Positions 1 through 64,000 of a stretch of 64,000 nucleotides of DNA are shown one piece after another. The notes beneath the pieces are model-generated. The model had not been told where the DNA came from, did not search any database, and saw only the letters and a list, made by a program, of their open reading frames with translations. Each line of letters begins with the position of its first letter. Positions within the stretch are counted from its first letter, which is position 1. Source of the DNA: a virus (lineage: Duplodnaviria > Heunggongvirae > Uroviricota > Caudoviricetes); IMG/VR virus record IMGVR_UViG_3300027808_000017, positions 1 through 64,000 of that record; one strand, written 5' to 3'. The position numbers were made by a program, and so were the translations under genes.

Positions 1-19
1 TACGAAAGAGCAAAACAAA

Positions 20-442
20 ATGGGACTATTTGATATATTTAAAAAGAAGCCAGTAGAACAGGTCGTAGCACCTGTTAAGGAAAAGAAACCTCGCACTCCC
101 AAAGTAAAAGAACCCATCAAGGAATTATCCGCTAAGGAAAAAGCAACCGCGGCAGGTGAACCTTATGTCAATGTATTGAGTATGGAAATTGATCCTGACA
201 ATATTAATGCAGGTGCATTTGAACTCGACTGGAACGACAAATTCATTCTTAATTTAATAAAAGCGGGTTACAAGATGCGTGACGATGATAAGGATACTGA
301 TTTAGTCGATAGGTGGTTTCAGACAGTGGCCAGAAACATTGCTTTAGAAGTATACGAGCAAGCACAAGCAGATCCAACTAACAGAGATTTACGAGAAATC
401 AAAACACGTGATTTGGGTAACGGGCGCACAGAAGTAAGTTAA
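20..442 (+). CDS. hypothetical protein, Lys/Pro-rich N-terminus
   Basis: 140-aa ORF in track; no recognisable motif. Confidence 0.45.
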   Translation: MGLFDIFKKKPVEQVVAPVKEKKPRTPKVKEPIKELSAKEKATAAGEPYVNVLSMEIDPDNINAGAFELDWNDKFILNLIKAGYKMRDDDKDTDLVDRWFQTVARNIALEVYEQAQADPTNRDLREIKTRDLGNGRTEVS

Positions 443-517
443 AGTATTATAAATTTTGGTTGACAATTAATTGATTCGGTGCTAAACTAACTACTTCTTT
501 ATAGATAGGAGTGACTC

Positions 518-1702
518 ATGGCATATTACTACAAATGGAAAAGTAATAATCAAAAACTTAAATTAGAACCCATTGACAATAAACTCAAACGTGAAAAAAA
601 TACGTTTAAAGTTAAAGATGTTGTTGGACTAACTGATGAATTAAATGATAGGTCCAACTCAGGATGGCATGAAAACATTGCACACTATATTGCAAACAAT
701 ATTTATTTTGAACTTAACAAACGTCCTAAACATGCACAAATAGAATTACGGTTATTGCTTAGTGATGAAGATATTCAGCGACTATTAGACGGCGGTCATT
801 GTGGTGATATTTCAGCACCGGGTGTATTTGATGAGCGCCGATTAAACCCTATCTTTGCAGTAAAACTTCTTAACGAAGATTATTTTCACGTTACTGATGG
901 TCAACATACACTTGCGGTAATTGCTGGCTTGGCAAGAAAAGGTAGATTAAAAATTGATGGCAATATTATTGAATCAAAAGATTGGTTAAGTGTCAAAGTT
1001 GATGTAATGTATGTAGAAAGCGATAGTCTTAGTTTTGCACGTAAACACTTTTTGTATATTAACGGTGAAGGTAAGAAACCCATAGAAGAATACGATAATC
1101 ATGCAGTGAATACATTGTGTGTTCGTTTAGATAGTGATACTGATCCTGATTCTATTAAAGCAGAGGAATTGCAATCTATCGCAGAAGAATACGGTATTAC
1201 TACATTACCTAAAAATCACCCTCAAGCAGAAGAACCCAATGCAGTAACACACATTAGTGGTATGAACAAGATGACTGCTGATGCATGGAGATTCTTGTGT
1301 GCAAATCACGAAAAATATTGGTCGAGCGAAAAAGTTGACAATGCTGAATTTGGTTTATTTGGTGGTCTATATGAACATTGCACTAAACCTAAATCAGGCA
1401 TTCGCACTGATACTAAGGCTTTTATAGAATTTGTACGTGACTTTAATGCTACTGTAAAAGAAGTTTTTGTTAATCCAAATGGATTAAAGGAAGCTACTAC
1501 TGAGGCATATAAAAAATATTCTTTACAAACAGTAAAATATGAAAAGAGTCCTGACAAAACAGTTGCATTAGCATTAATTTTAAAGATTTACAAAATGGCA
1601 GGTGGCACACATACAGTTCCGGGGATTGTAATGGCTCATGCACAAGACGGATATGATGTTACTGATTTTCTCTCAGAAGAAATTAAAGCAAAATTACCAT
1701 GA
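518..1702 (+). CDS. DGQHR-domain protein (DndB-like / ParB-like nuclease superfamily)
   Basis: 394-aa ORF; motif FHVTDGQHTLAVIAG matches the F-x-V-x-DGQH(R/T)-x-x-A core of DndB/DGQHR proteins; RBS GGAG upstream of ATG 518. Confidence 0.55.
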   Translation: MAYYYKWKSNNQKLKLEPIDNKLKREKNTFKVKDVVGLTDELNDRSNSGWHENIAHYIANNIYFELNKRPKHAQIELRLLLSDEDIQRLLDGGHCGDISAPGVFDERRLNPIFAVKLLNEDYFHVTDGQHTLAVIAGLARKGRLKIDGNIIESKDWLSVKVDVMYVESDSLSFARKHFLYINGEGKKPIEEYDNHAVNTLCVRLDSDTDPDSIKAEELQSIAEEYGITTLPKNHPQAEEPNAVTHISGMNKMTADAWRFLCANHEKYWSSEKVDNAEFGLFGGLYEHCTKPKSGIRTDTKAFIEFVRDFNATVKEVFVNPNGLKEATTEAYKKYSLQTVKYEKSPDKTVALALILKIYKMAGGTHTVPGIVMAHAQDGYDVTDFLSEEIKAKLP

Positions 1703-2121
1703 AATGGTTTTATATCATCAAGACTAGCCACAATGATACGCTAGGATTTGGAATTACTGCTCACTTATCTAAACGATTGGTTGATGGTTATTGCAATCCT
1801 AGCGCGGCAAAACAACAATTTTCAAAATTGTATTACGGAGAAAATCTGCATGTCAATCAATTAGAAAAATATATTAAACGTGTGTACAGTAGTAAACGAT
1901 TAAACTTTACTAACACACGTACCCGTAAACTTGAATGGATTGATCCAAAATATGATATTTCTATGCAAGAGTTGATTGAAGTGGTTGAGGATCGTATTGT
2001 AGGATATCCCTTACCGATTAGTCGTGTTAAGGGTAAATTCGTACCATACACACTTGATAATCCTGACGTATTTAGAACTATAACCGAAAATCCTGATTTG
2101 TTTTTAGAAGAAATCACTTGA
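1699..2121 (+). CDS. hypothetical protein
   Basis: 140-aa ORF, ATGA overlap with upstream gene. Confidence 0.45.
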   Translation: MKWFYIIKTSHNDTLGFGITAHLSKRLVDGYCNPSAAKQQFSKLYYGENLHVNQLEKYIKRVYSSKRLNFTNTRTRKLEWIDPKYDISMQELIEVVEDRIVGYPLPISRVKGKFVPYTLDNPDVFRTITENPDLFLEEIT

Positions 2122-2146
2122 CAATATTTAAATATACGTATATAAT
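2118..2146 (+). promoter_or_regulatory. sigma70-type promoter (TTGACA-17-TATAAT) immediately upstream of FEN gene
   Basis: TTGACA 2118-2123, 17-nt spacer, TATAAT 2141-2146; ATG at 2153 is only 7 nt downstream, implying a leaderless transcript. Confidence 0.5.
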
Positions 2147-2152
2147 ACACAC

Positions 2153-3163
2153 ATGACACACAAAACTTACGCACTCATTGATACCGCAAATACCTTCTTC
2201 CGTGCTAGACACGTTGCTAGTCGCAACTCTACATTAGAAGAAAAAATCGGCATGGCCCTACACTTGACACTTGCTAGTGTTAATCAAGCAGTAAGACGCT
2301 ATGGAATTGACCATGTTGTATTTTGCTTGGAGGGGAAATCGTGGAGGAAGGCAGTATACGGTCCTTACAAAAAAAATCGTGTGGTTGATGCAATGTCAGT
2401 CACTGAGGAAGAAAAAGAAGAATCGGCTATGTTTTGGGATACTTACGAAAAGTTTACCACATACATACGAGAGAAAACTAACGTCAGTGTACTCAGGCAC
2501 GAACGGGCTGAGGCTGATGATTTGATTGCCCGTTTTATCCATCTACATCCAAATGACACGCATTATATTATTAGCACTGATTCCGATTATGTTCAGCTTA
2601 TTACTGATAAAGTGTTCCAGTACAATGGAGTCGCAAATGAACTCATCACACTCTCCGGATATCTTAAAGATACGGGTAAGCCGATACTAGATAAGAAAAC
2701 TAAACAGCCTAAATTGTTAGAGGATCCACAGTACTTACTTTTTAAAAAATGTATGAGGGGAGACAGTTCCGACAACGTATTCAGTGCGTATCCGGGTGTG
2801 CGTGAAAAAGGTTCTAAGAATAAGGTTGGTTTGATTGAAGCATACGAAGATAGAATGAAGCAAGGTTTTTCGTGGAACAATCTAATGTTGCAACGCTGGC
2901 TGGACCACGAAAATGTCGAGCATCGGGTTAAAGATGACTATGAACGCAATCGTATGCTGATTGACTTAACTGCACAACCTGACGAGATTAAACAATTGGT
3001 TGATGAATCAATTCACAATGGTGTTCGTACAACTACAACATCTCAAGTTGGTATACACTTTATGAAATTTTGTAACAAATACGAATTGACTAAGCTCAGT
3101 GAACAATCAGAAACATATTCACGGTGGCTTAACAATCCCTATACAGGTGTACTCAATGGATAA
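2153..3163 (+). CDS. 5'-3' exonuclease / flap endonuclease (RNase H, T4 rnh / T5 D15-like)
   Basis: N-terminus YALIDTANTFFRA resembles FEN/PIN N-termini (LLLIDGNSLAYRAFFA-type), 336 aa, acidic clusters typical of FEN active site. Confidence 0.75.
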   Translation: MTHKTYALIDTANTFFRARHVASRNSTLEEKIGMALHLTLASVNQAVRRYGIDHVVFCLEGKSWRKAVYGPYKKNRVVDAMSVTEEEKEESAMFWDTYEKFTTYIREKTNVSVLRHERAEADDLIARFIHLHPNDTHYIISTDSDYVQLITDKVFQYNGVANELITLSGYLKDTGKPILDKKTKQPKLLEDPQYLLFKKCMRGDSSDNVFSAYPGVREKGSKNKVGLIEAYEDRMKQGFSWNNLMLQRWLDHENVEHRVKDDYERNRMLIDLTAQPDEIKQLVDESIHNGVRTTTTSQVGIHFMKFCNKYELTKLSEQSETYSRWLNNPYTGVLNG

Positions 3164-3359
3164 GAAAATTAGAATTAATTTAGCCGGCATTGATGAACTT
3201 GACGAACAAACATTGGGTATGTTGATTGACGGGCTTGTTGAACTATATCAAGAAAAATATGGATTAGATATTTTACTTGACGAACCAGACAAACCCGAGT
3301 ATGATGCAGAGAACTTGGATGTTGTAAAAGATTACTTGAAAAAATTTAGATTACAATGA
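3156..3359 (+). CDS. small highly acidic protein (possible DNA-mimic type)
   Basis: in-frame ATG 3156 (MDKKIRINL...) overlapping end of FEN gene; D/E-rich 67 aa. Confidence 0.35.
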   Translation: MDKKIRINLAGIDELDEQTLGMLIDGLVELYQEKYGLDILLDEPDKPEYDAENLDVVKDYLKKFRLQ

Positions 3360-3838
3360 ATGAGAAAATAACTTATTATAAAAAAGTGGGTCGTAGATAC
3401 AGGGCCGTGTATGAGTACGACCAAAAACTTAGTGATGCATTACCAAAAGGTACTCATCTAATACAGGTTTATCCAGGTGGAAAATTAACACGTTACAATA
3501 TAAACCCTGCACATGCACCAATGATTGCGGCTGGTCGTGTAGCAGAGGATAAGATTAGTGAGGTAATTAGAAAAGCCACTGACATGCGTCCTGCTAGTAA
3601 AGAAACAAAATTAACAGAAGAACAAATACGTTGCTGGAATGAACTAAGCAAAGCGTTTGGTGAAGATAACCACGCATTACAATGGCCCAGTGCTAGGGAA
3701 GCCTGTGAGGAAGCAGTCAAGGCAATGCAAGAGGAAGCAGAAAAACTACTAGCTGTGCCAGCAGTTAGAAAAGCCTATGAACATTTCTTGTTTGTAGCAG
3801 AATTAACCAAGGATACTAAAAATGAATCTAATAGCTAA
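3356..3838 (+). CDS. hypothetical protein
   Basis: 160-aa ORF, ATGA overlap. Confidence 0.45.
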   Translation: MNEKITYYKKVGRRYRAVYEYDQKLSDALPKGTHLIQVYPGGKLTRYNINPAHAPMIAAGRVAEDKISEVIRKATDMRPASKETKLTEEQIRCWNELSKAFGEDNHALQWPSAREACEEAVKAMQEEAEKLLAVPAVRKAYEHFLFVAELTKDTKNESNS

Positions 3839-4283
3839 ACCAATTATTAAAAATCAATATTGGGTAGTCACTGATGGTGACAAAAAAGTTGGTAATGTTA
3901 TTCAAGAGGGTAGTGAATACAAAGTTAAACTCAACAACAAAACTGAACTCTATGATAGCACCAAGGCTATTGAAAAACTTAAGCATATAGAATTTGAGAA
4001 ACTTGCAAAGGTCAAACCCAAGGACACTAGCCCGCCCTTTGCAGTCTTCCCAACAAGTAGGAATAAAATCTATAACAGCATATTAGATGTCAAGCGTAAG
4101 TTACATTTGTACACTACTACCCCAAAAAGCAAGTGTTACTATGTTGCTGGTTGGTTTGCTATCAAGACCGGTGCTGAGTATGTTGCTACTTTTTGTCCTA
4201 AATACATATTTGTTCAACGGTATAATTACAAAGGACCGTTTAACTCTGAGGTCGAAGCAAATAGTAGCATAAATACTCTATGA
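3822..4283 (+). CDS. hypothetical protein
   Basis: 153-aa ORF. Confidence 0.45.
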   Translation: MNLIAKPIIKNQYWVVTDGDKKVGNVIQEGSEYKVKLNNKTELYDSTKAIEKLKHIEFEKLAKVKPKDTSPPFAVFPTSRNKIYNSILDVKRKLHLYTTTPKSKCYYVAGWFAIKTGAEYVATFCPKYIFVQRYNYKGPFNSEVEANSSINTL

Positions 4284-4468
4284 ATCAAATAAAAAAATTT
4301 ATTGATAAAATAACGGTCATAGAAGGACGTCAAGCACGGGAAGTTGTACTTACACTCAATGATGCCAAAGAATTACGTGATGAAATTATGAAAATTCTAT
4401 TGGATAATCGTGAGTACAATAAAGAACCCGAAACTATTAAAGTAGTGATGCAGGGCGGTAAATGGTAA
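4280..4468 (+). CDS. hypothetical protein
   Basis: 62-aa ORF, ATGA overlap. Confidence 0.4.
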   Translation: MNQIKKFIDKITVIEGRQAREVVLTLNDAKELRDEIMKILLDNREYNKEPETIKVVMQGGKW

Positions 4469-4472
4469 ATTA

Positions 4473-4766
4473 ATGAGCAGAACACAACCCAAAGTTATAT
4501 TAGAAATAACAGATAAAGTCACATACAAATGTGACCAAATTGTAGAAGCTGCAGGTATATGGGCTGTGTTTTATGACGGGCAACCAATTAACTTAAAAGC
4601 ACAACATGCCTACGATAGTGAGAGTGTCCCAAAGTATAAAAAGACCAGTTTCAGTAATCCCGGTCATGCAAGAAACCTGTGTCGTAAATTAAACGCACAA
4701 TTTAAATCAGATAAATTCAGTGTCGTGTTTATGAACAACGGTACTAAAGTTTATCCTGATGACTAA
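4473..4766 (+). CDS. hypothetical protein
   Basis: 97-aa ORF. Confidence 0.45.
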   Translation: MSRTQPKVILEITDKVTYKCDQIVEAAGIWAVFYDGQPINLKAQHAYDSESVPKYKKTSFSNPGHARNLCRKLNAQFKSDKFSVVFMNNGTKVYPDD

Positions 4767-5157
4767 ACCCTCATATAAAGAAATTATTACCGAGGCAGTT
4801 GTAAATCAATTGCCAACAGGATTTGAGGTCTTGAAAGAAGATGCATTAAAGACATGGTGGTTTACTGGTCAGAGTAGTGACGTATTAAGATTAAGCGAAA
4901 CCGGTGATGTGAATTTTCGCATAGCACAAATTGAATTTTATCAATATGATTTTACACCCAAAACTGAAGATAGTTATTATCGGTACATGAGTGACTTGGG
5001 GAAGAAAATACGTTGCCCCTATTTTTTAGGTGTAAATAAAGTTGAAGGAAAGAAAAGTAAACCATACATAAGATTATATGATAGCAAGATTGCTATGATG
5101 ATTAGCTTATATGGGAACTTGGACAGTTATTTAAAATCAGTGAGGATACGAAAATGA
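4759..5157 (+). CDS. hypothetical protein
   Basis: 132-aa ORF. Confidence 0.45.
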   Translation: MTKPSYKEIITEAVVNQLPTGFEVLKEDALKTWWFTGQSSDVLRLSETGDVNFRIAQIEFYQYDFTPKTEDSYYRYMSDLGKKIRCPYFLGVNKVEGKKSKPYIRLYDSKIAMMISLYGNLDSYLKSVRIRK

Positions 5158-5330
5158 CAGAAGAAAAGAAAAGTAAGAACCCATTTGTGAATTTGGCTAA
5201 TGAAGCCAAAAAGAACAATAATGAACTTCACCCTGGATTGGGCAAAGCACCAAAGAAACAAGGACCAAAATTTAATACAAAAGGTTTTGGTGGTGCAAGT
5301 GTAATAAGACGGACAGGTCGTGGTGGATAG
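5154..5330 (+). CDS. small Lys-rich protein (58 aa, not in ORF track)
   Basis: ATG 5154 overlapping TGA of upstream gene (ATGA); MTEEKKSKNPFVNLANEAKK...; ends TAG 5328-5330. Confidence 0.35.
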   Translation: MTEEKKSKNPFVNLANEAKKNNNELHPGLGKAPKKQGPKFNTKGFGGASVIRRTGRGG

Positions 5331-5389
5331 TGTCAACGGAATCAATGCCTAAGGCGTTATATATAAATAATTTAACAAAGGAAACTAAA

Positions 5390-5584
5390 ATGAAACAACT
5401 CATCGTAATTATCATGACCACATTTGCATTAACAGCATTTGCCGCAGAACCAGCAACGGCTCCTGCGCCAGCGGCAGCACCTGCTAAAGACAGTAAAATG
5501 AAATTAGCTAAAAAGAAAGACCATAGCAAAGATAAAAAGGTTAAAAAGGACGCCACCAAAAGTCCCAGTAAACCAGCTAAGTGA
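5390..5584 (+). CDS. secreted Lys/Ala/Pro-rich protein
   Basis: start MKQLIVIIMTTFALTAFAAEP (signal peptide) with RBS AAAGGAAAC; C-terminal PAPAAAPAKD...KKVKKDATKSPSKPAK. Confidence 0.5.
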   Translation: MKQLIVIIMTTFALTAFAAEPATAPAPAAAPAKDSKMKLAKKKDHSKDKKVKKDATKSPSKPAK

Positions 5585-5777
5585 TGCTGAGGACGAGGAT
5601 GATGACGAATCATCTAGTCCAGACATAGTAGCGCATCGTGGTTATAGTCGTCCAAAGATTATTAACCATGAGTCTGATACTGATAACTTATCGGATCATG
5701 TAAAATTTAGGTTGTTTCTTGCTAGGAATTTAGCAATGAAAAAGTTTAGAGAAAAACGTAGTCAGGCATAAATATTA

Positions 5778-5812
5778 ATGCAGTTATGGGTTCTGCATAA
5801 AAACCCTTTTTA
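5778..5812 (+). terminator. rho-independent terminator-like hairpin
   Basis: ATGCAG..CTGCAT and GGGTT..AACCC stems followed by TTTTT. Confidence 0.4.
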
Positions 5813-5836
5813 AACACACTAACACAGGAGAAAATT

Positions 5837-6133
5837 ATGATTCAATCTTTCACACATGATGCCGTTGACGCGGTACAAACGGGTAAACTACAATTTGTTT
5901 CAGCTTTCGTTAAACACGAAGGTCTAGCAGAAACAATGACTAAATTTGTTGAAGCCCAAACAGAATACACCAAATCAGTATTAGATACAAACATTGATAC
6001 AATGTTGAATTTCGGTACACTTATTACAAAGAAAGACTTTGTTAAGGACCTTATCTCATCATATGGCTTTGATAAATTTGTACCCGCTATGCCGACTGCA
6101 CCTGCTAAATCTGCAAGTAAAAAGGCTAAGTAA
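5837..6133 (+). CDS. hypothetical protein with Ala/Pro/Lys-rich tail (phasin-like?)
   Basis: 98-aa ORF with RBS AGGAGAAAATT; C-terminus PAMPTAPAKSASKKAK. Confidence 0.45.
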   Translation: MIQSFTHDAVDAVQTGKLQFVSAFVKHEGLAETMTKFVEAQTEYTKSVLDTNIDTMLNFGTLITKKDFVKDLISSYGFDKFVPAMPTAPAKSASKKAK

Positions 6134-6479
6134 CTATGATGCCCTCCCTAATAGAGGTTATCAGAAACCTCTTTAAAAAATCAACCTATGGGTCTGACCT
6201 AGAAAAATATATTACTAACCGTTGTCCACAAAATTGCGGGGATGTAGAACGTTACACAATAGAATATCACAATAGAAAGGGTTCTATCCTATGAAATCCT
6301 TATGCAAATTCTATGAGTTTTTAATTATATGGGTAGAAATAATTCACGAATACCGTAAATTAAATAAGTCAAAATATTATTAATACCCAAAAGAATTGAT
6401 TGTATAGCATAACAATGTTATACTTCAATCGTGTTCACAAGGAACACAAACAGACATACACACATTAAAGGAGAAGATT

Positions 6480-6737
6480 ATGTCAAATTTACCAGAAGTA
6501 AAATTCAACAAAAACGGCTACGAGATTCGTACAGATATTTTAGACATGGCCAAGAGCATGGTCAGTGAAGAATTTCACGCCAAGTGGCACGGTTGGGAAA
6601 TGACTGCCGCACGTGATGAGAAAACCAATCAAATTGTTAGCACAGTTAAAATGCCAGAATTTCCAGGACTTGATAAGGTTCTTGAAACAGCAGAAAAGAT
6701 GTACAGTTTTGTAAATCAAGGCACTACTAAAAAGTAA
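6480..6737 (+). CDS. hypothetical protein
   Basis: 85 aa; RBS AAAGGAGAAGATT ATG. Confidence 0.5.
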   Translation: MSNLPEVKFNKNGYEIRTDILDMAKSMVSEEFHAKWHGWEMTAARDEKTNQIVSTVKMPEFPGLDKVLETAEKMYSFVNQGTTKK

Positions 6738-6756
6738 TACTTTTAGTTTCAAAAGA

Positions 6757-6782
6757 AGCTCCGCTAGTCGGGGCTTTTTTTT
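6757..6782 (+). terminator. rho-independent terminator
   Basis: GAAGCTCCG..CGGGGCTT stem followed by T9. Confidence 0.6.
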
Positions 6783-6791
6783 GCCCAAAAT

Positions 6792-6820
6792 TTGACAATA
6801 AATGGATACTCTGCTATACT
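6792..6820 (+). promoter_or_regulatory. sigma70-type early promoter (family member)
   Basis: TTGACA-17-TATACT followed by conserved UTR ...TGTATTGATTAATTAAAGGAGC. Confidence 0.6.
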
Positions 6821-6850
6821 ACGTGTATTGATTAATTAAAGGAGCTATCA

Positions 6851-7123
6851 ATGACCCAAGTTTATGATGCACTGAGCGAAAGCCAAAAACGTGACATTCG
6901 CATGTATGGCGTGACCGAAGCCGAGATGAAAGAGGCTGTAGAACAAAGTATTACTTTTCGTCATAGTGGTCCTGCTATGATGGCAGCTAGCCTGATGAGT
7001 GATTGTCAGGAAATGATTGCACATGACAACGGCGGATCGTATGATTTCATGGTTATCGAAGATGTTCGCCAAGCACTGAATCGTGCTAAGTGGATCCTCT
7101 TTGAATACTGTGACAAAAGGTAA
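6851..7123 (+). CDS. hypothetical early protein
   Basis: 90 aa, downstream of family promoter. Confidence 0.5.
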   Translation: MTQVYDALSESQKRDIRMYGVTEAEMKEAVEQSITFRHSGPAMMAASLMSDCQEMIAHDNGGSYDFMVIEDVRQALNRAKWILFEYCDKR

Positions 7124-7147
7124 TACTTAATGTTACATACCCAAAAC

Positions 7148-7176
7148 TTGACAATAAATCGGTTTGGGTATATAAT
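7148..7176 (+). promoter_or_regulatory. sigma70-type early promoter (family member)
   Basis: TTGACA-17(ATAAATCGGTTTGGGTA)-TATAAT; UTR CTTGTATTGATTGATTAAAGGAG. Confidence 0.65.
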
Positions 7177-7206
7177 ACTTGTATTGATTGATTAAAGGAG
7201 CTAGTT

Positions 7207-7443
7207 ATGAAGGTAAAACTTTTTGTTACAGGTAGTCAGAATTACATGTATTTCAAAAACAAACTTCCTACTAGGCGTTGGGATTACTGTGAAACACCCC
7301 GCAATGTGACTATTATCCCTGATCCGGTCAACGTCTATCAAGACGGTGAGTATGGTTTTGTGACAGTTTTTGGTCGTAAGATTTTTGTCAAATGTGACGG
7401 AAGTCATTGGGAAATCGTTGGTGCTGAGAAGCCCAAAACTTGA
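7207..7443 (+). CDS. hypothetical early protein
   Basis: 78 aa. Confidence 0.5.
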   Translation: MKVKLFVTGSQNYMYFKNKLPTRRWDYCETPRNVTIIPDPVNVYQDGEYGFVTVFGRKIFVKCDGSHWEIVGAEKPKT

Positions 7444-7468
7444 CAATAAATGGATTAGGGTATATAAT
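7440..7468 (+). promoter_or_regulatory. sigma70-type early promoter (family member)
   Basis: TTGACA (overlaps stop of upstream gene)-17-TATAAT; UTR AGACTCTTAGACAGTAAAGAAAAGGAAACGAA. Confidence 0.65.
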
Positions 7469-7500
7469 AGACTCTTAGACAGTAAAGAAAAGGAAACGAA

Positions 7501-7878
7501 ATGTCAAACGAATTAAAATCTTGGGAAGAAATGTCTGCACTAGAGCAGGCCCAATGTACATATTGGGATATGTACAAGGATGCTTACGGCGTTCGCCCCC
7601 GCGGTATTGACACTTCTGATTGGACCCTTAGGGATTTTGAAGCAGAGTTTGCTTCATTGGCTACTGCTATTGAACGTATGGAAACTCTACGTAAAATTGC
7701 TGAGGCAGAGACTATCGCCAAATTTGAGCAACACGTGACCAACACTATATGCATGGGTGCTCGGAATCGTGAGACCGCACTTAATTGGATCATGGATGCT
7801 AGCAACGCCAATGGTGACTGGGAGTACTTTTGTTTTATTGAAGGGTTACCTTATAGCTACTTCAGAAAAGCGGCCTAA
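7501..7878 (+). CDS. hypothetical early protein
   Basis: 125 aa. Confidence 0.5.
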   Translation: MSNELKSWEEMSALEQAQCTYWDMYKDAYGVRPRGIDTSDWTLRDFEAEFASLATAIERMETLRKIAEAETIAKFEQHVTNTICMGARNRETALNWIMDASNANGDWEYFCFIEGLPYSYFRKAA

Positions 7879-7880
7879 GG

Positions 7881-7909
7881 TTGACAATAAATAGATTTGG
7901 GTATATAAT
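7881..7909 (+). promoter_or_regulatory. sigma70-type early promoter (family member)
   Basis: TTGACA-17(ATAAATAGATTTGGGTA)-TATAAT. Confidence 0.65.
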
Positions 7910-7938
7910 ACTTGTATTGATTGATTAAAGGAGTTGAA

Positions 7939-8211
7939 ATGTCTGCACTAGTTGAATACACATTGGAACTGTACAAATCTGACAAACGTGTTACGGGCGG
8001 TAAGCGTCTTGTCACTAAAGAAGAATTTGCCCCTGTCACTAGAGCCTACATCAAGGCTGTGATTGAGTCAAAAACTAAGTTGGGTTTCATTGTTGAACCC
8101 CATGAGACTTATGTTACCAAACGCAACATGATGACCGGTAAAACATATCAGGAACGTTATGATACACCGTATTTCTGTTCACCCTCTAGCGAATCTTTTT
8201 GGAGCAATTAA
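7939..8211 (+). CDS. hypothetical early protein
   Basis: ATG 7939 after AAAGGAG; track ORF began at upstream TTG. Confidence 0.5.
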   Translation: MSALVEYTLELYKSDKRVTGGKRLVTKEEFAPVTRAYIKAVIESKTKLGFIVEPHETYVTKRNMMTGKTYQERYDTPYFCSPSSESFWSN

Positions 8212-8213
8212 TC

Positions 8214-8387
8214 ATGGCAGGTAAAGCAAAATCAATATATCTCACAGTAACCCCTAAGGGTCAATTACAAAGTGTTTTCAATAGGGTGTTCTTTGATGCT
8301 AAGTCCTACAATGAGTACATCAAGTCGGACGAATGCAAAGAAAAATATCCTGCTGACAAATTCGATATCATCAAAGAAACATATTAA
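8214..8387 (+). CDS. hypothetical small protein
   Basis: MAGKAKSIYL...; GGAG 11 nt upstream. Confidence 0.4.
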   Translation: MAGKAKSIYLTVTPKGQLQSVFNRVFFDAKSYNEYIKSDECKEKYPADKFDIIKETY

Positions 8388-8396
8388 GGAATAATC

Positions 8397-9125
8397 ATGC
8401 CTGGATTTGTAGATGTTACTGGTTGGTCTAAACAAGAAATTCAACGTCTTGGTCACGAGGATGACGATACACCTGATACAAAAACAGTATTCCGTGTTAA
8501 AAAGGAACCTAATATTAATTTCCAAGCTGATGATGTTTGGGCGGCTGCTTGTCAGGCTCAACAAGTCAATGGCAGTTATGTTAAACTCGGGGATGAAACT
8601 CAAAACACCAATCGTCAAATTATGTTTAGACTGTTGGCAGACACTACCCAAATTACCGATGAAAATCGTGTACAGGGTACAAAGGTTCGTCAATACTATC
8701 AAGCATTCACTTTCAAAATCCTTAAGGGAATTGCATTAAATGATTTTGATAACAATGCAATGCTTATCAGTAATCGCAATGTTATTACCAAACAGTATGA
8801 CGTAGCAGTCATTGCCAGCTTGCCACAAAGCTATGAACGAGGTTCTAAGCGAGCCAGTGTTACTCAACGGATTAAATTTGCTACTGGTGGTTATATCGGT
8901 CAACCCAGTGACAAAGTTACATTGACTATTGAACTATTGAAAGATGTTTATAGTCAGAAGTGGAATACAAATTATTTTACAGGTATTACAACTGATGACC
9001 AAATAGTATTTTTTGCTTATAATGGTACTGGTAAATTAGATATCGGTGATACATACACAATTCAGGGTACTGTTAAAGCGCACCGCGACAACAGTACGCA
9101 ACTAAATCGGGTAAAGTTTGTTTGA
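8397..9125 (+). CDS. hypothetical protein
   Basis: 242 aa; RBS AAGGAATAATC ATG. Confidence 0.5.
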   Translation: MPGFVDVTGWSKQEIQRLGHEDDDTPDTKTVFRVKKEPNINFQADDVWAAACQAQQVNGSYVKLGDETQNTNRQIMFRLLADTTQITDENRVQGTKVRQYYQAFTFKILKGIALNDFDNNAMLISNRNVITKQYDVAVIASLPQSYERGSKRASVTQRIKFATGGYIGQPSDKVTLTIELLKDVYSQKWNTNYFTGITTDDQIVFFAYNGTGKLDIGDTYTIQGTVKAHRDNSTQLNRVKFV

Positions 9126-9150
9126 CAATATATCCGGTTCGTAGTATACT
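9122..9150 (+). promoter_or_regulatory. sigma70-type promoter
   Basis: TTGACA-17-TATACT. Confidence 0.5.
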
Positions 9151-9182
9151 ACAATCATTCTTTCACACACAGGAGTTATACA

Positions 9183-9313
9183 TGAGTCATTTTATCGCAT
9201 TCATTCTTGGTATCGTAGTCGCAACAGTAGGCTTTACTGGTGTTGCTAAAATGCTTGACAACGGTGTCAACAAGACCAAAACAATTGTACAAGAACAAGC
9301 TAAGGAACAGTAA
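9183..9313 (+). CDS. small single-pass membrane protein
   Basis: MSHFIAFILGIVVATVGFTGV... after AGGAGTTATAC. Confidence 0.45.
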
Positions 9314-9408
9314 TGGTAATGTCTTGGCTTGCTGTACTACTGTTAGTGTTTGTGGGTGAACCTATGTTGGGATTAATTTTGGCATTTCTTATTTTGATGA
9401 TGGAGTAA
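9313..9408 (+). CDS. small hydrophobic peptide (31 aa)
   Basis: MVMSWLAVLLLVFVGEPMLGLILAFLILMME; not in ORF track. Confidence 0.3.
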   Translation: MVMSWLAVLLLVFVGEPMLGLILAFLILMME

Positions 9409-9412
9409 TAAT

Positions 9413-9559
9413 ATGAATGATGAATTGAAAGCACTAGTAATCAGTGCAGGTGCACCTAAAGACTTGCTTAATGAATTTTGGTTCAACATCTTTTGCGAGA
9501 AATTCGCTGATGTATTGTTGACGCAAGCCGAACAAGAAATGTTAGGAGCTAACAAATGA
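9413..9559 (+). CDS. small protein (48 aa)
   Basis: MNDELKALVISAGAPKDLLNEFWFNIF...; ATGA overlap with next ORF. Confidence 0.35.
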   Translation: MNDELKALVISAGAPKDLLNEFWFNIFCEKFADVLLTQAEQEMLGANK

Positions 9560-9681
9560 AAAAATATTTAAGCACAGATTTTATTATACCATTCTTGTGG
9601 TTCATCATACTGCAACCTTTGATTTTCTTCTTTACTATGTTTGTTTTTTTCTCGGCAGTGTATAATAGTATTTGGAGCTAA
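9556..9681 (+). CDS. small membrane peptide (41 aa)
   Basis: MKKYLSTDFIIPFLWFIILQPLIFFFTMFVFF... Confidence 0.35.
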   Translation: MKKYLSTDFIIPFLWFIILQPLIFFFTMFVFFSAVYNSIWS

Positions 9682-9684
9682 ACA

Positions 9685-11022
9685 ATGAGTGCAAGTTGGA
9701 TTAATAAATTAAACGAGAGCGACAGCCGCCTTCACAAAGAAGATGTGATTTTGCAGGCGCTTGAAGCAAGTGTCCTAGGCAGTCGTAATAGTCAGATTTT
9801 CTTGGGCTTTACTAACGCCTGTTATAATCCCTATGTTACATTTGGTATTCGTCAAGTGCCCGATACTGTAGGTATTGTTGACGCAGAAAATCCCTGGGAT
9901 GAATTCAATACGTTGATGTATCAACTTGGCCAGCGCAAGTTGACAGGTCATGCCGCACGTGATGCTGTACAAAATATGTCTGAACGATTTGACAGTATTG
10001 AATGGAACACATTCCTAGCACCTGTATTGCGTAGAGACTTACGTGCGGGTATCAGTGATAAGACAATCAATAAGATTTGTAAAGGTACTGAATATGAAGT
10101 ACCAATCTTTGGTTGTCAATTAGCAACTAACAGTGAAGGTCGTCCAGAGATGCAAGGTATCAAACGTCTTGAGCCTAAACTTGACGGCGTTCGTGTGTTG
10201 TTGACCGCTATCCCTGATGAAGATGGCAATATTGTCACTATTTGTTTCAGTCGCAATGGTAAACAGTTTGACAACTTTGGTCATATTGAAAATCAAGTGC
10301 GTGAGAACTTTGTAAAACTTACTCATAAAGCCGCAAGTAGTAACTTAAGCATGGGCTTTGTAATGGATGGTGAAGTGATTGGTAATACATTCCAAGAACT
10401 TATGCGACAAGCACGCCGCAAGACTGACGTACAAGCAGAGGATAGTGTGTTTAATGTATTTGACATTATACCAGTAGCAGCCTTCCGTGAGGGTCATTGG
10501 AATGCACAACTACACAAACGCATTACTATTTTAGAAGATATGCGTAGTATCATTGATGACATGCCTAATGTTGAATTGTTACCACATATCATGGTTGACT
10601 TGGATACAGCGGCAGGTAAAGATCAATTAGAACGATATGCCAAGGATCAAGTTAATGCAGGATTTGAAGGCATTATGATTAAAAATGTTGATGCGCCATA
10701 TGTTTGTAAACGTAGTACAGATTGGATGAAGTGGAAACCAGTTATTACCGTTGACTTAGAAGTTATTGGTATTGAAGAAGGTACCGGAAGAAATAAAGGA
10801 CGACTTGGAGCACTGGTTTGTGAGGGTCAAGATGACGGAAAGCACATTACTGTTAATGTTGGTAGTGGGTTCTCTGATACAGATAGAGATAGTTATTGGA
10901 ATGATAGCAATCACATCATTGGACGCACAGCCGAAATCTTATGTGATGTAGTGACACAAAATCGTGATGGTACATATAGTTTGCGCTTTCCACGATTTGT
11001 TAGATTTAGGGATGATAAATGA
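9685..11022 (+). CDS. ATP-dependent DNA ligase
   Basis: adenylation motif I (KxDG) in EPKLDGVRVLL; 445 aa; GGAG RBS. Confidence 0.85.
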   Translation: MSASWINKLNESDSRLHKEDVILQALEASVLGSRNSQIFLGFTNACYNPYVTFGIRQVPDTVGIVDAENPWDEFNTLMYQLGQRKLTGHAARDAVQNMSERFDSIEWNTFLAPVLRRDLRAGISDKTINKICKGTEYEVPIFGCQLATNSEGRPEMQGIKRLEPKLDGVRVLLTAIPDEDGNIVTICFSRNGKQFDNFGHIENQVRENFVKLTHKAASSNLSMGFVMDGEVIGNTFQELMRQARRKTDVQAEDSVFNVFDIIPVAAFREGHWNAQLHKRITILEDMRSIIDDMPNVELLPHIMVDLDTAAGKDQLERYAKDQVNAGFEGIMIKNVDAPYVCKRSTDWMKWKPVITVDLEVIGIEEGTGRNKGRLGALVCEGQDDGKHITVNVGSGFSDTDRDSYWNDSNHIIGRTAEILCDVVTQNRDGTYSLRFPRFVRFRDDK

Positions 11023-11228
11023 ACGAGCGAATTAAAGAACTTATCGAACAGGCTACTTGTTTCAAAGAAGGCCTTACTGAAGGATTATACGACATTGAAA
11101 TTTTTGACAAAGAAAAGTTTGCCGATTCGCTTGTATGGGAATGTATGAAAATCTGTGAAGATGTTATGAAAAAAGATAACTCTGCACTTGCCTGTTGGAG
11201 TGCAATCAAAGGAACATTTAGGAGTTGA
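11019..11228 (+). CDS. small protein, MNxRIKEL paralog family (copy 1)
   Basis: MNERIKELIEQATCF...; shares N-terminus with ORFs at 13466, 13774 and 62100-62303(-). Confidence 0.5.
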   Translation: MNERIKELIEQATCFKEGLTEGLYDIEIFDKEKFADSLVWECMKICEDVMKKDNSALACWSAIKGTFRS

Positions 11229-11231
11229 AGA

Positions 11232-11525
11232 ATGAATATATCTATTGCTAGTGCATCCGTAATGCCTGTACTCAATACCGCTGCCATGGCCGGTCGCAGA
11301 GTTGATAGAAATGAACAACTGGCGGATGAACACTATGATAAAATTGATGAATACTATGATGTGAAACGTAGTGATTGGCAAAAGAATCGTGCAAGTTTCC
11401 AGGATCATGAAGAGGCAAAATACATTGCAGAAATCAATGCATATCTCAGCCTCAAAAGACGAGTGGAATATGGGTTATATCAATATGGTAAATTTTTAGG
11501 CTACAACTTGGATGTATCCGTATGA
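11232..11525 (+). CDS. hypothetical protein
   Basis: 97 aa. Confidence 0.45.
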   Translation: MNISIASASVMPVLNTAAMAGRRVDRNEQLADEHYDKIDEYYDVKRSDWQKNRASFQDHEEAKYIAEINAYLSLKRRVEYGLYQYGKFLGYNLDVSV

Positions 11526-11647
11526 ACGAACCAGAAAAAGATAATGTTGCAGATTTAGTAGTTGATTATCCCATCAATGTAATACTGCCCATAGCCGGTG
11601 GTGTGTTGATATTTCTTTTGATTTTTATAGCTATTGTGGTGTCATAA
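11522..11647 (+). CDS. small membrane peptide (41 aa)
   Basis: MNEPEKDNVADLVVDYPINVILPIAGGVLIFLLIFIAIVVS; ATGA overlaps. Confidence 0.35.
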   Translation: MNEPEKDNVADLVVDYPINVILPIAGGVLIFLLIFIAIVVS

Positions 11648-11868
11648 TGAACGAATTAGAAATTGCACTGCAAGCACATGACTGGAGCCTAGATGGTTGG
11701 CGCACAAGACCTCAAGTGGATCAATTGATGAAGGGTCACCCAGATCCTGCAGAGGCCCAAGCACTGTGGCAACAGCATTGCCCTTGGAGCAACAGCAATG
11801 GCGGTTATGTTGCATGGTCAAAAAAATTCACCCAAGACAATGCCACAATGATATGGAGTTATCAATGA
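11647..11868 (+). CDS. hypothetical protein (G+C-richer)
   Basis: 73 aa. Confidence 0.45.
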   Translation: MNELEIALQAHDWSLDGWRTRPQVDQLMKGHPDPAEAQALWQQHCPWSNSNGGYVAWSKKFTQDNATMIWSYQ

Positions 11869-12158
11869 CACATAATCACAATTTATTATGTCAAATAAGG
11901 TCACTGTACAACGAACCATATCATGTTGTGAGGCCACTATTGCCCATAAGAATGCAACACGGTGCAGACATGATGGCCTGGGCTGAACACGCATTTGGTC
12001 CAGCAGGCAAAAGAATTAAGGGCATAATTGGGCAAACTGTAAAAGTTGAAGAACCTGGTCTTAGATACTATGTGGATCCCACTGCATTTTGGTTTAGAGA
12101 TAGCAAAGACCGTGATAGTTTTGTTGTACATTGGACAAAGGAGTTGAAGAATGATTAA
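11865..12158 (+). CDS. hypothetical protein
   Basis: internal Met (MTHNHNLL) of the 11697-12158 track ORF, ATGA-coupled to upstream gene. Confidence 0.4.
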   Translation: MTHNHNLLCQIRSLYNEPYHVVRPLLPIRMQHGADMMAWAEHAFGPAGKRIKGIIGQTVKVEEPGLRYYVDPTAFWFRDSKDRDSFVVHWTKELKND

Positions 12159-12327
12159 ACTTTGGTTAGCATTTATTATCCTTGCTGTTCTTATTCACTT
12201 TGGCATTAGTGCTTTAAGAAATATGAACGGTTTGGAACAATTAGCCTTGACAAAAAGTATAGGCTATAGTATACTTGTATCACTGGCAGCAGTAATGCTG
12301 ATGACAGTAATTGTTATTTTATTTTAA
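12151..12327 (+). CDS. small 2-TM membrane protein (58 aa)
   Basis: MIKLWLAFIILAVLIHFGISAL...; not in ORF track. Confidence 0.35.
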   Translation: MIKLWLAFIILAVLIHFGISALRNMNGLEQLALTKSIGYSILVSLAAVMLMTVIVILF

Positions 12328-12335
12328 GGAAAAAC

Positions 12336-13130
12336 ATGAAACGTATTTTTACTCTCTCTATTCTCGCTGCCGCAATTTTGGCAACTGGCTGTACACGTAT
12401 TGAAACCGGCGAGGTTGGTGTGCGAGTTGGATTTGACCGACAGATTCAGCCAGGTGAATTGTTGCCTGGATCATTCAATCAAACCATGATAGGTGATGTG
12501 CTTACATTCCCTATCAAGGACGTGAATGTGGTGCTGGAGAATATGACTCCTGTGGCCAAAGACAATTCAACCATGAAAGACTTTGATGCTGTGGTTGTTT
12601 ACAACATCAACCCACAACAAGTGAGTGAATTGTATGCAACCAAGAACAAGAGTTTCCACGCTGAGTTCAAAGGCGACACCTATGTGATGTACAACTACAT
12701 TGTGCAAAATGCTCGCAACGCCATCTACAAAGCCACACGTAAATATGAAGCATTAGACATGGCAGACAATCGTACTGAAATGGAAAACTATATCAAGGAT
12801 GAAATTACACGAAACCTTACTGAAGAAAAACTAGATGGCTCAATCACCATCAATCAAGTTATGGTTCGTAGTGTAATTCCTGCTGACAGTGTTGTTGAAA
12901 GTGCAAACGCCTTGGTTCGTAGCAAAAACGAATTGAAGCAAAAAGAAGTTGAAGTAAAAACTGCCGAAGCAGAAAGTCGCAGAATGGCAGCACTGGCCAA
13001 CAACTCAGGTGCTAGTATTGCGTTCATGCAAGCACAGGCTATGTTGAATATTAGTGAAGGTATCAAGAACGGTCAAGTGCAGACAATCGTTGTACCTAGC
13101 AACTTTAACGCATTGATGATGAACAAGTAA
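12336..13130 (+). CDS. SPFH/band-7 (prohibitin-like) lipoprotein
   Basis: lipobox ILATGC; TGEVGVRVGFDRQIQPGELLPG resembles SPFH domain start; C-terminal coiled coil. Confidence 0.55.
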   Translation: MKRIFTLSILAAAILATGCTRIETGEVGVRVGFDRQIQPGELLPGSFNQTMIGDVLTFPIKDVNVVLENMTPVAKDNSTMKDFDAVVVYNINPQQVSELYATKNKSFHAEFKGDTYVMYNYIVQNARNAIYKATRKYEALDMADNRTEMENYIKDEITRNLTEEKLDGSITINQVMVRSVIPADSVVESANALVRSKNELKQKEVEVKTAEAESRRMAALANNSGASIAFMQAQAMLNISEGIKNGQVQTIVVPSNFNALMMNK

Positions 13131-13274
13131 TATGTGGGCGTTGATTATTGCACTTACAATGGATGTAGCACCTTTTGAGATAAAGTTTACTCAATTGGCT
13201 GAGGTCAAAACATATCAAGAATGTAGAGACCTTTCTAAGATATTAAAAGACCGTGGCTTGAATGCACACTTGTT

Positions 13275-13469
13275 TTGTGTACAGCAACAATGAGTGGCTT
13301 AGGCATCATACAAGAAGAATCACCCCAAGCATGTCAAATGTGCGGGGTGATTGATGAATGTCGTCCTTATGGTCCTAATAACGAAGAAATTTGTTTTGAC
13401 TGTGCTATGAAGGATGAGGAAACTACTGAGCGCAAAATGACAACTTATATTTTTGGTGAACAACAATGA
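13275..13469 (+). CDS. small zinc-ribbon protein
   Basis: CQMCG...CRPYG...CFDC: two CxxC pairs. Confidence 0.45.
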   Translation: MCTATMSGLGIIQEESPQACQMCGVIDECRPYGPNNEEICFDCAMKDEETTERKMTTYIFGEQQ

Positions 13470-13777
13470 ACCAACGAATTAAAGAACTGTTAGATGAAGC
13501 CACTGTTTATGCACTGCATGAAACTAAAGATGCGGTTGACTTTTTAGATAATCCTGTAACAAAACAACAACGTGAGCGTCAATTGGAAATATTTGCTGAG
13601 GCTATTATTCGTGAATGTTGCATGGCATTACATCCTATGTTGCGTGACATGATTAGTCGTGGTCAAGGTCGTGAACTTATTCTACAACATTTTGGTATCA
13701 ATCCAAGAGAAATTACAACTTTTATGCTTGATAGAAGTATTGCACAGATGGAAAAGCAAATAGAGGTTAAAGAATGA
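13466..13777 (+). CDS. small protein, MNxRIKEL paralog family (copy 2)
   Basis: MNQRIKELLDEATVY...FAEAIIRECCMAL. Confidence 0.5.
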   Translation: MNQRIKELLDEATVYALHETKDAVDFLDNPVTKQQRERQLEIFAEAIIRECCMALHPMLRDMISRGQGRELILQHFGINPREITTFMLDRSIAQMEKQIEVKE

Positions 13778-13998
13778 ACCAGCGAATGAAAGAACTTGCT
13801 AAACAACTAGGTTACAATGTTAACTTTAAACCATCAGATGATGAAACAGATAGAGAATATCAGGTTGTTAGCAATGATTTTGCTGAAAAATTCGCTGAAT
13901 TGATTGTTCGGGATTGTGCCCTTACTGCTGGCCTAATGGAACATGGAGGCCGGAAAGGCATCGGTGCACAAATATTAGATAATTTTGGAGTTAAATAA
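13774..13998 (+). CDS. small protein, MNxRIKEL paralog family (copy 3)
   Basis: MNQRMKELAKQLGY...FAELIVRDCAL. Confidence 0.5.
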   Translation: MNQRMKELAKQLGYNVNFKPSDDETDREYQVVSNDFAEKFAELIVRDCALTAGLMEHGGRKGIGAQILDNFGVK

Positions 13999-14195
13999 TG
14001 TTTTTAACATGGGTTTTAGTAATATCAACATTCACCCCCGGTGGTGATTTAGTTAGTGAATATAAAGAAGGTCCTTTTCAATCTAAAAAAGAATGCATTG
14101 CATCAAAAAAAGAATTGAATAATCCACCTGCTTTAATGGGCTTGAAATTTAAAGGCAAGTGTGTTAGATTAAAAGTAGAAAACGAAAATGAGTAA
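13998..14195 (+). CDS. small secreted protein
   Basis: hydrophobic N-terminus MFLTWVLVISTFTPGG. Confidence 0.4.
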   Translation: MFLTWVLVISTFTPGGDLVSEYKEGPFQSKKECIASKKELNNPPALMGLKFKGKCVRLKVENENE

Positions 14196-14388
14196 CCTAG
14201 TCGGCAAGTCATACATTTTTGAAGATGGTGGCAAGATTGAAGTAATTCAAGTCAAACTAAGAGAAGATGGATTATGGGTGCATTATTTAATTTCAATGAA
14301 CTCTAGTCTACCTAGAAAACTAGTTATGAAACACGGTGAATTTATGACAAATTTTAAACATTTATTTGGAGAAGATGATGGCGTATAA
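14188..14388 (+). CDS. hypothetical protein
   Basis: 66 aa. Confidence 0.4.
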   Translation: MSNLVGKSYIFEDGGKIEVIQVKLREDGLWVHYLISMNSSLPRKLVMKHGEFMTNFKHLFGEDDGV

Positions 14389-14608
14389 AACAATTTATAC
14401 AGAAGTTGAAGTTGATGTTGACCTTTCAGAGTTTGAGACCGATGACCTACTTGACGAATTAGCAAGTCGTAGTTCACTCCCAATGGAAGAAGATTTCCAT
14501 GGTAAAGAAATACTTGAAGCCATTTATCATAAACGTAGAATGGGCCGCACTGATTATGAAAAAGAATTAGACCAATTGATTTGGAATAGTCTAGGCAAAA
14601 TGTTATAA
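14366..14608 (+). CDS. small acidic protein
   Basis: 80 aa, D/E-rich. Confidence 0.4.
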   Translation: MEKMMAYKTIYTEVEVDVDLSEFETDDLLDELASRSSLPMEEDFHGKEILEAIYHKRRMGRTDYEKELDQLIWNSLGKML

Positions 14609-14642
14609 TACATCGTGTAATCAACTATGAATAAATACTAGG

Positions 14643-16304
14643 ATGTTCTCACGAATCTTTTCACTCAGCAATGCCACTCTTTTAGTGGCATTGGCACTTA
14701 GTACTATCGCCGCTTGGTATAGTATTGTTGGTCTAACCGCTATCTTTGCAAGTGCGGTTATACCTATTATCATCATGGGCTCGGCACTTGAACTTGCAAA
14801 AATTATAACAACAGTCTGGTTGCGTAAGTATTGGGATCGTTGTACTTGGGTAATGAAAGTATATCTTGTTCCGGCTGTTATTGCACTTGCAGTATTAACA
14901 AGCATGGGTATTTTTGGTTTCTTATCTAAAGCACACTTAGACCAAGGTGTTATAGGTGGTGATAGTATTGCCCAAGTACAAATTTTAGATGAAAAAATAA
15001 AAACAGCAAAAGAAAATATAGAGTCCAATCGTAAGGCTCTTAAGCAAATGGATGAGGCTGTAGATCAAGTCATGGCACGTTCAGATTCAGAAAAAGGTGC
15101 AGATAAAGCAGTATCTGTTCGTAGAAGTCAGACAAAAGAACGAGTTAGATTACAAAATGAGATTATAGCTGAACAGACAAAAATTGCTAAACTTAACGAA
15201 GAACGAGCTCCTATTGCTTCAGAAGTACGTAAAGTTGAAGCAGAAGTTGGTCCAATCAAATACATTGCGGCATTTATTTATGGAGATAATCCAGATGCTA
15301 ATTTACTTGAACGTGCAGTACGATGGGTAATTATTTTACTTGTTATTGTATTTGACCCTCTTGCAATTATTTTAGTGATTGCGGCTAATCAGAGTAAAGA
15401 TTGGGATAAAGAAATTGAAGATGATAAAAATGCTATGGCTATCATCCCACCCAAAGAAGAAGATACGAGACCCTTTACCGAAGAAGAAATAACAGCATTA
15501 GATAAACCGGTAGAAGAAGTTGATATAGTTCCTGCACCAGAAACTGAACCAAAAGCAACTTGGGCTTTTCCATCTGACCCACAACCCGAATCAGTTGACC
15601 ATTATGTAGCAAACAAATTTACTGAATTTGATCCTAGATATTTGGTTACTAAAGTTATCACTGAAGAAGAATCTAAAGATATAGTGGCTTCTCCGGCATA
15701 CCCTGAAATGTATATCGATTATCAAATAATAGAAGATGTTATTGAAGAAGATTTACCACCTGTCACAAGTTGGGTAGAAATTCCTGAACCAGAAGTAATT
15801 GTAGCAGAGGAAGAAATCAAAGTAGACGATTCTCCTCCTTACGAAGGTATTAGAGATTTAAAAACAGGCCAATGGATACAAACAGGACCTGCAATTATTG
15901 ATCCAACAATAAAATCTACTATGGGTTTTAAAGATTTGGGCGGAGGGTATGTAGAATTTGAAGGCAAGAGAATGGCACTTCATGTTTTAAGAGATAAGCG
16001 TCCTGATTTGTTTGCTATCAGAGAAGACAATCCAAGACAAGTAAAAATTACTTTTGGATCCAAATCAGTTACTGTTGGTTTGATAGGTGATACGTTTATT
16101 CGTACCGATGCTATTCCCCATCGTGTTTTCAAAAGCAATGGTGAAAAATGGATAGAGATTAACAAGAACACAACAGCTACTTACTTAAGTAACACTAATT
16201 ACTTACAACATCTAATGGAAAAAATAGCAACTGGTGAATACGAACCCGACCTTTTAACCGAGTTGGAACAAGAGGCCATTTCAAATCATTTGAATTCAGC
16301 TTGA
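14643..16304 (+). CDS. multi-TM membrane protein with coiled coil and long acidic C-terminal domain
   Basis: 553 aa; ~3 N-terminal TM helices, coiled coil, further TM (VIILLVIVFDPLAIILVIAA), acidic tail. Confidence 0.55.
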   Translation: MFSRIFSLSNATLLVALALSTIAAWYSIVGLTAIFASAVIPIIIMGSALELAKIITTVWLRKYWDRCTWVMKVYLVPAVIALAVLTSMGIFGFLSKAHLDQGVIGGDSIAQVQILDEKIKTAKENIESNRKALKQMDEAVDQVMARSDSEKGADKAVSVRRSQTKERVRLQNEIIAEQTKIAKLNEERAPIASEVRKVEAEVGPIKYIAAFIYGDNPDANLLERAVRWVIILLVIVFDPLAIILVIAANQSKDWDKEIEDDKNAMAIIPPKEEDTRPFTEEEITALDKPVEEVDIVPAPETEPKATWAFPSDPQPESVDHYVANKFTEFDPRYLVTKVITEEESKDIVASPAYPEMYIDYQIIEDVIEEDLPPVTSWVEIPEPEVIVAEEEIKVDDSPPYEGIRDLKTGQWIQTGPAIIDPTIKSTMGFKDLGGGYVEFEGKRMALHVLRDKRPDLFAIREDNPRQVKITFGSKSVTVGLIGDTFIRTDAIPHRVFKSNGEKWIEINKNTTATYLSNTNYLQHLMEKIATGEYEPDLLTELEQEAISNHLNSA

Positions 16305-16324
16305 CCCAAAATCATCAAAAACAA

Positions 16325-16353
16325 TTGACACTAAATCATTTTGGTGCTATACT
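16325..16353 (+). promoter_or_regulatory. sigma70-type promoter
   Basis: TTGACA-17-TATACT. Confidence 0.5.
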
Positions 16354-16387
16354 ATGTTTATTGTTCAACTACACACAGAGGTTAATT

Positions 16388-17017
16388 ATGAAACTTAAAT
16401 TATCAGTACTTGTCATTGCATTGTCACTGACCGCATGTTCTAGTATGAAGACCGGTAACGGTACTAATTCTAGTGTCCCGATCGTCAATCAAAAGCTATC
16501 TACGTCATTCGTAGCTGAGGGTGTTAAGATTGAAACTAAATGTAGTTGGTCTATGTTCGGCAAAGATGAATGTCAATTAGTTGCTATTGAGGCAATTGGT
16601 ACAGCACCTACATTTGGTAACACTACGTCAAATCGTAAGAATGCACTTACCCGTGCTCAAATGGCAGCTGAACGTCAAGTAACTGAATTTTTGCAAAAAG
16701 AAGTCACCACTAGTCGTGTTCAAAACACTATTGCCAAGAACATTGAAAAGGCTTCTGACAAAGTTAAGTCAGGTAAGACTGATGATAGCGCAGTTGAATT
16801 GACTGACAAAGAGGCAAGTACTATTAATTTGCGTGAAAATCACAATGACACCCTTGTGTCATTGACTGAAAACATTCAAACATCAGCCAAAGCAATTCTC
16901 AAAGGCTTCATCAAGACTGACGAACGAGTTATTGGTGATCAGGAAGTTTCTGTGACTATGCGGTGGGACATAGACAGTGAACTGGCTCGCAATCAACTTG
17001 CTAAAGCAATGCGATGA
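16388..17017 (+). CDS. lipoprotein
   Basis: MKLKLSVLVIALSLTACSS lipobox; RBS GAGG. Confidence 0.55.
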   Translation: MKLKLSVLVIALSLTACSSMKTGNGTNSSVPIVNQKLSTSFVAEGVKIETKCSWSMFGKDECQLVAIEAIGTAPTFGNTTSNRKNALTRAQMAAERQVTEFLQKEVTTSRVQNTIAKNIEKASDKVKSGKTDDSAVELTDKEASTINLRENHNDTLVSLTENIQTSAKAILKGFIKTDERVIGDQEVSVTMRWDIDSELARNQLAKAMR

Positions 17018-18048
17018 AATACATATTGCTTGCGGTGATGCTGGCCCTAACAGCATGTGCTAGCACTACTGAGGCTGTAAGAACTTCAAGCGATAGTCCC
17101 GATGCTGGGGTCATACGTGTTCTCGGCACAGGATCAACTAAAGAAGAGGCAAAGAATAACGGCTTCACTACTGCTATCGAAATTGCTGTTGGTTCTGCAA
17201 TTCTTTCACACAAAGATGTCCGTTCCGATAAACTTATACGTGATGACATAGTGAAATACAATGCAGGTTACGTTGATAATTATAAAATCATTGACGAGAC
17301 AAAAACAAGCGGTGGTTACTCATTGTTGATGGATGTTCATGTTAAGAGCAGTCGCATACATGAACGATTATTGAGTGGGGGCGGTGACGAGAAAAATGTC
17401 AACGGTGATAAATTGGCTACTCAATATGACACATATCGTGCCCAACAAGAATCAGCCGATAAACTCATTGATGTGTTAATACAAGATTGGCCCGAAAAAG
17501 CCTTTACTATCAAACAAGGTAAACAAGAATTTAGTATTAATGAAAAACGTGTGTCTGTATTACGAATTCCAATTGAAATGAATATGAACTATAGCTATAT
17601 TATGGCATTGGATGAGTCTCTTAAAAAGATTAACCAAAAGAAAACATATTCAGATTTAAAAATTGGTATTGCAGTTAAAGCACCCGATGATTGGGTATTC
17701 GGTAGAACCAATGGATATTTCTTTGATGACATTCAACGTATAAAACAATTCCAACAAGGGTTTAATGATAACTTTTGGATTCAAGTTCATTTAAAAGATA
17801 TTAATGGTAATTTACTGTATTCTCAGTGTTTTGAACATGGAAGAAGTTTTTCATACCAAACAACTAAGGCATTTATTTTACAAGGTAATAACTCCGTAGA
17901 TTCTAACATTGAAATTGAACTAAATTCAAAACTATCCAAGACATTGCGCCAAGCATATAGTGTAGAAATGGTTCCCTCTAGAGTTTGTATCAACAAAATA
18001 TACGAAACTATACCTCTGCTAAAATGTCCCCCGCTAAACAAAAAATGA
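17014..18048 (+). CDS. lipoprotein
   Basis: MKYILLAVMLALTACAS lipobox; ATGA-coupled. Confidence 0.55.
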   Translation: MKYILLAVMLALTACASTTEAVRTSSDSPDAGVIRVLGTGSTKEEAKNNGFTTAIEIAVGSAILSHKDVRSDKLIRDDIVKYNAGYVDNYKIIDETKTSGGYSLLMDVHVKSSRIHERLLSGGGDEKNVNGDKLATQYDTYRAQQESADKLIDVLIQDWPEKAFTIKQGKQEFSINEKRVSVLRIPIEMNMNYSYIMALDESLKKINQKKTYSDLKIGIAVKAPDDWVFGRTNGYFFDDIQRIKQFQQGFNDNFWIQVHLKDINGNLLYSQCFEHGRSFSYQTTKAFILQGNNSVDSNIEIELNSKLSKTLRQAYSVEMVPSRVCINKIYETIPLLKCPPLNKK

Positions 18049-18059
18049 TAAGTAATAAT

Positions 18060-19283
18060 ATGACCGAAGAATCTAAAATAAATTATTGTCACTTTTGTGG
18101 GAACAGCAAAGAAATTGTAAAAAAACTTGTTGTTAGTGAGAAGGTTGCTATATGCAATGAGTGCGTGGAACTATGTCAGAATCTAATCAATGATGAAGTA
18201 GAGCCAGAAAATCCGATTGAACCTAATCGTGATCCGGAGGCCATCAAAGAATATCTTGATATGCACGTTGTTGGTCAAGAAGATGCTAAGATAGTTTTGA
18301 GCGTTGCTGTTGCCAATCATTATAAGCGCATCAACAATCCACCAAAAGATATTGAAATACAAAAAGGTAATGTGTTGATTGTCGGGCCTACAGGAAGTGG
18401 TAAAACATTGCTTGCTAAGACAGCCGCAAAATATCTTAAAGTGCCCTTCATTGTTGCTGATGCTACGAGTTTGACAGAAGCCGGGTATGTTGGAGATGAT
18501 GTTGAATCAATGATTAGTATGTTGATTCATGCCGCAGGTGGTGATGTAAAATTAGCCGAGCGTGGTATTATATTTGTTGATGAAATTGACAAGATTGCAC
18601 GTAAAGGTGAAAGTGCAAGTATCACCCGTGACGTATCAGGTGAAGGTGTTCAACAAGCATTGCTCAAAATGGTAGAAGGTAGTACCGTTCGTATTCCCAA
18701 AGAGGGTGGTCGTAAACATCCTGGTGGCGATATGAGTGAAATCAATACCAAAGATATATTGTTTATTGCCGGTGGCGCATTTGTTGGTCTTAAAGACATT
18801 ATTGCTAATCGTATGAATGGTACAAGTATTGGATTTAATGCTACTATCACTGACAGCAAAGTTGAAGGTGATTTGACAAAAGTCAGTCCTGATGACTTAA
18901 CCAAATATGGAATGATTCCTGAGTTCATTGGACGTTTTACTACTACAGTAAGTATCCAAGAATTGTCTAAGAAACAATTGGTTCATATTTTGACAGATGT
19001 AAAGAACAATTATATCAGTCAATACAAGTATTTGCTAAGTTTGGATAATATCAATTTATCTTTTACTAAAGAAGCCCTTGAACAAATTGCTGAGAATACA
19101 CTAACATTAAAGACCGGAGCACGTGGTTTACATACTGAGATTGAACGTGTTTTAATGTGTCATATGTTCTATACCAAGCAATACAAAGAAAATAATATAA
19201 CTATGCTAAATATAGATGTGGGTCAAATTTTAAATCCCACACCAATATATGACGAAAAAAGGAAGACAGGTACTAGTAACTGA
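18060..19283 (+). CDS. clpX: ATP-dependent Clp protease ATP-binding subunit ClpX
   Basis: N-terminal C4 zinc finger CHFCG...CNEC; Walker A GPTGSGKTLLAKT; ClpX-like length; start set at MTEESKINYCHFCG (track ORF starts further upstream). Confidence 0.85.
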   Translation: MTEESKINYCHFCGNSKEIVKKLVVSEKVAICNECVELCQNLINDEVEPENPIEPNRDPEAIKEYLDMHVVGQEDAKIVLSVAVANHYKRINNPPKDIEIQKGNVLIVGPTGSGKTLLAKTAAKYLKVPFIVADATSLTEAGYVGDDVESMISMLIHAAGGDVKLAERGIIFVDEIDKIARKGESASITRDVSGEGVQQALLKMVEGSTVRIPKEGGRKHPGGDMSEINTKDILFIAGGAFVGLKDIIANRMNGTSIGFNATITDSKVEGDLTKVSPDDLTKYGMIPEFIGRFTTTVSIQELSKKQLVHILTDVKNNYISQYKYLLSLDNINLSFTKEALEQIAENTLTLKTGARGLHTEIERVLMCHMFYTKQYKENNITMLNIDVGQILNPTPIYDEKRKTGTSN

Positions 19284-19470
19284 TGGTAATGTTGAAAAAG
19301 CATTACGTAAGTTTAAGAAAAAAATTGCAGAGCAAGGTCTACTGCAAGAAGTCCGCGACCGTCAAGAGTTCGTTAAACCCACAGTCAAACGCAAAATTGC
19401 CAAGAGCAAAGCAAAGAGTAGATGGAAGAAACATCTACGAGACCAAGAATTACCCAAAAAACTATATTAA
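19249..19470 (+). CDS. rpsU: 30S ribosomal protein S21
   Basis: VLVTDGNVEKALRKFKKKIAEQGLLQEVRDRQEFVKPTVKRK aligns with bacterial S21 ([43 protein letters not shown]); overlaps clpX 3' end. Confidence 0.75.
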   Translation: MTKKGRQVLVTDGNVEKALRKFKKKIAEQGLLQEVRDRQEFVKPTVKRKIAKSKAKSRWKKHLRDQELPKKLY

Positions 19471-19573
19471 CCTAAATAGTTGTATATATTGCACAATCAT
19501 GTAAAATATATACTGTAGTAGATGCCTAACGGGTCTATTACAACACAATCTTGCTTTAACAAAGGAGAAAATT

Positions 19574-21490
19574 ATGAGCAAAGTAATCGGTATCGACCTA
19601 GGTACCACAAATTCATGTGTAGCCGTCATTGAAAACGGAATCCCCAAAGTAATTGAAAACAGCGAAGGTGCTAGAACTACACCCTCAATCGTTGCCTATG
19701 CCAACGATGAGATTCTTGTAGGTGCTAGTGCTAAACGTCAAGCAGTTACTAATCCAAAAAATACAATCTACGCCGCAAAGCGACTGATTGGTCGTAAATT
19801 CAAAGAAGAGGCTGTACAAAAAGATATTAACTTGATGCCGTATACCATCGTTGAAAATGACAATGGTGATGCATGGGTTCAGTTAAACGATAATAAGTTA
19901 GCACCCCCGCAGATTTCAGCGGAAGTCTTACGCAAGATGAAAAAGACTGCGGAAGATTATCTAGGTCATGAAGTTACACAAGCAGTTATTACTGTTCCCG
20001 CTTATTTTAATGATAGTCAAAGACAAGCGACAAAAGATGCAGGTAAAATTGCAGGCTTGGAAGTATTGCGTATCATTAACGAACCCACAGCAGCCGCATT
20101 AGCGTATGGTGTAGATAAACAGGAAAAGCGTGACCGTAAAGTTGCTGTATATGACTTAGGTGGTGGTACCTTTGACGTATCAATCATTGAGATTGCCAAC
20201 GTTGATGGTGACACACAAGTTGAAGTATTGTCAACAAATGGCGATACATTCTTGGGTGGTGAAGACTTTGACCAACGCATCATGGACTACTTGATTAGTG
20301 AATTCAAAAAGGATTCAGGAGTCGATTTAAGTAAAGACATGCTAGCACTGCAACGACTAAAAGAAGCCGCAGAAAAGGCTAAGATTGAGTTGTCAAGTAC
20401 AGCACAAACAGATGTTAACTTACCATATGTAACAGCAGATGCTAGCGGTCCTAAGCACATGAACATTAAGTTGTCACGTAGCAAATTGGAACAGTTAGTT
20501 GATGAATTGATTCAACGCAGTATTCAACCATGTAAGACAGCTATGGCTGATGCTAAGATTTCAATAAGTGATATTGACGAGGTTATTCTTGTTGGTGGTA
20601 TGACACGTATGCCTAAAGTACAAGAAATGGTTGAATCATTTTTTGGTAAAGCACCTCGCAAGGACGTTAACCCGGATGAGGCAGTTGCCGCTGGTGCCGC
20701 TATTCAGGGTGATGTATTAGGTGGTGGACGCACAGATGTTTTATTGCTTGATGTTACTCCATTGAGTCTTGGCATTGAAACAATGGGTGGTGTGATGAGT
20801 AAGTTGATTCAAAAGAATACAACTATTCCTACTAAACAAAGTCAAACATTCAGTACAGCAGAAAACAATCAACAAGCGGTTACTATTAAAGTATTCCAAG
20901 GTGAACGTGAAATTGCACAATACAACAAGTTGCTAGGTGATTTTAACTTAGATGGAATTCCACCAGCACCAAAAGGTATGCCTCAAATCGAAGTTACATT
21001 TGATATTGATGCTAACGGCATTATGCACATCGGTGCAAAGGACAAAGGTACTGGTAAGGAAAACAAAATCACTATTAAATCAAACAGTGGTTTGAGTGAA
21101 TCAGAGATTCAAGAAATGGTTAAAGATGCTGAATTGAATGCTGAATCTGACAAGAAAGCCCGTGAATTAATTGAGGCACGTAATGGTGCAGAATCAACAT
21201 TGTATGGATTCAAACAAGACTTTAATAAGTACAGTGACAAAGTTACTGAAGAAGAAAAAACTAAAGCCGAAGAAGCAATCAAAGCAGTTGAAGAAGCAAT
21301 CAACGGGGATGACCCAACCGTTATCCAAGATAGTATTCCTAAATTATATGAGGCAATTGGTCCAATCACTAAAGCTAAAAGTGATGAAGAAGCCAAGAAA
21401 AAGGCTGAAGAGGCAACTAAGACTACAGAAGCACCAAAAGATGACAATGTAGTTGATGCAGAAGTTAAAGAGTCACCGGAGACTGTTTAA
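19574..21490 (+). CDS. dnaK: chaperone DnaK (Hsp70)
   Basis: [18 protein letters not shown]..., full-length Hsp70 (638 aa); RBS AAAGGAG. Confidence 0.9.
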
Positions 21491-21554
21491 ACTTTAGATC
21501 GGGTGCCGCATTGCGGGCCCGACAATTATTCTTGCTTTATTAAGGAGATATAAA

Positions 21555-22001
21555 ATGACAAGAGAATTAACATTAAGAGCGTTAGACATACCAACCATTC
21601 ATAGATTTGGAATAGGATTTGATTCTATGATAGATGAACTGATGCGTATGAATGCAACGCAAACTAACACCAACTACCCACCCTATAATATAGTAAAAGA
21701 ATCTGAGGATCGATTTGCTATTGAAGTAGCGGTTGCTGGGTTTAGTGAAGGTGAGGTTTCTATTGAAATAGAGAATCGTGTACTTACAATTGCCGGTAAC
21801 AAAATACATGACTTAGATAATCCTAAAGAATATCTACATCATGGGATAAGTAACCGTAATTTTATTCGTGAATTTTCTTTAGCAGAACATGTTGAAGTTA
21901 AAAGTGCTATAAATGAAAACGGGATCTTATCTATTGGACTAGAACGAATTATTCCAGAAGAGCATAAGCCCAAGAAGATTGTAATAAATTACAATAAATA
22001 A
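21555..22001 (+). CDS. small heat-shock protein (Hsp20/IbpA family)
   Basis: alpha-crystallin-like core (AVAGFSEGEVSIEIENRVLTIAG), 148 aa. Confidence 0.75.
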   Translation: MTRELTLRALDIPTIHRFGIGFDSMIDELMRMNATQTNTNYPPYNIVKESEDRFAIEVAVAGFSEGEVSIEIENRVLTIAGNKIHDLDNPKEYLHHGISNRNFIREFSLAEHVEVKSAINENGILSIGLERIIPEEHKPKKIVINYNK

Positions 22002-22024
22002 TATAATAGCATATCGTAAATACA

Positions 22025-22052
22025 AGTGTGCGGGAAACTGCACACTTTTTTG
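22025..22052 (+). terminator. rho-independent terminator
   Basis: AGTGTGC-GGGAAACT-GCACACT followed by T6. Confidence 0.6.
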
Positions 22053-22063
22053 AAAGAGAAAAA

Positions 22064-22369
22064 ATGGCACAAACAGATACGAACCTAAGCGTAAGACCTA
22101 TAGTTGATGTAAAGGAACCACCGTTGTTCAGAGTAATTTATATGAATGATGATTTAACCAGTATGGAATTTGTTATACGGAGTTTGATTGATCATTTTCA
22201 TTACACAGATGAAACCGCAGTGAATATCACAACTGGAATTCATGATTCCGGAAGTGCAGTAGTTGCAGTGTTACCATATGAAATTGCAGAACAAAAGGGT
22301 ATTGAAGTAACTATGGAAGCCAGAACTGAGGGCTATCCGTTACAAGTTAAAATTGAGGCCGAGACTTAA
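22064..22369 (+). CDS. clpS: ATP-dependent Clp protease adaptor ClpS
   Basis: PLFRVIYMNDDLTSMEFVIRSLIDHF...VAVLPYEIAEQKGIEVTMEARTEGYPLQ aligns with ClpS ([20 protein letters not shown]...); start moved to ATG 22064 after terminator. Confidence 0.65.
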   Translation: MAQTDTNLSVRPIVDVKEPPLFRVIYMNDDLTSMEFVIRSLIDHFHYTDETAVNITTGIHDSGSAVVAVLPYEIAEQKGIEVTMEARTEGYPLQVKIEAET

Positions 22370-23054
22370 ATTCTATTCGTTTAGGGTAATAAGGATTTCG
22401 GCCCGCACACGGGTTATTAAGGTAGTTGATATTGTCTAAGACAGTATCAACTATTTTTCCATGTGTGCCAAATACCCAGTGAGATACTTTGTTTTCAGTA
22501 TCATATTCTAATGCATCAGTTAGTGGTCCGGCATCATGCATATCAGGTTCTTCACCATAATATAATTTTTTAGTTGGTACAGAACTAGAAACTACCATAA
22601 TATGTTCTACTTCTGAATGGACCTGTAATCTGTGTATAGTACTGCATAGATATGAAACATCCTCATATCCAGCAACAATTAATTCTATTTCAGCCATTTT
22701 ATTTCTAGGCTTATAATTTCCATACCATCCATTAGTGGCTACGATTGCTATCTCATTTAGCACCACTACATTATCATGTAAGAATATTACATTCTTTAAT
22801 GACGCACAAATTTCTCCAATTTCTTTGATACGTTTTTCTCTAATAATTACAGTAGAGTGTTCTAACGCACCATCAATAAAAAAGACACCCTGATAGCAAT
22901 TACTCAGGGTGTCTAATACTGTTTGTAGCATTGCTAAATCATTACTGACATTACCCGCAACAATACAATATAAACTTGTAGGTTTATCTTCCCAGATAAA
23001 GGTGTCATCTACTGATAAATTCAAATCACTAATTACATCAAATCCAAGTATCAT
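22347..23054 (-). CDS. putative calcineurin-like metallophosphoesterase
   Basis: N-terminal D-x-SDLNL, later GN/GTHGK motifs; 235 aa. Confidence 0.4.
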   Translation of the reverse strand: MILGFDVISDLNLSVDDTFIWEDKPTSLYCIVAGNVSNDLAMLQTVLDTLSNCYQGVFFIDGALEHSTVIIREKRIKEIGEICASLKNVIFLHDNVVVLNEIAIVATNGWYGNYKPRNKMAEIELIVAGYEDVSYLCSTIHRLQVHSEVEHIMVVSSSVPTKKLYYGEEPDMHDAGPLTDALEYDTENKVSHWVFGTHGKIVDTVLDNINYLNNPCAGRNPYYPKRIEFKSRPQF

Positions 23055-23115
23055 GTTTTCAACAGTTAATATGGAAATAGGACTACTGCCCTATTTCGCA
23101 ATAAAGCAGTATATA

Positions 23116-23403
23116 TTACGCTTTTGGTTTAGCTTTAGTTGTTTTAGAGGCTACTTTTTTAACGGCAGCAACTGCATCTTTAACATCAACTTTGCCGTCT
23201 TCATTGACATCTAATGCTTTTTTAACACGGGTGGTAGTCTTTTTAGCAACTTCCTTAACAACCGCTACTTCAACTTTGACTTCAGCAACGGCTTCTTTGA
23301 CAACTTCTTCAACCTTAGCAATTGCTTCTGGTTCAGATTTAGCCAAATAATTCCATAATGAGTAAACAGCAATCACTGCAACGACAACGATAATAATTTC
23401 CAT
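23116..23403 (-). CDS. membrane-anchored Ala/Val/Lys-rich repeat protein
   Basis: N-terminal TM MEIIIVVVAVIAVY; internal repeats VKEAVAEVKVEV / VKDAVAAVKKVASKTTKAKPKA. Confidence 0.5.
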   Translation of the reverse strand: MEIIIVVVAVIAVYSLWNYLAKSEPEAIAKVEEVVKEAVAEVKVEVAVVKEVAKKTTTRVKKALDVNEDGKVDVKDAVAAVKKVASKTTKAKPKA

Positions 23404-23434
23404 AGTAAAATCTCCTTGAACTAATATTTATGAC

Positions 23435-23944
23435 TTGAGGTTCCAAAGCAGATTTTTTCATAAATACTGTATGTTCAAGTCCTTGTCATTGCGAGAGTTG
23501 ATGGATCTACCCTTGCCCAAAATCACCGCGCAAAAAAGACTACTATTTAGACCGGATTTAGAGGATGTGGAACATGTCTATGATTTGTTAAATGAGCATG
23601 TTTTTGATAATATTTTAGTTAAGCCTAATATTAAATTGGGCACATGCCGAGACTATTGGGGAATGTGTTATGGGGAGGACAATCCCTATAATAGCGGAAC
23701 TTATTGCAGAATCAAACTAAGTGACAAATGGTATTCTGCTCAATGGATGGTGACAATGTTATCGCATGAAATGAGTCATCAGTATCAATGGGATGTTTAC
23801 AGTCATGGTCGTAAGACTAGAGTTATGAGCCATGGACCTAGTTTCTACAGATATCAATTAAAGATGCGGGAACACAATATTTCATTGAAAACATACTATT
23901 CTACTAGACAATGGTTTAATAAACAAGATTTGTTTAAAGCGTGA
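23435..23944 (+). CDS. SprT-like zinc metallopeptidase
   Basis: HEMSHQYQW...H motif in SprT-like context; 169 aa (true start may be Met 23471). Confidence 0.55.
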   Translation: MRFQSRFFHKYCMFKSLSLRELMDLPLPKITAQKRLLFRPDLEDVEHVYDLLNEHVFDNILVKPNIKLGTCRDYWGMCYGEDNPYNSGTYCRIKLSDKWYSAQWMVTMLSHEMSHQYQWDVYSHGRKTRVMSHGPSFYRYQLKMREHNISLKTYYSTRQWFNKQDLFKA

Positions 23945-23963
23945 AAGAGATAAATACATTACT

Positions 23964-25457
23964 ATGAGAGCAATTGAATTTTTAAAAGAATCCCAAGGTG
24001 GTATATTCCGCCGTGCCCAAGAGGTTGACCAAGGTGCGGAAATCAAGTTTAAAAACGCGGAAACAAACCAAGAAATTAAACTACTGTCAGCAGAAGTATT
24101 TCCTCAAACTGGACAATACCAAACATATGAAGAATTAGACCAAGCAGTTACTGATTTTTGTACTATGTTTGAAGTTCCACCGGAGAACGTTCAGTATGCA
24201 GGTAAACCAGATAAATCACGTGCCGCAATGGTAAGTATTTGGACGGATTTAACATCAGGTGAACCAATGGCGTTTGTTAAACTTGCTACAAAACGTAGTG
24301 AAGGTGCTTCACCTATTATGCAGAGTAATGCTGATTTTAAGAATGCGTTTGGTTATGGAGATGTAGGTAAGACAGCACAACGTCAAACATTACAATTAAA
24401 ACCAAAAGACGTATTAGCATTTGATGAATGGTTAAATCCACAAGGTGTTATACGCAGTGTTACTAGCAGATTGAAAACTAGAAGTGACCTAGACGAAAAC
24501 CTGAAGCAAGGATTAGTACAGCTTGTAACTAATGTTGCCCAAGGTGTCAGTGAGCCTGTGCCGGGTATGGCACAATATTTAACAACGTTAGAAGTTGATT
24601 ACGGTGAGGTACCTGCCCCTATTGCGTTAATTACAGGTAATTTTGTAGGAGGAGACTATCTGCAAGCCGAAAAAGGATTATTAGGTCCATTAGGTTTAAA
24701 ATGGAGCGATTTATCAAAAATATTGTATCCCAAGGCCGGGGGCGAAAAGATTTATGATAGTTACATTTATATTGATGAAGAAACCAAACTTAAAGTAAGT
24801 TCAAAAGATAAAAAAGGCGGCGCAGCCGCTAGTATTACTGGATTAATTGATGAAATTAACAAAACACCAGAAAAATTTCAAAGTGTATTACTTAATAAAA
24901 AATTCGGCTCTTTACTTAATATATGTAGGACAATTGCTAGCGCACCAAATACATATCAAGGAAGTGCAAAAAAGAGTAGCAAAAGTATAAATGGCCCTTT
25001 AATTTTAGCTGTAAATACTTTTAAATTTATTGACGACAATGATGCTAGAACAATTGTAGGGTTGATGAACTCCCCAAATAATAAAATGATGCCAGAACAA
25101 GCATACAAAAAAAATGTCATTGGTCCTAATTTATGGAAGATAATTTCAGTTAAAGGTGCCAATTATAAGGACCCGGGATATAATTTAGGTTATCATGTAA
25201 TGGCATGTGTTGCAAAAAATATTGCTAATATATGTAATAGCGATCCAAATACTGATAAATTTTTTAGGTCTATTTTGGAAAGATCCAACATGGTACAAGT
25301 TAAAACTACAGTTAAAAAATCCGGTGACGGGGCGGCATTTACTAATTTTGTTGTAATGTATCCTCCGGTCTTCGATGGCAAAATGACTATGCATGCGGAT
25401 AACAATTATATGGCGACACGAAAGCCAATCGCACCATTAAGTTTCAAAATGCCTTAA
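23964..25457 (+). CDS. hypothetical protein (497 aa)
   Basis: N-terminus MRAIEFLKES resembles N-terminus of 863-aa protein at 46123. Confidence 0.5.
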   Translation: MRAIEFLKESQGGIFRRAQEVDQGAEIKFKNAETNQEIKLLSAEVFPQTGQYQTYEELDQAVTDFCTMFEVPPENVQYAGKPDKSRAAMVSIWTDLTSGEPMAFVKLATKRSEGASPIMQSNADFKNAFGYGDVGKTAQRQTLQLKPKDVLAFDEWLNPQGVIRSVTSRLKTRSDLDENLKQGLVQLVTNVAQGVSEPVPGMAQYLTTLEVDYGEVPAPIALITGNFVGGDYLQAEKGLLGPLGLKWSDLSKILYPKAGGEKIYDSYIYIDEETKLKVSSKDKKGGAAASITGLIDEINKTPEKFQSVLLNKKFGSLLNICRTIASAPNTYQGSAKKSSKSINGPLILAVNTFKFIDDNDARTIVGLMNSPNNKMMPEQAYKKNVIGPNLWKIISVKGANYKDPGYNLGYHVMACVAKNIANICNSDPNTDKFFRSILERSNMVQVKTTVKKSGDGAAFTNFVVMYPPVFDGKMTMHADNNYMATRKPIAPLSFKMP

Positions 25458-25519
25458 CCAAAACTCTTTTAATTTGTTTTACAACGTGTTATACTTGTAA
25501 AACATTTTAAAGGAAGTTT

Positions 25520-26107
25520 ATGAGTCTAGTCCCAATCGTCATTGAACAAACAAGCAAAGGTGAGCGTAGTTATGATATCTACAGCCGTCTATTGCGTGAC
25601 CGTGTAATTTTACTTGAGGGTGAAGTACATGACCAAATGGCAAATCTTATTGTTGCCCAATTGCTATTCCTAGAATCAGAGGGTGACAAGGATATTTCAA
25701 TGTATATCAATAGTCCCGGCGGTAGTGTGACAGCAGGTATGGCAATCTATGATGCTATGCAATTCGTTAAGCCTGATATTCATACAATTGTAATGGGTCA
25801 GGCATGTTCTATGGGTAGTCTACTCGCACAATCAGGTGCACCCGGTAAACGTTTTATGTTGCCCAATGCAAGGCACATGATTCATCAACCTTCAGGTGGT
25901 GCAAGAGGTCAAGCAACTGATATGCTGATTCAGGTAAATGAAATACTTGAAATGAAAAAGAACCTAACAGGAATCTACACTAAGCACAATTCAAAAGGTA
26001 AAACTTTTGATGTACTCCAAGCTGATATGGAACGTGATAATTTTATGAGTGCTCAACAAGCATTTGACTATGGACTAGTAGACGAAATAGTTACAAAGCG
26101 AGGTTAA
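25520..26107 (+). CDS. clpP: ATP-dependent Clp protease proteolytic subunit ClpP
   Basis: [27 protein letters not shown] (Ser), HQP...GQATD (His/Asp) catalytic triad context; 195 aa. Confidence 0.9.
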
Positions 26108-26109
26108 TT

Positions 26110-26850
26110 ATGGAAGAACTAATTGACCTTTCATATGCTCATCATATCCAAGATACCGTTGACATAGAAACTATATGTTCAAATGCAATTGAAGTTAATT
26201 CAATGGAACCCTATTGTTGGCCATTAGATATACCAATAGATAAAGAATTATTATTAGAAAGTTGGAACAAGCTATTTGTTTCGCTTGGTTATACTTATGA
26301 ATCTATGACCGCATTAATGCGTGAGTATTTTGTAGAAAAATATAAACAATTAGGTCACCCCAAAGATCCAATTGCATGGGATATGAATCTAACACATTAT
26401 ACCGAACTAACCGGTGATGATCGATGGAATAAGTTCAGAGGTACCGTCGAATGGATTCTAGAAGATGGCGGAGATCCTAAAAGAGCCACTGAGATGTTAT
26501 CAGAAATAAAAAATACATACTTAGAACATGTCATCAACAGTTTATTTGAGCATCATGCTAAGAATTTTAATAGAGAATTTAAAGGGCAACTTAATGTAAC
26601 TTGGGTTGGTCCTGGTCAACGATATAATCTTCACAACGATAATAATATCTATTTAAGATATCATATTCCGATCATAACAGATCCAAAAGTCTTTTGGATA
26701 TTTCAGGATGTAAATAATGTTGAACAATATTATAAAATGCACATGCCGGTTGGTGCTGTATGGATGTTAAATCCTGTACAAGTAGTACATACCGTAGTAA
26801 ACCAATGGGACCATGCAAGGGCACATTTATTATTGTCCGAGTTTAGATAA
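26110..26850 (+). CDS. putative aspartyl/asparaginyl beta-hydroxylase-like (cupin) protein
   Basis: NLHNDNN...RYHIPIITD resembles H-x-D...RxH(L/I)P(L/I) core of Asp beta-hydroxylases. Confidence 0.35.
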   Translation: MEELIDLSYAHHIQDTVDIETICSNAIEVNSMEPYCWPLDIPIDKELLLESWNKLFVSLGYTYESMTALMREYFVEKYKQLGHPKDPIAWDMNLTHYTELTGDDRWNKFRGTVEWILEDGGDPKRATEMLSEIKNTYLEHVINSLFEHHAKNFNREFKGQLNVTWVGPGQRYNLHNDNNIYLRYHIPIITDPKVFWIFQDVNNVEQYYKMHMPVGAVWMLNPVQVVHTVVNQWDHARAHLLLSEFR

Positions 26851-27531
26851 AATTAATTTAGAAAATGCTATATGAGCTTCTTGGTTAAAATGACCTAACG
26901 GCAATCGTTCATGCCCTTGATTCATACACCAAGTACTAAAATCTTCAAAGATTATTTTGCTAGTGTCAACGTGTTGAATTGAATTATAAATATCACTAAA
27001 TCCAAAAATATGAAAGTAATTTGAGGATAGATTTTTACATGTTTGGTCAACATAAAACAATGCATTTTCCACTCCGGTATCATTTATCCTTAGCATGTGT
27101 TCAATAAAATGCTTGTTAATTGGATGATGTTTTAAATTATTTTTATATTGATTTCCGCTCCACTGTATACCTAATTGAATGTAATTTGTATTGTCTCTCG
27201 CATAAAAATTTCCCTTATCAGGATAGTATAGTTCTTTTCGATGTGGTTCTGTATAAAAAAATAATACCAAACTATCAGGATGATCCGTCAGTGCTTTTGG
27301 TAAAATACGTAAACTGCGTTCATTACTCCCACCACTAAGAGCATAATTATAGCAAGGAATATTAAGGCTATCAGCTACTAACTTGGGGAAAGAAAAAGAT
27401 TTTGTTTGATTATCCATGTACTCCAAAGTAATACTACCTTTGATGTAATCGTTGACCAAATCCTCTCCCAATAATTCACATCCTGCAACATGGCTATCAC
27501 CAAATGCTAGCACCGACTTATAGTTTTTCAT
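26830..27531 (-). CDS. SGNH/GDSL-family hydrolase
   Basis: N-terminal block I motif VLAFGDSHVAG. Confidence 0.55.
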   Translation of the reverse strand: MKNYKSVLAFGDSHVAGCELLGEDLVNDYIKGSITLEYMDNQTKSFSFPKLVADSLNIPCYNYALSGGSNERSLRILPKALTDHPDSLVLFFYTEPHRKELYYPDKGNFYARDNTNYIQLGIQWSGNQYKNNLKHHPINKHFIEHMLRINDTGVENALFYVDQTCKNLSSNYFHIFGFSDIYNSIQHVDTSKIIFEDFSTWCMNQGHERLPLGHFNQEAHIAFSKLILSKLGQ

Positions 27532-27559
27532 AGTACATATTTAGTTAACAAAAATATGG

Positions 27560-27588
27560 TTGACAATAAATCACTTTGGGTATACAAT
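27560..27588 (+). promoter_or_regulatory. sigma70-type early promoter (family member)
   Basis: TTGACA-17(ATAAATCACTTTGGGTA)-TACAAT. Confidence 0.6.
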
Positions 27589-27617
27589 AGAGGCTTCTGT
27601 AGAGAAAAGGAGTTTTT

Positions 27618-27818
27618 ATGTCTTACGTTGTTTTCAAGCATAACAAAGAATACGGTCCTCGACAAGGTCTCGAGGGTCCGTTTCACTATCCCAATGGTCG
27701 TGTTCTGTATTACGATCCTAAAGCAGGTGAGTACTACGATCCTCGTACCGACTTTTACGTTGACCGTGACGAGGTCTCAGACCTGCAAAATTCTATCTTT
27801 GACATCCTGAAAGGTTAA
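27618..27818 (+). CDS. hypothetical early protein
   Basis: 66 aa; RBS AAAGGAG. Confidence 0.5.
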   Translation: MSYVVFKHNKEYGPRQGLEGPFHYPNGRVLYYDPKAGEYYDPRTDFYVDRDEVSDLQNSIFDILKG

Positions 27819-27819
27819 T

Positions 27820-28038
27820 ATGAACAGCTTATATGCTTTAGTATTCATTATGGCAGGTTCACCCCCTGCATATTTAGGTAACTATACTGGTCTGAATAGT
27901 TGTCAAAAGGCTATACGTGATATCTACAGTGGTCGCTTGAATCCAACCGGCGAATATTTGCCAGAGTTAGACAAAAGTATTAAATTGATAATGAAGAATA
28001 AAAAAGAATTTATTTGCATTCCGGTGTCAAAAGACTGA
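27820..28038 (+). CDS. hypothetical protein
   Basis: 72 aa. Confidence 0.45.
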   Translation: MNSLYALVFIMAGSPPAYLGNYTGLNSCQKAIRDIYSGRLNPTGEYLPELDKSIKLIMKNKKEFICIPVSKD

Positions 28039-28044
28039 AAACGG

Positions 28045-28073
28045 TTGACAATAAATGGCTTTGGGTATATAAT
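28045..28073 (+). promoter_or_regulatory. sigma70-type early promoter (family member)
   Basis: TTGACA-17(ATAAATGGCTTTGGGTA)-TATAAT; UTR AGAATCTTAAACAGTAAAGAAAAGGA. Confidence 0.65.
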
Positions 28074-28106
28074 AGAATCTTAAACAGTAAAGAAAAGGAC
28101 TTGCAA

Positions 28107-28379
28107 ATGCGTACACCAACTATAATTTATGGTTTGAAAAATTCTCAGAAAATTCGCATCATTTTCAAAGGTGATGGTTCTGAGAATGAAATTGGATTGT
28201 ACATGACAGTACAACAATCGGTGACAATGTTTGCTACCGCTCTCTCACGTAGCCTAGCTTGGGATGCATTATTGCAATTGTCATCTATACGTCAGGAAGC
28301 ACAAAAATATAACGAACCGATTCCAACAGGGATCGGCACTACAATTCGTGGCAAGCAAATTCAAGTTGATTTGGTCTGA
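28107..28379 (+). CDS. hypothetical early protein
   Basis: ATG 28107 (MRTPTIIYGL) after UTR/RBS; track ORF extends upstream through promoter. Confidence 0.5.
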   Translation: MRTPTIIYGLKNSQKIRIIFKGDGSENEIGLYMTVQQSVTMFATALSRSLAWDALLQLSSIRQEAQKYNEPIPTGIGTTIRGKQIQVDLV

Positions 28380-28389
28380 GGAGACAAAA

Positions 28390-28557
28390 ATGAAATTAGA
28401 AACCGCTCTTAACGTGATCCATAAAGAAGGTAAATTCTTAGGATTGACTTCCTTCGCAATGATGCAATTCATTGCAAAGAATCCCCTAGCACAACCTAAA
28501 AAGACATTAGAAGCCTTTAAGGTTGTAAAAGAAAGTGTTACAAATACTTTTGAATAA
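28390..28557 (+). CDS. hypothetical small protein (55 aa)
   Basis: MKLETALNVIHKEGKF...; RBS GAGGAGACAAAA. Confidence 0.4.
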   Translation: MKLETALNVIHKEGKFLGLTSFAMMQFIAKNPLAQPKKTLEAFKVVKESVTNTFE

Positions 28558-28562
28558 AAAGG

Positions 28563-28591
28563 TTGACGATAAATCGTTTTGGGTATATAAT
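28563..28591 (+). promoter_or_regulatory. sigma70-type early promoter (family member)
   Basis: TTGACG-17(ATAAATCGTTTTGGGTA)-TATAAT. Confidence 0.6.
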
Positions 28592-28625
28592 AGAATCTTA
28601 AACAGTAAACAACAGGAGTTAGCAA

Positions 28626-29093
28626 ATGGGTACACGTTCACTTATCGCAGTTGTTCATGGTGATAACTACAAAACAGTTTATTGTCATTGGGATGGCTAT
28701 CTGTCACACAATGGTCGTATTTTGCAAAAACACTATGATTCACCTAAAGCAAACAATCTTGTTGCAATGGGCAATATCTCTAGTCTCAAAGCTAACATTG
28801 GTAGAAAACACCCCTTCAGTGCGTTTGACATTCCCGGCATGTCTCCAAGTGCATGGGAAAATAAGTATGGCAACATGACTACATTCTATGGTCGTGACCG
28901 CGGAGACGAAGGTCAAGAGTTTGTCACACATACCAGCAAAGAATCACTAATTGAATCATTCAATGAGTCTTGGTGCGAGTTTGCATATATTATGAAAGAT
29001 GACATTTGGTATGTTATGTTTCAAGGTGATGAGAATTTTTATTTGTTGTCAGAAGAATTGGTTAAACAAAAAGATACAGTAGAGGCAGTATAA
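28626..29093 (+). CDS. hypothetical protein
   Basis: 155 aa. Confidence 0.5.
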   Translation: MGTRSLIAVVHGDNYKTVYCHWDGYLSHNGRILQKHYDSPKANNLVAMGNISSLKANIGRKHPFSAFDIPGMSPSAWENKYGNMTTFYGRDRGDEGQEFVTHTSKESLIESFNESWCEFAYIMKDDIWYVMFQGDENFYLLSEELVKQKDTVEAV

Positions 29094-29422
29094 TGGAAGC
29101 AGTTGTCGAGACTACAGTCTGGAACGATAGCAATAACGCTAATCATACCTATCTACTTGATGGCACCAAAATGATTGCGTACATTAAAGTAGGCGACACT
29201 GCTCCCTTTTATTTTAAAAACCCAATCACCATTGACAAACGTGGTCGGAAGTTTCAAGCATTGAAAGTTAATCCTTTCAAAAAGATAAAAGAAAAATCAA
29301 CAATAATTAAAGTGTCCGGTAGTAAAGGTAATATATATAGTATTGATACGGAAGACAAAACATGTACGTGTCCGGGCTATATGTATCGTGGTAGTTGTAA
29401 ACACATTACGGAGTTAGTATGA
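29093..29422 (+). CDS. SWIM-type zinc-finger protein
   Basis: C-terminal CTCPGYMYRGSCKH = CxCxnCxH SWIM signature. Confidence 0.5.
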   Translation: MEAVVETTVWNDSNNANHTYLLDGTKMIAYIKVGDTAPFYFKNPITIDKRGRKFQALKVNPFKKIKEKSTIIKVSGSKGNIYSIDTEDKTCTCPGYMYRGSCKHITELV

Positions 29423-29631
29423 ACGATTATAATACGCACATAGATCCCGAGTATCCATACTCTATTGTGATACCCGGTGACAATCTGGAAATGTCAGCAG
29501 TTAATAGCCCCACAAGTGTTTGGCTAAGAACTAAAAAGTATCCTTACATTGTAGGTGGTACTTTTGAAAGACACATTTTTAGGTTTAAAGAATACAAACA
29601 CGCTAAAGCGTTTGCGGCAAAATGGAAATAA
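29419..29631 (+). CDS. hypothetical protein
   Basis: 70 aa. Confidence 0.45.
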   Translation: MNDYNTHIDPEYPYSIVIPGDNLEMSAVNSPTSVWLRTKKYPYIVGGTFERHIFRFKEYKHAKAFAAKWK

Positions 29632-29637
29632 TTTATA

Positions 29638-30480
29638 ATGAAGATAGCAGTATGCAGTGACTTGCACTTAGAATTTGAAGACCTCATCCTCAAGAACGAA
29701 GAGGATGCAGAGGTCCTCATCCTGTCCGGCGACATTATGATTGCTGAGGACTTACACAGCCACCCTGTGAAGCATCCTATGGATCCTACTAACATTCCCA
29801 ATTTGGGTCGTAGACAAGAAGCCGCACAAAGGTTCCGTGATTTTCTTAGTCGTTGTAGTTTTCAATTCCCGCATGTAATTTACATTGCAGGCAATCACGA
29901 ATTCTATCATGGTAAGTGGGTAGCTAGTTTGAATCATCTACGTGAAGAATGTGCAAGATATCCTAATGTTTATTTCCTTGAGAATGATATCAAGGTTATC
30001 AATGAAGTGACCTTTATTGGTGCAACATTGTGGACTGACTGTAACAAGGCTGATCCATTGACTATGCATGCCTTGACTGATATGATGAATGACTTTAGAG
30101 TGATTCGTAATGATGAACTTGGATACACTAGATTGCGGCCTGCTCATATTGCAATGCGTCATAAAAAAACATTGGATTACTTCAAGCATGTTTTGGCTGA
30201 TAGAAAAGATGAGAAGTGTGTTATTGTTGGTCATCATTCACCTAGTCATTTAAGCATACATGAGATGTACAAGAATGATTACTTGATGAACGGTGGTTAT
30301 CACAGTGATTTAAGTGAATTCATTTTGGATCATCCGCAAGTTAAACTATGGACTCATGGTCATACGCACACACCTTTTGACTATGTGATTGGTGATACCC
30401 GAATCGTATGCAACCCAAGAGGGTATAAAGGACATGATGCAAGTGCCGATATTTTCAAACTTATTTTTGTAGATGTTTGA
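29638..30480 (+). CDS. calcineurin-like metallophosphoesterase
   Basis: motifs CSDLHLE, SGDI, AGNHEFY, GHHSP, HGHTHT. Confidence 0.65.
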   Translation: MKIAVCSDLHLEFEDLILKNEEDAEVLILSGDIMIAEDLHSHPVKHPMDPTNIPNLGRRQEAAQRFRDFLSRCSFQFPHVIYIAGNHEFYHGKWVASLNHLREECARYPNVYFLENDIKVINEVTFIGATLWTDCNKADPLTMHALTDMMNDFRVIRNDELGYTRLRPAHIAMRHKKTLDYFKHVLADRKDEKCVIVGHHSPSHLSIHEMYKNDYLMNGGYHSDLSEFILDHPQVKLWTHGHTHTPFDYVIGDTRIVCNPRGYKGHDASADIFKLIFVDV

Positions 30481-30498
30481 TTCACGTTAAATATTTTC

Positions 30499-31359
30499 AT
30501 GACCGAATCAACAGAATCGCAACCTGAAAAATTAGTACATTTAAAATTTATATTTAACCAGATCGGTGATCAGGTTTGTACTACAGGTTTGCCTGAAATA
30601 ATATACAAAAAAACAAATACCAAATCAGTAATCACTGATCCATTAATATGGGTATTCAAGCATAACCCATATGTTGTATTCATGACCGAAGAAGAGGCAA
30701 AGGACCTTCCTATGGCTGTAGTTCAGCCTGACACTAGGCATGAAGATCATCGACAAAAATATATGGATACTTTTGGTACGCAACTAATTTATGGACAACT
30801 TGAATTTATGTCTACTTTAATGGGTGTTCCAGGTATACATTTGCGTCATCCTAGATTGTATTTGCATGAAGATTCAGAGATAGTTCCACATAAGATTGTG
30901 GTTCACACTACTGGATCTGATAGAACACGATTGAATGAAGTAAACATCAGAACACATTTGGGTGAGGATAACGTCCGAGTAATGTCTGATGAAATAATTT
31001 CAGCTATTCTAAAGAATTATAAAAATTTCAAGATAGTACAAATAGGTGGAAAAGATGACAAACCACTAGGTGGTGATACCATAGACTTGCGTGGTAAGAT
31101 AAGTTTATGGGAAGTTGCCAAAGAGATATCTGAATCAAGTAGATTTATTGGTGTTAATTCAGGATTAATGCATATTGCTAATTGCTATCCTAGAGTTGAT
31201 AAAAGAATTTTCCTAACAGAATTTCCTAGAGAATCCTTATTGAAGTGGTATCCAGGAGATATGAGAAACCTTTTGTTTTCCTGGGCCGACGCAACCAACA
31301 TGTATTTCAACAGAACAGTTGATGATATTGGATTGACATATTCTTACACGAAGATTTAA
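30499..31359 (+). CDS. putative GT9-like (heptosyltransferase-like) glycosyltransferase
   Basis: C-terminal FIGVNSGLMHIANCY resembles GT9 LIGNDSGPMHLAAA motif. Confidence 0.35.
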   Translation: MTESTESQPEKLVHLKFIFNQIGDQVCTTGLPEIIYKKTNTKSVITDPLIWVFKHNPYVVFMTEEEAKDLPMAVVQPDTRHEDHRQKYMDTFGTQLIYGQLEFMSTLMGVPGIHLRHPRLYLHEDSEIVPHKIVVHTTGSDRTRLNEVNIRTHLGEDNVRVMSDEIISAILKNYKNFKIVQIGGKDDKPLGGDTIDLRGKISLWEVAKEISESSRFIGVNSGLMHIANCYPRVDKRIFLTEFPRESLLKWYPGDMRNLLFSWADATNMYFNRTVDDIGLTYSYTKI

Positions 31360-31396
31360 AACGGGTAAAATTTAAAAAAGAGTTTACCAAATACTA

Positions 31397-31425
31397 TTGT
31401 AATAGTCCTGTCTTTATATTATAAT
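31397..31425 (+). promoter_or_regulatory. putative sigma70 promoter
   Basis: TTGTAA-17-TATAAT. Confidence 0.35.
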
Positions 31426-31469
31426 CTGTATACGTTGTGAGAGCAACGATTTTTTAAGGAAGAAAAAAT

Positions 31470-31733
31470 ATGAACAAGCAAGTAACTAAGCAAGAACGCC
31501 TTATCGAGGCATTCAAGTCAGGCGAAAAACTGACAGCGGCACAAATCAAAGCACGTTTTGGTATTGCCAACCCAACCGCAACCGTAAGTGATTTGCGTTT
31601 GCGTAGTGGATTTGCTATCTATGCAAATCAACACACCGATACTAAAGGTCGTGTTAGCACCAAGTACCGTTTAGGTAACCCTAGCCGCGAAGTTGTTGCC
31701 GCAGGATATCGTGCATTGGCACTTATCGCCTAA
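31470..31733 (+). CDS. hypothetical small basic protein (possible DNA-binding)
   Basis: 87 aa; RBS AAGGAAGAAAAAAT. Confidence 0.5.
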   Translation: MNKQVTKQERLIEAFKSGEKLTAAQIKARFGIANPTATVSDLRLRSGFAIYANQHTDTKGRVSTKYRLGNPSREVVAAGYRALALIA

Positions 31734-31754
31734 TCTCTTTATTGAGACTACTGA

Positions 31755-31780
31755 AAAAGGGTGTTTATCACCCTTTTTTC
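31755..31780 (+). terminator. rho-independent terminator
   Basis: AAAGGGTG-TTTATC-CACCCTTTT then T-run. Confidence 0.65.
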
Positions 31781-31782
31781 AT

Positions 31783-31811
31783 TTGCACATAATTAAGTTA
31801 TGTGTTATAAT
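31783..31811 (+). promoter_or_regulatory. putative sigma70 promoter
   Basis: TTGCAC-17-TATAAT; RBS AAAGGAG follows. Confidence 0.45.
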
Positions 31812-31829
31812 ATATGAAAGGAGAATTCA

Positions 31830-32354
31830 ATGGGTTTATTTCATAAGATAATGAACAAGCTAGGTCGTTATCGCCTAATTCCAGATCGTAGAACAGGTGA
31901 AGACTATATGCATCGCTACTATCTGTTTCTTAAAGACCGTACATGGTTTCCCTTCAATTTCACATTACACAAGATTGTAAAAAGTGACGATCCAATTTTT
32001 CACGACCATCCTTGGGCTTTTATGACTATTGTTCTTAAAGGTGGTTACTGGGAACATACACCTGTCTTTAATTCTGAAGGTAAAAAGATTGCTGAGTTTC
32101 AACGTTGGCACGGTCCAGGTAGTATTATCTTTCGCCGAGCAAAAGATTTTCATTGGCTAGAACTTGACTGGATGGTTGGCCCTGCAACTACATTGTTCTT
32201 CATGGGTCCTCAAGTGCGTGACTGGGGATTTCTAATCAATAGAACTAAAACAAAAAACCAGTGGGTTCAACATGAAAATTATCTGAACAATTACCAAGAT
32301 TATCACAAGAAATACATAGAGCCAAAAACAATGGCAAGTAGAAAGAAACCATAA
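31830..32354 (+). CDS. hypothetical protein (possible cupin-like)
   Basis: 174 aa; HDHPW...WEH...H pattern. Confidence 0.4.
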   Translation: MGLFHKIMNKLGRYRLIPDRRTGEDYMHRYYLFLKDRTWFPFNFTLHKIVKSDDPIFHDHPWAFMTIVLKGGYWEHTPVFNSEGKKIAEFQRWHGPGSIIFRRAKDFHWLELDWMVGPATTLFFMGPQVRDWGFLINRTKTKNQWVQHENYLNNYQDYHKKYIEPKTMASRKKP

Positions 32355-32578
32355 TGTACATCACACTAACAAACGCCGCAGAGTCACACAAAGGAAACAA
32401 GATTGCAATTAATACAAGTTTAATTGCAACTGTACATCAATCAACAGTTAAACAAGATGACGGTATTATTGGACATGTAACTTATATTTTCTGCCCACCT
32501 CATGGTACATGGGAAGTCAGTGAATCACTTGAAGATGTAGTTAAAGAATTAAATTCTTTAGAATGGAATAAAAAATGA
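32354..32578 (+). CDS. hypothetical protein
   Basis: 74 aa. Confidence 0.45.
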   Translation: MYITLTNAAESHKGNKIAINTSLIATVHQSTVKQDDGIIGHVTYIFCPPHGTWEVSESLEDVVKELNSLEWNKK

Positions 32579-32856
32579 ATGAAGATACACGTGAAGTCTT
32601 GTTAATTCTGCAAGAAGAATGTGCAGAGGTAACTCAAGCGGTCAGTAAGTGTTTTCGTTTTGGTCCCGATCAAATGAAACCTGGTAAGGATCGCACTAAT
32701 ATTAATATGCTTGAAGAAGAAATTGGCGATCTGTTTGCTATGGTTGAGTTACTTACTGACTTAAATGTTGGTGTAACAGTTGAGGGCATTCAACAAGCCA
32801 AGATGAAGAAGTTTGAAAAATTGAAGATTTGGTCTGACTTAAAAATTAATAAATAA
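32575..32856 (+). CDS. MazG-like nucleoside triphosphate pyrophosphohydrolase
   Basis: LQEECAEV...EEEIGDLFAMV: EExxE/D metal-binding pattern of MazG/dimeric dUTPase family. Confidence 0.55.
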   Translation: MNEDTREVLLILQEECAEVTQAVSKCFRFGPDQMKPGKDRTNINMLEEEIGDLFAMVELLTDLNVGVTVEGIQQAKMKKFEKLKIWSDLKINK

Positions 32857-32860
32857 TATT

Positions 32861-33214
32861 ATGGAAATATTACTTCTTATCGTTGGTCTTGTAATTGGTT
32901 ACCTAATAGGTGAGTCCTATTGTTTGTTCAAAATGCGTCATATTATTCTGGATGTAGCTTCAAAAGAAGGCATTTATCTTGATGATGAAATAGAGTCTAA
33001 AGGCAAGGTAATAGAAGTACACAAGTTAAGAATTCAAAATATCAATGATATGTTGTATCTTTATACTGATGCAGAAGATTTCATATGTCAAGCCAAAACG
33101 TTAGAAGAATTAGCCACACTATCACAACAATATAAAAACATCAACTACGCCGCAGTGATTCATGATAACAAAGTGTTCACTTTCATCAACGGCAATGTAA
33201 CTGAAAAAGAATGA
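32861..33214 (+). CDS. membrane-anchored hypothetical protein
   Basis: N-terminal TM MEILLLIVGLVIGYLIG. Confidence 0.45.
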   Translation: MEILLLIVGLVIGYLIGESYCLFKMRHIILDVASKEGIYLDDEIESKGKVIEVHKLRIQNINDMLYLYTDAEDFICQAKTLEELATLSQQYKNINYAAVIHDNKVFTFINGNVTEKE

Positions 33215-33750
33215 AAATCAAAATTAACAAGTGGCCCAAAGGGGCAGGAGATCAAAAAGTTGATATCCAAATTGATTCATGGGATACATGGAACATGGAT
33301 GGTACCTTGGCTAAAATCATCTACCCAATGTTGATTCAACTAAAAGCTACTAAGCACGGTATACCTAACGAATTTGTAAATGATGTTGGTGGTGAAGATT
33401 ATGTTGACCAAGAAAGTTTTGACTTTTATAAAGAAACTCACAAAGAATCCTGGGATATTGCAGCAAAGCAGTGGGATGAAACACTTGATAAAATGATCTG
33501 GTCGTTTGGTCAAATTGCTTATGAAGATTATGATGATAAGTATCATCACGGCAAAGCTGAGTATGATTGGGTTGATTCTGATAAGACATATCCAAACCCA
33601 GTTACTGGTAAATTAGAACCCACATATCGAATGGTTGACAAGAACCCAGGTGAACATTGGTATGATCATGTAGGTCATCAACTGCATGAACAGCGTATAC
33701 AAGAAGGTTTTGAATTGTTCGGTAAGTATTTTCGTAATCTTTGGGACTAA
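33211..33750 (+). CDS. hypothetical protein
   Basis: 179 aa. Confidence 0.45.
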   Translation: MKIKINKWPKGAGDQKVDIQIDSWDTWNMDGTLAKIIYPMLIQLKATKHGIPNEFVNDVGGEDYVDQESFDFYKETHKESWDIAAKQWDETLDKMIWSFGQIAYEDYDDKYHHGKAEYDWVDSDKTYPNPVTGKLEPTYRMVDKNPGEHWYDHVGHQLHEQRIQEGFELFGKYFRNLWD

Positions 33751-33751
33751 C

Positions 33752-34009
33752 ATGAACGCATTTGACCATATGGTAACTATTCTATCCGCTGAGGCGTATA
33801 AAGATAATGATTTTACACCTATTAGTAAAGATGAGTATGCTAAATTTTGCAAAGAGTATATTTTTGAAAAACTAAAAGAGATACGATTTGGTACAGCCTT
33901 TCAAAAAAGATTTGGCGTAAGAGATAGAGTACTAAGTATATTTAGCGAACAGAAAGATGCCATGGATCATATTGAGAGATATTATATAGGGGAAAGTAAT
34001 GAGTGGTGA
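33752..34009 (+). CDS. hypothetical protein
   Basis: internal Met MNAFDHM of track ORF 33686-34009. Confidence 0.4.
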   Translation: MNAFDHMVTILSAEAYKDNDFTPISKDEYAKFCKEYIFEKLKEIRFGTAFQKRFGVRDRVLSIFSEQKDAMDHIERYYIGESNEW

Positions 34010-34799
34010 AATAGAAAATATACGCAAGAGAGGAATTGTAGTAGAAACCGCAGTTGATGCTAATAGGATTTTAGGTTTAATTAATAAATTAAAACCAATA
34101 CAAACTCAATATGAATTAATGCGTGTAGGTCACGACAGAGAAGGGGGCTATTTAATTCCAGATGACATTGTTGGGATAGCAACTTGTTTTTCTGCTTGTT
34201 CCTCTATAGATAGTTCAGTTGCATTTGAACAAGATTTGCATGAATCATTTGGTATTAATTCGCATCTAGTAAATTTTTCTATGGAAGAAGTACCTGGATA
34301 TATTACACCATTGTCATTCATTCCAAAATTTTTAGGTCCAACTAATAATAATACGGATATAACATTAGATTCTTGGGTCAAAGAAACAGTAGAATACGAA
34401 TATTGTGGAGTGCATCAATTAATGCTTAAATTAGATTGTGAAGGTAAGGAATATGGTGCTATTCTTTCCTCCTCTGAGGAAATTCTTAAACAATTTAGAA
34501 TTATAGTCTTAAAATTAACTGATGTTGATAAATGGGGGCATCCGTCTTTCTTTAAAATTGTCGAAGATTTTACCAACAAACTATTACAACATTTTAATGT
34601 AGTACATATTCATCCAGACAATAAAGGAATCATCAAAAATATTAATGGGATAGATTTACCAGAAACAATAGAGATTACCTTTCTTTCTAAAAAAAGATGT
34701 AAGGTATTGGGATATGTAAATTCATTGCCAGATGAATTAGATAAACCATGCAATCCGGATTTAGTTGATATAGCGTTACCTGATATTTGGTATAAGTAA
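33999..34799 (+). CDS. hypothetical protein, tandem paralog A
   Basis: shares GGYL(I/V)PDD, ESFGINSHL, DSWVK, KWGHPSFF, LLQHFxVVHxHP, LPDIWYK with next ORF. Confidence 0.5.
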   Translation: MSGEIENIRKRGIVVETAVDANRILGLINKLKPIQTQYELMRVGHDREGGYLIPDDIVGIATCFSACSSIDSSVAFEQDLHESFGINSHLVNFSMEEVPGYITPLSFIPKFLGPTNNNTDITLDSWVKETVEYEYCGVHQLMLKLDCEGKEYGAILSSSEEILKQFRIIVLKLTDVDKWGHPSFFKIVEDFTNKLLQHFNVVHIHPDNKGIIKNINGIDLPETIEITFLSKKRCKVLGYVNSLPDELDKPCNPDLVDIALPDIWYK

Positions 34800-34822
34800 A
34801 ATATAAATTATAAAGGAAAATA

Positions 34823-35587
34823 ATGCCAAACGAAACTATTGTTGAACTTGCTGTAAGTGCGGATAGGCTTGTCAATTTGATTAGTAAATTAAAGCCAGTA
34901 AAAACACAAACTGAACTAATGAGAGTTGGATCTACCCAAGATGGTGGATATTTAGTTCCGGATGATGTCGGGGGGATAATTGCATGTTTCTCTCCTGGAG
35001 TAGAACATACATCAACATTTGAATTAGATTTACTTGAATCTTTTGGAATCAATTCTCATTTAGCAGATTATTCAGTAGACGGTCCTCCTGCATATTTTAA
35101 CCCATTATCGTTTACTAAAAAATTCTTGGGCGCAATAAACAATGATGTATATATGACAATGGATTCATGGGTAAAGAGTACACCTGAATACGAATCTATT
35201 GGTGATTTTCTACTTCAAATGGATATTGAATTTGGTGAGTACAGTACATTGCTTGCAACTTCGGATGAGATTCTTAAAAGATTTAGAATTATAGTTATTG
35301 AAGTACATCACATTGACAAATGGGGACACCCCTCTTTCTTTAACATAGCAGAATCATTCTTTGATAAACTGTTACAACATTTTCATGTAGTACATGCACA
35401 TCCTAATAATTATGGCACTGTTATTAATGTTAATGGAGTAGAGTTACCGCAAACTATTGAATTTACTTTACTTGCAAAAGACAGATGTAATATATCAGGG
35501 TTTGTTGATACTTTTCCAGATGAATTAGATAGTCCGTGCTGCCCTGATAAAAATGAACTAGTGTTACCTGATATTTGGTATAAATGA
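34823..35587 (+). CDS. hypothetical protein, tandem paralog B
   Basis: collinear homolog of 33999-34799. Confidence 0.5.
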   Translation: MPNETIVELAVSADRLVNLISKLKPVKTQTELMRVGSTQDGGYLVPDDVGGIIACFSPGVEHTSTFELDLLESFGINSHLADYSVDGPPAYFNPLSFTKKFLGAINNDVYMTMDSWVKSTPEYESIGDFLLQMDIEFGEYSTLLATSDEILKRFRIIVIEVHHIDKWGHPSFFNIAESFFDKLLQHFHVVHAHPNNYGTVINVNGVELPQTIEFTLLAKDRCNISGFVDTFPDELDSPCCPDKNELVLPDIWYK

Positions 35588-36126
35588 AACAAAAATTTAT
35601 AGATTACTTCATGGATGTAGCTGAACGCACTAGTCAGTTAAGCCATGCTATACGATTGCAAGTTGGTGCTATCATTGTTAAAGATGATAGGATCATCAGC
35701 ATCGGATACAACGGTATGCCTAGTGGTTGGGACAACAATTGTGAAGATAAAGAATACATGAGTAGTGATGCCGGGGGTTGGTTAGATCCTAATGAGATTT
35801 ATGAACGATGGCCGTTTGAAGAAAAACCCAGAATTCAATGGTTTGGGGATGACTCTATAACTGTTACCAATAGATATAAACTGAAAACGAAACAAGAGGT
35901 GTTACATGCTGAAACAAATGCGATTGCAAAACTGGCTAAGTCTAACGAATCTGGTGTGGGTGCTACTTTGTTTATTACCCATTCTCCATGTTTGGACTGT
36001 GCCAAACTTATATACCAAAGTGGTATTAACAACGTTCTATACCGTAACACTTATCGTAGCGATGATGGTATAGATTTCTTAAACAAGAGTGGAGTCAATG
36101 TCACCCAACACACAGTACAAAACTGA
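35584..36126 (+). CDS. dCMP deaminase
   Basis: zinc-binding HAETNAI ... PCLDCAKLI (H-A-E / PCxxC). Confidence 0.8.
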   Translation: MKQKFIDYFMDVAERTSQLSHAIRLQVGAIIVKDDRIISIGYNGMPSGWDNNCEDKEYMSSDAGGWLDPNEIYERWPFEEKPRIQWFGDDSITVTNRYKLKTKQEVLHAETNAIAKLAKSNESGVGATLFITHSPCLDCAKLIYQSGINNVLYRNTYRSDDGIDFLNKSGVNVTQHTVQN

Positions 36127-36298
36127 AATAAACATTAAGTTTGGTCAACTAGCACCAATCATGCACTGGTGCCAAACTCAATGTAATTGTGATTGGGGTT
36201 ACAAAATGTTAGACAATGCAGGATATCATCCAGGTAAATATGAATTTTACTTTGAAGATGAGAAAGATTACGTTAACTTTATACTTTGGAAAAAATGA
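36089..36298 (+). CDS. hypothetical small Cys-containing protein
   Basis: track ORF; true start may be Met 36161 (MHWCQTQCNCDWGY). Confidence 0.35.
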   Translation: MESMSPNTQYKTEINIKFGQLAPIMHWCQTQCNCDWGYKMLDNAGYHPGKYEFYFEDEKDYVNFILWKK

Positions 36299-36546
36299 AG
36301 TACTTTACTTTTTACCGTGAATCAAATAACTTTGATGACATATTAAACGATATCAATCTTAAAAAATTGATTACTACTAAACTGCGTTGGGATAATTACC
36401 TAATGATTGGCATCAGCAAATATAAAAAAGATGCGGAAAAGATATTCAGCTATGTCACACTTAAGTATGGTGATGAGATGCGTAACCGATTGACTAAAGA
36501 CTATAGCCCTGTACCAAATGTGGATTACATCCCTATTAGAAAATAG
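36286..36546 (+). CDS. hypothetical protein
   Basis: 86 aa. Confidence 0.4.
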   Translation: MEKMKYFTFYRESNNFDDILNDINLKKLITTKLRWDNYLMIGISKYKKDAEKIFSYVTLKYGDEMRNRLTKDYSPVPNVDYIPIRK

Positions 36547-36714
36547 TCATTTGGTTACTTTGTGCAAAAAATGATCCTATACTATATAGTACTTGAACTA
36601 GAATAAACCCAGCATTCAATACACCAAACAACAAATACATAGCCGTTAATGCCATGATTAAGCTATGTAATGCTGGATTCATCAATAATTTTTTTATTTT
36701 TTGGCAAATATTTT

Positions 36715-37014
36715 TCATCGTTTACTTTGTTGTACCTTTTCTGTTGTAGTATTAGAGCAACTAACCGCATTGCTACGAAATGTTTTATATATTGTTGCCT
36801 TATTACCCTCTCTACAATGGTACTCGCATATTTGCATACCGTTATCTGTAACCGAGGTATAGGCTAAATCACATTGACTATTTATTAGTTTTGTTTTTTC
36901 TATCTTATGAGTTGATTCTGAATTTATATTTATATATAAATTCTTCGGGACAAGCGGTGCTACCACAGTAACTACGGCAGCAACACCCAATAAGAAATTA
37001 TTGAATTTTATCAC
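36715..37014 (-). CDS. secreted Cys-rich small protein
   Basis: signal peptide MIKFNNFLLGVAAVVTVVAPLV; 6 Cys. Confidence 0.45.
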   Translation of the reverse strand: MIKFNNFLLGVAAVVTVVAPLVPKNLYININSESTHKIEKTKLINSQCDLAYTSVTDNGMQICEYHCREGNKATIYKTFRSNAVSCSNTTTEKVQQSKR

Positions 37015-37126
37015 TACGTATAGTCCTTTCTTGTTTTATTTTTTAGTGCAACTATACTAGAATATTTACCCCACGTGGACAGGCAATATCTTACTAGATA
37101 TTGGTAAATTCAATTAACTGAGTATA

Positions 37127-37468
37127 TTAAATGTTATTAGGATTGCTTCCGGCATTGCCGGAACCTAATACACATGCAGTAGTATCGGTGTACTCTACTA
37201 CAGTCCAAGTTTTCTTTTCTTTGTTTACTAGTAAAGCAAGATGACTGTTGGTGTTTGACTTACCAACCCACACAGGTGTTTCTCCAAATTCTTTGGCAAA
37301 ATGCGGTATCACAAAGTCTGCATTACTACATTTTAATGGCTTTTGTAATTGGATAATTTCTTGTGCGTGGCCAGTTAAACAAACCAACAATGACAGTGCT
37401 AATAATTTTTTCATTGTATACGTCCCTAAGGCAACGGACTGCTGGAGGGTCCTGATGAATGTATACAT
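37127..37468 (-). CDS. secreted small protein (paralog 1)
   Basis: signal peptide MKKLLALSLLVCLTGHAQ; shares EFGxxxxWVG...TWTVVEY...AC with next ORF. Confidence 0.5.
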   Translation of the reverse strand: MYTFIRTLQQSVALGTYTMKKLLALSLLVCLTGHAQEIIQLQKPLKCSNADFVIPHFAKEFGETPVWVGKSNTNSHLALLVNKEKKTWTVVEYTDTTACVLGSGNAGSNPNNI

Positions 37469-37731
37469 GCAACACTAGAACTATACTGAACTACAGTAAA
37501 TGTTCCTGTAACACGATTACGCATCACTGCAATAGTTGTGGGGGTTTTAGTTAAATTGTCTTGTCCCACCCATATTTGTTCTTGACCAAATTCTCTAGCC
37601 AAGAATTCTAACATAGCTTGTGCCGGGGCACAACTTAATTGCACTTCAGCTTGGAACATGCGATTTGGTACTTGGGCGCTGGCTATAGAGCTAATTAGGC
37701 AGAATAGGAACGCCGCTATTGATTTTTGCAT
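37426..37731 (-). CDS. secreted small protein (paralog 2)
   Basis: signal peptide MQKSIAAFLFCLISSIASAQV. Confidence 0.5.
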   Translation of the reverse strand: MQKSIAAFLFCLISSIASAQVPNRMFQAEVQLSCAPAQAMLEFLAREFGQEQIWVGQDNLTKTPTTIAVMRNRVTGTFTVVQYSSSVACIHSSGPSSSPLP

Positions 37732-37781
37732 AATGGATCCTTAAAATAGTATTGAATAGTATTTATCTTCGCTGGTATTAG

Positions 37782-38564
37782 TTAATTTAACAAATCTGGT
37801 TGTTCTTTTAGGATTCTATGATACAGTGGTTGAAAACTAAACCAACCTGCAAATGCTGATCCCACGATTGAATACGATTGTTCACATGATTCCGTAGAAA
37901 TACTTTTTGGGCTATGGGTGACACCCGCAGATTCTGTCAATAACTGTACCTGACAACTTCTTTCCATGGTAATAAACCACCATGCGGCTGCGTCAACAGT
38001 ATCGCCCACAGTCAGCAAACCGTGATTTTGTAGGATTACCGCTTTGTTTGCCCCCAGTGCATTGGCTATTCTTTTACCCTCATCAAGTTCAACTGCCACA
38101 CCACCAAAGTCTTGATATACTGAATGATCATTGTAAAAAGCACAAACATCTTGTGTCAGCATGTCAAGAGGTTTACCAAATGTGCTCCATGCCCTACCGT
38201 ACATACTATGTGAATGTGCCGCTGCCATAGCATCAGGTCGGGCGTGATGAACACTGCTGTGTATTGCAAAACCTGCTGTGTTAACAGGATGATTACCTTC
38301 AATGACATTTCCTGAATGGTCTACTCTGAGCAAATTAGACACACACACCTGACTAAAATGCACTCCAAACGGATTAATCCAAAACGTGTCTAAAAATTCT
38401 GGATCCCGAGCCGTTATATGCCCCGCGACACCTTCATCAAATCCAAATTTTGAAAAAAGACGAAACGCCGCAGCCAGGCGCTGTTTGCAATGAAGTCGGT
38501 GGTCTTGGGGATTTGAAAACACCGGCGGGGTTGGTAAATCTAATGCCATTTTACGTTGATCCAT
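37782..38564 (-). CDS. class II aldolase/adducin-domain protein
   Basis: GHITARDP..., HSH, LQNHGLLTVG motifs typical of class II aldolase/adducin N-terminal domain; G+C-richer. Confidence 0.55.
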   Translation of the reverse strand: MDQRKMALDLPTPPVFSNPQDHRLHCKQRLAAAFRLFSKFGFDEGVAGHITARDPEFLDTFWINPFGVHFSQVCVSNLLRVDHSGNVIEGNHPVNTAGFAIHSSVHHARPDAMAAAHSHSMYGRAWSTFGKPLDMLTQDVCAFYNDHSVYQDFGGVAVELDEGKRIANALGANKAVILQNHGLLTVGDTVDAAAWWFITMERSCQVQLLTESAGVTHSPKSISTESCEQSYSIVGSAFAGWFSFQPLYHRILKEQPDLLN

Positions 38565-38576
38565 AATTATTTTCTT

Positions 38577-39095
38577 TTATTGTGATGGGTTTGAGAGGCA
38601 GCTTCTCTGTACTTCGTTTAACATCATATAACGTTCACGCTGTCCGTGATGAATATTATAAATCAAATCGGCAATATTCCGAGTGATACGCATGAATTCT
38701 GGATTACAATGATGTGGGAATGTTTGTACAAATGTTTTCTTTGTATAGTCCCAGTCATTATCCCGCATGATAAATGCATAATGTGTGAGTTCGTGTCCTA
38801 GGCCCCAATCTATCATCTCATAACCATAATGTTTCAGTGTTTCGGGAGAGATGATAATTTGCATATCATAGTCAGAGTTATCTAGTATAGGAAATTGAAA
38901 CATCATTCTTACTCCAGGGGGCAGCGTTTCAACGGTGATTGGTGGCATGGGTAAATCTACAGGAGCGCCCACACGCTGTTTGATAAATTTCCACTCTAGT
39001 TCAATCACTGGCCAATCTAAATCCGATAATATCGGTTGGACGTTGGCTATGGAGCTAGTTAGGCAGAATAGGAACGCCATTGCTATGTATTTCAT
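38577..39095 (-). CDS. secreted HExxH zinc metallopeptidase-like protein
   Basis: signal peptide MKYIAMAFLFCLTSSIANVQP; GLGHELTHYAF. Confidence 0.5.
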   Translation of the reverse strand: MKYIAMAFLFCLTSSIANVQPILSDLDWPVIELEWKFIKQRVGAPVDLPMPPITVETLPPGVRMMFQFPILDNSDYDMQIIISPETLKHYGYEMIDWGLGHELTHYAFIMRDNDWDYTKKTFVQTFPHHCNPEFMRITRNIADLIYNIHHGQRERYMMLNEVQRSCLSNPSQ

Positions 39096-39269
39096 AGTGG
39101 CTCCTTTTAATATAGTATTTATTTAAATTTGCTTGGCAAAGTGTCCTTAGGACCAGTTTTCTTTGCTTCATCCATCATTTTTTCTGTTGCTGGGCTAGTT
39201 CTGTGGGGTACACTGTGATGTTTTTGTGATGGGGGATATTTCGGGGGACTGTGTTTAAACCAACTCATG

Positions 39270-39521
39270 TTATTCTCCTTCTTTTTTTTCGTTTGATTTT
39301 GTTGTTCCGTATTGTATTTGTCGTTGCTTTGCTATTACCATTCTCATACATTGAGTCCTACGTTCATAACTCTTAATCTTATCACAAAATGTAGCACTAC
39401 CTGCATAACTTGCTAGACAGTAGTTTTTGTCATCCTGTACATTCATTTTGGAACAATCATTCATGTCACTGTTGACTGACACTGACACAAACAATAATGA
39501 TAATATGATAATATTTCGCAT
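39270..39521 (-). CDS. secreted Cys-rich small protein
   Basis: start at MRNIIILSLLFVSVSVNS (signal peptide); track start further upstream falls in terminator hairpin. Confidence 0.45.
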   Translation of the reverse strand: MRNIIILSLLFVSVSVNSDMNDCSKMNVQDDKNYCLASYAGSATFCDKIKSYERRTQCMRMVIAKQRQIQYGTTKSNEKKEGE

Positions 39522-39547
39522 ATAGAAAAGCCCCTTACGGGGCGATA
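39522..39547 (-). terminator. rho-independent terminator (minus strand)
   Basis: minus-strand reading: CGCCCCG-TAA-GGGGCT then TTTTCT. Confidence 0.55.
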
Positions 39548-39763
39548 TCATTCTTGCATTTTTCTCTGAATATAACTGTCAATTTTTGACTTTGCATCAT
39601 CTAACGAATTTGCATATATTTTAAAAATACCTTTATTTTTATTAATAGTTACATCGTATGGTATAATACCGTTAAAATTAAATCCTTCAGGAACTTCTAC
39701 TTCTACTTCAAATTGTCTCAGATTTTTAATTCTCTCTAACAATTTTGTCACTAATTCAGCCAT
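39548..39763 (-). CDS. hypothetical protein
   Basis: 71 aa. Confidence 0.45.
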   Translation of the reverse strand: MAELVTKLLERIKNLRQFEVEVEVPEGFNFNGIIPYDVTINKNKGIFKIYANSLDDAKSKIDSYIQRKMQE

Positions 39764-39963
39764 AAATTTCTCCTATATTTTATAGTGTACTATATCTCTT
39801 AGTTATTTATTCTAAATATTTACATGAGTAAATCTTTATTAGACGAACTACGTGAACACTTAGAGGGTATTGAAAACTATTGGCTAGCATTAGCTATAAT
39901 TATGTTATTCTCTTTATTTGCATCAGTATTAACATTATTTGGTGTGTACTTTTATACTCGTCT

Positions 39964-40299
39964 TTAATGTTTTCTAGGATGGTTTATAAACCATCTCTCT
40001 AATTCTTCCAAATTTAAATCACCATCAAAGTGTTTCTTAAATCCCTTATAGAATCTTATCTTTTCTGGATCTCCGTTGAATCGTTCCATGATTTGATCTT
40101 CTTCTAACTGCTCCCGTTGAAACTCTGGTAATATTTCTTTATAGCTGTAATATCCAAATAAAATAAAACAAGCAAGCACTGATGTTATGAAAATGAAGGC
40201 ATATATATAGTCGTGGAAAATAATTAAAATTATAGGTACTAAAAAGACACCAAGAATTGATAGCAAAATTAACGATAGTGTTTTAGTTACTGGATTCAT
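39964..40299 (-). CDS. 2-TM membrane protein
   Basis: TM helices LSLILLSILGVFLVPIILIIF and FIFITSVLACFILFGYY. Confidence 0.45.
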   Translation of the reverse strand: MNPVTKTLSLILLSILGVFLVPIILIIFHDYIYAFIFITSVLACFILFGYYSYKEILPEFQREQLEEDQIMERFNGDPEKIRFYKGFKKHFDGDLNLEELERWFINHPRKH

Positions 40300-41122
40300 T
40301 TTCTGTTTTCTTTCTCTCTTTCTCTGCTAAAAATTCTTCATATTCTTTTAATTTTTTCTGTCGTTCAAACCATTCCTGTTTCCTCAATTCGGCTAGGCGA
40401 GTTTGATATGGTTTATTTTTTATGTCATATCCCCATCTTGTTTGAGCATCATGTGCTATCCACATCATTAACCCACCTATGACTAACATTACAATAATAA
40501 CACCCACACCAAACATAAACTCAAATTGATACTTAGCCATTCTTTGTTTGCGTCTTAATGCTTGTGCCGCCTCTGCTCGCATTTGTTTTGCAACAAGAAT
40601 TTTTTGTTCAGTACCCATTTCTTTAGTCATTAAGTCTACTTCGGTGTACAATGCACCCAGTTCAGGTGGTGATTGGTAGATCATGAGTTCACGCAATTCT
40701 TTACCCATTTGTTCTAATTGCTTTTTCATTAGAACACGTTTTAATGCACGTTTAGCTAAACTATCACCACCACTATATACTTCTGTCTTACTGCGCTTTT
40801 CTTCTTCTTCAAGTACTGCTAGACATTTGAAATAGTTATCGTAGTAAGCGCCCAGACTGTCTCCAATTTCTGTATAGATATTGGTGCTTTCCTCACTACG
40901 TTTGTTTAGTTCTTTTACGCGGGTTTTTTCTTCTGCTAACTGCTTAACCGCGGCAGGTGGAACAGGTTTTCCCTCATACTTTTTATGAAACTGGTCATCT
41001 AAATCTTTTAGTACGCCCTTTACATCACCTGTCGCACTCTTAATGTCTTTATAAAGTTGGCACCCCTTCTTAACGGCTTGTACTGCGCCGTTTGCTAAGG
41101 CAAAGAGGGTAAACGGATCCAT
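40283..41122 (-). CDS. coiled-coil protein with C-proximal TM segment
   Basis: 279 aa; TM FMFGVGVIIVMLVIGGLMMWI. Confidence 0.5.
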   Translation of the reverse strand: MDPFTLFALANGAVQAVKKGCQLYKDIKSATGDVKGVLKDLDDQFHKKYEGKPVPPAAVKQLAEEKTRVKELNKRSEESTNIYTEIGDSLGAYYDNYFKCLAVLEEEEKRSKTEVYSGGDSLAKRALKRVLMKKQLEQMGKELRELMIYQSPPELGALYTEVDLMTKEMGTEQKILVAKQMRAEAAQALRRKQRMAKYQFEFMFGVGVIIVMLVIGGLMMWIAHDAQTRWGYDIKNKPYQTRLAELRKQEWFERQKKLKEYEEFLAEKERKKTENESSN

Positions 41123-41159
41123 AGCGGTCCTTTAGGTGTTAAGGCATAACCGAATCAAA

Positions 41160-41711
41160 TTAGATAGGTAACCAAAGCCAAAGTGCTTGGCTCATTAGTA
41201 TCATTGCTACACCACCTACATATAAACTTGCTGTATATAGACGATTGTTAACTGATAAGATACTTGCTGATAAAAGAACAATAGCAATTTGAAATAAGCT
41301 ACCTGCAAATGTATACCATGGACTACGTAGTTTAGCCACTGCACGTTCATCTTCTAATTTACGTGCTTTAGCCATTAACTCTTTTTTACCTTCACCAGAT
41401 TCTGGATCAGATTCGTAACGGTCAATTTTAGCCTGTAGTCGTGCAACTTTTTCCTTGTCACCTCTAGCTAAGGCATCATCACGTGCCATTTCTGCTAATG
41501 TACCCTTGATACTTTTAGCTTGATAGAAGCTCCAAGTATTGTTAGCATCAATAGTATTGTTCAATACTTTACCACTATTACTACCACCTATATAGGTATT
41601 GATAGCAAGTAGTGCCGCAAATACGACAATAACCCATCCTGCTTTATCCTTGATTAATGCCTCACGCTCTGAACGAGATAGAGGTTTTGCTTCTTGTTTT
41701 ACTTCTGCCAT
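41160..41711 (-). CDS. membrane protein
   Basis: 183 aa; TM near N-term and C-term; RBS AAGGGAG. Confidence 0.5.
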   Translation of the reverse strand: MAEVKQEAKPLSRSEREALIKDKAGWVIVVFAALLAINTYIGGSNSGKVLNNTIDANNTWSFYQAKSIKGTLAEMARDDALARGDKEKVARLQAKIDRYESDPESGEGKKELMAKARKLEDERAVAKLRSPWYTFAGSLFQIAIVLLSASILSVNNRLYTASLYVGGVAMILMSQALWLWLPI

Positions 41712-41772
41712 TTTAGTCTCCCTTATGTTATAATTATTATATTAGTATTTATTGTTTTTTTGCCCAAAATCT

Positions 41773-41802
41773 TTGACAATCATGTGCAAAGTATGATACT
41801 AT
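41773..41802 (+). promoter_or_regulatory. sigma70-type promoter with extended -10
   Basis: TTGACA, ~18-nt spacer, TGaTACTAT; ATG 41809 only ~7 nt downstream. Confidence 0.4.
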
Positions 41803-41808
41803 TATATT

Positions 41809-42336
41809 ATGAAATTAAACATGCCACATTTATACCTAGACATGGACGGTGTCCAAGCAGACTTATTCACCGAAGTAGCACATAGATGCGGAGTCAAACA
41901 TTGGGATGATATACCAGATCATGATGAAGTTTTTAACAAACTAAGTTTACAAGGCCCAGAGGTTGCCTATGAATTATTTCGTGTATTGAAACCATTATCC
42001 GGTGGACAAGTTATTGTCAACTGGCTACATGATAGCAAAATACCGTTCACTGTATTAAGTGCCCCATTACGCAATGAAGGTGATGCAAGTGTTAGGGCAA
42101 AACGTGATTGGCTAGATGAGTTTAATCCCGGAACCAGTCAAAATGCTATCTTTACTAAACGCAAATTCAAATATGCAATATCAGATGGACAACCTAATGT
42201 ACTAGTAGATGACTTTAACTATTATCTAAACAGTTGGGCAGAAGCCGGTGGTATTGCAGTCAAGCATAGTGATGCAACTACTGAACATACCATAATGCAG
42301 TTGAACAAAATCTATAAGCCTTATCTAAATAACTAA
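41809..42336 (+). CDS. 5'(3')-deoxyribonucleotidase-like HAD phosphatase
   Basis: HAD motif I LYLDMDGVQADLF near N-terminus (cf. DMDGVLAD of dNT-type nucleotidases). Confidence 0.55.
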   Translation: MKLNMPHLYLDMDGVQADLFTEVAHRCGVKHWDDIPDHDEVFNKLSLQGPEVAYELFRVLKPLSGGQVIVNWLHDSKIPFTVLSAPLRNEGDASVRAKRDWLDEFNPGTSQNAIFTKRKFKYAISDGQPNVLVDDFNYYLNSWAEAGGIAVKHSDATTEHTIMQLNKIYKPYLNN

Positions 42337-42343
42337 ATATTAG

Positions 42344-42532
42344 ATGAGCAAAAAACTGCCTGAAGGAAAGATCCAAAGTTACGAGGTCATATCTCACAAA
42401 GATGAGAATGGTGACATGTTGATGCCTATACCAAAATCTTTATTGAAAGAATTAGGTTGGAAACCCGGTGACAACATTGAATTTGGACTTGATACTAAAG
42501 GTCAGTTTATTTTAACGAGAAAAGAAGAATGA
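42344..42532 (+). CDS. SpoVT/AbrB (MazE-like) swapped-hairpin domain protein
   Basis: MLMPIPKSLLKELGWKPGDNIEFGLDTKGQFILTRKEE; homologous to N-terminus of 58775-59257(-). Confidence 0.45.
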   Translation: MSKKLPEGKIQSYEVISHKDENGDMLMPIPKSLLKELGWKPGDNIEFGLDTKGQFILTRKEE

Positions 42533-42954
42533 GTTACGTTTACACTAGTCCCGGGATGACCCCAACCGCAGTACCAACAATAACCGTTTCTACCGTTTCA
42601 CCCAACACAGTTACTTATCCTAATCAAATAAATTGGGGTACCATGTCTACCGGTGGTAATGGTAGTACTGGTACTTACACCATTGCAACTGATCCCAATC
42701 TTAAAGGTGCATCATTACAAATTAAAGGTAATGCAGAGTTTGAAGGTGATGTTACTTTTGAGGGTGACGTTGCTATTAAAGGTAAGTCAATCAAAGAGTC
42801 ACTATTAGCTATTGAGGAACGGTTAGCCATACTACACCCAAATATAGAACTAGAGAAGAAATGGAACAACTTGCGAGAACTACGTAAACAATACATGGAA
42901 CTTGAAGCCGAAATTATAGAAAAAGAGAAGATGTGGGCTATACTGAAAAAGTAG
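42529..42954 (+). CDS. hypothetical protein with Thr-rich / fibre-like N-half and coiled-coil C-half
   Basis: GNAEFEGDVTFEGDVAIKG repeats then heptad-rich tail. Confidence 0.45.
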   Translation: MSYVYTSPGMTPTAVPTITVSTVSPNTVTYPNQINWGTMSTGGNGSTGTYTIATDPNLKGASLQIKGNAEFEGDVTFEGDVAIKGKSIKESLLAIEERLAILHPNIELEKKWNNLRELRKQYMELEAEIIEKEKMWAILKK

Positions 42955-42957
42955 TAC

Positions 42958-42986
42958 TTGACAGTAATTGGGCTTTAGTCTATAAT
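42958..42986 (+). promoter_or_regulatory. sigma70-type promoter
   Basis: TTGACA-17-TATAAT. Confidence 0.55.
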
Positions 42987-43018
42987 ATGTACATGTTCAA
43001 CACTATGACTCACACATT

Positions 43019-43408
43019 ATGACTATGCATCTTGAGGGCCCATGGCTCAGTCTTGGCGGCAAACGTAAAGGCAAGGTTAAGTTCCGCAATGCTGAACAAG
43101 CAAAGAAAGCAAGAGAATTGGAAGAATCTTGGAAAGAAATGCTGAAACGCCAAGGCGTTGAAGCCGAAGAAAAGAAACGTGCTAAGGCACTTAAGGCTCC
43201 TACACTTACATATAAATTGTCTGCACCTCCAGGACGTGAGACACAAAAAATCAAAAGTCTAAGCACACCCGGTGGTTCTACTGCCGCTGTTCACAAAGTG
43301 TACACTGGTGACAAAATCATTGGTATCGCTACTATGCACAAATCAAATGCTGTGCCTGTGTTTAGCAATGAACAAGCGGTAGAAATTTCAAGGATGCGCC
43401 GTGGCTAG
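43019..43408 (+). CDS. hypothetical basic protein (G+C-richer)
   Basis: 129 aa. Confidence 0.45.
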   Translation: MTMHLEGPWLSLGGKRKGKVKFRNAEQAKKARELEESWKEMLKRQGVEAEEKKRAKALKAPTLTYKLSAPPGRETQKIKSLSTPGGSTAAVHKVYTGDKIIGIATMHKSNAVPVFSNEQAVEISRMRRG

Positions 43409-43664
43409 ATGCACCTACTACGGCGTCAAAGGCGACTATGCGTGGAAATTGGCATTGGACAATAAATTGCGCTCGACCAATATCAACCACATTCCCCGAC
43501 TCATGCGTGAAAGCGATCAAGTGTGGTATCAAGGTCCTCGTGGCGGTGTGCAGTTGGCCAAGGGTGCATACTGGAACTACTGGGCCACCTATCTGCGCCA
43601 GGATTCAGAAAAAATGAAAGAATTCATATGGATCAAGTTAAAAGCAAAGGAGTTGCGATTTTAA
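43401..43664 (+). CDS. hypothetical protein
   Basis: 87 aa. Confidence 0.45.
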   Translation: MARCTYYGVKGDYAWKLALDNKLRSTNINHIPRLMRESDQVWYQGPRGGVQLAKGAYWNYWATYLRQDSEKMKEFIWIKLKAKELRF

Positions 43665-43880
43665 ATGGCAAAAGAAGAGGGTATTAAAATGGACGGCAAG
43701 GTAGTAGATGTACTACCTAATGCCGTTTTTAAAGTAGTAATGGAAGCTGGTCCTATCATAACAGGATACATCAGCGGCCGCATGCGTAAGCATGATATTA
43801 AAATTTTATTGGGTGATACTGTTGAAGTTGAATTCAGCCCATATGATTTGACTAAAGGTCGTATAACCCGTAGACGGTAA
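43665..43880 (+). CDS. infA: translation initiation factor IF-1
   Basis: 71 aa S1-like OB fold: [63 protein letters not shown] aligns end-to-end with bacterial IF-1. Confidence 0.85.
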
Positions 43881-43923
43881 GTTGTAACAGTATTGTCACA
43901 TATATCCCAATAAATATGGGTAT

Positions 43924-44808
43924 ATGCAAAAAACTTACCGCAGTATTTTCATTAGCGATGTACACTTAGGTACAAAAGATTGTCAAGCAGGAAAATTAAA
44001 CAATTTCCTCAAGCACAATTCGTGCGATACCCTATATCTTGTGGGTGATATAATTGATGCATGGAAAATACAACAAAACAAATGGCGTTGGAAACAATCA
44101 CACACCAACGTAGTACGCAGAGTATTAGGTCATGCCAAGCGTGGCACTAAAGTAATATTCATTGCAGGCAATCACGATGAATTCTTAAGACCAATGATAC
44201 CCTATGGTTTCAGTTTTGGCTTAATAGAAATACACAATCAAATAGAGCATATAGGTGCAGACGGTAAACATTATCTTGTCACTCACGGAGACATGTTTGA
44301 TGGCCTTACAAGACTAGCACCCTGGTTATCATTCTTAGGAGACAAAGCATATGATTTCATTCTTAGCCTCAATAGCAAACTTGCTTGGATTCGTCGCCGT
44401 ATGGGTTTTGGGTACTTTAGCCTTAGCCGTTTTCTTAAGCACAGGGTCAAAAAAGCAGTAGATTTTATTTTTAAGTTTGAAGAAAACTTAGCTAAGTATT
44501 GCAAGAAGCGTGGATTTGATGGAGTGATATGCGGTCACATACATCACGCAGAAATAAAAGATATAGATGGTGTAACTTATATGAATGACGGTGATTGGGT
44601 AGAGAGTTGTACTGCGCTAGTAGAACATCATGATGGTCGTTGGGAAATAATAACTTGGACACAGGAGAGTGACAATGTGGATAATGATATTGATAGCAGT
44701 ACACGTGAACAACCCACAGGATCAACCAGGAAGAATAGAACTGACATTCAACGACCAAAAGAGTTGCGAACAAGCGTTGTTGACAATGAAGTACGAATTA
44801 AAATTTAA
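43924..44808 (+). CDS. LpxH-family metallophosphoesterase
   Basis: ISDVHLG, GDIIDAW, AGNHDEF, THGD, CGHIHH, DGDW - same motif order as LpxH; acidic C-terminal extension. Confidence 0.55.
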   Translation: MQKTYRSIFISDVHLGTKDCQAGKLNNFLKHNSCDTLYLVGDIIDAWKIQQNKWRWKQSHTNVVRRVLGHAKRGTKVIFIAGNHDEFLRPMIPYGFSFGLIEIHNQIEHIGADGKHYLVTHGDMFDGLTRLAPWLSFLGDKAYDFILSLNSKLAWIRRRMGFGYFSLSRFLKHRVKKAVDFIFKFEENLAKYCKKRGFDGVICGHIHHAEIKDIDGVTYMNDGDWVESCTALVEHHDGRWEIITWTQESDNVDNDIDSSTREQPTGSTRKNRTDIQRPKELRTSVVDNEVRIKI

Positions 44809-44829
44809 GAGTTTTAAGGTAGAAGGAAA

Positions 44830-45549
44830 ATGTCAGAAACAATACTAAGTGAAAAAATTACAATCGTTGTGCCATGTAAGAATGAAGAAAATTACATCGC
44901 ACATCTACTGATGCATCTACGCAATCAACTGATAGGTAGTACCAAAATCATTATTGCAGATTGTTCTACTGACAATACCCGTGAAGTTATTCAAGCAACA
45001 AAGGGTAGATTAAATGTAGAAATCATTGACGGTGGACCTGTTAGCATTGCAAAGAATCGTGGTGCTAAATTAGTAACTACTCCCTACATTCTATTCATTG
45101 ACGCTGATGTTCGTTTCTTTAAAGAGACAGTTATCCGTGATTCAGTCAATGAGATGGAGTCAAAGAACTTAGATTTAATCGGACTAAACATCAAATGCTA
45201 TGACCATGACAAACGTACTAGTATTGGATTTGCTGTTTTCAACGGAATCAACCGTATATTAAAACACTTTAGTCCATTTGCTGTGGGTGCTTTCATGCTA
45301 ACACGCAGAGATAGATTTGAAGAATTCGGGGGATTCCCTGAAAAGATGTCAACATCCGAAGACTATTTCCTATCCAGAAAGTACAGCCCCAAAAAGTTTA
45401 GAATTATTAAACATCATTTTGGTCAAGATAGTCGCAGATTTAAGAAGATGGGTTATTTTGGAATGGCTACATATCTTGTTAAGAACTTTGTTAACCGAAA
45501 CAATAAGAAATACTGGGATAGTTTAGACTCATCTAAGTATTGGAGCTAA
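44830..45549 (+). CDS. family 2 glycosyltransferase
   Basis: ITIVVPCKNEENYI N-terminus, DAD (DxD) motif, 239 aa. Confidence 0.65.
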   Translation: MSETILSEKITIVVPCKNEENYIAHLLMHLRNQLIGSTKIIIADCSTDNTREVIQATKGRLNVEIIDGGPVSIAKNRGAKLVTTPYILFIDADVRFFKETVIRDSVNEMESKNLDLIGLNIKCYDHDKRTSIGFAVFNGINRILKHFSPFAVGAFMLTRRDRFEEFGGFPEKMSTSEDYFLSRKYSPKKFRIIKHHFGQDSRRFKKMGYFGMATYLVKNFVNRNNKKYWDSLDSSKYWS

Positions 45550-45574
45550 TGTAAGTTGCGATAAATACTCTACT

Positions 45575-46126
45575 ATGTACGATATTGTAGAGAAAATCAG
45601 TGAATCCAGAACAAAAAAATTAGAGATAGTCAAGCTATCCTATGACCTTTCCGACCTCAATCCAGTATTAAGCAAAAAGACAATGGATTATCACTATGGG
45701 GATTTAGCCCATGGATATGCATCCCGATACAACAAGGGTGAGGGTGACAAAGATTTCAATTATGCGGGTGCTTTCCTGCACAACATTTATTTTCCGCAGT
45801 TTCGCAAAATACAAGAAGATAACACTCCTAACGGTCCTGTACTAGGAATCATTAAGCGTAAGTACGATTGGTGGAGAGATTTTAAAGAACAATTCAAACA
45901 AGAAGCCATGAAGATACAGGGTAGTGGTTGGATTTATATGAGTTATACAGGTGAGATAAAGACTATTGTTAACCACGAGGTTCGTGAAGATATTCTTATT
46001 CTAGTTGACTGGTGGGAACATGCTTGGGCCTTAGACTATCAAGCAGATAAAAAAGGTTACTTAGAAAACATTTGGAAGATAATGAACTGGAGTCACATCA
46101 ATACCCGCTGGGGGAAGAATTTATGA
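45575..46126 (+). CDS. Fe/Mn superoxide dismutase homolog
   Basis: SKKTMDYHYGDLAHGY ~ QTMEIHHTKHHQTY; GSGWIYM ~ GSGWAWL; DWWEHAWALDYQ...IWKIMNW ~ DVWEHAYYLKFQ...FWNVVNW. Confidence 0.6.
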   Translation: MYDIVEKISESRTKKLEIVKLSYDLSDLNPVLSKKTMDYHYGDLAHGYASRYNKGEGDKDFNYAGAFLHNIYFPQFRKIQEDNTPNGPVLGIIKRKYDWWRDFKEQFKQEAMKIQGSGWIYMSYTGEIKTIVNHEVREDILILVDWWEHAWALDYQADKKGYLENIWKIMNWSHINTRWGKNL

Positions 46127-48663
46127 GAGCCACTGAATTTATAACTGAATCTAAAACTGTAGAGTACGAAGGCTTAACACTAAAAATAAGTAAACAAGGT
46201 CATGAGTTAATAGTCAATGCCCTTGATGATTGGGGTAATAAAGTATTAGGCCATGTAAGATTCAACATAGGTGATGGTAAAGAATTAGACCCACAAGACC
46301 TTAAAGTTGATGATAAGTATCAAGGTCAAGGCATCGCTAAAGTCATGTATGATTATGTTAAAAGTCTTGGCTATACGATTGCTAGAAGTTATGACCAAAC
46401 TGATGCCGGTGCAGGCTTTTGGAACAAGCATCGCGGAGAAGATGTTCGTATTTGGGAAGCCCGAGCCGGTGGAAAACTGAATAGAAAATACGATTCGGCC
46501 CGTCGAGAAGTTAAAAGCATTTTGAACAGCCCATACATAAACTTAAAAGAGTGGGGTCTGAGCATGACTATGTTGCCCAAACTAGGTATTAATCCTGGCA
46601 AGGGCATCAGCGAGGATACTCCCAAGGGCATTTACTTTTATCCATTAGCGTATGTCAATGATTGGGTCAATGGTTCTGAGGAGTTACCATGGGGTAATGA
46701 TTTCCCATACATACAAGTGTTTCAATACGATACTAGTCATCGAATGACACCGGACACAAAAGTTGATCCTGAGAGATTAAAGGCAACACTGCGTCAATAT
46801 TGTCCTGAAGAAGTTATCAATCAATTAATAGAAGAAGGCACATACAACAATGATCCTTATTGGTTTATTTATAATTGCCTAATTCAAGTAAGCAAGAATG
46901 ATGAATCTACTATTATTCGTTGGAATAAAATATTAAGAGACTTGGGCTTTACTAGTGTTTATGACTATGGCAAGGGCTGGATAGCACACAACGAACCAGA
47001 GCAAGGTATTATCTTAGATCCAAGAATCATCAAGCAGGTTCAAACTTTTAACAACTACACACGTAAGCAAGGTGTAGCGGAGGGCAAGGTCAAACTCTAC
47101 ACAGATCCTGGCTATTTTGGGGCAGAAGTAGATGACACAGGGTTTGATGGCCTACCAGTAGTCAACATACCCACTAATCAACTTGTGGGATTTGAACCAG
47201 ATTCAAAGATGAATCAACCAAAAAGCCGAGCCAATGTTGAAAAAATAGTAGCAGGATTGAAACAAGGTGACAAGTTGCCACCATTGTTGGTTCGCAAATA
47301 TAAAAATGGATATCAAGTATTAGATGGTCATCATAGATTCTGGGCCTATAAATTGTCGGGTACAAAATCTATTCCATCACGAATTGTACCTGATAAAGAT
47401 ATAGAAGAAATCAGTAAACAAGGTGTGGTAGAAAGTGTCAATGACTATCTATGGCACGGGTCTAGGTATAGAAATGAGGTACTAGTACCGCGTCAGGCTA
47501 ATGATACCGGTGGTAAAGAAGAAAGTAATAAAAATGCTATATATGCTACTCCTAGTGCAAAAGTTGCTATAGCAATGGGGCTAACTACTCCTGGATCAGA
47601 TACCGGAATGTTTCCAAACGATCCACAAATGGTACTATTCAAAGGCGGTATTAGAAAAGGTGAAATGGTTTACTTGCACAAGGTACCTAAAGATTTATTC
47701 ATAAAACACAACAGCAGAGAATGGTATAGTAAACCCGATGTAAAAGAAATTACACCTATAGAAGTAGTAACAGTTCCTGTAGACAAATGGTTAAGTTTGA
47801 TTAGAACTGCTACCCCTAAAGATTTAGAATTACAGAAAAAAAACATGAAGAAGCAAGGTGTGGCGGAAGGCTTAGATGATAATAGAGTTAGTTTCAAGGT
47901 ACAAAAAGGTAAAAACAAATTTGCAACTACTTTAAGTGTTGGTGGCGACCCAGTAGGAGTATACCAATATGATGCTGATACAGGTCGTAGCATAGCCGAG
48001 ATTTATCCAGAATTCAAAGGCAAAGGATTAGGTAAATTATTGGTTTTACATGCTATCTATACCGCGGCTAATTTGGGATTAGATTTCCAAGAAGATGAAT
48101 CAAGAACCTCAGAGTATGATAATGTATTAGATAGTTTGAGTAGTAACGGTTATATTGTAGATGACGATGGATATTGGTATGTAACCGGTCAAGGTGAACA
48201 ATATCTACAACAATCATTAAAACAAGGTGTGGCGGAAGGTGATGACAAATTAAAAGATCCAATAGCAAATGCAATATTAGATTTCTATCAACATGCCGGA
48301 CATATTAGCAAAGACCCAATTGATAACTATGTTGGTACTGCAAAAGAATTGCTAAGTCAGGTCAGTGATCCTACAGTCAAATCAAAGATACTAGATATTT
48401 TCAAACAAGCAAAACAAAGCCCATATGTTCAAGGTGGAGTTGTTACAACTATTGGTGCATTACTTGCCGGTGGAGTATTAAGTTCAGCACAGAAAATGGG
48501 ATTGAGTCCAGCGCAAACTAACTTAGTGTTACAAGCGATACTAAATACAGTTATACCTACTGTGGTGTCCAGGATCAATGGAAAGAGTTGGAGTGACACA
48601 GTTAAGTACACACTAGCAAGTGCAGGCATTGGTACTGGCATTGCTGGTATGATGGAGGAATAA
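46123..48663 (+). CDS. large multidomain protein: GNAT-like / ParB-like nuclease domain / second GNAT-like, with KQGVAEG linker repeats and hydrophobic C-terminus
   Basis: GNAT motif A-like YQGQGIAKVMYDYV and KGKGLGKLLVLHAIY; ParB/Srx motif GYQVLDGHHRFWAYKL; start at MRATEFITES (GGGGGAAG RBS). Confidence 0.5.
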   Translation: MRATEFITESKTVEYEGLTLKISKQGHELIVNALDDWGNKVLGHVRFNIGDGKELDPQDLKVDDKYQGQGIAKVMYDYVKSLGYTIARSYDQTDAGAGFWNKHRGEDVRIWEARAGGKLNRKYDSARREVKSILNSPYINLKEWGLSMTMLPKLGINPGKGISEDTPKGIYFYPLAYVNDWVNGSEELPWGNDFPYIQVFQYDTSHRMTPDTKVDPERLKATLRQYCPEEVINQLIEEGTYNNDPYWFIYNCLIQVSKNDESTIIRWNKILRDLGFTSVYDYGKGWIAHNEPEQGIILDPRIIKQVQTFNNYTRKQGVAEGKVKLYTDPGYFGAEVDDTGFDGLPVVNIPTNQLVGFEPDSKMNQPKSRANVEKIVAGLKQGDKLPPLLVRKYKNGYQVLDGHHRFWAYKLSGTKSIPSRIVPDKDIEEISKQGVVESVNDYLWHGSRYRNEVLVPRQANDTGGKEESNKNAIYATPSAKVAIAMGLTTPGSDTGMFPNDPQMVLFKGGIRKGEMVYLHKVPKDLFIKHNSREWYSKPDVKEITPIEVVTVPVDKWLSLIRTATPKDLELQKKNMKKQGVAEGLDDNRVSFKVQKGKNKFATTLSVGGDPVGVYQYDADTGRSIAEIYPEFKGKGLGKLLVLHAIYTAANLGLDFQEDESRTSEYDNVLDSLSSNGYIVDDDGYWYVTGQGEQYLQQSLKQGVAEGDDKLKDPIANAILDFYQHAGHISKDPIDNYVGTAKELLSQVSDPTVKSKILDIFKQAKQSPYVQGGVVTTIGALLAGGVLSSAQKMGLSPAQTNLVLQAILNTVIPTVVSRINGKSWSDTVKYTLASAGIGTGIAGMMEE
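47065..48240 (+). repeat. three copies of a ~20-nt intragenic direct repeat encoding KQGVAEG
   Basis: AAGCAAGGTGTAGCGGAGGGC at 47065-47085, AAGCAAGGTGTGGCGGAAGG at 47851-47870, AACAAGGTGTGGCGGAAGGT at 48221-48240. Confidence 0.7.
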
Positions 48664-48986
48664 TGGCATATTCAGAAAAAGTAATTGACCAAATAGTAAA
48701 AGAACACAATGTTGTGTTGTTTATGAAGGGGACCGCACAATTTCCCATGTGTGGATTTTCGGGCAAAGCTATACAACTGCTGAATGAATGCGATTCAGAC
48801 TTTGATGTATTCACTGTAAATGTGCTTGATGATAATGACATTCGACAAAGTATCAAAGAATACAGTAATTGGCCGACCATTCCTCAATTGTATGTCAATG
48901 GTGAGTTCATCGGCGGATCTGACATCTTGATCGAAATGCACGAATCAGGTGAATTACAACAATTATTAAAAAACAAGGAGTCATAA
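48663..48986 (+). CDS. monothiol glutaredoxin (Grx4/GrxD type)
   Basis: FMKGTAQFPMCGFSGKA: CGFS active site; 107 aa. Confidence 0.8.
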   Translation: MAYSEKVIDQIVKEHNVVLFMKGTAQFPMCGFSGKAIQLLNECDSDFDVFTVNVLDDNDIRQSIKEYSNWPTIPQLYVNGEFIGGSDILIEMHESGELQQLLKNKES

Positions 48987-48989
48987 TTT

Positions 48990-49018
48990 ATGGCATATTC
49001 AGAAAAAGTAATTGACCA
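48990..49018 (+). repeat. 29-bp exact direct repeat of the first 29 nt of the grx CDS (copy at 48663-48691)
   Basis: ATGGCATATTCAGAAAAAGTAATTGACCA present at both positions; second copy opens a 16-codon remnant ORF. Confidence 0.85.
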
Positions 49019-49078
49019 CTACGCAGTTATGATAGAATAATAATGCACACAACCGGGTGCACCTAGATAAATACTTGT

Positions 49079-49675
49079 ATGAAAAACAAATATGGTCTAA
49101 GTAAGGTGTGCTTTTTTTGTGAATCTAGTTTTATAACTAAACCTAGATTTATAGATTACTGTTCACAAAAATGTAAAAATCCTCTTAACAGGGGAGAATA
49201 TGATCCCTGGAATAAAGGTATCAAACTTACAGATGAACAAAAAGCAAAACAAAATACAGACGGGCTCAAAAAAGGATGGGGATGGAACAAGGGCGGAACT
49301 AATGAAGCGGCACGCCAGCGTATGCTAGTCAATAATCCAAATAAAGATGGAAGGTTAAACAATCTTAGACCAAAAAATCCAATTACAGAACCCCTTAAAA
49401 TATATCGTAGTAAGGTTAGGTACCATACATATAGAACTCTTAAAGAAATGAGAGCAAACGGTGAGTGGGTTCCAAAAACTGGTAAGTATAAAGACAGTTG
49501 GCAAATTGACCATATTATTCCACACAAACAAGGTTTTGAATTAAGAATAGATCCTTCAGTACTTGGTGGAAAAAAGAATATACAATTTATTAAAGGCGAA
49601 GAAAACAGAAAAAAATGGGATAGTTATCAACCCATTGAAATAGTAGAGTCTATTACAGGAGGTAATTATGTATAG
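49079..49675 (+). CDS. putative HNH endonuclease
   Basis: N-terminal Cys cluster CFFC...C..C; WQIDHIIPHKQG...N...N consistent with HNH core. Confidence 0.45.
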   Translation: MKNKYGLSKVCFFCESSFITKPRFIDYCSQKCKNPLNRGEYDPWNKGIKLTDEQKAKQNTDGLKKGWGWNKGGTNEAARQRMLVNNPNKDGRLNNLRPKNPITEPLKIYRSKVRYHTYRTLKEMRANGEWVPKTGKYKDSWQIDHIIPHKQGFELRIDPSVLGGKKNIQFIKGEENRKKWDSYQPIEIVESITGGNYV

Positions 49676-50051
49676 TGCAAAAGTGTTAGATCATTATGAG
49701 AACCCTAGGAACGCAGGAAGTTTTTCCAAAGATGAAGAAAATATAGGTACGGGATTAGTAGGAGCCCCGGCGTGTGGTGACCTAATGAAACTACAAATAA
49801 GAGTAGAGAATGGCATTATTACAGATGCACGTTTTAAAACGTATGGATGTGGATCGGCAATTGCAAGTAGTTCTCTAGTCACAGAGTGGGTTAAAGGCAA
49901 GACATTAGACGAGGCAGCAACTATTAAAAATTCAGAAATTGCTGAGGAACTTGCATTACCCCCAGTTAAGATACATTGTAGTATCTTAGCAGAAGATGCT
50001 ATCAAAGCCGCAGTAGAAGATTATAAAAAGAAACATGATATCATTATCTGA
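49668..50051 (+). CDS. iscU: Fe-S cluster assembly scaffold IscU
   Basis: YENPRNAGSF, GAPACGD, YGCGSAIASS, LPPVKIHCS (three conserved Cys + LPPVK). Confidence 0.85.
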   Translation: MYSAKVLDHYENPRNAGSFSKDEENIGTGLVGAPACGDLMKLQIRVENGIITDARFKTYGCGSAIASSSLVTEWVKGKTLDEAATIKNSEIAEELALPPVKIHCSILAEDAIKAAVEDYKKKHDIII

Positions 50052-50358
50052 CAAAGCAAAAACAAAAATAGAAACTCTATTAAAGAGTTCTCAACATGTT
50101 GGGATTCGTATAGGGGTGAAAACAACTGGTTGTAGTGGATTAGCATATGTATTAGAATATGTAAAAGAATATGTTAGTGATCCTACTACTATCAATTACG
50201 CTCAACCTAACTTTTGTGTATTAGTAGATAAAAAGCATAATGTATATTTAGAAGGTCTTACGATGGATTATGTCCGTAATGGACTAAATGAGGGGTTTGA
50301 GTTTAGCAACCCGAATGAACGTGACCGCTGTGGATGCGGAGAAAGTTTTAGAGTATGA
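50035..50358 (+). CDS. A-type Fe-S carrier (IscA/HesB family)
   Basis: GCSGLAY ... CGCGESF C-terminal signature. Confidence 0.7.
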
Positions 50359-50678
50359 TAACAATTACAGAATCAGCAAGTATCAAAATAGCAGATATTA
50401 TTGCGGAAGAAAACAACCCTGACTTAAAGTTACGTATGTTTGTCCAGGGCGGGGGATGCTCAGGATTCAGCTATGGATTTACGTTAGAGGAGATAAAAAA
50501 TGAAGATGACTTTGAATTTGAAGCTGGTGCCACAAGTGTCCTGGTCGATGCAATGTCGGCTCAATATCTTCAAGGGGCTGAGGTTGATTACGTAGAAGAC
50601 TTAATGGGGGCAGAATTCAAGATAAAGAACCCCACAGCTACTAGTACTTGCGGATGCGGGAGTTCCTTTTCGGTTTAA
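50355..50678 (+). CDS. A-type Fe-S carrier (IscA/ErpA family)
   Basis: [21 protein letters not shown] ... CGCGSSFSV. Confidence 0.8.
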
Positions 50679-50702
50679 GATAAATACTAGACAAGGATTA
50701 TC

Positions 50703-52751
50703 ATGGCAATTTTAGGACAAGCAAACATATTAGTAGGAGTAGAAAATCAAGCTACTGGTAGTGATAGCATCTACACCGCATTCAATAAAGTAGTTGACAA
50801 CTTTGACACGTTATTCACCTATTCCAGCCCGTTCAATACATTTAATAGTGGTAACGGGATCACAGCAACCCCATTTAGTAGCAACGGATCAGTATTCTTT
50901 GAAAACACAGGAGTAACTAGTTTAATTGCCGGTACTGGAATCACTATATCATCTCAAACAGGAGAAATTGTTATTTCTTCTGCCGGTGGGGAGGGAATGT
51001 CAGGTGTCACTAGTGTTGGAATATCAAGTATTTCGTTAGATGTAAGTGATTCTCCTATCGTCAGTTCAGGATTAATTAGAGTAGAATTACCTACAATTGA
51101 AACAGGCCTTGGATTTGAACCGGGTGACTATATTACACCCGCACTTACCGTAGATGCATACGGTCGTATTACTAGTATTTCTAATACCTCTACGTCAGGT
51201 ACAGTAACCAGCATAGCACTAGATACAGTTGGTGATGGCATTGGCATAACCGGAGGTCCGATAACAGATAATGGAACGATTGTTATTACTAACACAGGCG
51301 TTACCAGAATAAATGCAGGAAATGGAATTGAATTAAGTGGTAGTACCGGAAACGTGACTATCAATTCTACACTTAGAGGTGTTGGTGTTGTTAGTAGAGT
51401 AGATGTTGATAGTACTACACTGACAGTACTGAACAGTCCAATAACATCATCAGGAACAATTACAGTTGATATTCCAGATGACATCTCGTTAGCTGGAAAT
51501 CTTATTGCAAATACTATCACTAGCAACTCCACAGCAACAATTACAGGTAATATTACTGTGGGTAATATTACCTCTACTGGTACAATTACTTCATTAGGTG
51601 GAAATATTTTATTAGGAGCTAATCTAGTAATTACTACCTTAAGTGGCACGGGCGGACCATCTAATATTCTTACTATTGGGTTTACTACTCAACCAAGAAT
51701 ACCGTTTGTACCAGGTGCTATCATTACCATTACCGGAACAACACCAACTACTTACAATGGATCTTACACAGTAATCACAGGTACTACAAGTGCAGTAACT
51801 GTGACTAGTTCAGTATCAACAGCAGTAGTTACAAAAGGTAGAATCATTGGTGGAGGTGATATAATTAGTAATGGATTTGTTACGGTATCTGCTAACATTA
51901 CTAGTGCAAACGTGATAGCTACTACAGCATTGCAGGCACCCAAAGTTAATATTACAGGTAATGTATCATCCTCTGCATGGGGTACAAGTGGAATAGGTTT
52001 AGTTGTGTCAGCAAATACATATACTGATGCCTCTACTGCAGGTTCAGGCACAGTCGCAAGTGCTTCAATCAACGTGATAAATATACCAACTATTACAGCA
52101 AGTAATCTTGCAGTAACCGTCACTAAAGCATCGTCATTATATATTGCAGGTGCACCTGCTGCCGGTGCTAATATTACATTAACCAATTCATATGCATTGC
52201 AAGTGGCTGCTGGGCCTGTACAGATTGATACATCTACTGCCGCAACATCAGCCACGACCGGCGCACTAAGAGTTGCCGGTGGTGTAGGTATCAGTGGTGC
52301 TTTATATGCAGGAGGCGGAATAGCTAGTGCAAACACTACATCCGGTTCTCTAGTGGTTACCGGTGGACTAGGTGTTAGTGGTGATACATATCACGGTGGT
52401 AGTGTCCTTATTTCAGGAACAGGCGGGCTAGGGTACGGAACTGGATCTGGTGGAACAGTTACGCAAGCTACAAGCCGAACAACCGGTGTAACTATTAATA
52501 AAACAAACGGTGCTATTGTTCTTATTTCCGGAGCAGGTTCTACCGGGTGGCAATCATTCACTGTGACTAATAGTACAGTGGTAGCTACTGATGTAGTTCA
52601 TGTTTCTCAAAAATCAGGTACGGATCTTTATCAAATATTTGTTACTGCTATAGCAGCCGGTAGCTTTCGAATAACATATGCAACTACTGCAGGCTCAACT
52701 ACTGAGCAACCGGTATTTAATTTCGCTGTCGTAAAAGCAGTAACAGCATAA
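50703..52751 (+). CDS. tail-fibre-like structural protein (Thr/Gly/Ser/Ile-rich repeats)
   Basis: 682 aa; repeated NTGVT(S/R)(L/I)xAGxGIxxSxxTGxVxI units. Confidence 0.5.
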   Translation: MAILGQANILVGVENQATGSDSIYTAFNKVVDNFDTLFTYSSPFNTFNSGNGITATPFSSNGSVFFENTGVTSLIAGTGITISSQTGEIVISSAGGEGMSGVTSVGISSISLDVSDSPIVSSGLIRVELPTIETGLGFEPGDYITPALTVDAYGRITSISNTSTSGTVTSIALDTVGDGIGITGGPITDNGTIVITNTGVTRINAGNGIELSGSTGNVTINSTLRGVGVVSRVDVDSTTLTVLNSPITSSGTITVDIPDDISLAGNLIANTITSNSTATITGNITVGNITSTGTITSLGGNILLGANLVITTLSGTGGPSNILTIGFTTQPRIPFVPGAIITITGTTPTTYNGSYTVITGTTSAVTVTSSVSTAVVTKGRIIGGGDIISNGFVTVSANITSANVIATTALQAPKVNITGNVSSSAWGTSGIGLVVSANTYTDASTAGSGTVASASINVINIPTITASNLAVTVTKASSLYIAGAPAAGANITLTNSYALQVAAGPVQIDTSTAATSATTGALRVAGGVGISGALYAGGGIASANTTSGSLVVTGGLGVSGDTYHGGSVLISGTGGLGYGTGSGGTVTQATSRTTGVTINKTNGAIVLISGAGSTGWQSFTVTNSTVVATDVVHVSQKSGTDLYQIFVTAIAAGSFRITYATTAGSTTEQPVFNFAVVKAVTA

Positions 52752-52778
52752 AAAAAGCCCCTTAAGGGGCTTTTTTGT
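52752..52778. terminator. bidirectional rho-independent terminator between convergent genes
   Basis: AAAAAAAGCCCCTT-AA-GGGGCTTTTTTG. Confidence 0.75.
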
Positions 52779-53011
52779 TATATAAAATTCTTTATATCTA
52801 GCTTGGATAGCATGTGGTCTGTGTATTTTGAATGACACATTGTAATGATATCTTCATAGGGCCATTCTAAATAAAACGGACATCCGGTTCGCCACTTGCT
52901 ATTTGTTCTAAAATAAGCCAACTCATACAAGTCTGCTTTATTTGAAGGATCAAACTTACGGCGCTTAAGTGATATCTCACTTAATGTTGTCCAATTATCG
53001 TATGCTGGCAT
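52778..53011 (-). CDS. hypothetical protein
   Basis: 77 aa. Confidence 0.45.
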   Translation of the reverse strand: MPAYDNWTTLSEISLKRRKFDPSNKADLYELAYFRTNSKWRTGCPFYLEWPYEDIITMCHSKYTDHMLSKLDIKNFI

Positions 53012-53014
53012 TTA

Positions 53015-53203
53015 TCAATCACGTTCCATTTTGCTGGCTTCTACTATGACTGCATTTACTTCTTCCAAAGTAGGGCACATAATCTTAGCAGATTTCCAAT
53101 CATCATCATGGTCACGACCGGACACTTCAACCATGTAGCCGTTATCATAAAAATAAACAGTTACACTGTCACCGGCTTTTTTCAATTTATCACTTAATTT
53201 CAT
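53015..53203 (-). CDS. hypothetical protein
   Basis: 62 aa. Confidence 0.4.
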   Translation of the reverse strand: MKLSDKLKKAGDSVTVYFYDNGYMVEVSGRDHDDDWKSAKIMCPTLEEVNAVIVEASKMERD

Positions 53204-53230
53204 TTTGTTTCCTTATTGTAAATGGGTATA

Positions 53231-53254
53231 GGCGCCGTAGCGCCTTTTGTTATT
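53231..53254 (+). terminator. hairpin + T-run (plus-strand orientation) immediately 3' of a minus-strand gene
   Basis: GGCGC-CGTA-GCGCC TTTTGTTATT. Confidence 0.3.
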
Positions 53255-53636
53255 AAACGGTTGCGACACCGACTTCTGCCAACAGTTGTTCAGCAGACAC
53301 TTCTTTCTTACCACGAGCCTTGATGTTAGCAAGACTAGGCTTTGCGGCTTTAGTAGTACGCACTTTAACAGTGCCCTTGCTTGCCTCTTTAACACGATCA
53401 GCCAATGCATCACTGATTGTTGCTTGATCACCAGCAGATTGGAAATCTGCATGAGCGGTCAAATAATTGAGTGCCTCAACCTTAGTCATCTCAGAGGGCA
53501 ACTCAATCAGGTCGATACGTGTAGCACCGCCCTTAGAGAATTGTTTGACACGGCGAACCATGTCATCTGTAAAACGGACCTTAGCGTTACCGTTGTGAAT
53601 TGTAATACCTGCAACTTTAAAAGTTTGATTAGCCAT
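53253..53636 (-). CDS. hypothetical protein (128 aa)
   Basis: start at MANQTFKV after AAAGGAATACAA; track ORF starts further upstream. Confidence 0.45.
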   Translation of the reverse strand: MANQTFKVAGITIHNGNAKVRFTDDMVRRVKQFSKGGATRIDLIELPSEMTKVEALNYLTAHADFQSAGDQATISDALADRVKEASKGTVKVRTTKAAKPSLANIKARGKKEVSAEQLLAEVGVATV

Positions 53637-53750
53637 TTGTATTCCTTTAAAAAATATAGCTAGTTGAAAAAATATGCTTTTCAGCACAGTTATAATGATA
53701 ACACAAAGGGTTATTAATGTCAACCATTTGTGTTACCAAAATCTTTTTAA

Positions 53751-54161
53751 TTAACCCACAATGTAGGGCTTGTTCCATTTGCCGATGTGTACTTCAACAT
53801 ACCAACCTACGTTAAAATAGTCGGATTGGATATCGCTCTTGTCCCAATTACCATCGTTCATTGCTTCCATTACTTCGGTCAAGAATGCCTTAGCATCACC
53901 GTCATAGTGTTCATGGAACCAGTAAGGATTGATAGAATCGTAAGCATTTGTGTTAGGCTTGAAACCTTGTGCAACCTGATAAAAATTATTACCGCACACA
54001 CGATTAGAGTTTGCGATAAAGTCAATTTTACCTGACTTTAAGGTCAATGACAATGTAGAATGATGACGGACACTCAGTGAACCCTTGATACCATACTTGT
54101 TAAGAATGGATTTAACTTTAGGGGCGATTTCTGATTTACGTTCCTGAGACATATAAGCCAT
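53751..54161 (-). CDS. hypothetical early protein
   Basis: 136 aa downstream of family promoter. Confidence 0.5.
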   Translation of the reverse strand: MAYMSQERKSEIAPKVKSILNKYGIKGSLSVRHHSTLSLTLKSGKIDFIANSNRVCGNNFYQVAQGFKPNTNAYDSINPYWFHEHYDGDAKAFLTEVMEAMNDGNWDKSDIQSDYFNVGWYVEVHIGKWNKPYIVG

Positions 54162-54194
54162 TTGTTACTCCTTGTTTCGACTGTTTAAGATTCT

Positions 54195-54223
54195 ATTATA
54201 TACCCAAATCCATTTACTGTCAA
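54195..54223 (-). promoter_or_regulatory. sigma70-type early promoter (family member, minus strand)
   Basis: revcomp TTGACAGTAAATGGATTTGGGTA TATAAT + UTR AGAATCTTAAACAG. Confidence 0.65.
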
Positions 54224-54228
54224 CCGTT

Positions 54229-54360
54229 TTACTGTTCCATCGGATCATTAAGAATATATTCGGAAATATATTCTACTACAAAAGTTTTACCTTTGTGCAA
54301 TTTGAGATATTCACCTAGGGACTCTGCACTGCGAAAAATATAACTGTTAATGCGAAACAT
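54229..54360 (-). CDS. small early protein (43 aa, not in ORF track)
   Basis: MFRINSYIFRSAESLGEYLKLHKGKTFVVEYISEYILNDPMEQ after UTR ...TTGATTGATTAAAGGAGTGTAT. Confidence 0.4.
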   Translation of the reverse strand: MFRINSYIFRSAESLGEYLKLHKGKTFVVEYISEYILNDPMEQ

Positions 54361-54380
54361 ATACACTCCTTTAATCAATC

Positions 54381-54409
54381 AATAAAAGTATTATATACCC
54401 GAATCCATT
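54381..54409 (-). promoter_or_regulatory. sigma70-type early promoter (family member, minus strand)
   Basis: revcomp TTGACA-ATAAATGGATTCGGGTA-TATAAT. Confidence 0.65.
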
Positions 54410-54573
54410 TATTGTCAAATTTTGGCTAATTTCTTTTTAGTGTGTCAGAGTTCTAGGCCTATATCAGAATCGGTCCTAGAGCACCTGACACACAAATGAA
54501 TACTCAAGTATTCATTTTTATTAAGAAGTTATATATAAAAAAACCCTACAAGGTTAATACTTTACTTTTAGTT

Positions 54574-55641
54574 TCAAAAAGCATCGTACATGCGGTACAT
54601 GGTCTTTTCAACTCTTGTCAGTACAACAGTGGTACCGTTGTCTTTGAAAGTGAATTCACCTTTACGACCATCAACGTGAATCAATGCATCAGGCTTGAAG
54701 GTCTTCCAAATGTACTCACTATCCTTATCCTCAGGGTCACTGTCAAATTCAACTTCAACACCTTTTGGTTGCAGGGGATTACCTTGAAACTTGCCATCAC
54801 GGTTACCACTTTTAACTTCTTTACCGTTGTGTACAATTTTCAGTGTGTACTCGGTACCGTTATCAAACTCAGGTTTAGCGTTAAGCATTTCTAGCGCCTC
54901 TTGCGGAGATTCGTTATAGCGGTTCATTTCTTCAACAATTGACTTCAACATATCAAAATTGAATTCAGCAAACAAGCTACCAATATTTACCATGCTATCA
55001 ACATTTTTGAGGCTTGCATCCTTAAGATTGTCATAACAGTATTCACGGATGAATGGCTCATCCAATCCTTTGAAGTCTAGCATGTAGTAGATACGACCTG
55101 GACGATTACGCATGTGTGAATCAACACGCCACTTATCGTTACAGGTAATCATAAACAATTTCTTAGTTGGAAAGACACCATCCAACAATGTTAGAATTGA
55201 TTCTTGTTGGTCTTTATCATACGTCTTTTCAAACTCATCAAATAGAATAGCACAAGGCTGTTCAATGTTTTGAATGAATGTATTAAACTTATCACCGCAC
55301 CAAGGCTGATTGATAACGATTGTAGGGATTCCTTGCTTAGCCAATTGAATAGCAACATTCTTAGTAAGCAATGTTTTACCACTACCTTTTTCACCAGTCA
55401 TCATTACACCGGTTGCGTTATCACGATCCATAAAGGTACGGATAATCTTGTCAGTGTTCTTAAGACAATTTCCGTAGATTTTACCTGGAATAGCAAAGCC
55501 ATCAATATGTTCTAGGTACAACTCACCTGACATTTCATTAATTTTAACAACATAATTACCTGCAGGCAACATACGATGAATGTCCATTGCCTCATCACTG
55601 GCTACACGGTAGGTATTACCAGTCTTCAAAAAATAACTCAT
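54574..55641 (-). CDS. classic-clade AAA+ ATPase
   Basis: Walker A GEKGSGKTLL, Walker B ILFDEFE, sensor-2-like NRPGRIYY; 355 aa; RBS AAAGGA. Confidence 0.65.
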   Translation of the reverse strand: MSYFLKTGNTYRVASDEAMDIHRMLPAGNYVVKINEMSGELYLEHIDGFAIPGKIYGNCLKNTDKIIRTFMDRDNATGVMMTGEKGSGKTLLTKNVAIQLAKQGIPTIVINQPWCGDKFNTFIQNIEQPCAILFDEFEKTYDKDQQESILTLLDGVFPTKKLFMITCNDKWRVDSHMRNRPGRIYYMLDFKGLDEPFIREYCYDNLKDASLKNVDSMVNIGSLFAEFNFDMLKSIVEEMNRYNESPQEALEMLNAKPEFDNGTEYTLKIVHNGKEVKSGNRDGKFQGNPLQPKGVEVEFDSDPEDKDSEYIWKTFKPDALIHVDGRKGEFTFKDNGTTVVLTRVEKTMYRMYDAF

Positions 55642-55799
55642 TTCAATCCTTTAAAAAAAATTGTTCTATATTTGTTAACACTGACATTGTATTCAATACA
55701 AAACATACTCCGGCTGCATACCAGGAAAAAGAATATTTTTCAGAATCAATAATCCACTTAGCCGCCCAAATTGCAAATATTAGGTTAAGTATTATCATA

Positions 55800-55973
55800 T
55801 TATGAATTCAGTGTAGCAAATGGACTCATATCTTCTTCATTCGGTTCTATCTGCTCAAGTGTATCATACACCCACACGATAGGGATATCAAGAATTTTGG
55901 CAATTGTCGCAGGATGAACACCATCCTCGATCATCATTTCAATATCCAGCATTACATTAGTCATTTTGCTCAT
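55800..55973 (-). CDS. small acidic protein (57 aa, not in ORF track)
   Basis: MSKMTNVMLDIEMMIEDGVHPATIAKILDIPIVWVYDTLEQIEPNEEDMSPFATLNS. Confidence 0.35.
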   Translation of the reverse strand: MSKMTNVMLDIEMMIEDGVHPATIAKILDIPIVWVYDTLEQIEPNEEDMSPFATLNS

Positions 55974-56136
55974 TTTCTAACTCCTCAAGTCTATACTCTG
56001 CTAATTCATCAATCATGGTATCAATTAACACAAGGTGATCTTGTACAAAATTCATATCACCCAATGTATCAATCATTAGTTCTTTGGCTTCTTCTAATCT
56101 TTCGATTGCCAATTTCATTTTTTCTGCATTAGTCAT
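55957..56136 (-). CDS. small acidic coiled-coil protein (59 aa, not in ORF track)
   Basis: MTNAEKMKLAIERLEEAKELMIDTLGDMNFVQDHLVLIDTMIDELAEYRLEELENEQND. Confidence 0.35.
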   Translation of the reverse strand: MTNAEKMKLAIERLEEAKELMIDTLGDMNFVQDHLVLIDTMIDELAEYRLEELENEQND

Positions 56137-56348
56137 TTTGAATTACTCACTGTAGTTTTAAACAAAAATCCAAACAACACCGTAATGCCCCACGCCTGCA
56201 GCCAGGACACTTCACTAACCCCTGCAACGGCTCCAACCAAGCAACCATTCCAAAGCATGTACACCGGCCAACTTAGTAAGAAACTAAGTAACAATAGTCC
56301 TGCAATAGCAATGACAATTGCCCCAATCATAACAGCAATTTTTTCCAT
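56133..56348 (-). CDS. small 2-TM membrane protein
   Basis: MEKIAVMIGAIVIAIAGLLLLSFLLSW... Confidence 0.45.
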   Translation of the reverse strand: MEKIAVMIGAIVIAIAGLLLLSFLLSWPVYMLWNGCLVGAVAGVSEVSWLQAWGITVLFGFLFKTTVSNSK

Positions 56349-56353
56349 GATTA

Positions 56354-56626
56354 TTACTCCGAAAATTCGTACATGTATTGAGCAACGCTAGGATCCAACT
56401 TGATGAGGTCTTTAGCGGCACCAGTCAATGCACGATAACGGGCTTGCACTTGACTACGGGGCAGTTCGCCGTCACAGGAAAGATTCTCAGGGCTCAGTGC
56501 GGCATCAATACTTTGTGCAACACGTTTGCGACCCTCAGCCGTTTTAACTTCGTAGACCACAACGTTACCACTGAACAATGAATTCCAGCTGTTTTGCTGG
56601 GAGATGTATGCGTTAAGTGCTTTCAT
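56354..56626 (-). CDS. hypothetical early protein
   Basis: 90 aa. Confidence 0.5.
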   Translation of the reverse strand: MKALNAYISQQNSWNSLFSGNVVVYEVKTAEGRKRVAQSIDAALSPENLSCDGELPRSQVQARYRALTGAAKDLIKLDPSVAQYMYEFSE

Positions 56627-56659
56627 TTTTGATTCCTTTAATCAACTGTTTAAGATTAT

Positions 56660-56688
56660 ATTATATACCCGAATTGATTTATTGTCAA
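56660..56688 (-). promoter_or_regulatory. sigma70-type early promoter (family member, minus strand)
   Basis: revcomp TTGACAATAAATCAATTCGGGTA TATAAT. Confidence 0.65.
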
Positions 56689-56951
56689 GCCTGGTATGTA
56701 AAATAACTACGGATTTTGCTTTGGCGATTGGTGTGACTTTCGTTGAATTTTACTTCATAGCCTCGCTCACGGAGAGCAGTCATCAACACTGACAAGTCAC
56801 AGTCCTCTTCCAGGAATGCATTCTCACCCTTTTGATAACTGTATGTAGAGATTTTGTCGGCGATACCAAGTGACACCAACTTGGACTTTGCAATACGTGC
56901 CCAAGCATGACCAGGATCTGCAAAAACTTTGATGGAGATTTTTTTAGTCAT
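56685..56951 (-). CDS. hypothetical protein
   Basis: 88 aa; 3' end overlaps -35 of downstream promoter. Confidence 0.45.
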   Translation of the reverse strand: MTKKISIKVFADPGHAWARIAKSKLVSLGIADKISTYSYQKGENAFLEEDCDLSVLMTALRERGYEVKFNESHTNRQSKIRSYFTYQA

Positions 56952-56960
56952 GTTTGTTCC

Positions 56961-57203
56961 TTAGATGTAAAAACATTCACCACGCTTGTCGGCACCGATA
57001 GCATCATAGACACATTCACGAACCATAGTGTCCATTGCCTCACCGAACATGTCAGGATTAGAATCGGCCAAGTCACGCAATGCCTTGAAAGTCTGTTTCC
57101 ATGACAGATTTTGACTTTTGGCAGTTGTCACAATACCGTGAACAGCCATGTTACCTTCATCAGAGTACATAGCATAAGTGATATCAAGTGTGATTTTAGT
57201 CAT
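56961..57203 (-). CDS. hypothetical early protein
   Basis: 80 aa. Confidence 0.5.
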   Translation of the reverse strand: MTKITLDITYAMYSDEGNMAVHGIVTTAKSQNLSWKQTFKALRDLADSNPDMFGEAMDTMVRECVYDAIGADKRGECFYI

Positions 57204-57235
57204 TTCGTTTCCTTTTCTTTACTGTCTAAGATTCT

Positions 57236-57264
57236 ATTATATACCCAAAGCCATTTATTGTCAA
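57236..57264 (-). promoter_or_regulatory. sigma70-type early promoter (family member, minus strand)
   Basis: promoter+UTR (to ATG 57203) nearly identical over ~60 nt to the + strand copy at 7440-7503. Confidence 0.7.
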
Positions 57265-57281
57265 CTTTGGGTATGTTGTTT

Positions 57282-57584
57282 TTAAGCAACTTCCAACATG
57301 CTAGCTGGGACTCTCCAGGTCGTGCCAATCAAGCTACTTGACTTTTGCTCACTCACCAGGATGTACTTTTGATTTACTTTTTTCACAGTACCGGTCACAA
57401 TCATACCATTGCGACTATTTTTGAATTTGACAACAGTACCAACGTTCATGGCACGTTTGTTCTGCTTTGCAATGCTAGCACGGGCAAACTTGATGGCATC
57501 ACCAATGCTATTCAGTTCATCATTGGTAAAGTTACCGAACATGATAGCAGAATTAACTTGCTGAATTGCTGAGAATTTTTCCAT
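57282..57584 (-). CDS. hypothetical early protein
   Basis: start at MEKFSAIQQ after AAAGGAAAGACAA; track start is a TTG upstream. Confidence 0.5.
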   Translation of the reverse strand: MEKFSAIQQVNSAIMFGNFTNDELNSIGDAIKFARASIAKQNKRAMNVGTVVKFKNSRNGMIVTGTVKKVNQKYILVSEQKSSSLIGTTWRVPASMLEVA

Positions 57585-57619
57585 TTGTCTTTCCTTTGAG
57601 TTAATCAATCAATACACGT

Positions 57620-57648
57620 AGTATATCAAACTTTGGATTTATTGTCAA
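57620..57648 (-). promoter_or_regulatory. sigma70-type early promoter embedded in 3' end of upstream small ORF
   Basis: revcomp TTGACAATAAATCCAAAGTTTGA TATACT. Confidence 0.55.
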
Positions 57649-57763
57649 CCAAAACTTGGTCTGTGACAATGATTCCACCGTAAGCATTTTGATAAGTTTC
57701 CGCAACTGCACGGATGAAGAAAGTGAGTACTTTACCGTTACCTGCAATCAAAGTGAATTTCAT
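57626..57763 (-). CDS. small early protein (45 aa, not in ORF track)
   Basis: MKFTLIAGNGKVLTFFIRAVAETYQNAYGGIIVTDQVLVDNKSKV; last codons encode the next promoter's -35. Confidence 0.4.
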   Translation of the reverse strand: MKFTLIAGNGKVLTFFIRAVAETYQNAYGGIIVTDQVLVDNKSKV

Positions 57764-57789
57764 ATCGATTCCTTACTGTTGATACAAGT

Positions 57790-57818
57790 ATTATATACCC
57801 GAAATGATTTACTGTCAA
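57790..57818 (-). promoter_or_regulatory. sigma70-type early promoter (family member, minus strand)
   Basis: revcomp TTGACAGTAAATCATTTCGGGTA TATAAT. Confidence 0.65.
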
Positions 57819-57839
57819 CTGAAAAATGAATACTTTATG

Positions 57840-58073
57840 TTACTCTTTGGTAGTATAGTTTCTAGCAGATATCCCGCACTTTTCGCCGTACATGCGTGAT
57901 TGTTCACAGGTCTTCAAATAACTGGTCCTAGAGCGGCCTAGTACGTAATCGGGGGTTGGTTCTGTCAAAGAATCTGGATGTGTGCAAGTATGCTCATAAT
58001 CATTTCGTATTACTTTGTTAAGTAACGGGATTTGACTGATAAACTTACAATCCTTACAAAGCAGGACTTCCAT
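57840..58073 (-). CDS. small Cys/His-containing protein (possible zinc-binding)
   Basis: MEVLLCKDCKF...HTCTH...C; ATG one nt after stop of upstream basic ORF. Confidence 0.4.
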   Translation of the reverse strand: MEVLLCKDCKFISQIPLLNKVIRNDYEHTCTHPDSLTEPTPDYVLGRSRTSYLKTCEQSRMYGEKCGISARNYTTKE

Positions 58074-58074
58074 G

Positions 58075-58227
58075 TTAGTACTCACTCTTTTTATGTTTTG
58101 GTGTGCGGCGATATGCAATTTTGCTTTGCACAACCTTGGGTTTGAACGGTGTATTTTCTTGAAACAATACACGATGGGCCCTGTGTTTGGGCTGTTCAAT
58201 TTTGAAAGATAAGAGTTCTTTTTTCAT
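58075..58227 (-). CDS. small highly basic protein (50 aa)
   Basis: MKKELLSFKIEQPKHRAHRVLFQENTPFKPKVVQSKIAYRRTPKHKKSEY; ATG 7 nt from -10. Confidence 0.4.
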   Translation of the reverse strand: MKKELLSFKIEQPKHRAHRVLFQENTPFKPKVVQSKIAYRRTPKHKKSEY

Positions 58228-58234
58228 AGCCTTT

Positions 58235-58263
58235 AGTATAGCAGAACCCTTATTTATTGTCAA
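58235..58263 (-). promoter_or_regulatory. sigma70-type promoter (minus strand)
   Basis: revcomp TTGACAATAAATAAGGGTTCTGC TATACT. Confidence 0.5.
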
Positions 58264-58508
58264 CCAGAGCGGCCTGTACTGTAGTGTGTACCTTTTGGTC
58301 CTTTTGAAACAAAAGTTCTACCATATAATTCACCCTGATATTCATCACTATTAGTAGAGTATTTCAGTACCACTTTGATACTTTTATTCAGGCTAATGCT
58401 TAACAGTACTTGAGGTTTGAATTCAAGTACATCGGCCGTTACCGTTTGTCCATTGTCTACACACTTGACCTGTGCAGTTTCATCATACCGAATCATCTTA
58501 GACTCCAA
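58260..58508 (-). CDS. hypothetical protein
   Basis: 82 aa. Confidence 0.45.
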   Translation of the reverse strand: MESKMIRYDETAQVKCVDNGQTVTADVLEFKPQVLLSISLNKSIKVVLKYSTNSDEYQGELYGRTFVSKGPKGTHYSTGRSG

Positions 58509-58791
58509 GAGTAACGTTTATTTGTTTGATAGATTTGGTAGTGAAACTACGCCACTCTTTAATGTCTGTATCAAACACCCGCATTGTAGTTTCTGATTGT
58601 TTCCTAGGTGTTGCACCTTCTTTGATTTCAATTTTAGGAACAACGTCAGGATTGGTTGTGCAATTCATTACACGTTCAGTACCATCCTTTTTAGTGAAGG
58701 TAACTGTAACTGTATCAGTACCCAACATACCACGCAACCAAGATTCAAACTTAGTCCAGTCTTCTTCTTTCCAATCAATTGTCGGATTCAT
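58498..58791 (-). CDS. hypothetical protein
   Basis: 97 aa. Confidence 0.45.
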   Translation of the reverse strand: MNPTIDWKEEDWTKFESWLRGMLGTDTVTVTFTKKDGTERVMNCTTNPDVVPKIEIKEGATPRKQSETTMRVFDTDIKEWRSFTTKSIKQINVTLGV

Positions 58792-59257
58792 CTTCTTGTT
58801 CTTCCCAGGTTGTAAAAAAGTTTTTAATTTTTAATTCTTCATCCCAAGAACTACAATAATCATTATCTACATCACACAATGTCAATGCTTCCTCTTTAGA
58901 CACAATACGATGACTAACAATCTGTTCACCAATATGTTCTTGGCTAAACTCTTTTGCCTCGTTCATTGTAACAGTATCTAATGCCCAATCAGTTTTGTTC
59001 TTCCCGTACTTATCAATACCAACAGGAACTTCAACCATATAACGTTCACGGAATGTACTGACACATTCAACAAGAACCCATTGTGTATCTTTCTTTTCTT
59101 TCTTAGTCAAGGTAAAACTCCCGTCTTTGTGTGTTTTAAATTTAAGTGTATCACCGATCTCCCAACCTAATTCATCACAAAATCCCTCCGGGAACGGAAG
59201 AATCAAGTCACCTGTATCAGGATCTTCTTGTAGGTATACTGTGTGTTTCTTTGACAT
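58775..59257 (-). CDS. protein with N-terminal SpoVT/AbrB-like domain
   Basis: DLILPFPEGFCDELGWEIGDTLKFKTHKDGSFTLTKKE homologous to ORF 42344-42532. Confidence 0.45.
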   Translation of the reverse strand: MSKKHTVYLQEDPDTGDLILPFPEGFCDELGWEIGDTLKFKTHKDGSFTLTKKEKKDTQWVLVECVSTFRERYMVEVPVGIDKYGKNKTDWALDTVTMNEAKEFSQEHIGEQIVSHRIVSKEEALTLCDVDNDYCSSWDEELKIKNFFTTWEEQEDESDN

Positions 59258-59266
59258 TTTTTTTCC

Positions 59267-59554
59267 TTATGTTAACATGCGAATTAAACCAATTGAATCT
59301 ATCGTTGTGAGCAAGAGGTAGTTCCCAAGCATACCAAACGATCGGCGAGTATAACTAGCCCAAGCGTACATAGCACACCCTGTAATCCAAACAGGATAAA
59401 GTGCCAGTAAAGGTGGATTTGGAACTGTTGCAGCCATTGTGATAGCACACCCAATGCTAATACCCCAAGCAACAACTTCAACACAGAATCTAAATTTGTT
59501 AGTTTTGTAATCACTTTTTATCCAATCAAAGGTATCATGTAAAAAATTAGTCAT
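59267..59554 (-). CDS. 3-TM membrane protein
   Basis: 95 aa hydrophobic. Confidence 0.45.
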   Translation of the reverse strand: MTNFLHDTFDWIKSDYKTNKFRFCVEVVAWGISIGCAITMAATVPNPPLLALYPVWITGCAMYAWASYTRRSFGMLGNYLLLTTIDSIGLIRMLT

Positions 59555-60146
59555 GTGTTTTTATTACTTCAAGTAATACTTTCTCAACCATTTTGTTAAG
59601 TGTAATATCATGTTTATGTGCTTCCATGCACAATTGTAACATAACATCATCTTCCAATTCAATAGGAACTTGAACACGCTTGTCAAAATCTTCACCATAA
59701 AAGATTGCTTTTGCTTTTTCTAAAAAGTCTTCCTCAGTTTCAAGATCAATCCATTTAACATCATCCCAAGCCTTGCGCCATTTAACATTGCGTGACTTAG
59801 CCTCAGATATCATGGCATCTTTATATTCAGGATTCAACCAACGATAAGGTTCCATCTCTTTATCTTCTTTGCCCCATCCACTGGTTTTAATACTTACATC
59901 GGCTTCATAGATTTCCTGTGTCTCAGTACTGTAAAGCACAGACACATGAGCAAACTCACTTTCATAATTTAAAAACCTTGCGTTTGGATAACAGTTCCAT
60001 CCATACTCACTACCTTCAGTAATACGGTGATTTGTTAGTTCATTTATTTGACTTAAGTGCATTTTCTTGTCCTTTGTAGTGTTCAATAATAGGTTCGATG
60101 TTGTTATTGTATATCTGTTCCATTGTTTTGTAAAGCAGTTTGGCAT
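59547..60146 (-). CDS. hypothetical protein with C-terminal ribbon-helix-helix-like segment
   Basis: RVQVPIELEDDVMLQLCMEAHKHDITLNKMVEKVLLEVIK (beta-alpha-alpha pattern); true start may be internal Met MHLSQ. Confidence 0.4.
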   Translation of the reverse strand: MPNCFTKQWNRYTITTSNLLLNTTKDKKMHLSQINELTNHRITEGSEYGWNCYPNARFLNYESEFAHVSVLYSTETQEIYEADVSIKTSGWGKEDKEMEPYRWLNPEYKDAMISEAKSRNVKWRKAWDDVKWIDLETEEDFLEKAKAIFYGEDFDKRVQVPIELEDDVMLQLCMEAHKHDITLNKMVEKVLLEVIKTHD

Positions 60147-60279
60147 CCTGCTCAGTCATACCTGCTGTCCAATTTGGTTCGCCATCTTCTTTACGCAACC
60201 CATAATCATGCCTATATGTATAACACATGTCAGTGATAATTTGTTCTTTATCTTTCATATAATTTTTTACACTCCACAA
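60040..60279 (-). CDS. hypothetical protein
   Basis: 79 aa. Confidence 0.4.
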   Translation of the reverse strand: MWSVKNYMKDKEQIITDMCYTYRHDYGLRKEDGEPNWTAGMTEQDAKLLYKTMEQIYNNNIEPIIEHYKGQENALKSNK

Positions 60280-60475
60280 TTACAAAAGTGGGATAGTTTT
60301 CTTTCATTGATAAAACAGTCGGGCAATGAAATTCAACTACAATAGTTTCACTATCATAGTAGTCATTGGTTATCAACCCCCAAACAAATCGTCCAATAAA
60401 TATTACACCCAATAATACAACGATAGGCAATATCAAACTACTTGCTCTGTTGGGTCCTGGAAAACTATACATCAT
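60248..60475 (-). CDS. small membrane protein
   Basis: TM ILPIVVLLGVIFIGRFVWGLI. Confidence 0.4.
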   Translation of the reverse strand: MMYSFPGPNRASSLILPIVVLLGVIFIGRFVWGLITNDYYDSETIVVEFHCPTVLSMKENYPTFVIVECKKLYER

Positions 60476-60484
60476 GTATCCTTG

Positions 60485-60763
60485 TCAACATTCAATCCAG
60501 CAATTGTTTGCATAATCCCAATGTCTATTATCATATAAAGAAAACATGATTTCATAACCAAACAAACCTAACTCAAGTTTAATACCTGCATGGTCACCTT
60601 TTCTACGCCAATCAAATTTAAAATGAAATAGATTTTCACAGTCTTGAAATACTTCAAATTCAAAATATTTGTGTTTGAAGGGCGTACCACAAACATAATT
60701 AAAAATATGATTGAATGACGTACTAGTGAAGGGGTAATCAATTGAAAAGTTTAGTTTAATCAT
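60485..60763 (-). CDS. hypothetical protein
   Basis: 92 aa. Confidence 0.45.
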   Translation of the reverse strand: MIKLNFSIDYPFTSTSFNHIFNYVCGTPFKHKYFEFEVFQDCENLFHFKFDWRRKGDHAGIKLELGLFGYEIMFSLYDNRHWDYANNCWIEC

Positions 60764-60802
60764 ATTATGATGATAACATGAAACCTAATTAAAGTCAATT
60801 AT

Positions 60803-61015
60803 TTAGGTTAACATGTTGTTGATAAGTTTTAGGGCACTTTGTACTACTGATACATCTACGTGCATTCTTTGGGCAATTTCATGCACATTCAGATTTCTTT
60901 CAACCATTTCTTTCACTTGCAACATTACGTCATGGGACATGTTAAACTCCTTAGGGGGTATATATAACGCCTCAGGATCCAGTTCCGTTGACATTAAATT
61001 TTCAACATTGCCCAC
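60803..61015 (-). CDS. small putative HTH DNA-binding protein
   Basis: C-terminal LNVHEIAQRMHVDVSVVQSAL helix-turn-helix-like. Confidence 0.4.
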   Translation of the reverse strand: MGNVENLMSTELDPEALYIPPKEFNMSHDVMLQVKEMVERNLNVHEIAQRMHVDVSVVQSALKLINNMLT

Positions 61016-61329
61016 ATTGCTGTCTTTTCCAAATCAGTTTGAAAGTTTGGGTATACCTCATCCAATCTTGATTTAGGAATATTCACATATCCTTTATTTT
61101 CTTTTTTGCGAAACATATCTTCTGCTTCCCAAATTGATGCACTAAACATCTTTGTCTGTAATTTGGCACCACGCCGGCCCCAAAATGATAGGTATTCATT
61201 GTATGCAGGTTTATAGTTTGGAAAAGGATGAAATTTAAGATGTGAGGCCTCATGTTCACGCAACAGAATGATGCCCCAGACTTTATCAGAAGTGCCTTCA
61301 CGACACCAACCAATATATGCGTAGTTCAT
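60994..61329 (-). CDS. WGR-domain protein
   Basis: DKVWGIILL...SFWGRRGAKLQTKMFSASIWEAEDMFRKKENKGY matches WGR domain pattern (W..., WGRxG, KxxKGY). Confidence 0.5.
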   Translation of the reverse strand: MNYAYIGWCREGTSDKVWGIILLREHEASHLKFHPFPNYKPAYNEYLSFWGRRGAKLQTKMFSASIWEAEDMFRKKENKGYVNIPKSRLDEVYPNFQTDLEKTAMWAMLKI

Positions 61330-61604
61330 TCTTCAATTTCCTCTACAGGTTTATCAGGGATATTTTCTGTATCATTATCTTGTGCAAACACAAAGCCCAT
61401 ATCTAACATTGTGTCCATTTCAGCAGGTGTACAGTGAGCACGAAACACAAACAGTCGGCAAGTAAGATTGTCCTTGCTATAGTAGATCCTATAACTCACA
61501 CGTTCCACATTCAATGCTTTAGCAAGGTCGTCTAAAGAAAAACTTTCGGGCCAGTCATCATCAACGCTATTACGTATCTTTTCAAAATAAAAATCTTGCA
61601 TCAT
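61326..61604 (-). CDS. hypothetical protein
   Basis: start at MMQDFYF after GAAGGA RBS; avoids overlap with upstream ORF. Confidence 0.45.
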   Translation of the reverse strand: MMQDFYFEKIRNSVDDDWPESFSLDDLAKALNVERVSYRIYYSKDNLTCRLFVFRAHCTPAEMDTMLDMGFVFAQDNDTENIPDKPVEEIEE

Positions 61605-61614
61605 TTTAATTCCT

Positions 61615-61872
61615 TCAGCTAAAAACAAATATCCAGGCATTGATAATAAACCAAACTGTTGCACAAGACATAATAACAATCAATGCATCCAGTGCAATGA
61701 TTTCGGGTCCAGGGGGCTTAGGTCCAAATTCTTTTAACCAAGAATTTTGGTCAACCTTTTTAACTTCTGCTGTACCTAAATGCAAATCAACGGGTTTCAT
61801 TACCGTAAACTCATTCATTATTTCATCGGTCATTTCCGGCAAGTCATCAAAGTCATCAAGTGGTTTATTCAT
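61615..61872 (-). CDS. hypothetical protein with C-terminal TM
   Basis: 85 aa. Confidence 0.45.
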   Translation of the reverse strand: MNKPLDDFDDLPEMTDEIMNEFTVMKPVDLHLGTAEVKKVDQNSWLKEFGPKPPGPEIIALDALIVIMSCATVWFIINAWIFVFS

Positions 61873-61875
61873 ATT

Positions 61876-62103
61876 TTATCTCCATGCATTAACTAAACCA
61901 ATTACACAAGTAACGATTGCTACCATGTTCACTACTAGTTGCGGGCGATTCTTAACACGAATAGTCCACGCCATAAATGCTAATGTGCCTAATGTAAATG
62001 CCACAATGTTGTAGGGATAAACACTAGGTCCAATTGCATTGCACACGTGTCCTGCAATAATGAATACTGCACCAGCCCATTGTAAGATATCGTTTACTTT
62101 CAT
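61876..62103 (-). CDS. 2-TM membrane protein
   Basis: 75 aa. Confidence 0.45.
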   Translation of the reverse strand: MKVNDILQWAGAVFIIAGHVCNAIGPSVYPYNIVAFTLGTLAFMAWTIRVKNRPQLVVNMVAIVTCVIGLVNAWR

Positions 62104-62303
62104 TCTTCAACTCCGAAAACTCTGAAATGTTTTCCAATAATTACACAGCCTCTAAATTCACCATTATCCGCTAGAATCTTGATACATTCCATCACAATCA
62201 ACTCGGCAAACTTTTGACATTCTGGCATGTCCCAGTGTCCAATGCCAAACATATCCGTTGTGTATCCAGCCTGTTCAGCAAGTTCTCGAATTCGTTCGTT
62301 CAT
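62100..62303 (-). CDS. small protein, MNxRIKEL paralog family (copy 4)
   Basis: MNERIRELAEQAGYTTD...FAELIVMECIKIL. Confidence 0.5.
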   Translation of the reverse strand: MNERIRELAEQAGYTTDMFGIGHWDMPECQKFAELIVMECIKILADNGEFRGCVIIGKHFRVFGVEE

Positions 62304-62641
62304 TACTTTACTCCAAATGTGTTCAATGCTGGTTGCAGTGTGTTAATCAATTCAGTCTCGCGGGCATGAGCAGGACGCTTGCCTCTCACAATCTCCACGA
62401 CACCAAATACAAATCGCTCGGCACCTTGTTCACGCAAGGCACGTGACAAACCCCAATCTTTGTTCTCAGTCATAGCACGTTGCATGTGTTTTTGCATACG
62501 ACGGCGTAATGTGCGAAATACATTACCCTTGAATGAAACAGCAGTCAGACCAATGTAATACTCAAGTGTTACAGTGTCTTGAATGTAGTAGATGACTTGA
62601 TTGCGGTCTGTTCTACGTTTGCGGTTGATTTTCGAGTTCAT
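62303..62641 (-). CDS. putative GIY-YIG nuclease
   Basis: VIYYIQDTVTLEYYIGLT...RTLRRRMQKH...ARETELINTLQPALN fits GIY-x10-YIG...R...H...E...N spacing. Confidence 0.45.
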   Translation of the reverse strand: MNSKINRKRRTDRNQVIYYIQDTVTLEYYIGLTAVSFKGNVFRTLRRRMQKHMQRAMTENKDWGLSRALREQGAERFVFGVVEIVRGKRPAHARETELINTLQPALNTFGVK

Positions 62642-62647
62642 GTAAGT

Positions 62648-62676
62648 ATTATATACCCAATGTGATTTATTGTCAA
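62648..62676 (-). promoter_or_regulatory. sigma70-type early promoter (family member, minus strand); leaderless
   Basis: revcomp TTGACAATAAATCACATTGGGTA TATAAT then ACTTAC ATG. Confidence 0.6.
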
Positions 62677-62699
62677 CTATTGAGTATACTACTTTCAGT

Positions 62700-62927
62700 T
62701 TACTTTACAAACCCAGCAAACATTTCAATGTCATACCAAGCTACTGCTTTAGTATTCATTTCATAAACAAGCACAGGGAATGCTTGAGTATTAACTTTAT
62801 CAAAGTTAACAAGTTTCTCAAAATTAGATTGACACAGTTCTTCATCAGACTGGTCCTCAAAAGTCACAAATGCTTTGTTAGTGTTCACAAACTCATCAAT
62901 GTTGTAAGACATAATAGGCCCTTTCAA
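62700..62927 (-). CDS. hypothetical early protein
   Basis: 75 aa; RBS AAAGGG. Confidence 0.5.
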   Translation of the reverse strand: MKGPIMSYNIDEFVNTNKAFVTFEDQSDEELCQSNFEKLVNFDKVNTQAFPVLVYEMNTKAVAWYDIEMFAGFVK

Positions 62928-62942
62928 ATGTTTAAGATGCTA

Positions 62943-62971
62943 TTGTATACCCAATTTGATTTATTGTCAAC
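62943..62971 (-). promoter_or_regulatory. sigma70-type early promoter (family member, minus strand)
   Basis: revcomp TTGACAATAAATCAAATTGGGTA TACAAT. Confidence 0.6.
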
Positions 62972-63407
62972 TTGTTGTTGTAAGGATATCCAAAGCCTGT
63001 TGTAATACTTTTGACTGACGATGTTGTACATCCAACTCCCATGGTAGGTTGGTGTATTCTTCATGTGTCATTTCTTCAGGTGGTTTATTTGTATAGGGTA
63101 TGCCATGCCAATAACACATGCCATTAGGTTTAATCTTAAGCATACCTAAATACTTTTGACTAACATGTATCAGTTCATGTACAAGAATTTTTAGTTGTGA
63201 TTCTAGTGATAGGTTGATGTTCAATCCAATACGATTGACTCGGTTGATATCAATACCACCATAGACATTCTCCTCTAAGGGGCACAAGCATACCTCTACA
63301 GTGTCCGGCAACTCTATGATTTGAGATACTGCAATGGCTAACGAGGTCAATAAAGCCTCGTTATCTTTTTCATAGTTATTATTTTTATAGTAAAACTTAA
63401 CTTCCAT
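62967..63407 (-). CDS. HExxH-motif protein (putative zinc metallopeptidase-like)
   Basis: LVHELIHVSQKY; 146 aa. Confidence 0.4.
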   Translation of the reverse strand: MEVKFYYKNNNYEKDNEALLTSLAIAVSQIIELPDTVEVCLCPLEENVYGGIDINRVNRIGLNINLSLESQLKILVHELIHVSQKYLGMLKIKPNGMCYWHGIPYTNKPPEEMTHEEYTNLPWELDVQHRQSKVLQQALDILTTTS

Positions 63408-64000
63408 TATGCATTATGAATTTTGTCCATTGCCTTTTTAACTATCTTCTCACGTTCTTGTTTAGTTCTAGCACCTAGCACTGTTATATTATATAATTGG
63501 TTATTTGTACTTACAAGCATTGTGATACAGAATCCTGCCGCATTTGTAAACCCTGTCTTTATCGTAACTATTCCTTCTTTTCCAAAATAATGACTAGTTG
63601 GATTACTAATAATTGATTTGTTCCTTGGTTGTTTGATTCGCTTTTTAGATTTTTTACTCTTTTTAGATTTATTAGGTACCGCTGATTTAGTAACCACTCT
63701 TTGTGTTTGTGCGGCTTGTTGTACAATAGGAAAATTACTAACTGCTTTAACTAGCATTACAATATCATTAACAGTACTGTAATTCATAGCACTCAATCCA
63801 GTGGGTTCGACAAATCCGGTATGCATCATTCCAAGTTCTTTTGAATGAGTATTCATTTGACGAATAAAATGTGGTTGTCCACCGGGATAATTTTGCGATA
63901 AAGTAACTGCGGCTAAATTATCACTGCTTACTAATGACATGTTAACTAGTTCTTGTCTTGTCAGAATCATGCCCTTCCTTAGTTTAGTGTGATTGATTTT
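63407..64000 (-). CDS. D-alanyl-D-alanine carboxypeptidase (peptidase S11/PBP5-like), 5'-truncated by window edge
   Basis: SxN motif VSSDN, KTG motif IKTGFTNAAGFC; frame open to window end so SxxK motif presumably lies beyond 64000. Confidence 0.6.
   Translation of the reverse strand, partial: KINHTKLRKGMILTRQELVNMSLVSSDNLAAVTLSQNYPGGQPHFIRQMNTHSKELGMMHTGFVEPTGLSAMNYSTVNDIVMLVKAVSNFPIVQQAAQTQRVVTKSAVPNKSKKSKKSKKRIKQPRNKSIISNPTSHYFGKEGIVTIKTGFTNAAGFCITMLVSTNNQLYNITVLGARTKQEREKIVKKAMDKIHNA

What the first reader, a model, noticed from the sequence alone, without database searches (positions are those of the whole stretch)
22064..22369. Orphan ClpS adaptor with no ClpA in the window
ClpS docks on the ClpA N-domain, not on ClpX. 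It switches ClpAP from SsrA or aggregated substrates to N-degron substrates. A phage ClpS without a phage ClpA would most simply act on host ClpAP, as an inhibitor or redirector, i.e. a host-takeover factor. The convergent overlap with the minus-strand gene and the terminator immediately upstream suggest independent regulation.
Basis: inference. Interest (0 to 1): 0.6.

Follow-up and report, generated by a model that had tools for sequence, protein, structure and literature searches.

The report
Phage ClpS adaptor, probably not orphan
The gene is a genuine ClpS protease adaptor in an uncultured freshwater jumbo phage, but it sits in a phage-encoded ClpX/DnaK/Hsp20/ClpP cluster whose cultured relatives also carry their own ClpA elsewhere, so the "orphan adaptor that hijacks host ClpA" reading is probably a result of seeing only 64 kb.

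Summary
Bases 22064-22369 (+) encode a 101-aa ClpS (Pfam E=2e-23). Its model superposes on solved ClpS at 0.7 A. N-degron pocket and ClpA-docking residues are conserved. No ClpA/ClpC-like gene lies in the window or within 10 kb beyond either end.

ClpS is not isolated. It sits in a conserved phage block: clpX, bS21, dnaK, hsp20, clpS, SprT-like, clpP. This block is a core feature of a very abundant family of about 330-370 kb freshwater phages.

In cultured Pseudomonas phage PA5oct the same block runs on into GroES, clamp loader, PhoH, DnaJ, ClpA. Sinorhizobium phage Phosso also carries both blocks. A freshwater phage family of the same size class and habitat carries that second block with a full-length ClpA. 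ClpA was present in all 11 unbiased cases that could be scored.

I could not find one contig holding both genes, so a phage ClpA in this lineage is inferred (about 0.75), not shown.

Best reading: ClpS is the N-degron adaptor of a phage-encoded ClpAP/ClpXP and chaperone system. Acting only on host ClpA remains possible (about 0.2) and was already proposed in the literature. This is a new member of a known kind, of modest interest.

The parts
22064..22369 (+). clpS coding sequence (101 aa, stop TAA 22367-22369)
   Evidence: Pfam PF02617 E=1.9e-23; PDB ClpS matches; model-to-structure TM 0.97; M1 conserved in 80/80 relatives
22024..22051 (+). Intrinsic-terminator-like hairpin (10-bp stem, GAAA loop, U-run) between hsp20 and clpS; a GAAAGAG Shine-Dalgarno-like stretch follows at 22052-22058
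   Evidence: strand folding dG -15.5, z=-4.7; a similar hairpin in 39/96 relatives; sequence read directly
22347..23054 (-). 235-aa degenerate metallophosphoesterase-like gene, convergent with clpS, with a 23-nt overlap of the 3' ends
   Evidence: ORF list; PHROG 1649 E=3e-5; always adjacent to clpS in relatives
21555..22001 (+). hsp20 (small heat-shock protein), directly upstream of clpS
   Evidence: Pfam HSP20 E=2.9e-17; PHROG 432 E=1e-40; Hsp20-ClpS adjacency also in PA5oct and (one gene apart) Phosso
19574..21490 (+). dnaK (Hsp70, 638 aa)
   Evidence: precomputed Pfam HSP70 on the identical protein; ORF
19249..19470 (+). ribosomal protein bS21 gene, overlapping the 3' end of clpX
   Evidence: Pfam Ribosomal_S21 on the identical gene in public contigs; translation
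18024..19283 (+). clpX (419 aa): zinc-finger N-domain, Walker A GPTGSGKT, GYVG pore loop, DEIDK, RKH and IGF loops
   Evidence: Pfam zf-C4_ClpX + AAA_2; motifs read from the translation
23501..23944 (+). SprT-like metalloprotease gene
   Evidence: Pfam SprT-like E=8e-8; gene call in public contigs
23964..25457 (+). 497-aa protein of unknown function between SprT-like and clpP; conserved in position, variable in length
   Evidence: no Pfam or PHROG hit; same position in relatives
25520..26107 (+). clpP (195 aa) with Ser-His-Asp triad context
   Evidence: Pfam CLP_protease on the identical protein; PHROG 94; sequence

Best explanation
The gene encodes a functional ClpS, the small adaptor that binds proteins by a destabilising N-terminal residue and hands them to the ClpA unfoldase for degradation by ClpP. 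It belongs to a proteostasis block (clpX, bS21, dnaK, hsp20, clpS, SprT-like, clpP) of an uncultured freshwater jumbo phage of about 360 kb. Most likely the phage also encodes its own ClpA outside the window, in a conserved module: GroES, clamp loader, PhoH, DnaJ, peptide deformylase, ClpA. ClpS would then work mainly with phage ClpA and phage ClpP as a virus-encoded N-degron pathway alongside phage ClpXP. Shown: ClpS identity, fold and conserved functional residues; the cluster; absence of ClpA within about 84 kb; the existence of the ClpA module in related phages. Inferred: that this very genome carries the module; that ClpS binds phage rather than (or as well as) host ClpA; the substrates. 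Candidates for substrates are fragments made by the neighbouring SprT-like proteases or proteins with processed N-termini.
For: ClpS identity and fold.

Functional residues. By alignment to E. coli ClpS, window N28/D29/D30/T32/M34/H60 correspond to E. coli N34/D35/D36/T38/M40/H66, and E73/E76/K78 to E79/E82/K84. The roles of these residues come from my memory of Erbse 2006, Zeth 2002, Wang 2008 and Schuenemann 2009.

Selection. Across 95 relatives N28, D29, T32 and H60 are kept in all correctly aligned sequences, and the stretch LPYEIAEQKGIEVT is nearly invariant (A2).

Abundance. At least 577 IMG/VR loci carry this ClpS, on contigs up to 367 kb.

Cultured relatives. All ClpS-bearing phage records shown also have ClpA. 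PA5oct has GTP-CH-I, QueD, ClpX, S21, Hsp20, ClpS, ligase, ClpP, MazG, GroES, clamp loader, PhoH, DnaJ, ClpA in one 27-kb run. Its first half matches the window lineage (ClpX 42%, ClpP 49%, GTP-CH-I 57%). Its second half matches the freshwater ClpA module in the same order (clamp loader 55%, PhoH 53%, ClpA 42%). Phosso has S21...sHSP-Tk-ClpS and DnaJ-Pdf-ClpA in one genome, with ClpX 16 kb upstream of ClpS.

The freshwater ClpA module. It lies on contigs of 320-383 kb from the same kinds of samples. It shares accessory genes with ClpS loci at 60-83% identity. In an unbiased clamp-loader scan, all 11 chunks reaching past Pdf contained ClpA. The family ClpA has a Clp_N domain aligned over the whole E. 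coli N-domain and an IGF loop.
Against: No contig carrying both this ClpS type and ClpA was found. Nine ClpS contigs of at least 315 kb and five ClpA contigs of at least 320 kb in IMG/VR are all different. A calibration suggests this is weak evidence: only 1 of 5 long clamp-loader contigs reappeared in my ClpA lists, so zero overlap has a probability of roughly 0.13-0.25 even if every genome has both genes. It still favours absence.

ClpA is not where PA5oct synteny would place it. Nothing ClpA-like lies from 32 kb upstream to 52 kb downstream of clpS, nor within 10-15 kb of clpS in about 230 related loci.

The family's signature promoter-like repeat is absent from about 4 Mb of ClpA and clamp-loader loci.

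No biochemical data exist for any phage ClpS.
Confidence: 0.68

Rival explanations
1. One reading: this phage lineage has no ClpA of its own. Its ClpS docks on the host's ClpA and either redirects host ClpAP to N-degron substrates or blocks its normal substrates, as a host-takeover factor.
For: No ClpA in about 84 kb around clpS. No contig with both genes among all long contigs sampled. ClpA-docking residues are conserved and would fit any proteobacterial-type ClpA N-domain. The idea is already proposed for jumbo-phage ClpS (PMC7824862).
Against: All ClpS-bearing phage records shown, including the cultured groups, also encode ClpA. The window block is homologous to the half of a PA5oct region that continues into ClpA. 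The ClpA module was universal where it could be scored in the related freshwater family (11/11). Sampling was too sparse for the lack of overlap to be decisive.
Confidence: 0.2
2. ClpS has been re-wired to a partner other than ClpA, for example the phage ClpX encoded 3 kb upstream or one of the conserved unknown proteins of the cluster (553, 344 or 497 aa). It would feed N-degron substrates to phage ClpXP.
For: clpS, clpX and clpP are kept together in every relative examined and in PA5oct. Several cluster proteins have no recognisable domains.
Against: ClpX here is entirely canonical, with a zinc-finger N-domain and no Clp_N domain. The ClpA-docking helix of ClpS is the best-conserved part of the protein. 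No ClpS-ClpX interaction is known (established knowledge). No Clp_N domain was found in the cluster proteins tested.
Confidence: 0.04
3. The gene is a recently captured host gene carried as cargo with no role in infection.
For: ClpS is a cellular gene family, and phage genomes pick up host genes.
Against: It is conserved in position and sequence in at least 577 viral loci spanning 60-100% identity, with functional residues kept. The nearest non-family matches in the phage-record collection are only about 37% identical. The same cluster occurs in distantly related cultured jumbo phages.
Confidence: 0.02

Closest known systems
Bacterial ClpS (E. coli P0A8Q6; C. crescentus ClpS), the N-recognin adaptor of ClpAP
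   Same: Same Pfam family and same fold (TM 0.88-0.97, rmsd 0.7-1.8 A). N-degron pocket residues and ClpA-docking residues are conserved. A disordered N-terminal extension precedes the core.
   Different: Only 35-40% identical. The N-terminal extension is about 5-6 residues shorter than in E. coli and is Lys-rich. E. coli Y37, P39 and M62 are L31, S33 and T56 here. The gene is not next to clpA, as it is in the classic clpS-clpA operon, but sits next to hsp20, dnaK, clpX and clpP in a phage.
ClpS of Pseudomonas jumbo phage PA5oct and relatives (gp260, EST35_0260; PHROG 27368)
   Same: Phage-encoded ClpS directly downstream of hsp20 in a ClpX-S21-...-Hsp20-ClpS...ClpP block. The family matches PHROG 27368.
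   Different: 33% identity. PA5oct lacks DnaK in the block and has ClpA 21 kb downstream of ClpS. Here no ClpA lies within 52 kb downstream. No function has been tested in PA5oct either.
ClpS of Atu_ph07 / Sinorhizobium phage Phosso (jumbo phages with ClpX, ClpA, ClpB, ClpP, ClpS)
   Same: S21, small HSP and ClpS are clustered, with ClpX nearby. DnaJ-Pdf-ClpA lies elsewhere in the same genome.
   Different: 41% identity over residues 16-78 only. The genomes are 470-490 kb and the hosts are soil alphaproteobacteria.

Membership tests
ClpS (PF02617) N-recognin adaptor | Sequence match to the ClpS family above the curated threshold | tested here: met
   82.5 bits against a cutoff of 23, profile positions 1-79 of 80
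ClpS (PF02617) N-recognin adaptor | ClpS alpha/beta fold | tested here: met
   AlphaFold model core pLDDT 85-89; Foldseek top 36 hits are all ClpS structures; TM(target) up to 0.97, rmsd 0.7 A
ClpS (PF02617) N-recognin adaptor | N-degron pocket residues (E. coli N34, D35, D36, T38, M40, H66) | tested here: met
   Aligned to N28, D29, D30, T32, M34, H60. These are invariant or nearly so in 95 relatives, except D30, which varies among D/E/N. Residue roles are taken from memory of the literature. Binding was not tested.
ClpS (PF02617) N-recognin adaptor | ClpA N-domain docking residues (E. coli E79, E82, K84) | tested here: met
   Aligned to E73, E76, K78 inside the almost invariant LPYEIAEQKGIEVT block. 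Residue roles are from memory. Binding was not tested.
ClpS (PF02617) N-recognin adaptor | Flexible N-terminal extension long enough to engage the ClpA pore | tested here: inconclusive
   Residues 1-19 are predicted disordered and the first strand starts at residue 21. That is about 5-6 residues shorter than in E. coli. P12, E18, P19 and P20 are conserved. The length requirement is known only for E. coli.
ClpS (PF02617) N-recognin adaptor | A ClpA/ClpC partner with a Clp_N domain available in the same system | tested here: inconclusive
   None in the window or 10 kb beyond each end. Present in syntenic cultured relatives and in a related freshwater phage family. Not linked to this lineage on one contig.
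Phage-encoded complete Clp system (as in PA5oct, Atu_ph07/Phosso) | ClpX, ClpP and ClpS encoded together in a phage genome | tested here: met
   clpX 18024-19283, clpS 22064-22369, clpP 25520-26107; the contigs are in IMG/VR
Phage-encoded complete Clp system (as in PA5oct, Atu_ph07/Phosso) | ClpA encoded by the same phage genome | not testable with these tools
The evidence is indirect.

The most novel reading that the evidence does not exclude
This abundant freshwater lineage may really have lost ClpA while keeping ClpS under strong purifying selection beside its own ClpX and ClpP. ClpS would then have to work through the host's ClpA (a dedicated host-protease hijack) or, more radically, through a non-ClpA partner such as phage ClpX.
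Probability: 0.2. Interest if true: 0.55.

Novelty: new member of a known kind. Interest (0 to 1): 0.3.

Why it matters
Phage-encoded ClpS has been annotated in several jumbo phages and discussed in passing, but never tested. This locus shows that ClpS, with intact pocket and docking residues, is a core gene of one of the most abundant groups of large freshwater phages. It always lies within a block holding ClpX, DnaK, Hsp20 and ClpP. If the inferred phage ClpA is confirmed, these viruses carry a complete N-degron degradation pathway plus chaperones of their own. That would be a testable case of a virus setting up its own protein quality control rather than borrowing the host's. If ClpA is truly absent, it becomes a clean model for adaptor-based hijacking of a host protease. 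As it stands the finding is an ordinary annotation with a likely window-edge effect.

Tried and rejected
1. Linking ClpS and ClpA on one contig. I compared contig names and lengths from four ClpA scans, two ClpS scans and one clamp-loader scan of IMG/VR, one metagenome scan and one GTDB scan. I also used twelve contig lookups and three cluster listings. No shared contig was found.

2. Equal contig lengths as a fingerprint. Two apparent matches (23,630 bp and 37,636 bp) proved to be different contigs.

3. Two IMG/VR contigs from sample 3300028392 (223,176 bp with ClpA, 148,970 bp with ClpS). Their sum is close to a 372,016-bp ClpA contig, but the ClpA loci are not similar at DNA level, so I dropped the idea.

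4. Extending the window 10 kb each way. The left side holds queuosine-type genes and UvdE. The right side holds peptidase S11, DUF2828, rubrerythrin and rotamase. There is no ClpA.

5. The promoter-like repeat as a genome signature to tie ClpA loci to the ClpS family. It is absent from all ClpA and clamp-loader loci. It is also absent from 20-25 kb stretches of the window itself, so this is uninformative.

6. Testing whether the window's 682-aa gene or the GNAT-ParB gene flanks the ClpA module in relatives. It does not.

7. Host inference from the nearest bacterial ClpS. The GTDB scan returned only mis-binned phage contigs.

8. 'Captured host gene with no role' is rejected on conservation. 'Not a phage' is rejected on IMG/VR membership and synteny with PA5oct.

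Full report
**What is at the coordinates.**

The plus-strand ORF from ATG 22064 to TAA 22369 encodes 101 aa. It matches Pfam ClpS (PF02617) over nearly the whole profile at E=1.9e-23 and the phage family PHROG 27368. Solved ClpS proteins from C. crescentus, E. coli and Agrobacterium match at E=2e-13 to 1e-10.

An AlphaFold model built on 32 homologues has core pLDDT of 85-89. Residues 1-19 are disordered, followed by the order strand-helix-helix-strand-helix-strand. Its 36 best Foldseek matches in the PDB are all ClpS structures. Target-normalised TM reaches 0.97 and rmsd is 0.7-1.0 A.

Some public gene calls start at GTG 22028. That codon lies inside a strong hairpin, and the Met at 22064 is conserved in all 80 relatives aligned to it. 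The ATG start is therefore correct.

**Functional residues.**

The HMMER alignment to E. coli ClpS gives these correspondences:
- Window N28, D29, D30, T32, M34, H60 align with E. coli N34, D35, D36, T38, M40, H66.
- Window E73, E76, K78 align with E. coli E79, E82, K84.

The first set forms the N-degron pocket and the second contacts the ClpA N-domain. This is from my memory of Erbse et al. 2006, Zeth et al. 2002, Wang et al. 2008 and Schuenemann et al. 2009.

In 95 related sequences N28, D29, T32 and H60 are kept in every correctly aligned sequence. M34 is kept in 84. D30 varies conservatively (D/E/N). The stretch LPYEIAEQKGIEVT, which contains the docking residues, is almost invariant. The protein is under purifying selection for both of ClpS's known activities.

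The N-terminal extension is about 5-6 residues shorter than in E. coli. It is conserved in the family (P12, E18, P19, P20).

**Surroundings.**

clpS is one gene of a plus-strand block:
- proteins of 553, 209 and 344 aa with no recognisable domains
- clpX at 18024-19283
- bS21 at 19249-19470
- dnaK at 19574-21490
- hsp20 at 21555-22001
- clpS
- two minus-strand genes
- a SprT-like protease gene at 23501-23944
- an unknown 497-aa protein
- clpP at 25520-26107

ClpX is canonical. It has a zinc finger, GPTGSGKT, GYVG, DEIDK, RKH and IGF motifs. ClpP has the usual catalytic context.

Between hsp20 and clpS lies a terminator-like hairpin at 22024-22051 (dG -15.5, z=-4.7). A similar hairpin is seen in 39 of 96 relatives under a strict test. 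I found no convincing promoter after it.

The 3' end of clpS overlaps by 23 nt a conserved 235-aa gene on the other strand. That gene looks like a degenerate metallophosphoesterase.

**Is there a ClpA in the window?**

No. tblastn with E. coli ClpA and B. subtilis ClpC hits only clpX. Pfam scans of the larger ORFs show no Clp_N domain. The 10 kb beyond each end hold no ClpA either. The left side carries GTP cyclohydrolase I, PTPS, radical SAM and UvdE. The right side carries peptidase S11, DUF2828, rubrerythrin and rotamase.

**What organism is this?**

No deposited phage is close at DNA level. The identical DnaK lies on 15 metagenome contigs.

Contigs reach 315-367 kb. In other assemblies the contigs are 359-370 kb. 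It is therefore a core gene of a very abundant family of uncultured freshwater jumbo phages.

The only GTDB hits are mis-binned contigs of the same phages.

**Does the phage have a ClpA elsewhere?**

Every phage record with a ClpS hit for which rows were shown also has a full-length ClpA. These include the PA5oct group, Serratia phage BF, Erwinia pEa_SNUABM phages and Sinorhizobium phage Phosso.

A ClpA alignment retrieves from IMG/VR a large family of about 750-aa ClpA proteins. They are 44-46% identical to E. coli ClpA, carry the N-domain, and lie on freshwater viral contigs of matching GC. In the protein collection this family sits on contigs of 320-383 kb.

Its neighbourhood is a conserved module: PolIII-alpha fragment, GroES, clamp loader, PhoH (opposite strand), holin-like, DnaJ, peptide deformylase, ClpA, then DsbA and PolB. 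The module is kept in both deep ClpA subgroups.

In an unbiased clamp-loader motif scan, all 11 chunks that reach past Pdf contain ClpA.

**The link through cultured phages.**

PA5oct carries the following in one 27-kb run: GTP cyclohydrolase I, QueD, ClpX, S21, Hsp20, ClpS, FtsH, ligase, ClpP, MazG, GroES, clamp loader, PhoH, DnaJ, ClpA.

The first half has its homologues in the window lineage: GTP-CH-I 57%, ClpX 42%, S21 46%, ClpS 33%, ClpP 49%. The second half has its homologues, in the same order, in the freshwater ClpA module: clamp loader 55%, PhoH 53%, GroES 42%, ClpA 42%.

Phosso likewise has S21...sHSP-Tk-ClpS at 389.7-398.3 kb, ClpX at 381 kb and DnaJ-Pdf-ClpA at 124-127.8 kb in one genome.

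Several accessory genes sit in the ClpA module in some freshwater lineages and near clpS in others. They include CTP-transferase-like (83%), a 95-aa protein (80%), dCMP deaminase (up to 70% in these comparisons), ferredoxin (75-80%) and DUF4337 (65%). This is what one gene pool would produce.

**What I could not show.**

No contig with both genes turned up. In IMG/VR, nine ClpS contigs of at least 315 kb and five ClpA contigs of at least 320 kb are all different (and the scans behind it). Attempts by contig-length fingerprint gave two false leads.

The tools return at most 80-120 hits per scan and 10 kb around a hit, so whole contigs cannot be read. As a calibration, only 1 of 5 long family-type clamp-loader contigs reappeared in my ClpA lists, although ClpA lies a few kb away on them. 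Zero overlap therefore has a probability of roughly 0.13-0.25 even if all genomes carry both genes. That is mild evidence against, not a refutation.

ClpA is also not where PA5oct synteny would put it. The family's promoter-like repeat does not occur in ClpA loci. The same repeat is missing from 20-25 kb stretches of the window too.

Weighing these points, I put the chance that this phage encodes its own ClpA at about 0.75.

**Mechanism.**

Most likely ClpS binds proteins with N-terminal Leu, Phe, Tyr or Trp in its pocket. It docks by its conserved helix on the N-domain of the phage ClpA. It feeds in its flexible N-terminus and hands the substrate over for degradation by phage ClpP, while damping ClpA's other activities. 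This is the established ClpS mechanism, inferred here from conserved residues.

Possible sources of substrates are speculative. They include cleavage products of the adjacent SprT-like proteases and proteins whose N-termini are processed by the deformylase encoded next to ClpA.

Action on host ClpA as well, or instead, is not excluded.

**Comparison with what is known, and novelty.**

Phage ClpS genes are annotated in PA5oct, MIJ3, Rak2-like phages, Atu_ph07 and Phosso. Iyer et al. 2021 (PMC7824862) already suggested that phage ClpS brings targets to host ClpAP. The Atu_ph07 paper (PMC6102473) lists ClpX, ClpA, ClpB, ClpP and ClpS in one phage. I found no experimental work on any phage ClpS.

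This locus is therefore a new member of a known kind. The 'orphan' aspect is probably a result of the window's limits. Interest is modest (0.3). It would rise to about 0.55 if complete genomes proved that ClpA is absent.

Noticed in passing
window + strand 7148, 7440, 7881, 27560, 28045, 28563; - strand 54223, 54418, 56688, 57264, 57818, 62676, 62970: Thirteen copies of a promoter-like repeat, TTGACAATAAAT-N6-GGGTATATAAT (perfect sigma-70 -35 and -10 boxes, 17-nt spacer). All point in the direction of the downstream genes. Each is followed by one of two conserved leaders and an ATG. The repeat occurs in 42 of 47 related ClpS loci of at least 15 kb and in none of about 4 Mb of ClpA or clamp-loader loci. 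It suggests host sigma-70-dependent early transcription and a host with canonical promoters.
   Followed up: partly
window 19249-19470: A ribosomal protein bS21 gene overlaps the 3' end of clpX. The same ClpX-S21 pairing occurs in PA5oct, and S21 lies near ClpS in Phosso.
   Followed up: partly
window 19574-21490: Full-length phage DnaK (638 aa), with no DnaJ or GrpE in the window or 10 kb beyond. A DnaJ gene sits beside Pdf-ClpA in the related ClpA module, so the Hsp70 system also appears split between two genome regions.
   Followed up: partly
window 23501-23944 (+) and 38577-39095 (-): Two SprT-like metalloprotease genes, one of them two genes downstream of clpS. They are possible generators of new N-termini for an N-degron pathway. 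This is speculative.
   Followed up: no
window 35584-36126, 41160-41711 (-), 59267-59554 (-), 50355-50678; locus L462 3352-3816: Several small accessory genes lie near clpS in this lineage but inside the clamp-loader-to-ClpA module in other lineages, at 60-83% identity. They are dCMP deaminase, DUF4337, a 95-aa protein, a 107-aa protein and a CTP-transferase-like gene.
   Followed up: partly
window 37782-38564 (-), 40283-41122 (-), 45575-46126, 46072-48663, 63407-63970 (-): Unusual cargo for a phage: class II aldolase, an Alp7A-like actin, an Fe/Mn superoxide dismutase-like protein (46% identical to PA5oct gp261), an 863-aa GNAT plus ParB N-domain fusion, and a D-Ala-D-Ala carboxypeptidase (peptidase S11).
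   Followed up: no
loci L268, L270 (NZ_JBBAKG010000110.1, NZ_JBBAKG010000031.1), L269, L271: Contigs of related phages are binned into GTDB genomes labelled Haliscomenobacter sp. EUL_031, an uncultured actinobacterium and an Enterobacteriaceae MAG. These are contaminated bins or, at best, weak and mutually inconsistent host hints.
   Followed up: partly
window 52751-52776: A perfect 26-nt palindrome immediately after the 682-aa gene, at the switch from the plus-strand block to the minus-strand block. It may be a bidirectional terminator.
   Followed up: no
locus L876 (PA5oct MK797984.1 168.4-195.8 kb): PA5oct carries ClpX, S21, Hsp20, ClpS, FtsH, ClpP, GroES, DnaJ and ClpA in one 27-kb run. 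The PA5oct omics paper does not mention any Clp gene. It is a ready cultivable model for testing phage ClpS.
   Followed up: partly

Follow-up and report, generated by a model that had tools for sequence, protein, structure and literature searches.

Why should two otherwise unrelated genes of one phage begin with almost the same DNA? The question is raised by positions 36715–39547 of the window, a 64,000-nt stretch of a Caudoviricetes virus (IMG/VR record IMGVR_UViG_3300027808_000017). The initial annotation regarded this locus as a G+C-rich island of secreted proteins, acquired horizontally as a moron, in which a signal-peptide segment of about 33 bp had been duplicated by recent domain shuffling. 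The phage is large, T4-like, and of freshwater origin, and the locus lies in a hyperplastic region, i.e., one of accessory genes. The T4-like identity was recognized from homologues of gp45, gp44/62, RegA, gp43, UvsX, and gp41 located near the small gene in relatives; T4 core genes that would confirm late transcription of the gp55/gp33 type were not found in the window itself. The gene content (a class II aldolase, two paralogues, an HExxH protein, and Cys-rich proteins) was as annotated, with some starts corrected. The features are as follows.

36715–37014, minus strand: backbone gene, 99 aa, four cysteines, N-terminal hydrophobic anchor, GTG start
37127–39123, minus strand: mobile four-gene module (the island proper), delimited by related contigs
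37127–37414, minus strand: paralogue B, small two-cysteine protein, 95 aa, predicted to be exported, with signal peptide MKKLLALSLLVCLTGHAQ unlike that of A
37426–37731, minus strand: paralogue A, small two-cysteine protein, 101 aa, predicted to be exported
37673–37714, minus strand: copy 2 of the 42-nt block, within the signal-peptide codons of paralogue A, GGCGTTCCTATTCTGCCTAATTAGCTCTATAGCCAGCGCCCA
37756–37766, minus strand: late-promoter-like motif ATAAATACTAT upstream of paralogue A, exact match
37782–38564, minus strand: class II aldolase/adducin-fold enzyme of the NovR-like subfamily, 260 aa (PF00596, NF004855)
38577–39095, minus strand: HExxH protein, 172 aa, zincin (minigluzincin/SprT-like) fold, predicted to be exported
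39037–39078, minus strand: copy 1 of the 42-nt block, within the signal-peptide codons of the HExxH gene, GGCGTTCCTATTCTGCCTAACTAGCTCCATAGCCAACGTCCA
39112–39122, minus strand: late-promoter-like motif ATAAATACTAT upstream of the HExxH gene, exact match
39119–39268, minus strand: backbone gene, 49 aa, basic and hydrophilic, without export signal as judged by hydropathy
39270–39521, minus strand: backbone gene, 83 aa, four cysteines, predicted to be exported
39530–39543, minus strand: hairpin GCCCCGTAAGGGGC resembling an intrinsic terminator, with TTTTCT after it, between the 71-aa and 83-aa genes

Within the module the order is thus late-promoter motif, HExxH gene, aldolase gene, second late-promoter motif, and paralogues A and B. 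The true start of paralogue B is the ATG at 37414, as called on JGI contig L001, giving 95 aa rather than 113 aa. The 93-aa open reading frame from 39551 is an over-extension, because the terminator hairpin covers its upstream ATG; the orthologue of this 83-aa gene in the related contig L012 is 81 aa long and starts MRNIIILS.

The near identity of the two gene starts was confirmed, and proved larger than described, 77–87 nt instead of 33 nt. A repeat search aligned 37672–37748 with 39036–39112 (77 nt, 78% identity), and self-BLAST of the window gave 87 nt at 80% identity (E 9e-14). The copies are 1364 nt apart in one genome, and their 42-nt cores (37673–37714 and 39037–39078) are identical at 38 of 42 positions. 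The likeness runs upstream of both ATGs as far as the identical ATAAATACTAT at 37756–37766 and 39112–39122, and so spans the late-promoter motif, the ribosome-binding site, and the signal peptide. Among 11 shared degenerate amino acids, 10 use the same codon, mostly a rare one (P = 4e-4). Since identical, mostly rare codons are accompanied by likeness in non-coding DNA upstream, the two copies are related by DNA descent and not by convergence. The "duplicated signal-peptide segment" is therefore a portable 5' cassette of about 85 nt, carrying a putative late promoter, a Shine-Dalgarno site, and a signal peptide.

The history of this cassette was traced among related phages. In L156 the whole module was collinear (91.5% identity over 1997 nt) between unrelated flanks, and L036 and L236 carry the HExxH gene with A and B at 86–91% identity without the aldolase gene, which is thus a single-gene indel between HExxH and A (L036 versus L156). 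L214 carries the HExxH gene alone at 98.4%, its flanks being 73–75% identical to the window. Phages of other backbones carry the module, or single genes of it, at 86–98% identity. The backbone relatives (76–87% nucleotide identity) show the gene order 49-aa gene, (cytochrome c), small gene, and 99-aa Cys-rich gene, and L012–L014, L017, and L020 lack the HExxH gene, the aldolase gene, and paralogue A at this site. The gene at 36715–37014 is 88–91% identical and at the same position in L012, L017, and L020, and the 49-aa gene is 89% identical and at the same position in L012. By these comparisons, the module is a 2-kb unit that moves between phage lineages, and the flanking Cys-rich genes and the 49-aa gene are part of the conserved backbone outside it. 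A horizontal island is supported for 37127–39123 only, and by this comparative evidence, not by composition (see below).

The breakpoints of homology were located at the cassette. The homology of the window to L002–L011 (94%) ends at 37673, which is the last base of the block and where the signal peptide stops. In the window, the HExxH gene has a chimeric 5' region: its promoter half matches the region upstream of the cytochrome c gene of L012, and from the ribosome-binding site onward it matches the HExxH gene of L002. Cytochrome c orthologues share 92% nucleotide identity in the mature part, but their signal peptides are unrelated (56%), one of them being the cassette. The HExxH gene with the block is already present in L002–L011, L036, L156, L214, and family members down to 59% identity, and hundreds of contigs have the block on the small gene. 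The homology breaks fall at the shared cassette, where whole genes and protein domains have apparently been swapped, and the transfer seen is from phage to phage. Domain shuffling was thus borne out, by the same cassette on cytochrome c and by the breakpoint at 37673, but it is neither recent nor internal to this genome, both combinations occurring in other phages. The mosaic was read from metagenomic contigs, some of which may be chimeric assemblies, and the same junctions recur in many independent samples.

The aldolase-fold protein matched PF00596 (3e-49, 167.7 bits, cut-off 22.2) and, over its full length, NF004855 (417.5 bits, cut-off 255), and is 75–77% identical to proteins of Cupriavidus and Ralstonia (Burkholderiales), from which it differs in being phage-encoded and 13–24 residues shorter. 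The closest solved relatives are NovR 9ryg (2e-72) and 4xxf. As in these NovR/CloR-like enzymes, the metal-site motifs HxH and NHG are present, AAHSHS and QNHGL aligning with HLHT and KNHGL of 9ryg; the aligned HxH and the later histidine we take to be metal ligands, from what is established for FucA-type enzymes. The protein has no signal peptide, its maximum hydropathy over 10 residues being 0.74 as against 2.5–3.05 in A, B, and the HExxH protein, and is predicted to be cytoplasmic. The NF004855 subfamily carries no equivalog-level name, bacterial gene neighbourhoods were uninformative on the substrate, and, with aldolases, decarboxylases, and oxygenases all among its members, the family does not point to one reaction. 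The gene was captured long ago from bacteria, its closest named relatives being in Burkholderiales, and, as judged by homology searches, it is apparently the only module gene of cellular ancestry: the searches run gave no named cellular homologues of the HExxH protein or the small proteins.

Export is predicted for the other three products. Paralogues A and B and the HExxH protein all have the features of Sec-type signals, i.e., a charged n-region, a hydrophobic h-region of at least eight residues, and small residues at −3 and −1. By a rule-of-thumb reading, made without a trained predictor, the cleavage sites would be MQKSIAAFLFCLISSIASA|Q in A, MKKLLALSLLVCLTGHA|Q in B, and MKYIAMAFLFCLTSSIA|N or ANV|Q in the HExxH protein. 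In 17 sequences of the HExxH family, the motif GHExTHY (G100-H101-E102-x-T104-H105-Y106) is invariant, and so are H128, H129, and H150, the candidate third zinc ligands. The protein was assigned to the zincin fold; it gave no Pfam match at cut-off (SprT-like PF10263, E 0.0057, 16.9 bits, below the cut-off of 25.6) and no NCBIfam or PHROG match. With minimal zincins of the minigluzincin, SprT, and Wss1 types (selecase 4qhf, proabylysin 4jiu, and Spartan 6mdx) it is 10–17% identical, and it differs from them by the predicted export signal, two conserved cysteines, and an invariant HHC with a further histidine where gluzincins have glutamate as the third ligand.

A and B (33% identical, E 2e-15) are paralogous small proteins with two conserved cysteines, predicted to be periplasmic, and belong to a family of 651 members, all unnamed. 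A is 87% identical to its L036 orthologue; B is 87% identical to the L036 copy but only 50–54% identical to the resident small gene of the backbone relatives. No Pfam, NCBIfam, or PADLOC-relevant match was found for either, only PHROG 25396 of unknown function. In the structural model of B, the core (pLDDT about 90) is predicted to adopt a beta-alpha-beta4 fold. The proposed lysozyme inhibitor of the PliC/MliC type found no support, as there was no Pfam hit and the fold comparison gave no match to the eight-stranded beta-barrel of that family.

The composition of the locus was then considered as a possible mark of foreign origin. In 300-nt windows, the G+C content is modestly raised over about 37150–39250 (0.40–0.45 against a window mean of 0.371), as had been noticed, but there is no such rise at either end of the claimed interval (about 0.31–0.33 in windows covering 36715–37014, and 0.34 at 39270–39551). 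The z-scores of G+C for island genes are only 0.3–1.45, other genes of the window being richer (0.476, 0.494, and 0.50), and the excess is confined to codon positions 1 and 2. The expected difference in codon usage was not seen: GC3 of the aldolase gene (0.318) equals the window mean (z 0.00), that of paralogue A is 0.324, and the island genes range from z 0.00 to 1.07, so the codon usage of the island is not foreign. A bacterial homologue of the aldolase in a genome of 41% G+C has the same composition (0.446, GC3 0.304), and in the higher-G+C phages L003 and L004 the aldolase gene is a low-GC3 outlier (0.30 versus 0.52–0.59 for the backbone). The rise in G+C thus reflects amino-acid content.

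Transcription of the module apparently runs along the minus strand, starting from two late-promoter motifs of the T4 type. With up to one mismatch, ATAAATACTAT occurs 14 times in the window against 4.6 expected, and, of the 27 ATAAATA copies in the window, 14 fall in the 45 nt sense-upstream of a gene start, a zone of 4.4% of the sequence space. From their sequence and placement, the ATAAATACTAT motifs presumably act as late promoters. Sigma-70 promoter-like sites are not in excess in the island (26 found, 22 expected). The hairpin at 39530–39543, conserved in L012, is the only strong terminator-like site on the minus strand of 36300–41900; no such site follows the module past 37127, and no terminator stem-loop lies upstream of either cassette copy in the window. 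In relatives L019, L025, and L031, a hairpin lies upstream of the ribosome-binding site.

Within the cassette, the 42-nt block shows a conservation of its own. It heads only three families, small proteins, cytochrome c, and the HExxH protein (51 IMG/VR and >118 metagenome stretches), and was absent from 185,579 species genomes. Its home is the small-protein family, and genes for cytochrome c and the HExxH protein have received it by grafting. Few parts of a gene normally evolve as fast as the signal peptide; here, synonymous codon identity is 0.82–0.89 in the block against 0.41–0.54 in the mature parts, and the contrast holds in the same genes even where the mature parts share <35% of amino acids (0.41, saturated). 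The conservation is about 2 bits per position, third codon positions included, with sharp edges; outside them, variation is free in the first five to six codons, at the Shine-Dalgarno site, and in the promoter. Fixed rare codons are GCG (50/51), TGC (51/51), ATA (50/51), and AGC (47/51), and the base preceding the block is G in 65 of 67 variants, supplied by ATG, GTG, GCG, TTG, CTG, or TCG; the two exceptions carry A (ATA). The collection is in part biased, as the signal peptide itself, though degenerately back-translated, was among the three patterns searched for. Such frozen synonymous sites need a further constraint beyond recombination, and, being unusual for a signal peptide, point to one not recognised hitherto.

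These observations altogether are best explained by cassette-mediated modular shuffling, to which we give a probability of about 0.6; its recombination mechanism, late promoters, export, and additional nucleotide-level function are what we infer. As block copies stand in the same orientation ahead of neighbouring genes, homologous recombination between them, whether inside a single genome or between phages in a mixed infection, would add, remove, or exchange whole genes, and would fuse the promoter and export signal of one gene in frame to the mature domain of another. An additional nucleotide-level function would keep the block invariant. More tentatively, and with odds clearly against it, the block may have a double use in freshwater T4-like phages that has not been described before: it would encode the hydrophobic core and cleavage site of the signal peptide and would at the same time be selected as a cis-element, perhaps in RNA, as a hairpin or binding site co-regulating late exported proteins, or perhaps in DNA, as a site used by a phage function in recombination or homing. 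If so, it would be a standard "connector" by which any mature domain is placed in frame behind a late promoter and an export signal.

It is also conceivable, though we doubt it, that the block serves primarily as a functional nucleic-acid element lying in signal-peptide codons under purifying selection. Such an element could act as a hairpin in the mRNA, as a site bound by a phage protein or a small RNA, or as the DNA that a recombination or homing function targets; the three exported families would then share it as one regulon, and recombination would be a by-product of its conservation. The frozen silent sites, the sharp edges, the fixed rare codons, and the G kept before the block whichever codon supplies it all fit this proposal. 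A possible hairpin (GGCGUU/AACGCC and CUAU/AUAG, dG −11.4 kcal/mol, z about −2) places the most variable positions in loops, and 25 one-sided changes retain pairing through G-U. However, compensatory double changes numbered 0, the pairing of 96% of cells is no better than in shuffled controls, and no Rfam family matched. In the loops, several positions equal the stems in conservation, so that a hairpin alone does not account for the pattern, and the ascertainment bias noted above also weighs against this proposal.

The account given initially, a recent signal-peptide duplication within this genome, with the whole of 36715–39547 as a G+C-rich moron acquired from a host, is very unlikely. Two copies 80% identical in one genome, a bacterial-type aldolase, and the somewhat raised G+C would suit it, but it is already contradicted on timing, extent, and composition: both gene–cassette combinations pre-exist in other phages, the outer genes are backbone, and GC3 is at the window mean. 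The lack of a terminator after the module, of named cellular homologues of the HExxH and small proteins in the searches, and of the block in 185,579 species genomes speaks against it as well. Convergent selection for one optimal Sec signal peptide suiting export in the host, with neither shared DNA ancestry nor a role in recombination, is scarcely credible. The peptide AFLFCL(T/I)SSIA(N/S/G)A does have normal n-, h-, and c-regions, with A-x-A as its cleavage motif, and it recurs on three unrelated mature proteins; but cytochrome c and HExxH orthologues of related phages use quite different signal peptides, so that no single peptide is required, and the identical rare codons, the likeness in non-coding DNA, and the coincidence of breakpoints with the cassette are all against it.

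Under cassette-mediated shuffling, recombination would yield not only new gene orders but also new exported proteins ready for expression, a possible route by which proteins destined for the periplasm of the host are put together and passed among phages. Such proteins would include a minimal zincin, small disulfide proteins, and cytochrome c, together with a D-Ala-D-Ala carboxypeptidase in relatives. The block serves as a 42-nt probe for retrieving this accessory region from freshwater viromes. The locus also cautions against inferring horizontal origin from G+C alone, since the evidence for mobility is comparative and the sole gene of apparent bacterial ancestry has fully phage-like codon usage.

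Other known systems can also be compared. Morons, described in lambdoid phages, are independent transcription units inserted between genes. The module resembles them in being accessory, absent from the closest relatives, provided with its own promoter-like motifs, and non-essential, with products that probably modify the host. It does not fit a moron as so defined: no terminator was found after it and its codon usage is not distinct. In addition, it passes between lytic T4-like phages, and it is itself mosaic, composed of three units that move independently of each other. In conotoxin superfamilies, a conserved signal sequence precedes a hypervariable mature part. The genes headed by the block are similar in that the signal-peptide region is far more conserved than the mature part, silent sites included, but different in that their setting is viral and prokaryotic, and that the block is common to non-homologous mature proteins and coincides with recombination junctions.

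The precedent is offered by the PeSLs, at which modular shuffling is the accepted account of accessory-gene renewal in T4-like phages. In phages of the T4 type, these promoter-early stem-loops lie between genes and join a terminator stem-loop to an early sigma-70 promoter (Arbiol et al. 2010, PMC2839356; Comeau et al. 2014, PMC4122927). Elsewhere in the window, a classical PeSL-like family of 14 TTGACA-N17-TATAAT cassettes was observed. Like PeSLs, the cassette is a short, conserved, direct repeat in hyperplastic regions of T4-like genomes, lies at insertion, deletion, and replacement junctions between close relatives, and offers short homology for recombination between otherwise unrelated genes. 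Unlike PeSLs, it carries the late-type ATAAATACTAT instead of TTGACA-N17-TATAAT, has no terminator stem-loop, and has a coding core frozen at synonymous sites; neither late promoters nor signal peptides are mentioned in the 2010 paper (PMC2839356). The cassette also differs from the intergenic PeSLs in reaching about 60 nt into coding sequence, so that a crossover would make an in-frame fusion of an export signal with a new mature domain. What is new here is the logic of PeSLs inside coding sequence: a unit of promoter, ribosome-binding site, and signal peptide is used again for unrelated proteins and marks the points of crossover.

The presence and absence of genes were mapped over 47 loci and combined with nucleotide comparisons between the window and a set of metagenomic and viral contigs (L numbers). 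The genes and shared segments concerned are as follows.

37127..37414, minus strand: paralogue B, a small two-cysteine protein predicted to be exported (95 aa, start corrected to 37414)
37426..37731, minus strand: paralogue A, a small two-cysteine protein predicted to be exported
37782..38564, minus strand: aldolase gene, 260 aa
38577..39095, minus strand: HExxH gene, a predicted exported zincin-fold protein of 172 aa
39521, corrected start: Cys-rich protein of 83 aa, previously taken as 93 aa
37672-37748 and 39036-39112: the two copies of a repeat
37756-37766 and 39112-39122: identical ATAAATACTAT motif starting each repeat copy, upstream of both genes
37673-37714 and 39037-39078: 42-nt block, coding core of the shared 5' cassette

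Backbone relatives (L012-L014, L017, and L020), which are 76-87% identical to the window at the nucleotide level outside the island, carry the order 71-aa, Cys-rich 81-aa, 49-aa, (cytochrome c), one small protein, Cys-rich 99-aa, TM protein, and the dCMP deaminase block; at the island site of these contigs HExxH, aldolase, and paralogue A were absent, and the small protein showed just 50-54% identity to paralogue B. On L156, HExxH-aldolase-A-B is collinear with window 37127-39123 (91.5% over 1997 nt) and adjoins an unrelated glycosyltransferase-like gene, while L036 and L236 carry HExxH-A-B without the aldolase at 86-91.5% identity to the window. The order on L002-L011 is (cytochrome c)-HExxH-53aa-aldolase-small, with the aldolase 94% and HExxH 91% identical to the window and the backbones having no more than some hundreds of bases in common, at about 73%. 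On L214 (cytochrome c-HExxH-small) HExxH is 98.4% identical to the window vs 73-75% for the flanks. By these contrasts in gene content and identity among the relatives, the mobile island is limited to 37127-39123 and is itself mosaic, its three units (HExxH, aldolase, and A plus B) each having a history of its own; the outer genes at 36715-37014 and 39119-39521 belong to the backbone. The initial annotation had proposed horizontal acquisition of the whole interval 36715-39547, and mobility could be upheld for this narrower module but not for the outer genes, nor is it shown by G+C content; derivation of the island as a whole from a host was not borne out.

A second HExxH homologue (177 aa, 42-50% identical) was found on L012 (4421-4954, minus strand) beside a DUF4337 gene, at another site, on the other strand, and with another signal peptide, which gives the HExxH gene two or more insertion sites within the phage group. 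Other accessory genes close to the island in relatives (L002 272-1786 and 6394-7092; L012 2299-2514) code for ClpS, heme oxygenase, ferredoxin-dependent bilin reductase, an exported D-Ala-D-Ala carboxypeptidase (Peptidase_S11), and an eIF-1a/IF1-like protein. A 279-aa coiled-coil/TM protein (window 40283-41122) adjoins the island and is tandemly duplicated on L002 (7616-8440 and 8464-9270) and L007, with identities of 75% and 58% to the window copy.

The rise in G+C on which the island had been proposed does exist, at 0.40-0.45 restricted to about 37150-39250, but is weak: the excess per gene amounts to z = 0.3-1.45, several genes elsewhere in the window being richer, and it comes from the first and second codon positions. 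The aldolase has a GC3 of 0.318 (z = 0.00), paralogue A one of 0.324. In G+C-richer phage backbones the aldolase gene (94% nucleotide identity) is a low-GC3 outlier, at 0.30 vs 0.52-0.59. A bacterial homologue from a genome of 41% G+C has the same profile (G+C 0.446, GC3 0.304), and the Cupriavidus gene has a GC3 of 0.87. By these values, the rise reflects the amino-acid content of a conserved enzyme and gives no evidence for a recent G+C-rich donor.

The gene inventory of the initial annotation was correct except for the starts of paralogue B and the Cys-rich gene; a terminator hairpin (39543-39530) overlies the upstream ATG of the latter, and its L012 orthologue begins at the same Met as the 83-aa form. 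The duplicated signal-peptide segment was likewise real and longer than first stated, 77 nt at 78% identity or, by self-BLAST of the window, 87 nt at 80% (E 9e-14), spanning from ATAAATACTAT through the ribosome-binding site to codon 20. The same codon is used for 10 of the 11 degenerate amino acids common to both copies, and most of the matched codons are rare in the genome (GCG 8%, CTA 16%, AGC 13%, GCC 16%). Since such a match of rare codons has P = 4e-4 if codons are chosen independently, the two copies are related by DNA descent.

The breaks of homology map to this shared 5' cassette, consisting of late-promoter-like motif, Shine-Dalgarno site, and signal peptide. Between the window and L002-L011, the match at 94% takes in the aldolase together with the promoter of gene A and breaks off at 37673, where the signal-peptide block has its last base. 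In the window the 5' part of the HExxH gene is chimeric: the stretch reaching from the 49-aa gene as far as TATTAAAAGGA corresponds to L012 sequence upstream of cytochrome c, and from GCCACTATG on the match is to the L002 HExxH gene. On L002 and L009 the cassette heads the cytochrome c gene, and orthologous cytochrome c genes on L003/L004, L008, and L012 carry three other signal peptides; between L002 and L008 the mature part is 92% and the signal peptide 56% identical. The cassette occurs in up to three directly oriented copies within 2 kb, as on L002. Unequal or inter-genomic crossover at cassette copies would generate the deletions, insertions, and in-frame signal swaps seen, and recombination at the cassette is to us the probable explanation of the mosaic, with a probability of about 0.6. 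Shuffling of signal peptides, as proposed in the initial annotation, holds in that homology breaks at the cassette, but not as a recent event.

The cytochrome c genes of L003 (4174-4509) and L004 (1649-1984) have 100% identical signal peptides and mosaic mature parts, and the 3' half of the L004 gene matches the L002/L008 type; recombination therefore takes place within the gene too, besides at the cassette.

Exact-pattern scans detected the 42-nt block in 51 IMG/VR stretches and in more than 118 metagenome stretches, the latter a lower bound; it was not found in 185,579 bacterial and archaeal species (one genome each), which gave no pointer to a host or donor. Among the matches listed, the genes behind the block belong by translation to three families only, small two-cysteine proteins, cytochrome c, and HExxH proteins, the first forming the great majority with some members less than 35% identical in the mature part. 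Over a non-redundant set of 28 small-protein genes, the information content stood at about 2 bits for almost all positions, third codon positions included, between the G preceding GCG and the closing CCCA, and fell to 0.2-0.8 bits outside the block on both sides. The base before the block was G in 65 of 67 variants, by way of ATG, GTG, GCG, TTG, CTG, or TCG, the two exceptions being ATA. For pairs with mature parts less than 35% alike, the same codon was used for the same amino acid in 41% of cases in the mature part vs 82% in the block, divergent members without this signal peptide being under-sampled; the figure for the block stayed at 0.82-0.89 across divergence, and close pairs gave 0.97 in the block vs 0.88 in the mature part. 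One of the three peptide patterns by which genes were collected was the signal peptide itself, but codon choice was not thereby selected for, because this pattern was back-translated degenerately.

Such a frozen block is predicted neither by amino-acid selection on the signal peptide nor by recombination alone. The RNA of the block is predicted to fold into a hairpin (GGCGUU/AACGCC, CUAU/AUAG, GC/GC; -11.4 kcal/mol, z about -2), which would be compatible with the pattern of conservation: its loops contain the most variable positions, and pairing is kept as G-U in 25 one-sided changes. Covariation analysis of these very conserved sequences gave 0 compensatory pairs and pairing no better than in shuffles, and the Rfam search of 36300-41900 gave no match at E up to 1. 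Selection on the block as an element at the nucleotide level is possible, though less likely than not.

A T4 middle promoter within the block (MotA box TGCTTtA; TTCTGCCTAA or TTCTGCTTAA), considered by eye, was set aside, the distance to the nearest -10-like TATAGC being about 7 nt against a spacing of about 12 nt in T4 middle promoters.

Paralogues A and B (33% identity, E 2e-15) belong to a family of 651 members, none named, and matched in PHROG, NCBIfam, and Pfam scans only PHROG 25396 (unknown function). The model shows one helix on a five-stranded sheet with a conserved Cys pair on the first and last strands; it gave no meaningful match in PDB and, in the viral structure set, uncharacterised phage proteins only. 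A PliC/MliC-type lysozyme inhibitor, as initially suggested for the two proteins, was supported by neither profile nor fold. The two flanking proteins have four Cys apiece after a hydrophobic N-terminus, and the 99-, 83-, 71-, and 49-aa proteins matched nothing in the same scans. The HExxH motif of the 172-aa protein is invariant, and longer members of its family (322-507 aa) showed no extra domains by Pfam. The 260-aa protein is a class II aldolase/adducin-fold enzyme (PF00596, 3e-49; NF004855, 417 bits) without a signal peptide, retaining the HxH and NHG motifs, with NovR and a fungal aldolase as closest solved relatives and 75-77% identity to proteins of Cupriavidus, Ralstonia, and uncultured freshwater bacteria. 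Its reaction could be of more than one kind, since the subfamily takes in both decarboxylases and oxygenases (NovR); the neighbourhoods of its bacterial homologues (Cupriavidus and a metagenomic contig of 41% G+C) were mutually unrelated and gave no substrate hint. In IMG/VR, the aldolase search detected one locus, L044, at 75% identity.

The window as a whole (G+C 37.1%) consists of short, tightly packed genes with Shine-Dalgarno sites and codes for bacterial-type DnaK, ATP-dependent DNA ligase, dCMP deaminase, and 5'-3' exonuclease. No near-identity match for 36000-40500 was found among 50,697 deposited phage records; a JGI metagenome contig with the exact aldolase protein agrees with window 32858-38628 at 99.9% identity. 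Among contigs that show synteny with the window or bear the small-protein gene, sizes reach 174-361 kb, and homologues of gp45, gp44/62, RegA, gp43, UvsX, and gp41 adjoin the small-protein gene on them, which makes the window part of the accessory genome of a large T4-like phage from fresh water. Other genes observed in the window are the following.

19574-21490, plus strand: full-length bacterial-type DnaK/Hsp70 homologue (PHROG 22485), sharing 65-70% identity with DnaK sequences from gammaproteobacterial records and 55-59% with those of uncultured 'huge' phages of 480-735 kb
33999-34799 and 34823-35587, plus strand: tandem paralogues of 266 and 254 aa (68% nucleotide identity over 749 nt) without Pfam, NCBIfam, or PHROG match; single copy there in backbone relatives such as L012
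46123-48663, plus strand: 846-aa protein with N-terminal GNAT acetyltransferase domain and ParB-N domain
50703-52751, plus strand: 682-aa protein of odd composition (GC2 0.56, GC3 0.21) without Pfam match

The T4 late promoter is TATAAATA, and the motif ATAAATA(CT) resembles it. Of the 27 copies of ATAAATA in the window, 14 are no more than 45 nt sense-upstream of a gene start; such positions amount to 4.4% of sequence space. This enrichment, together with the lack of enrichment of sigma-70 promoter-like sites in the island, makes late expression of the module likely. Window-wide, the late-promoter-like ATAAATACT often stands just 11-14 nt before ATG (e.g., 4269, 14631, 23460, 45561, and 50680, plus strand; 41742, minus strand), with little or no space for a Shine-Dalgarno site in between; the leaders of some late genes may therefore be very short.

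Outside the island the window has 14 near-perfect early promoter cassettes. These are near-identical, strong sigma-70 cassettes (copies of 55-80 nt, mutual identity 80-98%), in which TTGACAATAAATnnnTTTGGGTATATAAT is followed by a conserved leader and Shine-Dalgarno site, and they precede small open reading frames.

6792-6820, 7148-7176, 7440-7468, 7881-7909, 27560-27588, 28045-28073, 28563-28591, plus strand: sigma-70 cassettes
54195-54223, 54390-54418, 56660-56688, 57236-57264, 57790-57818, 62648-62676, 62942-62970, minus strand: sigma-70 cassettes

They look like classical early regulatory cassettes of the promoter-early stem-loop (PeSL) type. Membership of the signal-peptide cassette in this abundant repeat family was excluded by alignment.

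Several features are ordinary and of already known kinds: the region is hyperplastic, its accessory genes have no known function, and the auxiliary enzyme is bacterial in ancestry. The nearest known system to the signal-peptide cassette is the PeSL, a short promoter-early/stem-loop cassette by which genes are inserted, deleted, and replaced in hyperplastic regions of T4-type genomes (PMC2839356, PMC4122927). In a limited literature search, a cassette such as the present one was not described in these two papers, and the 2010 text lacks the terms late promoter and signal peptide. The cassette behaves in the same way as PeSLs, but is different from them in having neither an early promoter nor a terminator stem-loop, the two defining PeSL features, and in reaching into the open reading frame, where a crossover would fuse the signal peptide in frame to another protein. 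In addition, unlike PeSLs, its coding core is frozen at silent sites, and the interest lies in this block of proposed dual use.

Follow-up and report, generated by a model that had tools for sequence, protein, structure and literature searches.

Al-Shayeb et al. (2020, PMC7162821) already list the initiation factor IF1 with other translation genes that huge phages carry, and the hypothesis that these phages reprogram initiation has already been published (PMC7162821). IF1 is a core gene of the Jug phages (2026, PMC12880540). A comparable theme has emerged for bS21, a small host-derived initiation component that is kept by aquatic and large phages (PMC9723584). It has been suggested that phage bS21 takes the place of the host protein and favours phage mRNAs (PMC9723584 and papers it cites). 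In published Bacteroidetes phages its gene lies with structural genes, and its expression is late (PMC9723584). The locus described here is a well-documented new example of a phage IF-1 and not a new kind of system, because phage IF-1 has already been reported in huge phages.

The window is the whole stretch of viral DNA that was analysed, 64 kb in length, and PHROG matches support its phage origin. It contains an infA homolog of 71 aa at 43665..43880 (+ strand). The earlier note had read this ORF as an end-to-end counterpart of bacterial IF-1 and had proposed a profile search as a check. The NCBIfam scan gave 101.3 bits with the TIGR00008 equivalog (cutoff 61.15), and the Pfam scan gave 73.2 bits with the S1-like model PF01176 (cutoff 30.2) over profile positions 1-64 of 64. 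The protein was also aligned to solved structures. Without any gap, its residues 1-70 are collinear with residues 1-70 of both 2n78 and 9fco, and 1ah9 aligns to residues 2-70. Identity to solved IF1 structures, those of P. aeruginosa and E. coli among them, is 56-58% from end to end. The assignment thus stands, and the phage gene is, judged from its sequence, a genuine full-length IF-1. Its ATG directly abuts the stop codon of the preceding ORF2 (TAAATG), and AAGGAG at 43647-43652 lies 12 nt upstream, a longer SD spacing than the 5-9 nt of other early genes. A hairpin that would bring a distant SD closer to the IF-1 ATG was considered from AT-rich palindromes found between the two in relatives, and was dropped because the palindromes are inconsistent across lineages.

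The residues through which IF1 contacts the 30S subunit are K2/3, P18, R23, Y/H35, G38, K39, R41, R46, Y60, D61, R/K64, R66 and R70 (PMC10913371; bioRxiv 10.1101/2023.10.27.564398; PMC4611024). All of these positions are identical or conservatively replaced in the phage clade (K23/R23, R39/K39, K46). Among 167 viral sequences, R41, G38, Y60, D61, R66 and R70 are 99% conserved, and P18 is 97% conserved. R23K, K39R and R46K count as conservative changes, the clade shares K64 with E. coli, and A20 and Y35 are natural residues of T. thermophilus IF1. IF1 proteins of other species substitute for E. coli IF1, to go by the title of Kapralou 2008 as cited in PMC4611024. We infer that the phage carries a functional copy of IF-1 that would bind the host 30S A site.

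A total of 233 IF-1 relatives were found in IMG/VR. The best 120 database matches to the protein are all metagenomic proteins with 77-96% identity, on contigs of up to 361 kb. No IF-1 of the sampled GTDB representatives exceeds 67% identity to the window protein, and for any member of the viral clade the ceiling against sampled cellular IF-1 is 69%. The viral set is monophyletic in a neighbour-joining (NJ) tree with cellular IF-1, a tree of 71 residues built without bootstrap and with cellular sequences drawn from at most 600 candidate stretches; the identity and monophyly figures were both computed after a sequence-length filter. IF-1 is under strong purifying selection, with a median dN/dS (NG86) of about 0.075 and synonymous sites near saturation. 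Across 80 IMG/VR contigs the gene keeps its place in a conserved order of phage genes. The identical protein occurs in 47 index blocks, and the 24 metagenome contigs that were read show the same gene order.

The viral clade has residues of its own at several positions, namely Val16, Ala20, Gly34, Tyr35, Asp44, Lys46, Leu49, Ser58 and Arg69. At position 44, 99% of sampled cellular IF-1 have Tyr or Phe, whereas 90% of the viral clade have Asp. At position 46, a contact to A1493, the viral clade has Lys and cells have Arg. Because Asp44 and Lys46 replace near-invariant residues, the ribosome function of the phage IF-1 could be altered, going beyond a mere duplication of the host factor. A literature search on the role of IF1 Tyr44 found no residue-level statement.

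The genome that carries this gene appears to be large. An ORF1 protein 98% identical to that of the window and IF-1 proteins 82-85% identical occur on contigs of 353-362 kb, and IMG/VR relatives also occur on contigs of 300-360 kb, longer than the 200 kb above which a phage counts as huge. An INPHARED DNA search with 24 kb around the locus in near mode found no match, and the phage is therefore not among the deposited genomes; in distant mode, the sole match to the locus was a stretch of 99 nt in PhiW-14 gene 114. The reading that we favour, and hold to be probable, is that a jumbo-type environmental phage carries a functional IF-1, with ORF1 and ORF2 as neighbours on its transcript and not as its dedicated partners.

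Transcription of the locus would begin at a sigma-70-type promoter (42958..42986, + strand), composed of a -35 hexamer TTGACA (42958-42963), a 17-nt spacer and a -10 hexamer TATAAT (42981-42986), with a predicted start at about 42993. The hexamers match the consensus at 12 of 12 positions. Sites with at most one mismatch are strongly enriched, as 22 are present in the window and 1.46 +/- 1.25 are expected from shuffles. About 60 diverged relatives have a promoter at the same position upstream of ORF1, with at most two hexamer mismatches and in most cases none, and the hexamers are kept while the spacer sequence varies. The promoter named in the earlier note is thus confirmed by direct reading, by membership of an enriched class and by conservation. 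T4-type early promoters combine near-perfect sigma-70 hexamers with a 17-nt spacer and are present in many copies per genome. The promoters of the window resemble them in all of these properties and in extended conservation around the hexamers. Unlike the repeated early promoter cassettes, the copy at 42958 has its own spacer and an SD-less leader, unlike those of the other 21 copies in the window. It is best classed as a conserved sigma-70-type member of the phage early-promoter class, and it is this promoter type that suggests early timing of the IF-1 unit.

Comparison with relatives defined an SD-less leader with a putative mini-uORF in front of ORF1 (42987..43022, + strand). In-frame ATGs are present at 42987, 42993 and 43005, the last inside a conserved AACTATG, and the uORF stop TGA (43020-43022) overlaps the ORF1 ATG (ATGA). 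The ATG at 42993 sits 6 nt past the -10 hexamer, which is the geometry of the leaderless genes of the window. A uORF ending over the ORF1 ATG was found in 47 of 51 distinct leaders, compared with 3.95 +/- 1.9 in shuffles (maximum 10). The distances from the upstream ATG to the ORF1 ATG are 11, 14, 17 or 23 nt, all of the form 3n+2. An SD-like motif is present in a single leader of the 51 (L085), and that leader lacks the uORF. A riboswitch- or thermometer-like leader was rejected because the leader RNA is unstructured (z +0.94). In the literature on phage IF-1, no mention of a promoter-uORF-ORF1-IF-1 arrangement was found, and the SD-less ORF1 leader with its overlapping mini-uORF is a previously unreported detail.

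The infC gene, an autoregulated initiation-factor gene, has an AUU start that is sensed by IF3. The phage unit may be likened to infC, as it is an initiation-factor transcription unit that opens with a non-canonical translation start region. A specialised IF-1 might alter the choice of start sites or mRNAs, favouring, for example, leaderless and SD-less phage messages, and the operon leader might be sensitive to the initiation factor, giving a feedback such as that of IF3 on infC. The sensor would be the 5'-proximal mini-uORF, with its UGA over the ORF1 AUG in the 47 leaders. Asp, Glu or Asn at position 44, together with Lys46, Val16, Gly34 and Leu49, would lie on the face that grips A1492/A1493. 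In contrast to infC, the odd start of the phage unit (uORF, ATGA overlap and no SD) belongs to ORF1 and not to IF-1. We consider this reading unlikely.

A quite improbable alternative is that the phage IF-1 works chiefly away from the ribosome, either as an RNA chaperone of the cold-shock-domain type or as a transcription antiterminator. The S1/OB fold of IF1 is related to CspA, and E. coli IF1 reportedly has RNA chaperone and antiterminator activities. The phage protein is a small basic OB-fold protein matched by an S1-like Pfam model, and the loss of the aromatic residue at 44 together with R46K at the decoding-centre face could mean relaxed ribosome binding. A generic RNA chaperone, however, would need no conservation of ribosome-contact residues. 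In the clade, 99% conservation extends to the uS12 (S12) contacts Y60 and D61, to the 530-loop contacts G38, K/R39 and R66, and to the C-terminal Arg70, which is needed for 30S binding.

The two ORFs upstream of IF-1 had been described in the earlier note as G+C-richer (43019-43664), and this is correct; their G+C is 0.45 for ORF1 and 0.47 for ORF2, compared with 0.39 for IF-1 and 0.37 for the whole window. ORF1 (43019..43408, + strand; 129 aa) is a basic protein with a pI of 10.25 and a net charge of +14. It has a conserved N-terminus (MTMHL..GGKRKGK.KFRN) and a conserved C-terminus (YTG.K..GI.TMHKSNAVP.F...A..I..MRR), and its dN/dS is about 0.18. Its AF2 model (pLDDT 78.5, pTM 0.32) predicts an extended arrangement of helix, coil, beta-hairpin and helix. 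Neither a fold relative nor a sequence relative of ORF1 was found in the PDB. Scans of ORF1 against Pfam, NCBIfam and PHROG matched only phrog_27048, a family without an assigned function that contains at least 8000 phage proteins.

ORF2 (43401..43664, + strand; 87 aa, GTG start) is likewise basic and appears to be an accessory small phage protein. Its start overlaps the end of ORF1 by 8 nt and AAGGA (43390-43394) lies 6 nt upstream, and its start and stop are both coupled to neighbouring genes. Among the 80 relatives ORF2 is present in about 20, always after ORF1 and not tied to IF-1, a distribution that marks it as accessory and as linked to ORF1. ORF2 matched nothing in Pfam, NCBIfam or PHROG. 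Matches of ORF2 to the large proteins P0250, P0275 and P0290 were treated as spurious because these are repetitive Ig-like surface proteins. Profile searches with the ORF1 and ORF2 families against PDB sequences returned nothing at E <0.1. No RNA family was matched when 41500-46500 was compared with Rfam, with E values up to 1 allowed, and ORF2 is therefore not an RNA element.

The earlier note had combined these genes with S21 and the leaderless genes of the phage into a module for translation-initiation reprogramming, with the upstream proteins as possible partners of IF-1. An S21 homolog is indeed present in the same genome (19249-19470; PF01165, 57.5 bits), as are at least two genes with leaderless geometry (TATAAT-N6-ATG, at 2153 and 62641(-)). 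These observations do not support a module, as S21 is 24 kb from IF-1 in another gene block. We also doubt strongly that IF-1 works with ORF1 and ORF2 as a dedicated module of three proteins that would act on the 30S subunit and, with S21, turn initiation toward phage mRNAs. In its favour, most of the 80 relatives have ORF1 and IF-1 side by side behind a single conserved promoter; the very basic ORF1 is predicted to be extended, as are many ribosome- or RNA-binding proteins; and ORF2 is basic and coupled to its neighbours. Against such a module, the ORF1 family is found without IF-1 nearby in PhiW-14, ACP17, BUCT-ZZ01 and three long metagenomic contigs (378, 338 and 106 kb), and IF-1 is found without ORF1 in 8 of the 80 relatives. 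ORF2 is missing from about three quarters of them, and several carry other genes, 1-1.8 kb long, between ORF1 and IF-1. No link by fold or sequence was found between ORF1 or ORF2 and ribosomal proteins or ribosome-binding factors. The claim of a module with partner proteins is therefore not supported, nor are the three genes regularly kept together. The conserved core is, from gene order in the relatives, the promoter, ORF1 and IF-1.

The notion of a three-gene operon ending with IF-1 holds in part. The three genes are co-directional and tightly spaced: ORF1 and ORF2 overlap by 8 nt, ORF2 and IF-1 are 0 nt apart, and neither a terminator nor a strong promoter was found inside ORF1-ORF2-IF-1. 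A scan for intrinsic terminators on the + strand of 42958-50647 found none, and the placing of IF-1 as the last gene is not supported. It lies in a co-directional gene array that extends from 41809 to at least 52751, and the next gene, a metallophosphoesterase (ATG 43924), begins 43 nt past the IF-1 stop. The spacer contains a predicted stem-loop (43875..43940, + strand; dG -18.6 kcal/mol, z -2.6) that encloses the metallophosphoesterase start codon. It is not a canonical intrinsic terminator because no T-run follows it. The motif AATAAATA (43909..43916, + strand) lies 7 nt upstream of ATG 43924, and a related ATAAATAC is present 5-8 nt upstream of the gene after IF-1 in relatives. The window has 16 motifs of the AATAAATA type where about 24 are expected, hence no enrichment; the motif may be a candidate middle or late promoter element of the phage. 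In most relatives the gap from the end of ORF1 to the IF-1 ATG is 0-28 nt, and some use their last ORF1 codons (AGG AGA) as the IF-1 SD, which fits co-transcription of the two genes. Among the 55 relatives that hold a SOD gene within the locus, this gene starts at most 60 nt past the IF-1 stop in 29, commonly at 14-34 nt.

IF-1 might also be a weapon, whose abnormal occupancy of the 30S A site through Asp44 and Lys46 would shut down or skew host translation. The clade-specific, non-conservative changes at otherwise near-invariant positions and the expected expression from an early-type promoter are compatible with such a role. An A-site blocker, however, would hit phage translation equally, and the conservation of the other functional positions together with the very low dN/dS fits a working factor. 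The literature searched offered no precedent, and we regard a weapon as very improbable. That IF-1 is a passenger without a role in infection, either a recent host gene or assembly contamination, was prompted by several "phage" records with IF-1 that are short Listeria, Staphylococcus and Enterococcus fragments resembling host DNA, and is effectively refuted by the conserved phage gene order (80 IMG/VR contigs and the 24 metagenome contigs with the identical protein), the low identity to cellular IF-1, dN/dS with saturated synonymous sites, and monophyly, while its G+C is near that of the phage window.

In summary, the favoured reading is a functional IF-1 in a jumbo-type phage, and its history and action may be pictured as follows. 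IF-1 would go back to a single ancient capture from a proteobacterium-like donor, and would since then have evolved vertically within a large phage clade. Host RNA polymerase would transcribe the IF-1 unit from the conserved sigma-70 consensus promoter as part of the early class. The transcript would carry ORF1 first, followed by the accessory ORF2 in this phage and by IF-1, and would probably continue into the downstream genes. The phage IF-1 would bind the A site of the host 30S subunit as cellular IF-1 does, and could keep or raise initiation capacity during infection, for instance when host infA is off or at low temperature.

Annotations of giant-phage genomes commonly include initiation factors, and to our knowledge none of these factors has yet been tested. 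The present locus offers a clean test system, with a small conserved IF-1 from a deep monophyletic viral clade, few lineage-specific substitutions at the decoding-centre face, a host-type promoter, and a uORF in place of an SD. Like bacterial IF-1 (E. coli 1AH9, T. thermophilus 1HR0), the phage protein has 71 aa and, by alignment, a single S1-like OB domain. It shares 56-67% identity with proteobacterial IF-1, and the 30S-contact positions are kept or conservatively replaced. Unlike cellular IF-1, it is phage-encoded and belongs to a monophyletic viral clade with its own residues, its C-terminus is one residue shorter, and its genomic context is unrelated to infA neighbourhoods. As with the IF1 of huge and jumbo phages (Al-Shayeb 2020, Lak, Jug, Phosso), it is borne by a phage, here one with a probably large genome, that has other translation genes, in this case S21. 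The IF-1 proteins of Lak, DAC and LR756511 differ from it, with only 44-50% identity, below that of cellular IF-1, and an aromatic residue at 44, and for these reasons they are regarded as separate captures. The annotated IF-1 of Sinorhizobium phage Phosso has Val16, Gly34 and Leu49 in common with the viral clade, likewise lacks an aromatic residue at 44, and is sister to the clade in a weak NJ tree. Phage bS21 provides a further comparison, and a bS21 gene is also present in the window. In contrast to bS21, IF-1 is another protein for another ribosomal site, and it lies behind an early-type sigma-70 promoter.

The locus is best explained, we think with reasonable confidence, by early-type transcription by the host polymerase and an IF-1 that acts in the 30S A site. 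Host RNA polymerase would transcribe ORF1, ORF2 where it occurs, IF-1 and probably the downstream genes from an early-type promoter. The phage IF-1 would bind the A site of host 30S subunits as cellular IF-1 does, sustaining or raising initiation capacity through a long jumbo-phage infection. One study (PMC6511846) describes a roughly threefold rise in the E. coli factor-to-ribosome ratio in the cold, which biases translation and indicates that this ratio matters physiologically.

Direct reading of the sequence confirmed the coordinates that the earlier note had assigned to the promoter and the three ORFs, as well as the higher G+C content of ORF1 and ORF2 (0.45 and 0.47, against 0.37 for the window and 0.39 for IF-1). 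The sigma-70 promoter matches the consensus at 12 of 12 positions, with TTGACA (-35) at 42958-42963 and TATAAT (-10) at 42981-42986 (+) separated by a 17-nt spacer. ORF1 (43019-43408, +; 129 aa) starts with ATG. ORF2 (43401-43664, +; 87 aa) shares 8 nt with the end of ORF1 and starts with a GTG that has AAGGA 6 nt upstream, and the IF-1 ATG (43665-43880, +; 71 aa) abuts the ORF2 stop (TAAATG). The promoter at 42958 is no chance match: the window holds 22 TTGACA-N17-TATAAT sites with at most one mismatch, compared with 1.46 +/- 1.25 expected from dinucleotide-preserving shuffles. Most copies in the window have the extended spacer ATAAAT...TTTGGGTA in common, together with either of two conserved Shine-Dalgarno (SD) leaders; examples lie at 7148-7176(+), 28045-28073(+) and 57264-57236(-). 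The family looks like a set of repeated phage early promoter-plus-leader cassettes that host RNA polymerase would read. About 60 relatives carry a promoter with no more than two hexamer mismatches, mostly none, at this position ahead of ORF1, and its spacer sequence varies among them.

In the window's other early genes, AAAGGAG precedes the ATG by 5-9 nt; the ORF1 leader has no SD. It contains in-frame ATGs at 42987, 42993 and 43005 (+), and the resulting uORF ends at a TGA (43020-43022) that overlaps the ORF1 ATG (ATGA). Among distinct leaders of relatives, 47 of 51 have an ATG uORF of 4-11 codons ending at the overlapping TGA, as do 3.95 +/- 1.9 shuffled leaders (maximum 10), the leader counts being inflated by kinship among the sequences to an uncertain degree. 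A conserved AACTATG holds the uORF ATG, which in 40 leaders is 14 nt from the ORF1 ATG; other leaders have spacings of 11, 17 or 23 nt. Every one of these distances is 3n+2, so the frame is kept through indels, and the peptides vary (about 35 versions). An SD-like motif occurs in a single leader of the 51, from related locus L085, which is one of the four lacking a uORF. The leader RNA is predicted to be unstructured (z +0.94). In the window and its closest relatives, ATG 42993 sits 6 nt past the -10 hexamer. This is the TATAAT-6 nt-ATG geometry of the two clear leaderless genes in the window, a 5'-3' exonuclease gene (2153-3163, +; site 2118-2155) and a 112-aa ORF (62303-62641, -; site 62676-62639); a third leaderless candidate lies at 58263 (-). 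The likeliest reading is that ribosomes would first initiate on the mini-ORF, in a 5'-proximal or leaderless manner, and then translate ORF1 by termination-reinitiation. A tie between this arrangement and IF-1 is speculation, and a specialised IF-1 paired with an initiation-sensitive uORF leader seems improbable to us.

Gene order was compared in 80 IMG/VR relatives with IF-1 66-96% identical. The backbone is 5'-nucleotidase-like, AbrB/MazE-like, 141-aa ORF, promoter, ORF1, IF-1 and Fe/Mn-SOD-like. The AbrB/MazE-like ORF (42344-42532, +; 62 aa; phrog_661, PF04014 just below cut-off), two genes ahead of the promoter, is conserved among relatives, and a DUF4337 gene occupies the opposite strand (41160-41711, -). 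The ORF1 end is 0-28 nt from the IF-1 ATG in most relatives. This closeness, together with the promoter position, defines a conserved core of promoter, ORF1 and IF-1. An AAGGAG ahead of IF-1 (43647-43652) stands 12 nt from the ATG in the window and 13-17 nt in relatives (ORF1/IF-1 junctions of loci L014-L076), a spacing that exceeds the 5-9 nt seen in other early genes. In several relatives, the last ORF1 codons supply the SD (ATG AGG AGA TAA), and in a few of these IF-1 begins 0-1 nt past the ORF1 stop, sometimes with TTG.

ORF2 is a genuine, though accessory, gene. An exhaustive HMMER search matched 57 cluster representatives with conserved motifs, dN/dS is about 0.19, and the AF2 model is confident and compact (pLDDT 85.9, pTM 0.78). 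Only about 20 of the 80 relatives have it, each time with its GTG start 8 nt within the 3' end of ORF1, and two family members from a global search both lie directly 3' of ORF1 homologs, which ties ORF2 to ORF1. The junction between ORF1 and IF-1 is a hot spot for insertions. At the locus of one of these two family members (L176), three further genes lie between ORF2 and IF-1, and other relatives carry inserts of 0.8-1.8 kb at the junction. One ORF2-family protein (P0297; L178, 1948-2397), encoded after an ORF1 homolog, has an N-terminal extension of about 60 aa that is GIY-YIG-like by eye and lacks a Pfam match.

ORF1 is not specific to IF-1. Its family (phrog_27048) numbers at least 8000 proteins, all of them lacking a Pfam domain, and homologs without IF-1 nearby occur in Delftia phage PhiW-14, Acidovorax phage ACP17 and Synechococcus phage BUCT-ZZ01 and on contigs of 378, 338 and 106 kb; conversely, eight of the 80 relatives have IF-1 without ORF1. 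The protein is very basic (pI 10.25, net +14). Its AF2 model has an extended shape, made of helix, coil, beta-hairpin and helix (pLDDT 78.5, pTM 0.32), and neither structure nor PDB-sequence searches yielded a fold or profile match. On two unrelated long contigs, distant ORF1 homologs lie between T4 Rnl1-type and Rnl2-type RNA ligases (L173, 1571-2707 and 5996-6312; L174, 1254-2366 and 3757-4845), which may hint at an RNA-related context of the family or be coincidence. The earlier note had suggested ORF1 and ORF2 as IF-1 partners. Gene proximity agrees with a dedicated three-protein module, but the ORF1 family occurs without IF-1, IF-1 occurs without ORF1, and ORF2 follows ORF1, so we regard such a module as unlikely. 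S21, which the same proposal included, is indeed encoded in the window (19249-19470, +; PF01165, 57.5 bits), but 24 kb from IF-1 in another gene block, next to a ClpX/AAA-like gene (17985-19283); an Hsp20 gene lies at 21555-22001. It is 44% identical to E. coli S21.

The 71-aa protein itself is an IF-1 in every respect that sequence analysis can address. It scores 101.3 bits against NCBIfam equivalog TIGR00008 (cut-off 61.15) and 73.2 against the full Pfam PF01176 profile (cut-off 30.2). The end-to-end alignment reported earlier holds, being gapless to residues 1-70 of solved IF1 structures; identity to the E. coli and P. aeruginosa proteins is 56-58%. Published 30S-contact lists (PMC10913371; PMC4611024; bioRxiv 10.1101/2023.10.27.564398) guided our comparison of 167 sequences from the clade and the 77 closest cellular IF-1. 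Contacts to h44/A1492-A1493, the 530 loop and uS12 and the C-terminal Arg are kept (P18, G38, R41, Y60, D61, K64, R66, R70), and the remaining contact positions are conservatively replaced in the clade (R23K, K39R, R46K). Beside this retained ribosomal surface, an off-ribosome role as RNA chaperone or antiterminator appears about as unlikely as the dedicated module. Clade-specific residues are Val16, Ala20, Gly34, Tyr35, Asp44, Lys46, Leu49, Ser58 and Arg69; Ala20 and Tyr35, unlike E. coli, are residues of T. thermophilus IF1 (bioRxiv 10.1101/2023.10.27.564398). Position 44 is the most striking: 99% of the cellular set have Tyr or Phe there and 90% of the clade have Asp, with Glu or Asn in outliers. 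In the published contact lists residue 46 contacts A1493, and residue 44 should lie on the same face because of the i/i+2 alternation of a beta strand. The literature yielded no residue-level statement on IF1 position 44. An altered residue on this face might suit an inhibitory A-site blocker, a reading we find more doubtful still, given the kept contacts. The median dN/dS of IF-1 against relatives is 0.075 with synonymous sites near saturation, which points to a functional gene of long standing in this phage lineage; that it is passenger DNA is extremely improbable.

The earlier note placed IF-1 last in its operon. Scanning the + strand between 42958 and 50647 gave no terminator-like site. 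A stem-loop that follows IF-1 (dG -18.6, z -2.6) lacks a T-run, and the next gene's start codon falls within it. Of 55 relatives with SOD in the locus, 29 have an SOD start no more than 60 nt beyond the IF-1 stop, commonly at 14-34 nt. As far as sequence can tell, IF-1 is not demonstrably the last gene of its transcript. A AATAAATA motif (43909-43916, +) stands 7 nt upstream of the next ATG, and a ATAAATAC variant recurs 5-8 nt ahead of the start codon at IF-1/SOD junctions (L014, L023, L033 and others). This motif resembles the T4 late-promoter element and might be a separate candidate phage promoter. Other sites of this type in the window include 14630-14637 and 32848-32855, and it is not enriched there (16 found, about 24 expected). 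A host-like auxiliary run follows (43924-50051, +), encoding an LpxH-like metallophosphoesterase, a GT2 glycosyltransferase, the Fe/Mn-SOD-like protein, an 863-aa GNAT + ParB_N fusion, glutaredoxin and NifU_N. The metallophosphoesterase and GT2 genes are confined to the closest relatives. L010, a strain-level variant of the window phage with 100% identical IF-1, has an extra 280-aa gene (6320-7162) between IF-1 and the metallophosphoesterase gene.

DNA searches of the deposited phage collection found no counterpart of the window. The identical IF-1 protein is listed in 47 metagenome index blocks and is present on all 24 contigs read, whose gene order at the places shown is that of the window. 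IMG/VR holds 233 relatives of the window IF-1. The best 120 protein matches are all metagenomic, 77-96% identical, and lie on contigs up to about 361 kb and none larger, which is consistent with a jumbo phage genome of roughly 350-360 kb. PHROG matches of other window genes (DNA ligase, phrog_22485, ATPase) support the phage origin, and the source habitat, as we take it from the JGI sample series, is probably freshwater lakes. A 524,565-bp record (IMGVR_UViG_3300027749_002876) carries two different ORF1, IF-1 loci (L037 and L072; IF-1 82% and 75% identical to the window), and is either a bin merging two phages or a genome with two copies. Among the GTDB matches listed (one genome per species), the nearest cellular IF-1 are 57-67% identical and mostly from Gammaproteobacteria MAGs. 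Across the clade, identity to the cellular IF-1 sampled is at most 69%, and the viral-viral median is 80%. In a neighbour-joining tree of 71 residues without bootstrap, the viral IF-1 form one clade with none of the sampled cellular sequences within it.

Our literature search found no paper on this clade, its promoter-uORF-ORF1-IF-1 arrangement or its Asp44 signature, and the ORF1 leader with its overlapping uORF is, so far as that search shows, a previously unreported detail. Phage-borne IF1 as such is already published for huge phages (Al-Shayeb et al., PMC7162821), and PMC12880540 lists 'Translation initiation factor 1A' among 39 core genes of Jug phages. The IF-1 of Lak, Bacteroides DAC and LR756511 differ from the window protein in being only 44-50% identical and in keeping the aromatic residue at 44, which indicates independent captures. 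The annotated IF-1 of Sinorhizobium phage Phosso shares Val16, Gly34 and Leu49 with the clade, has Asn44, and is sister to it in the weak neighbour-joining tree.
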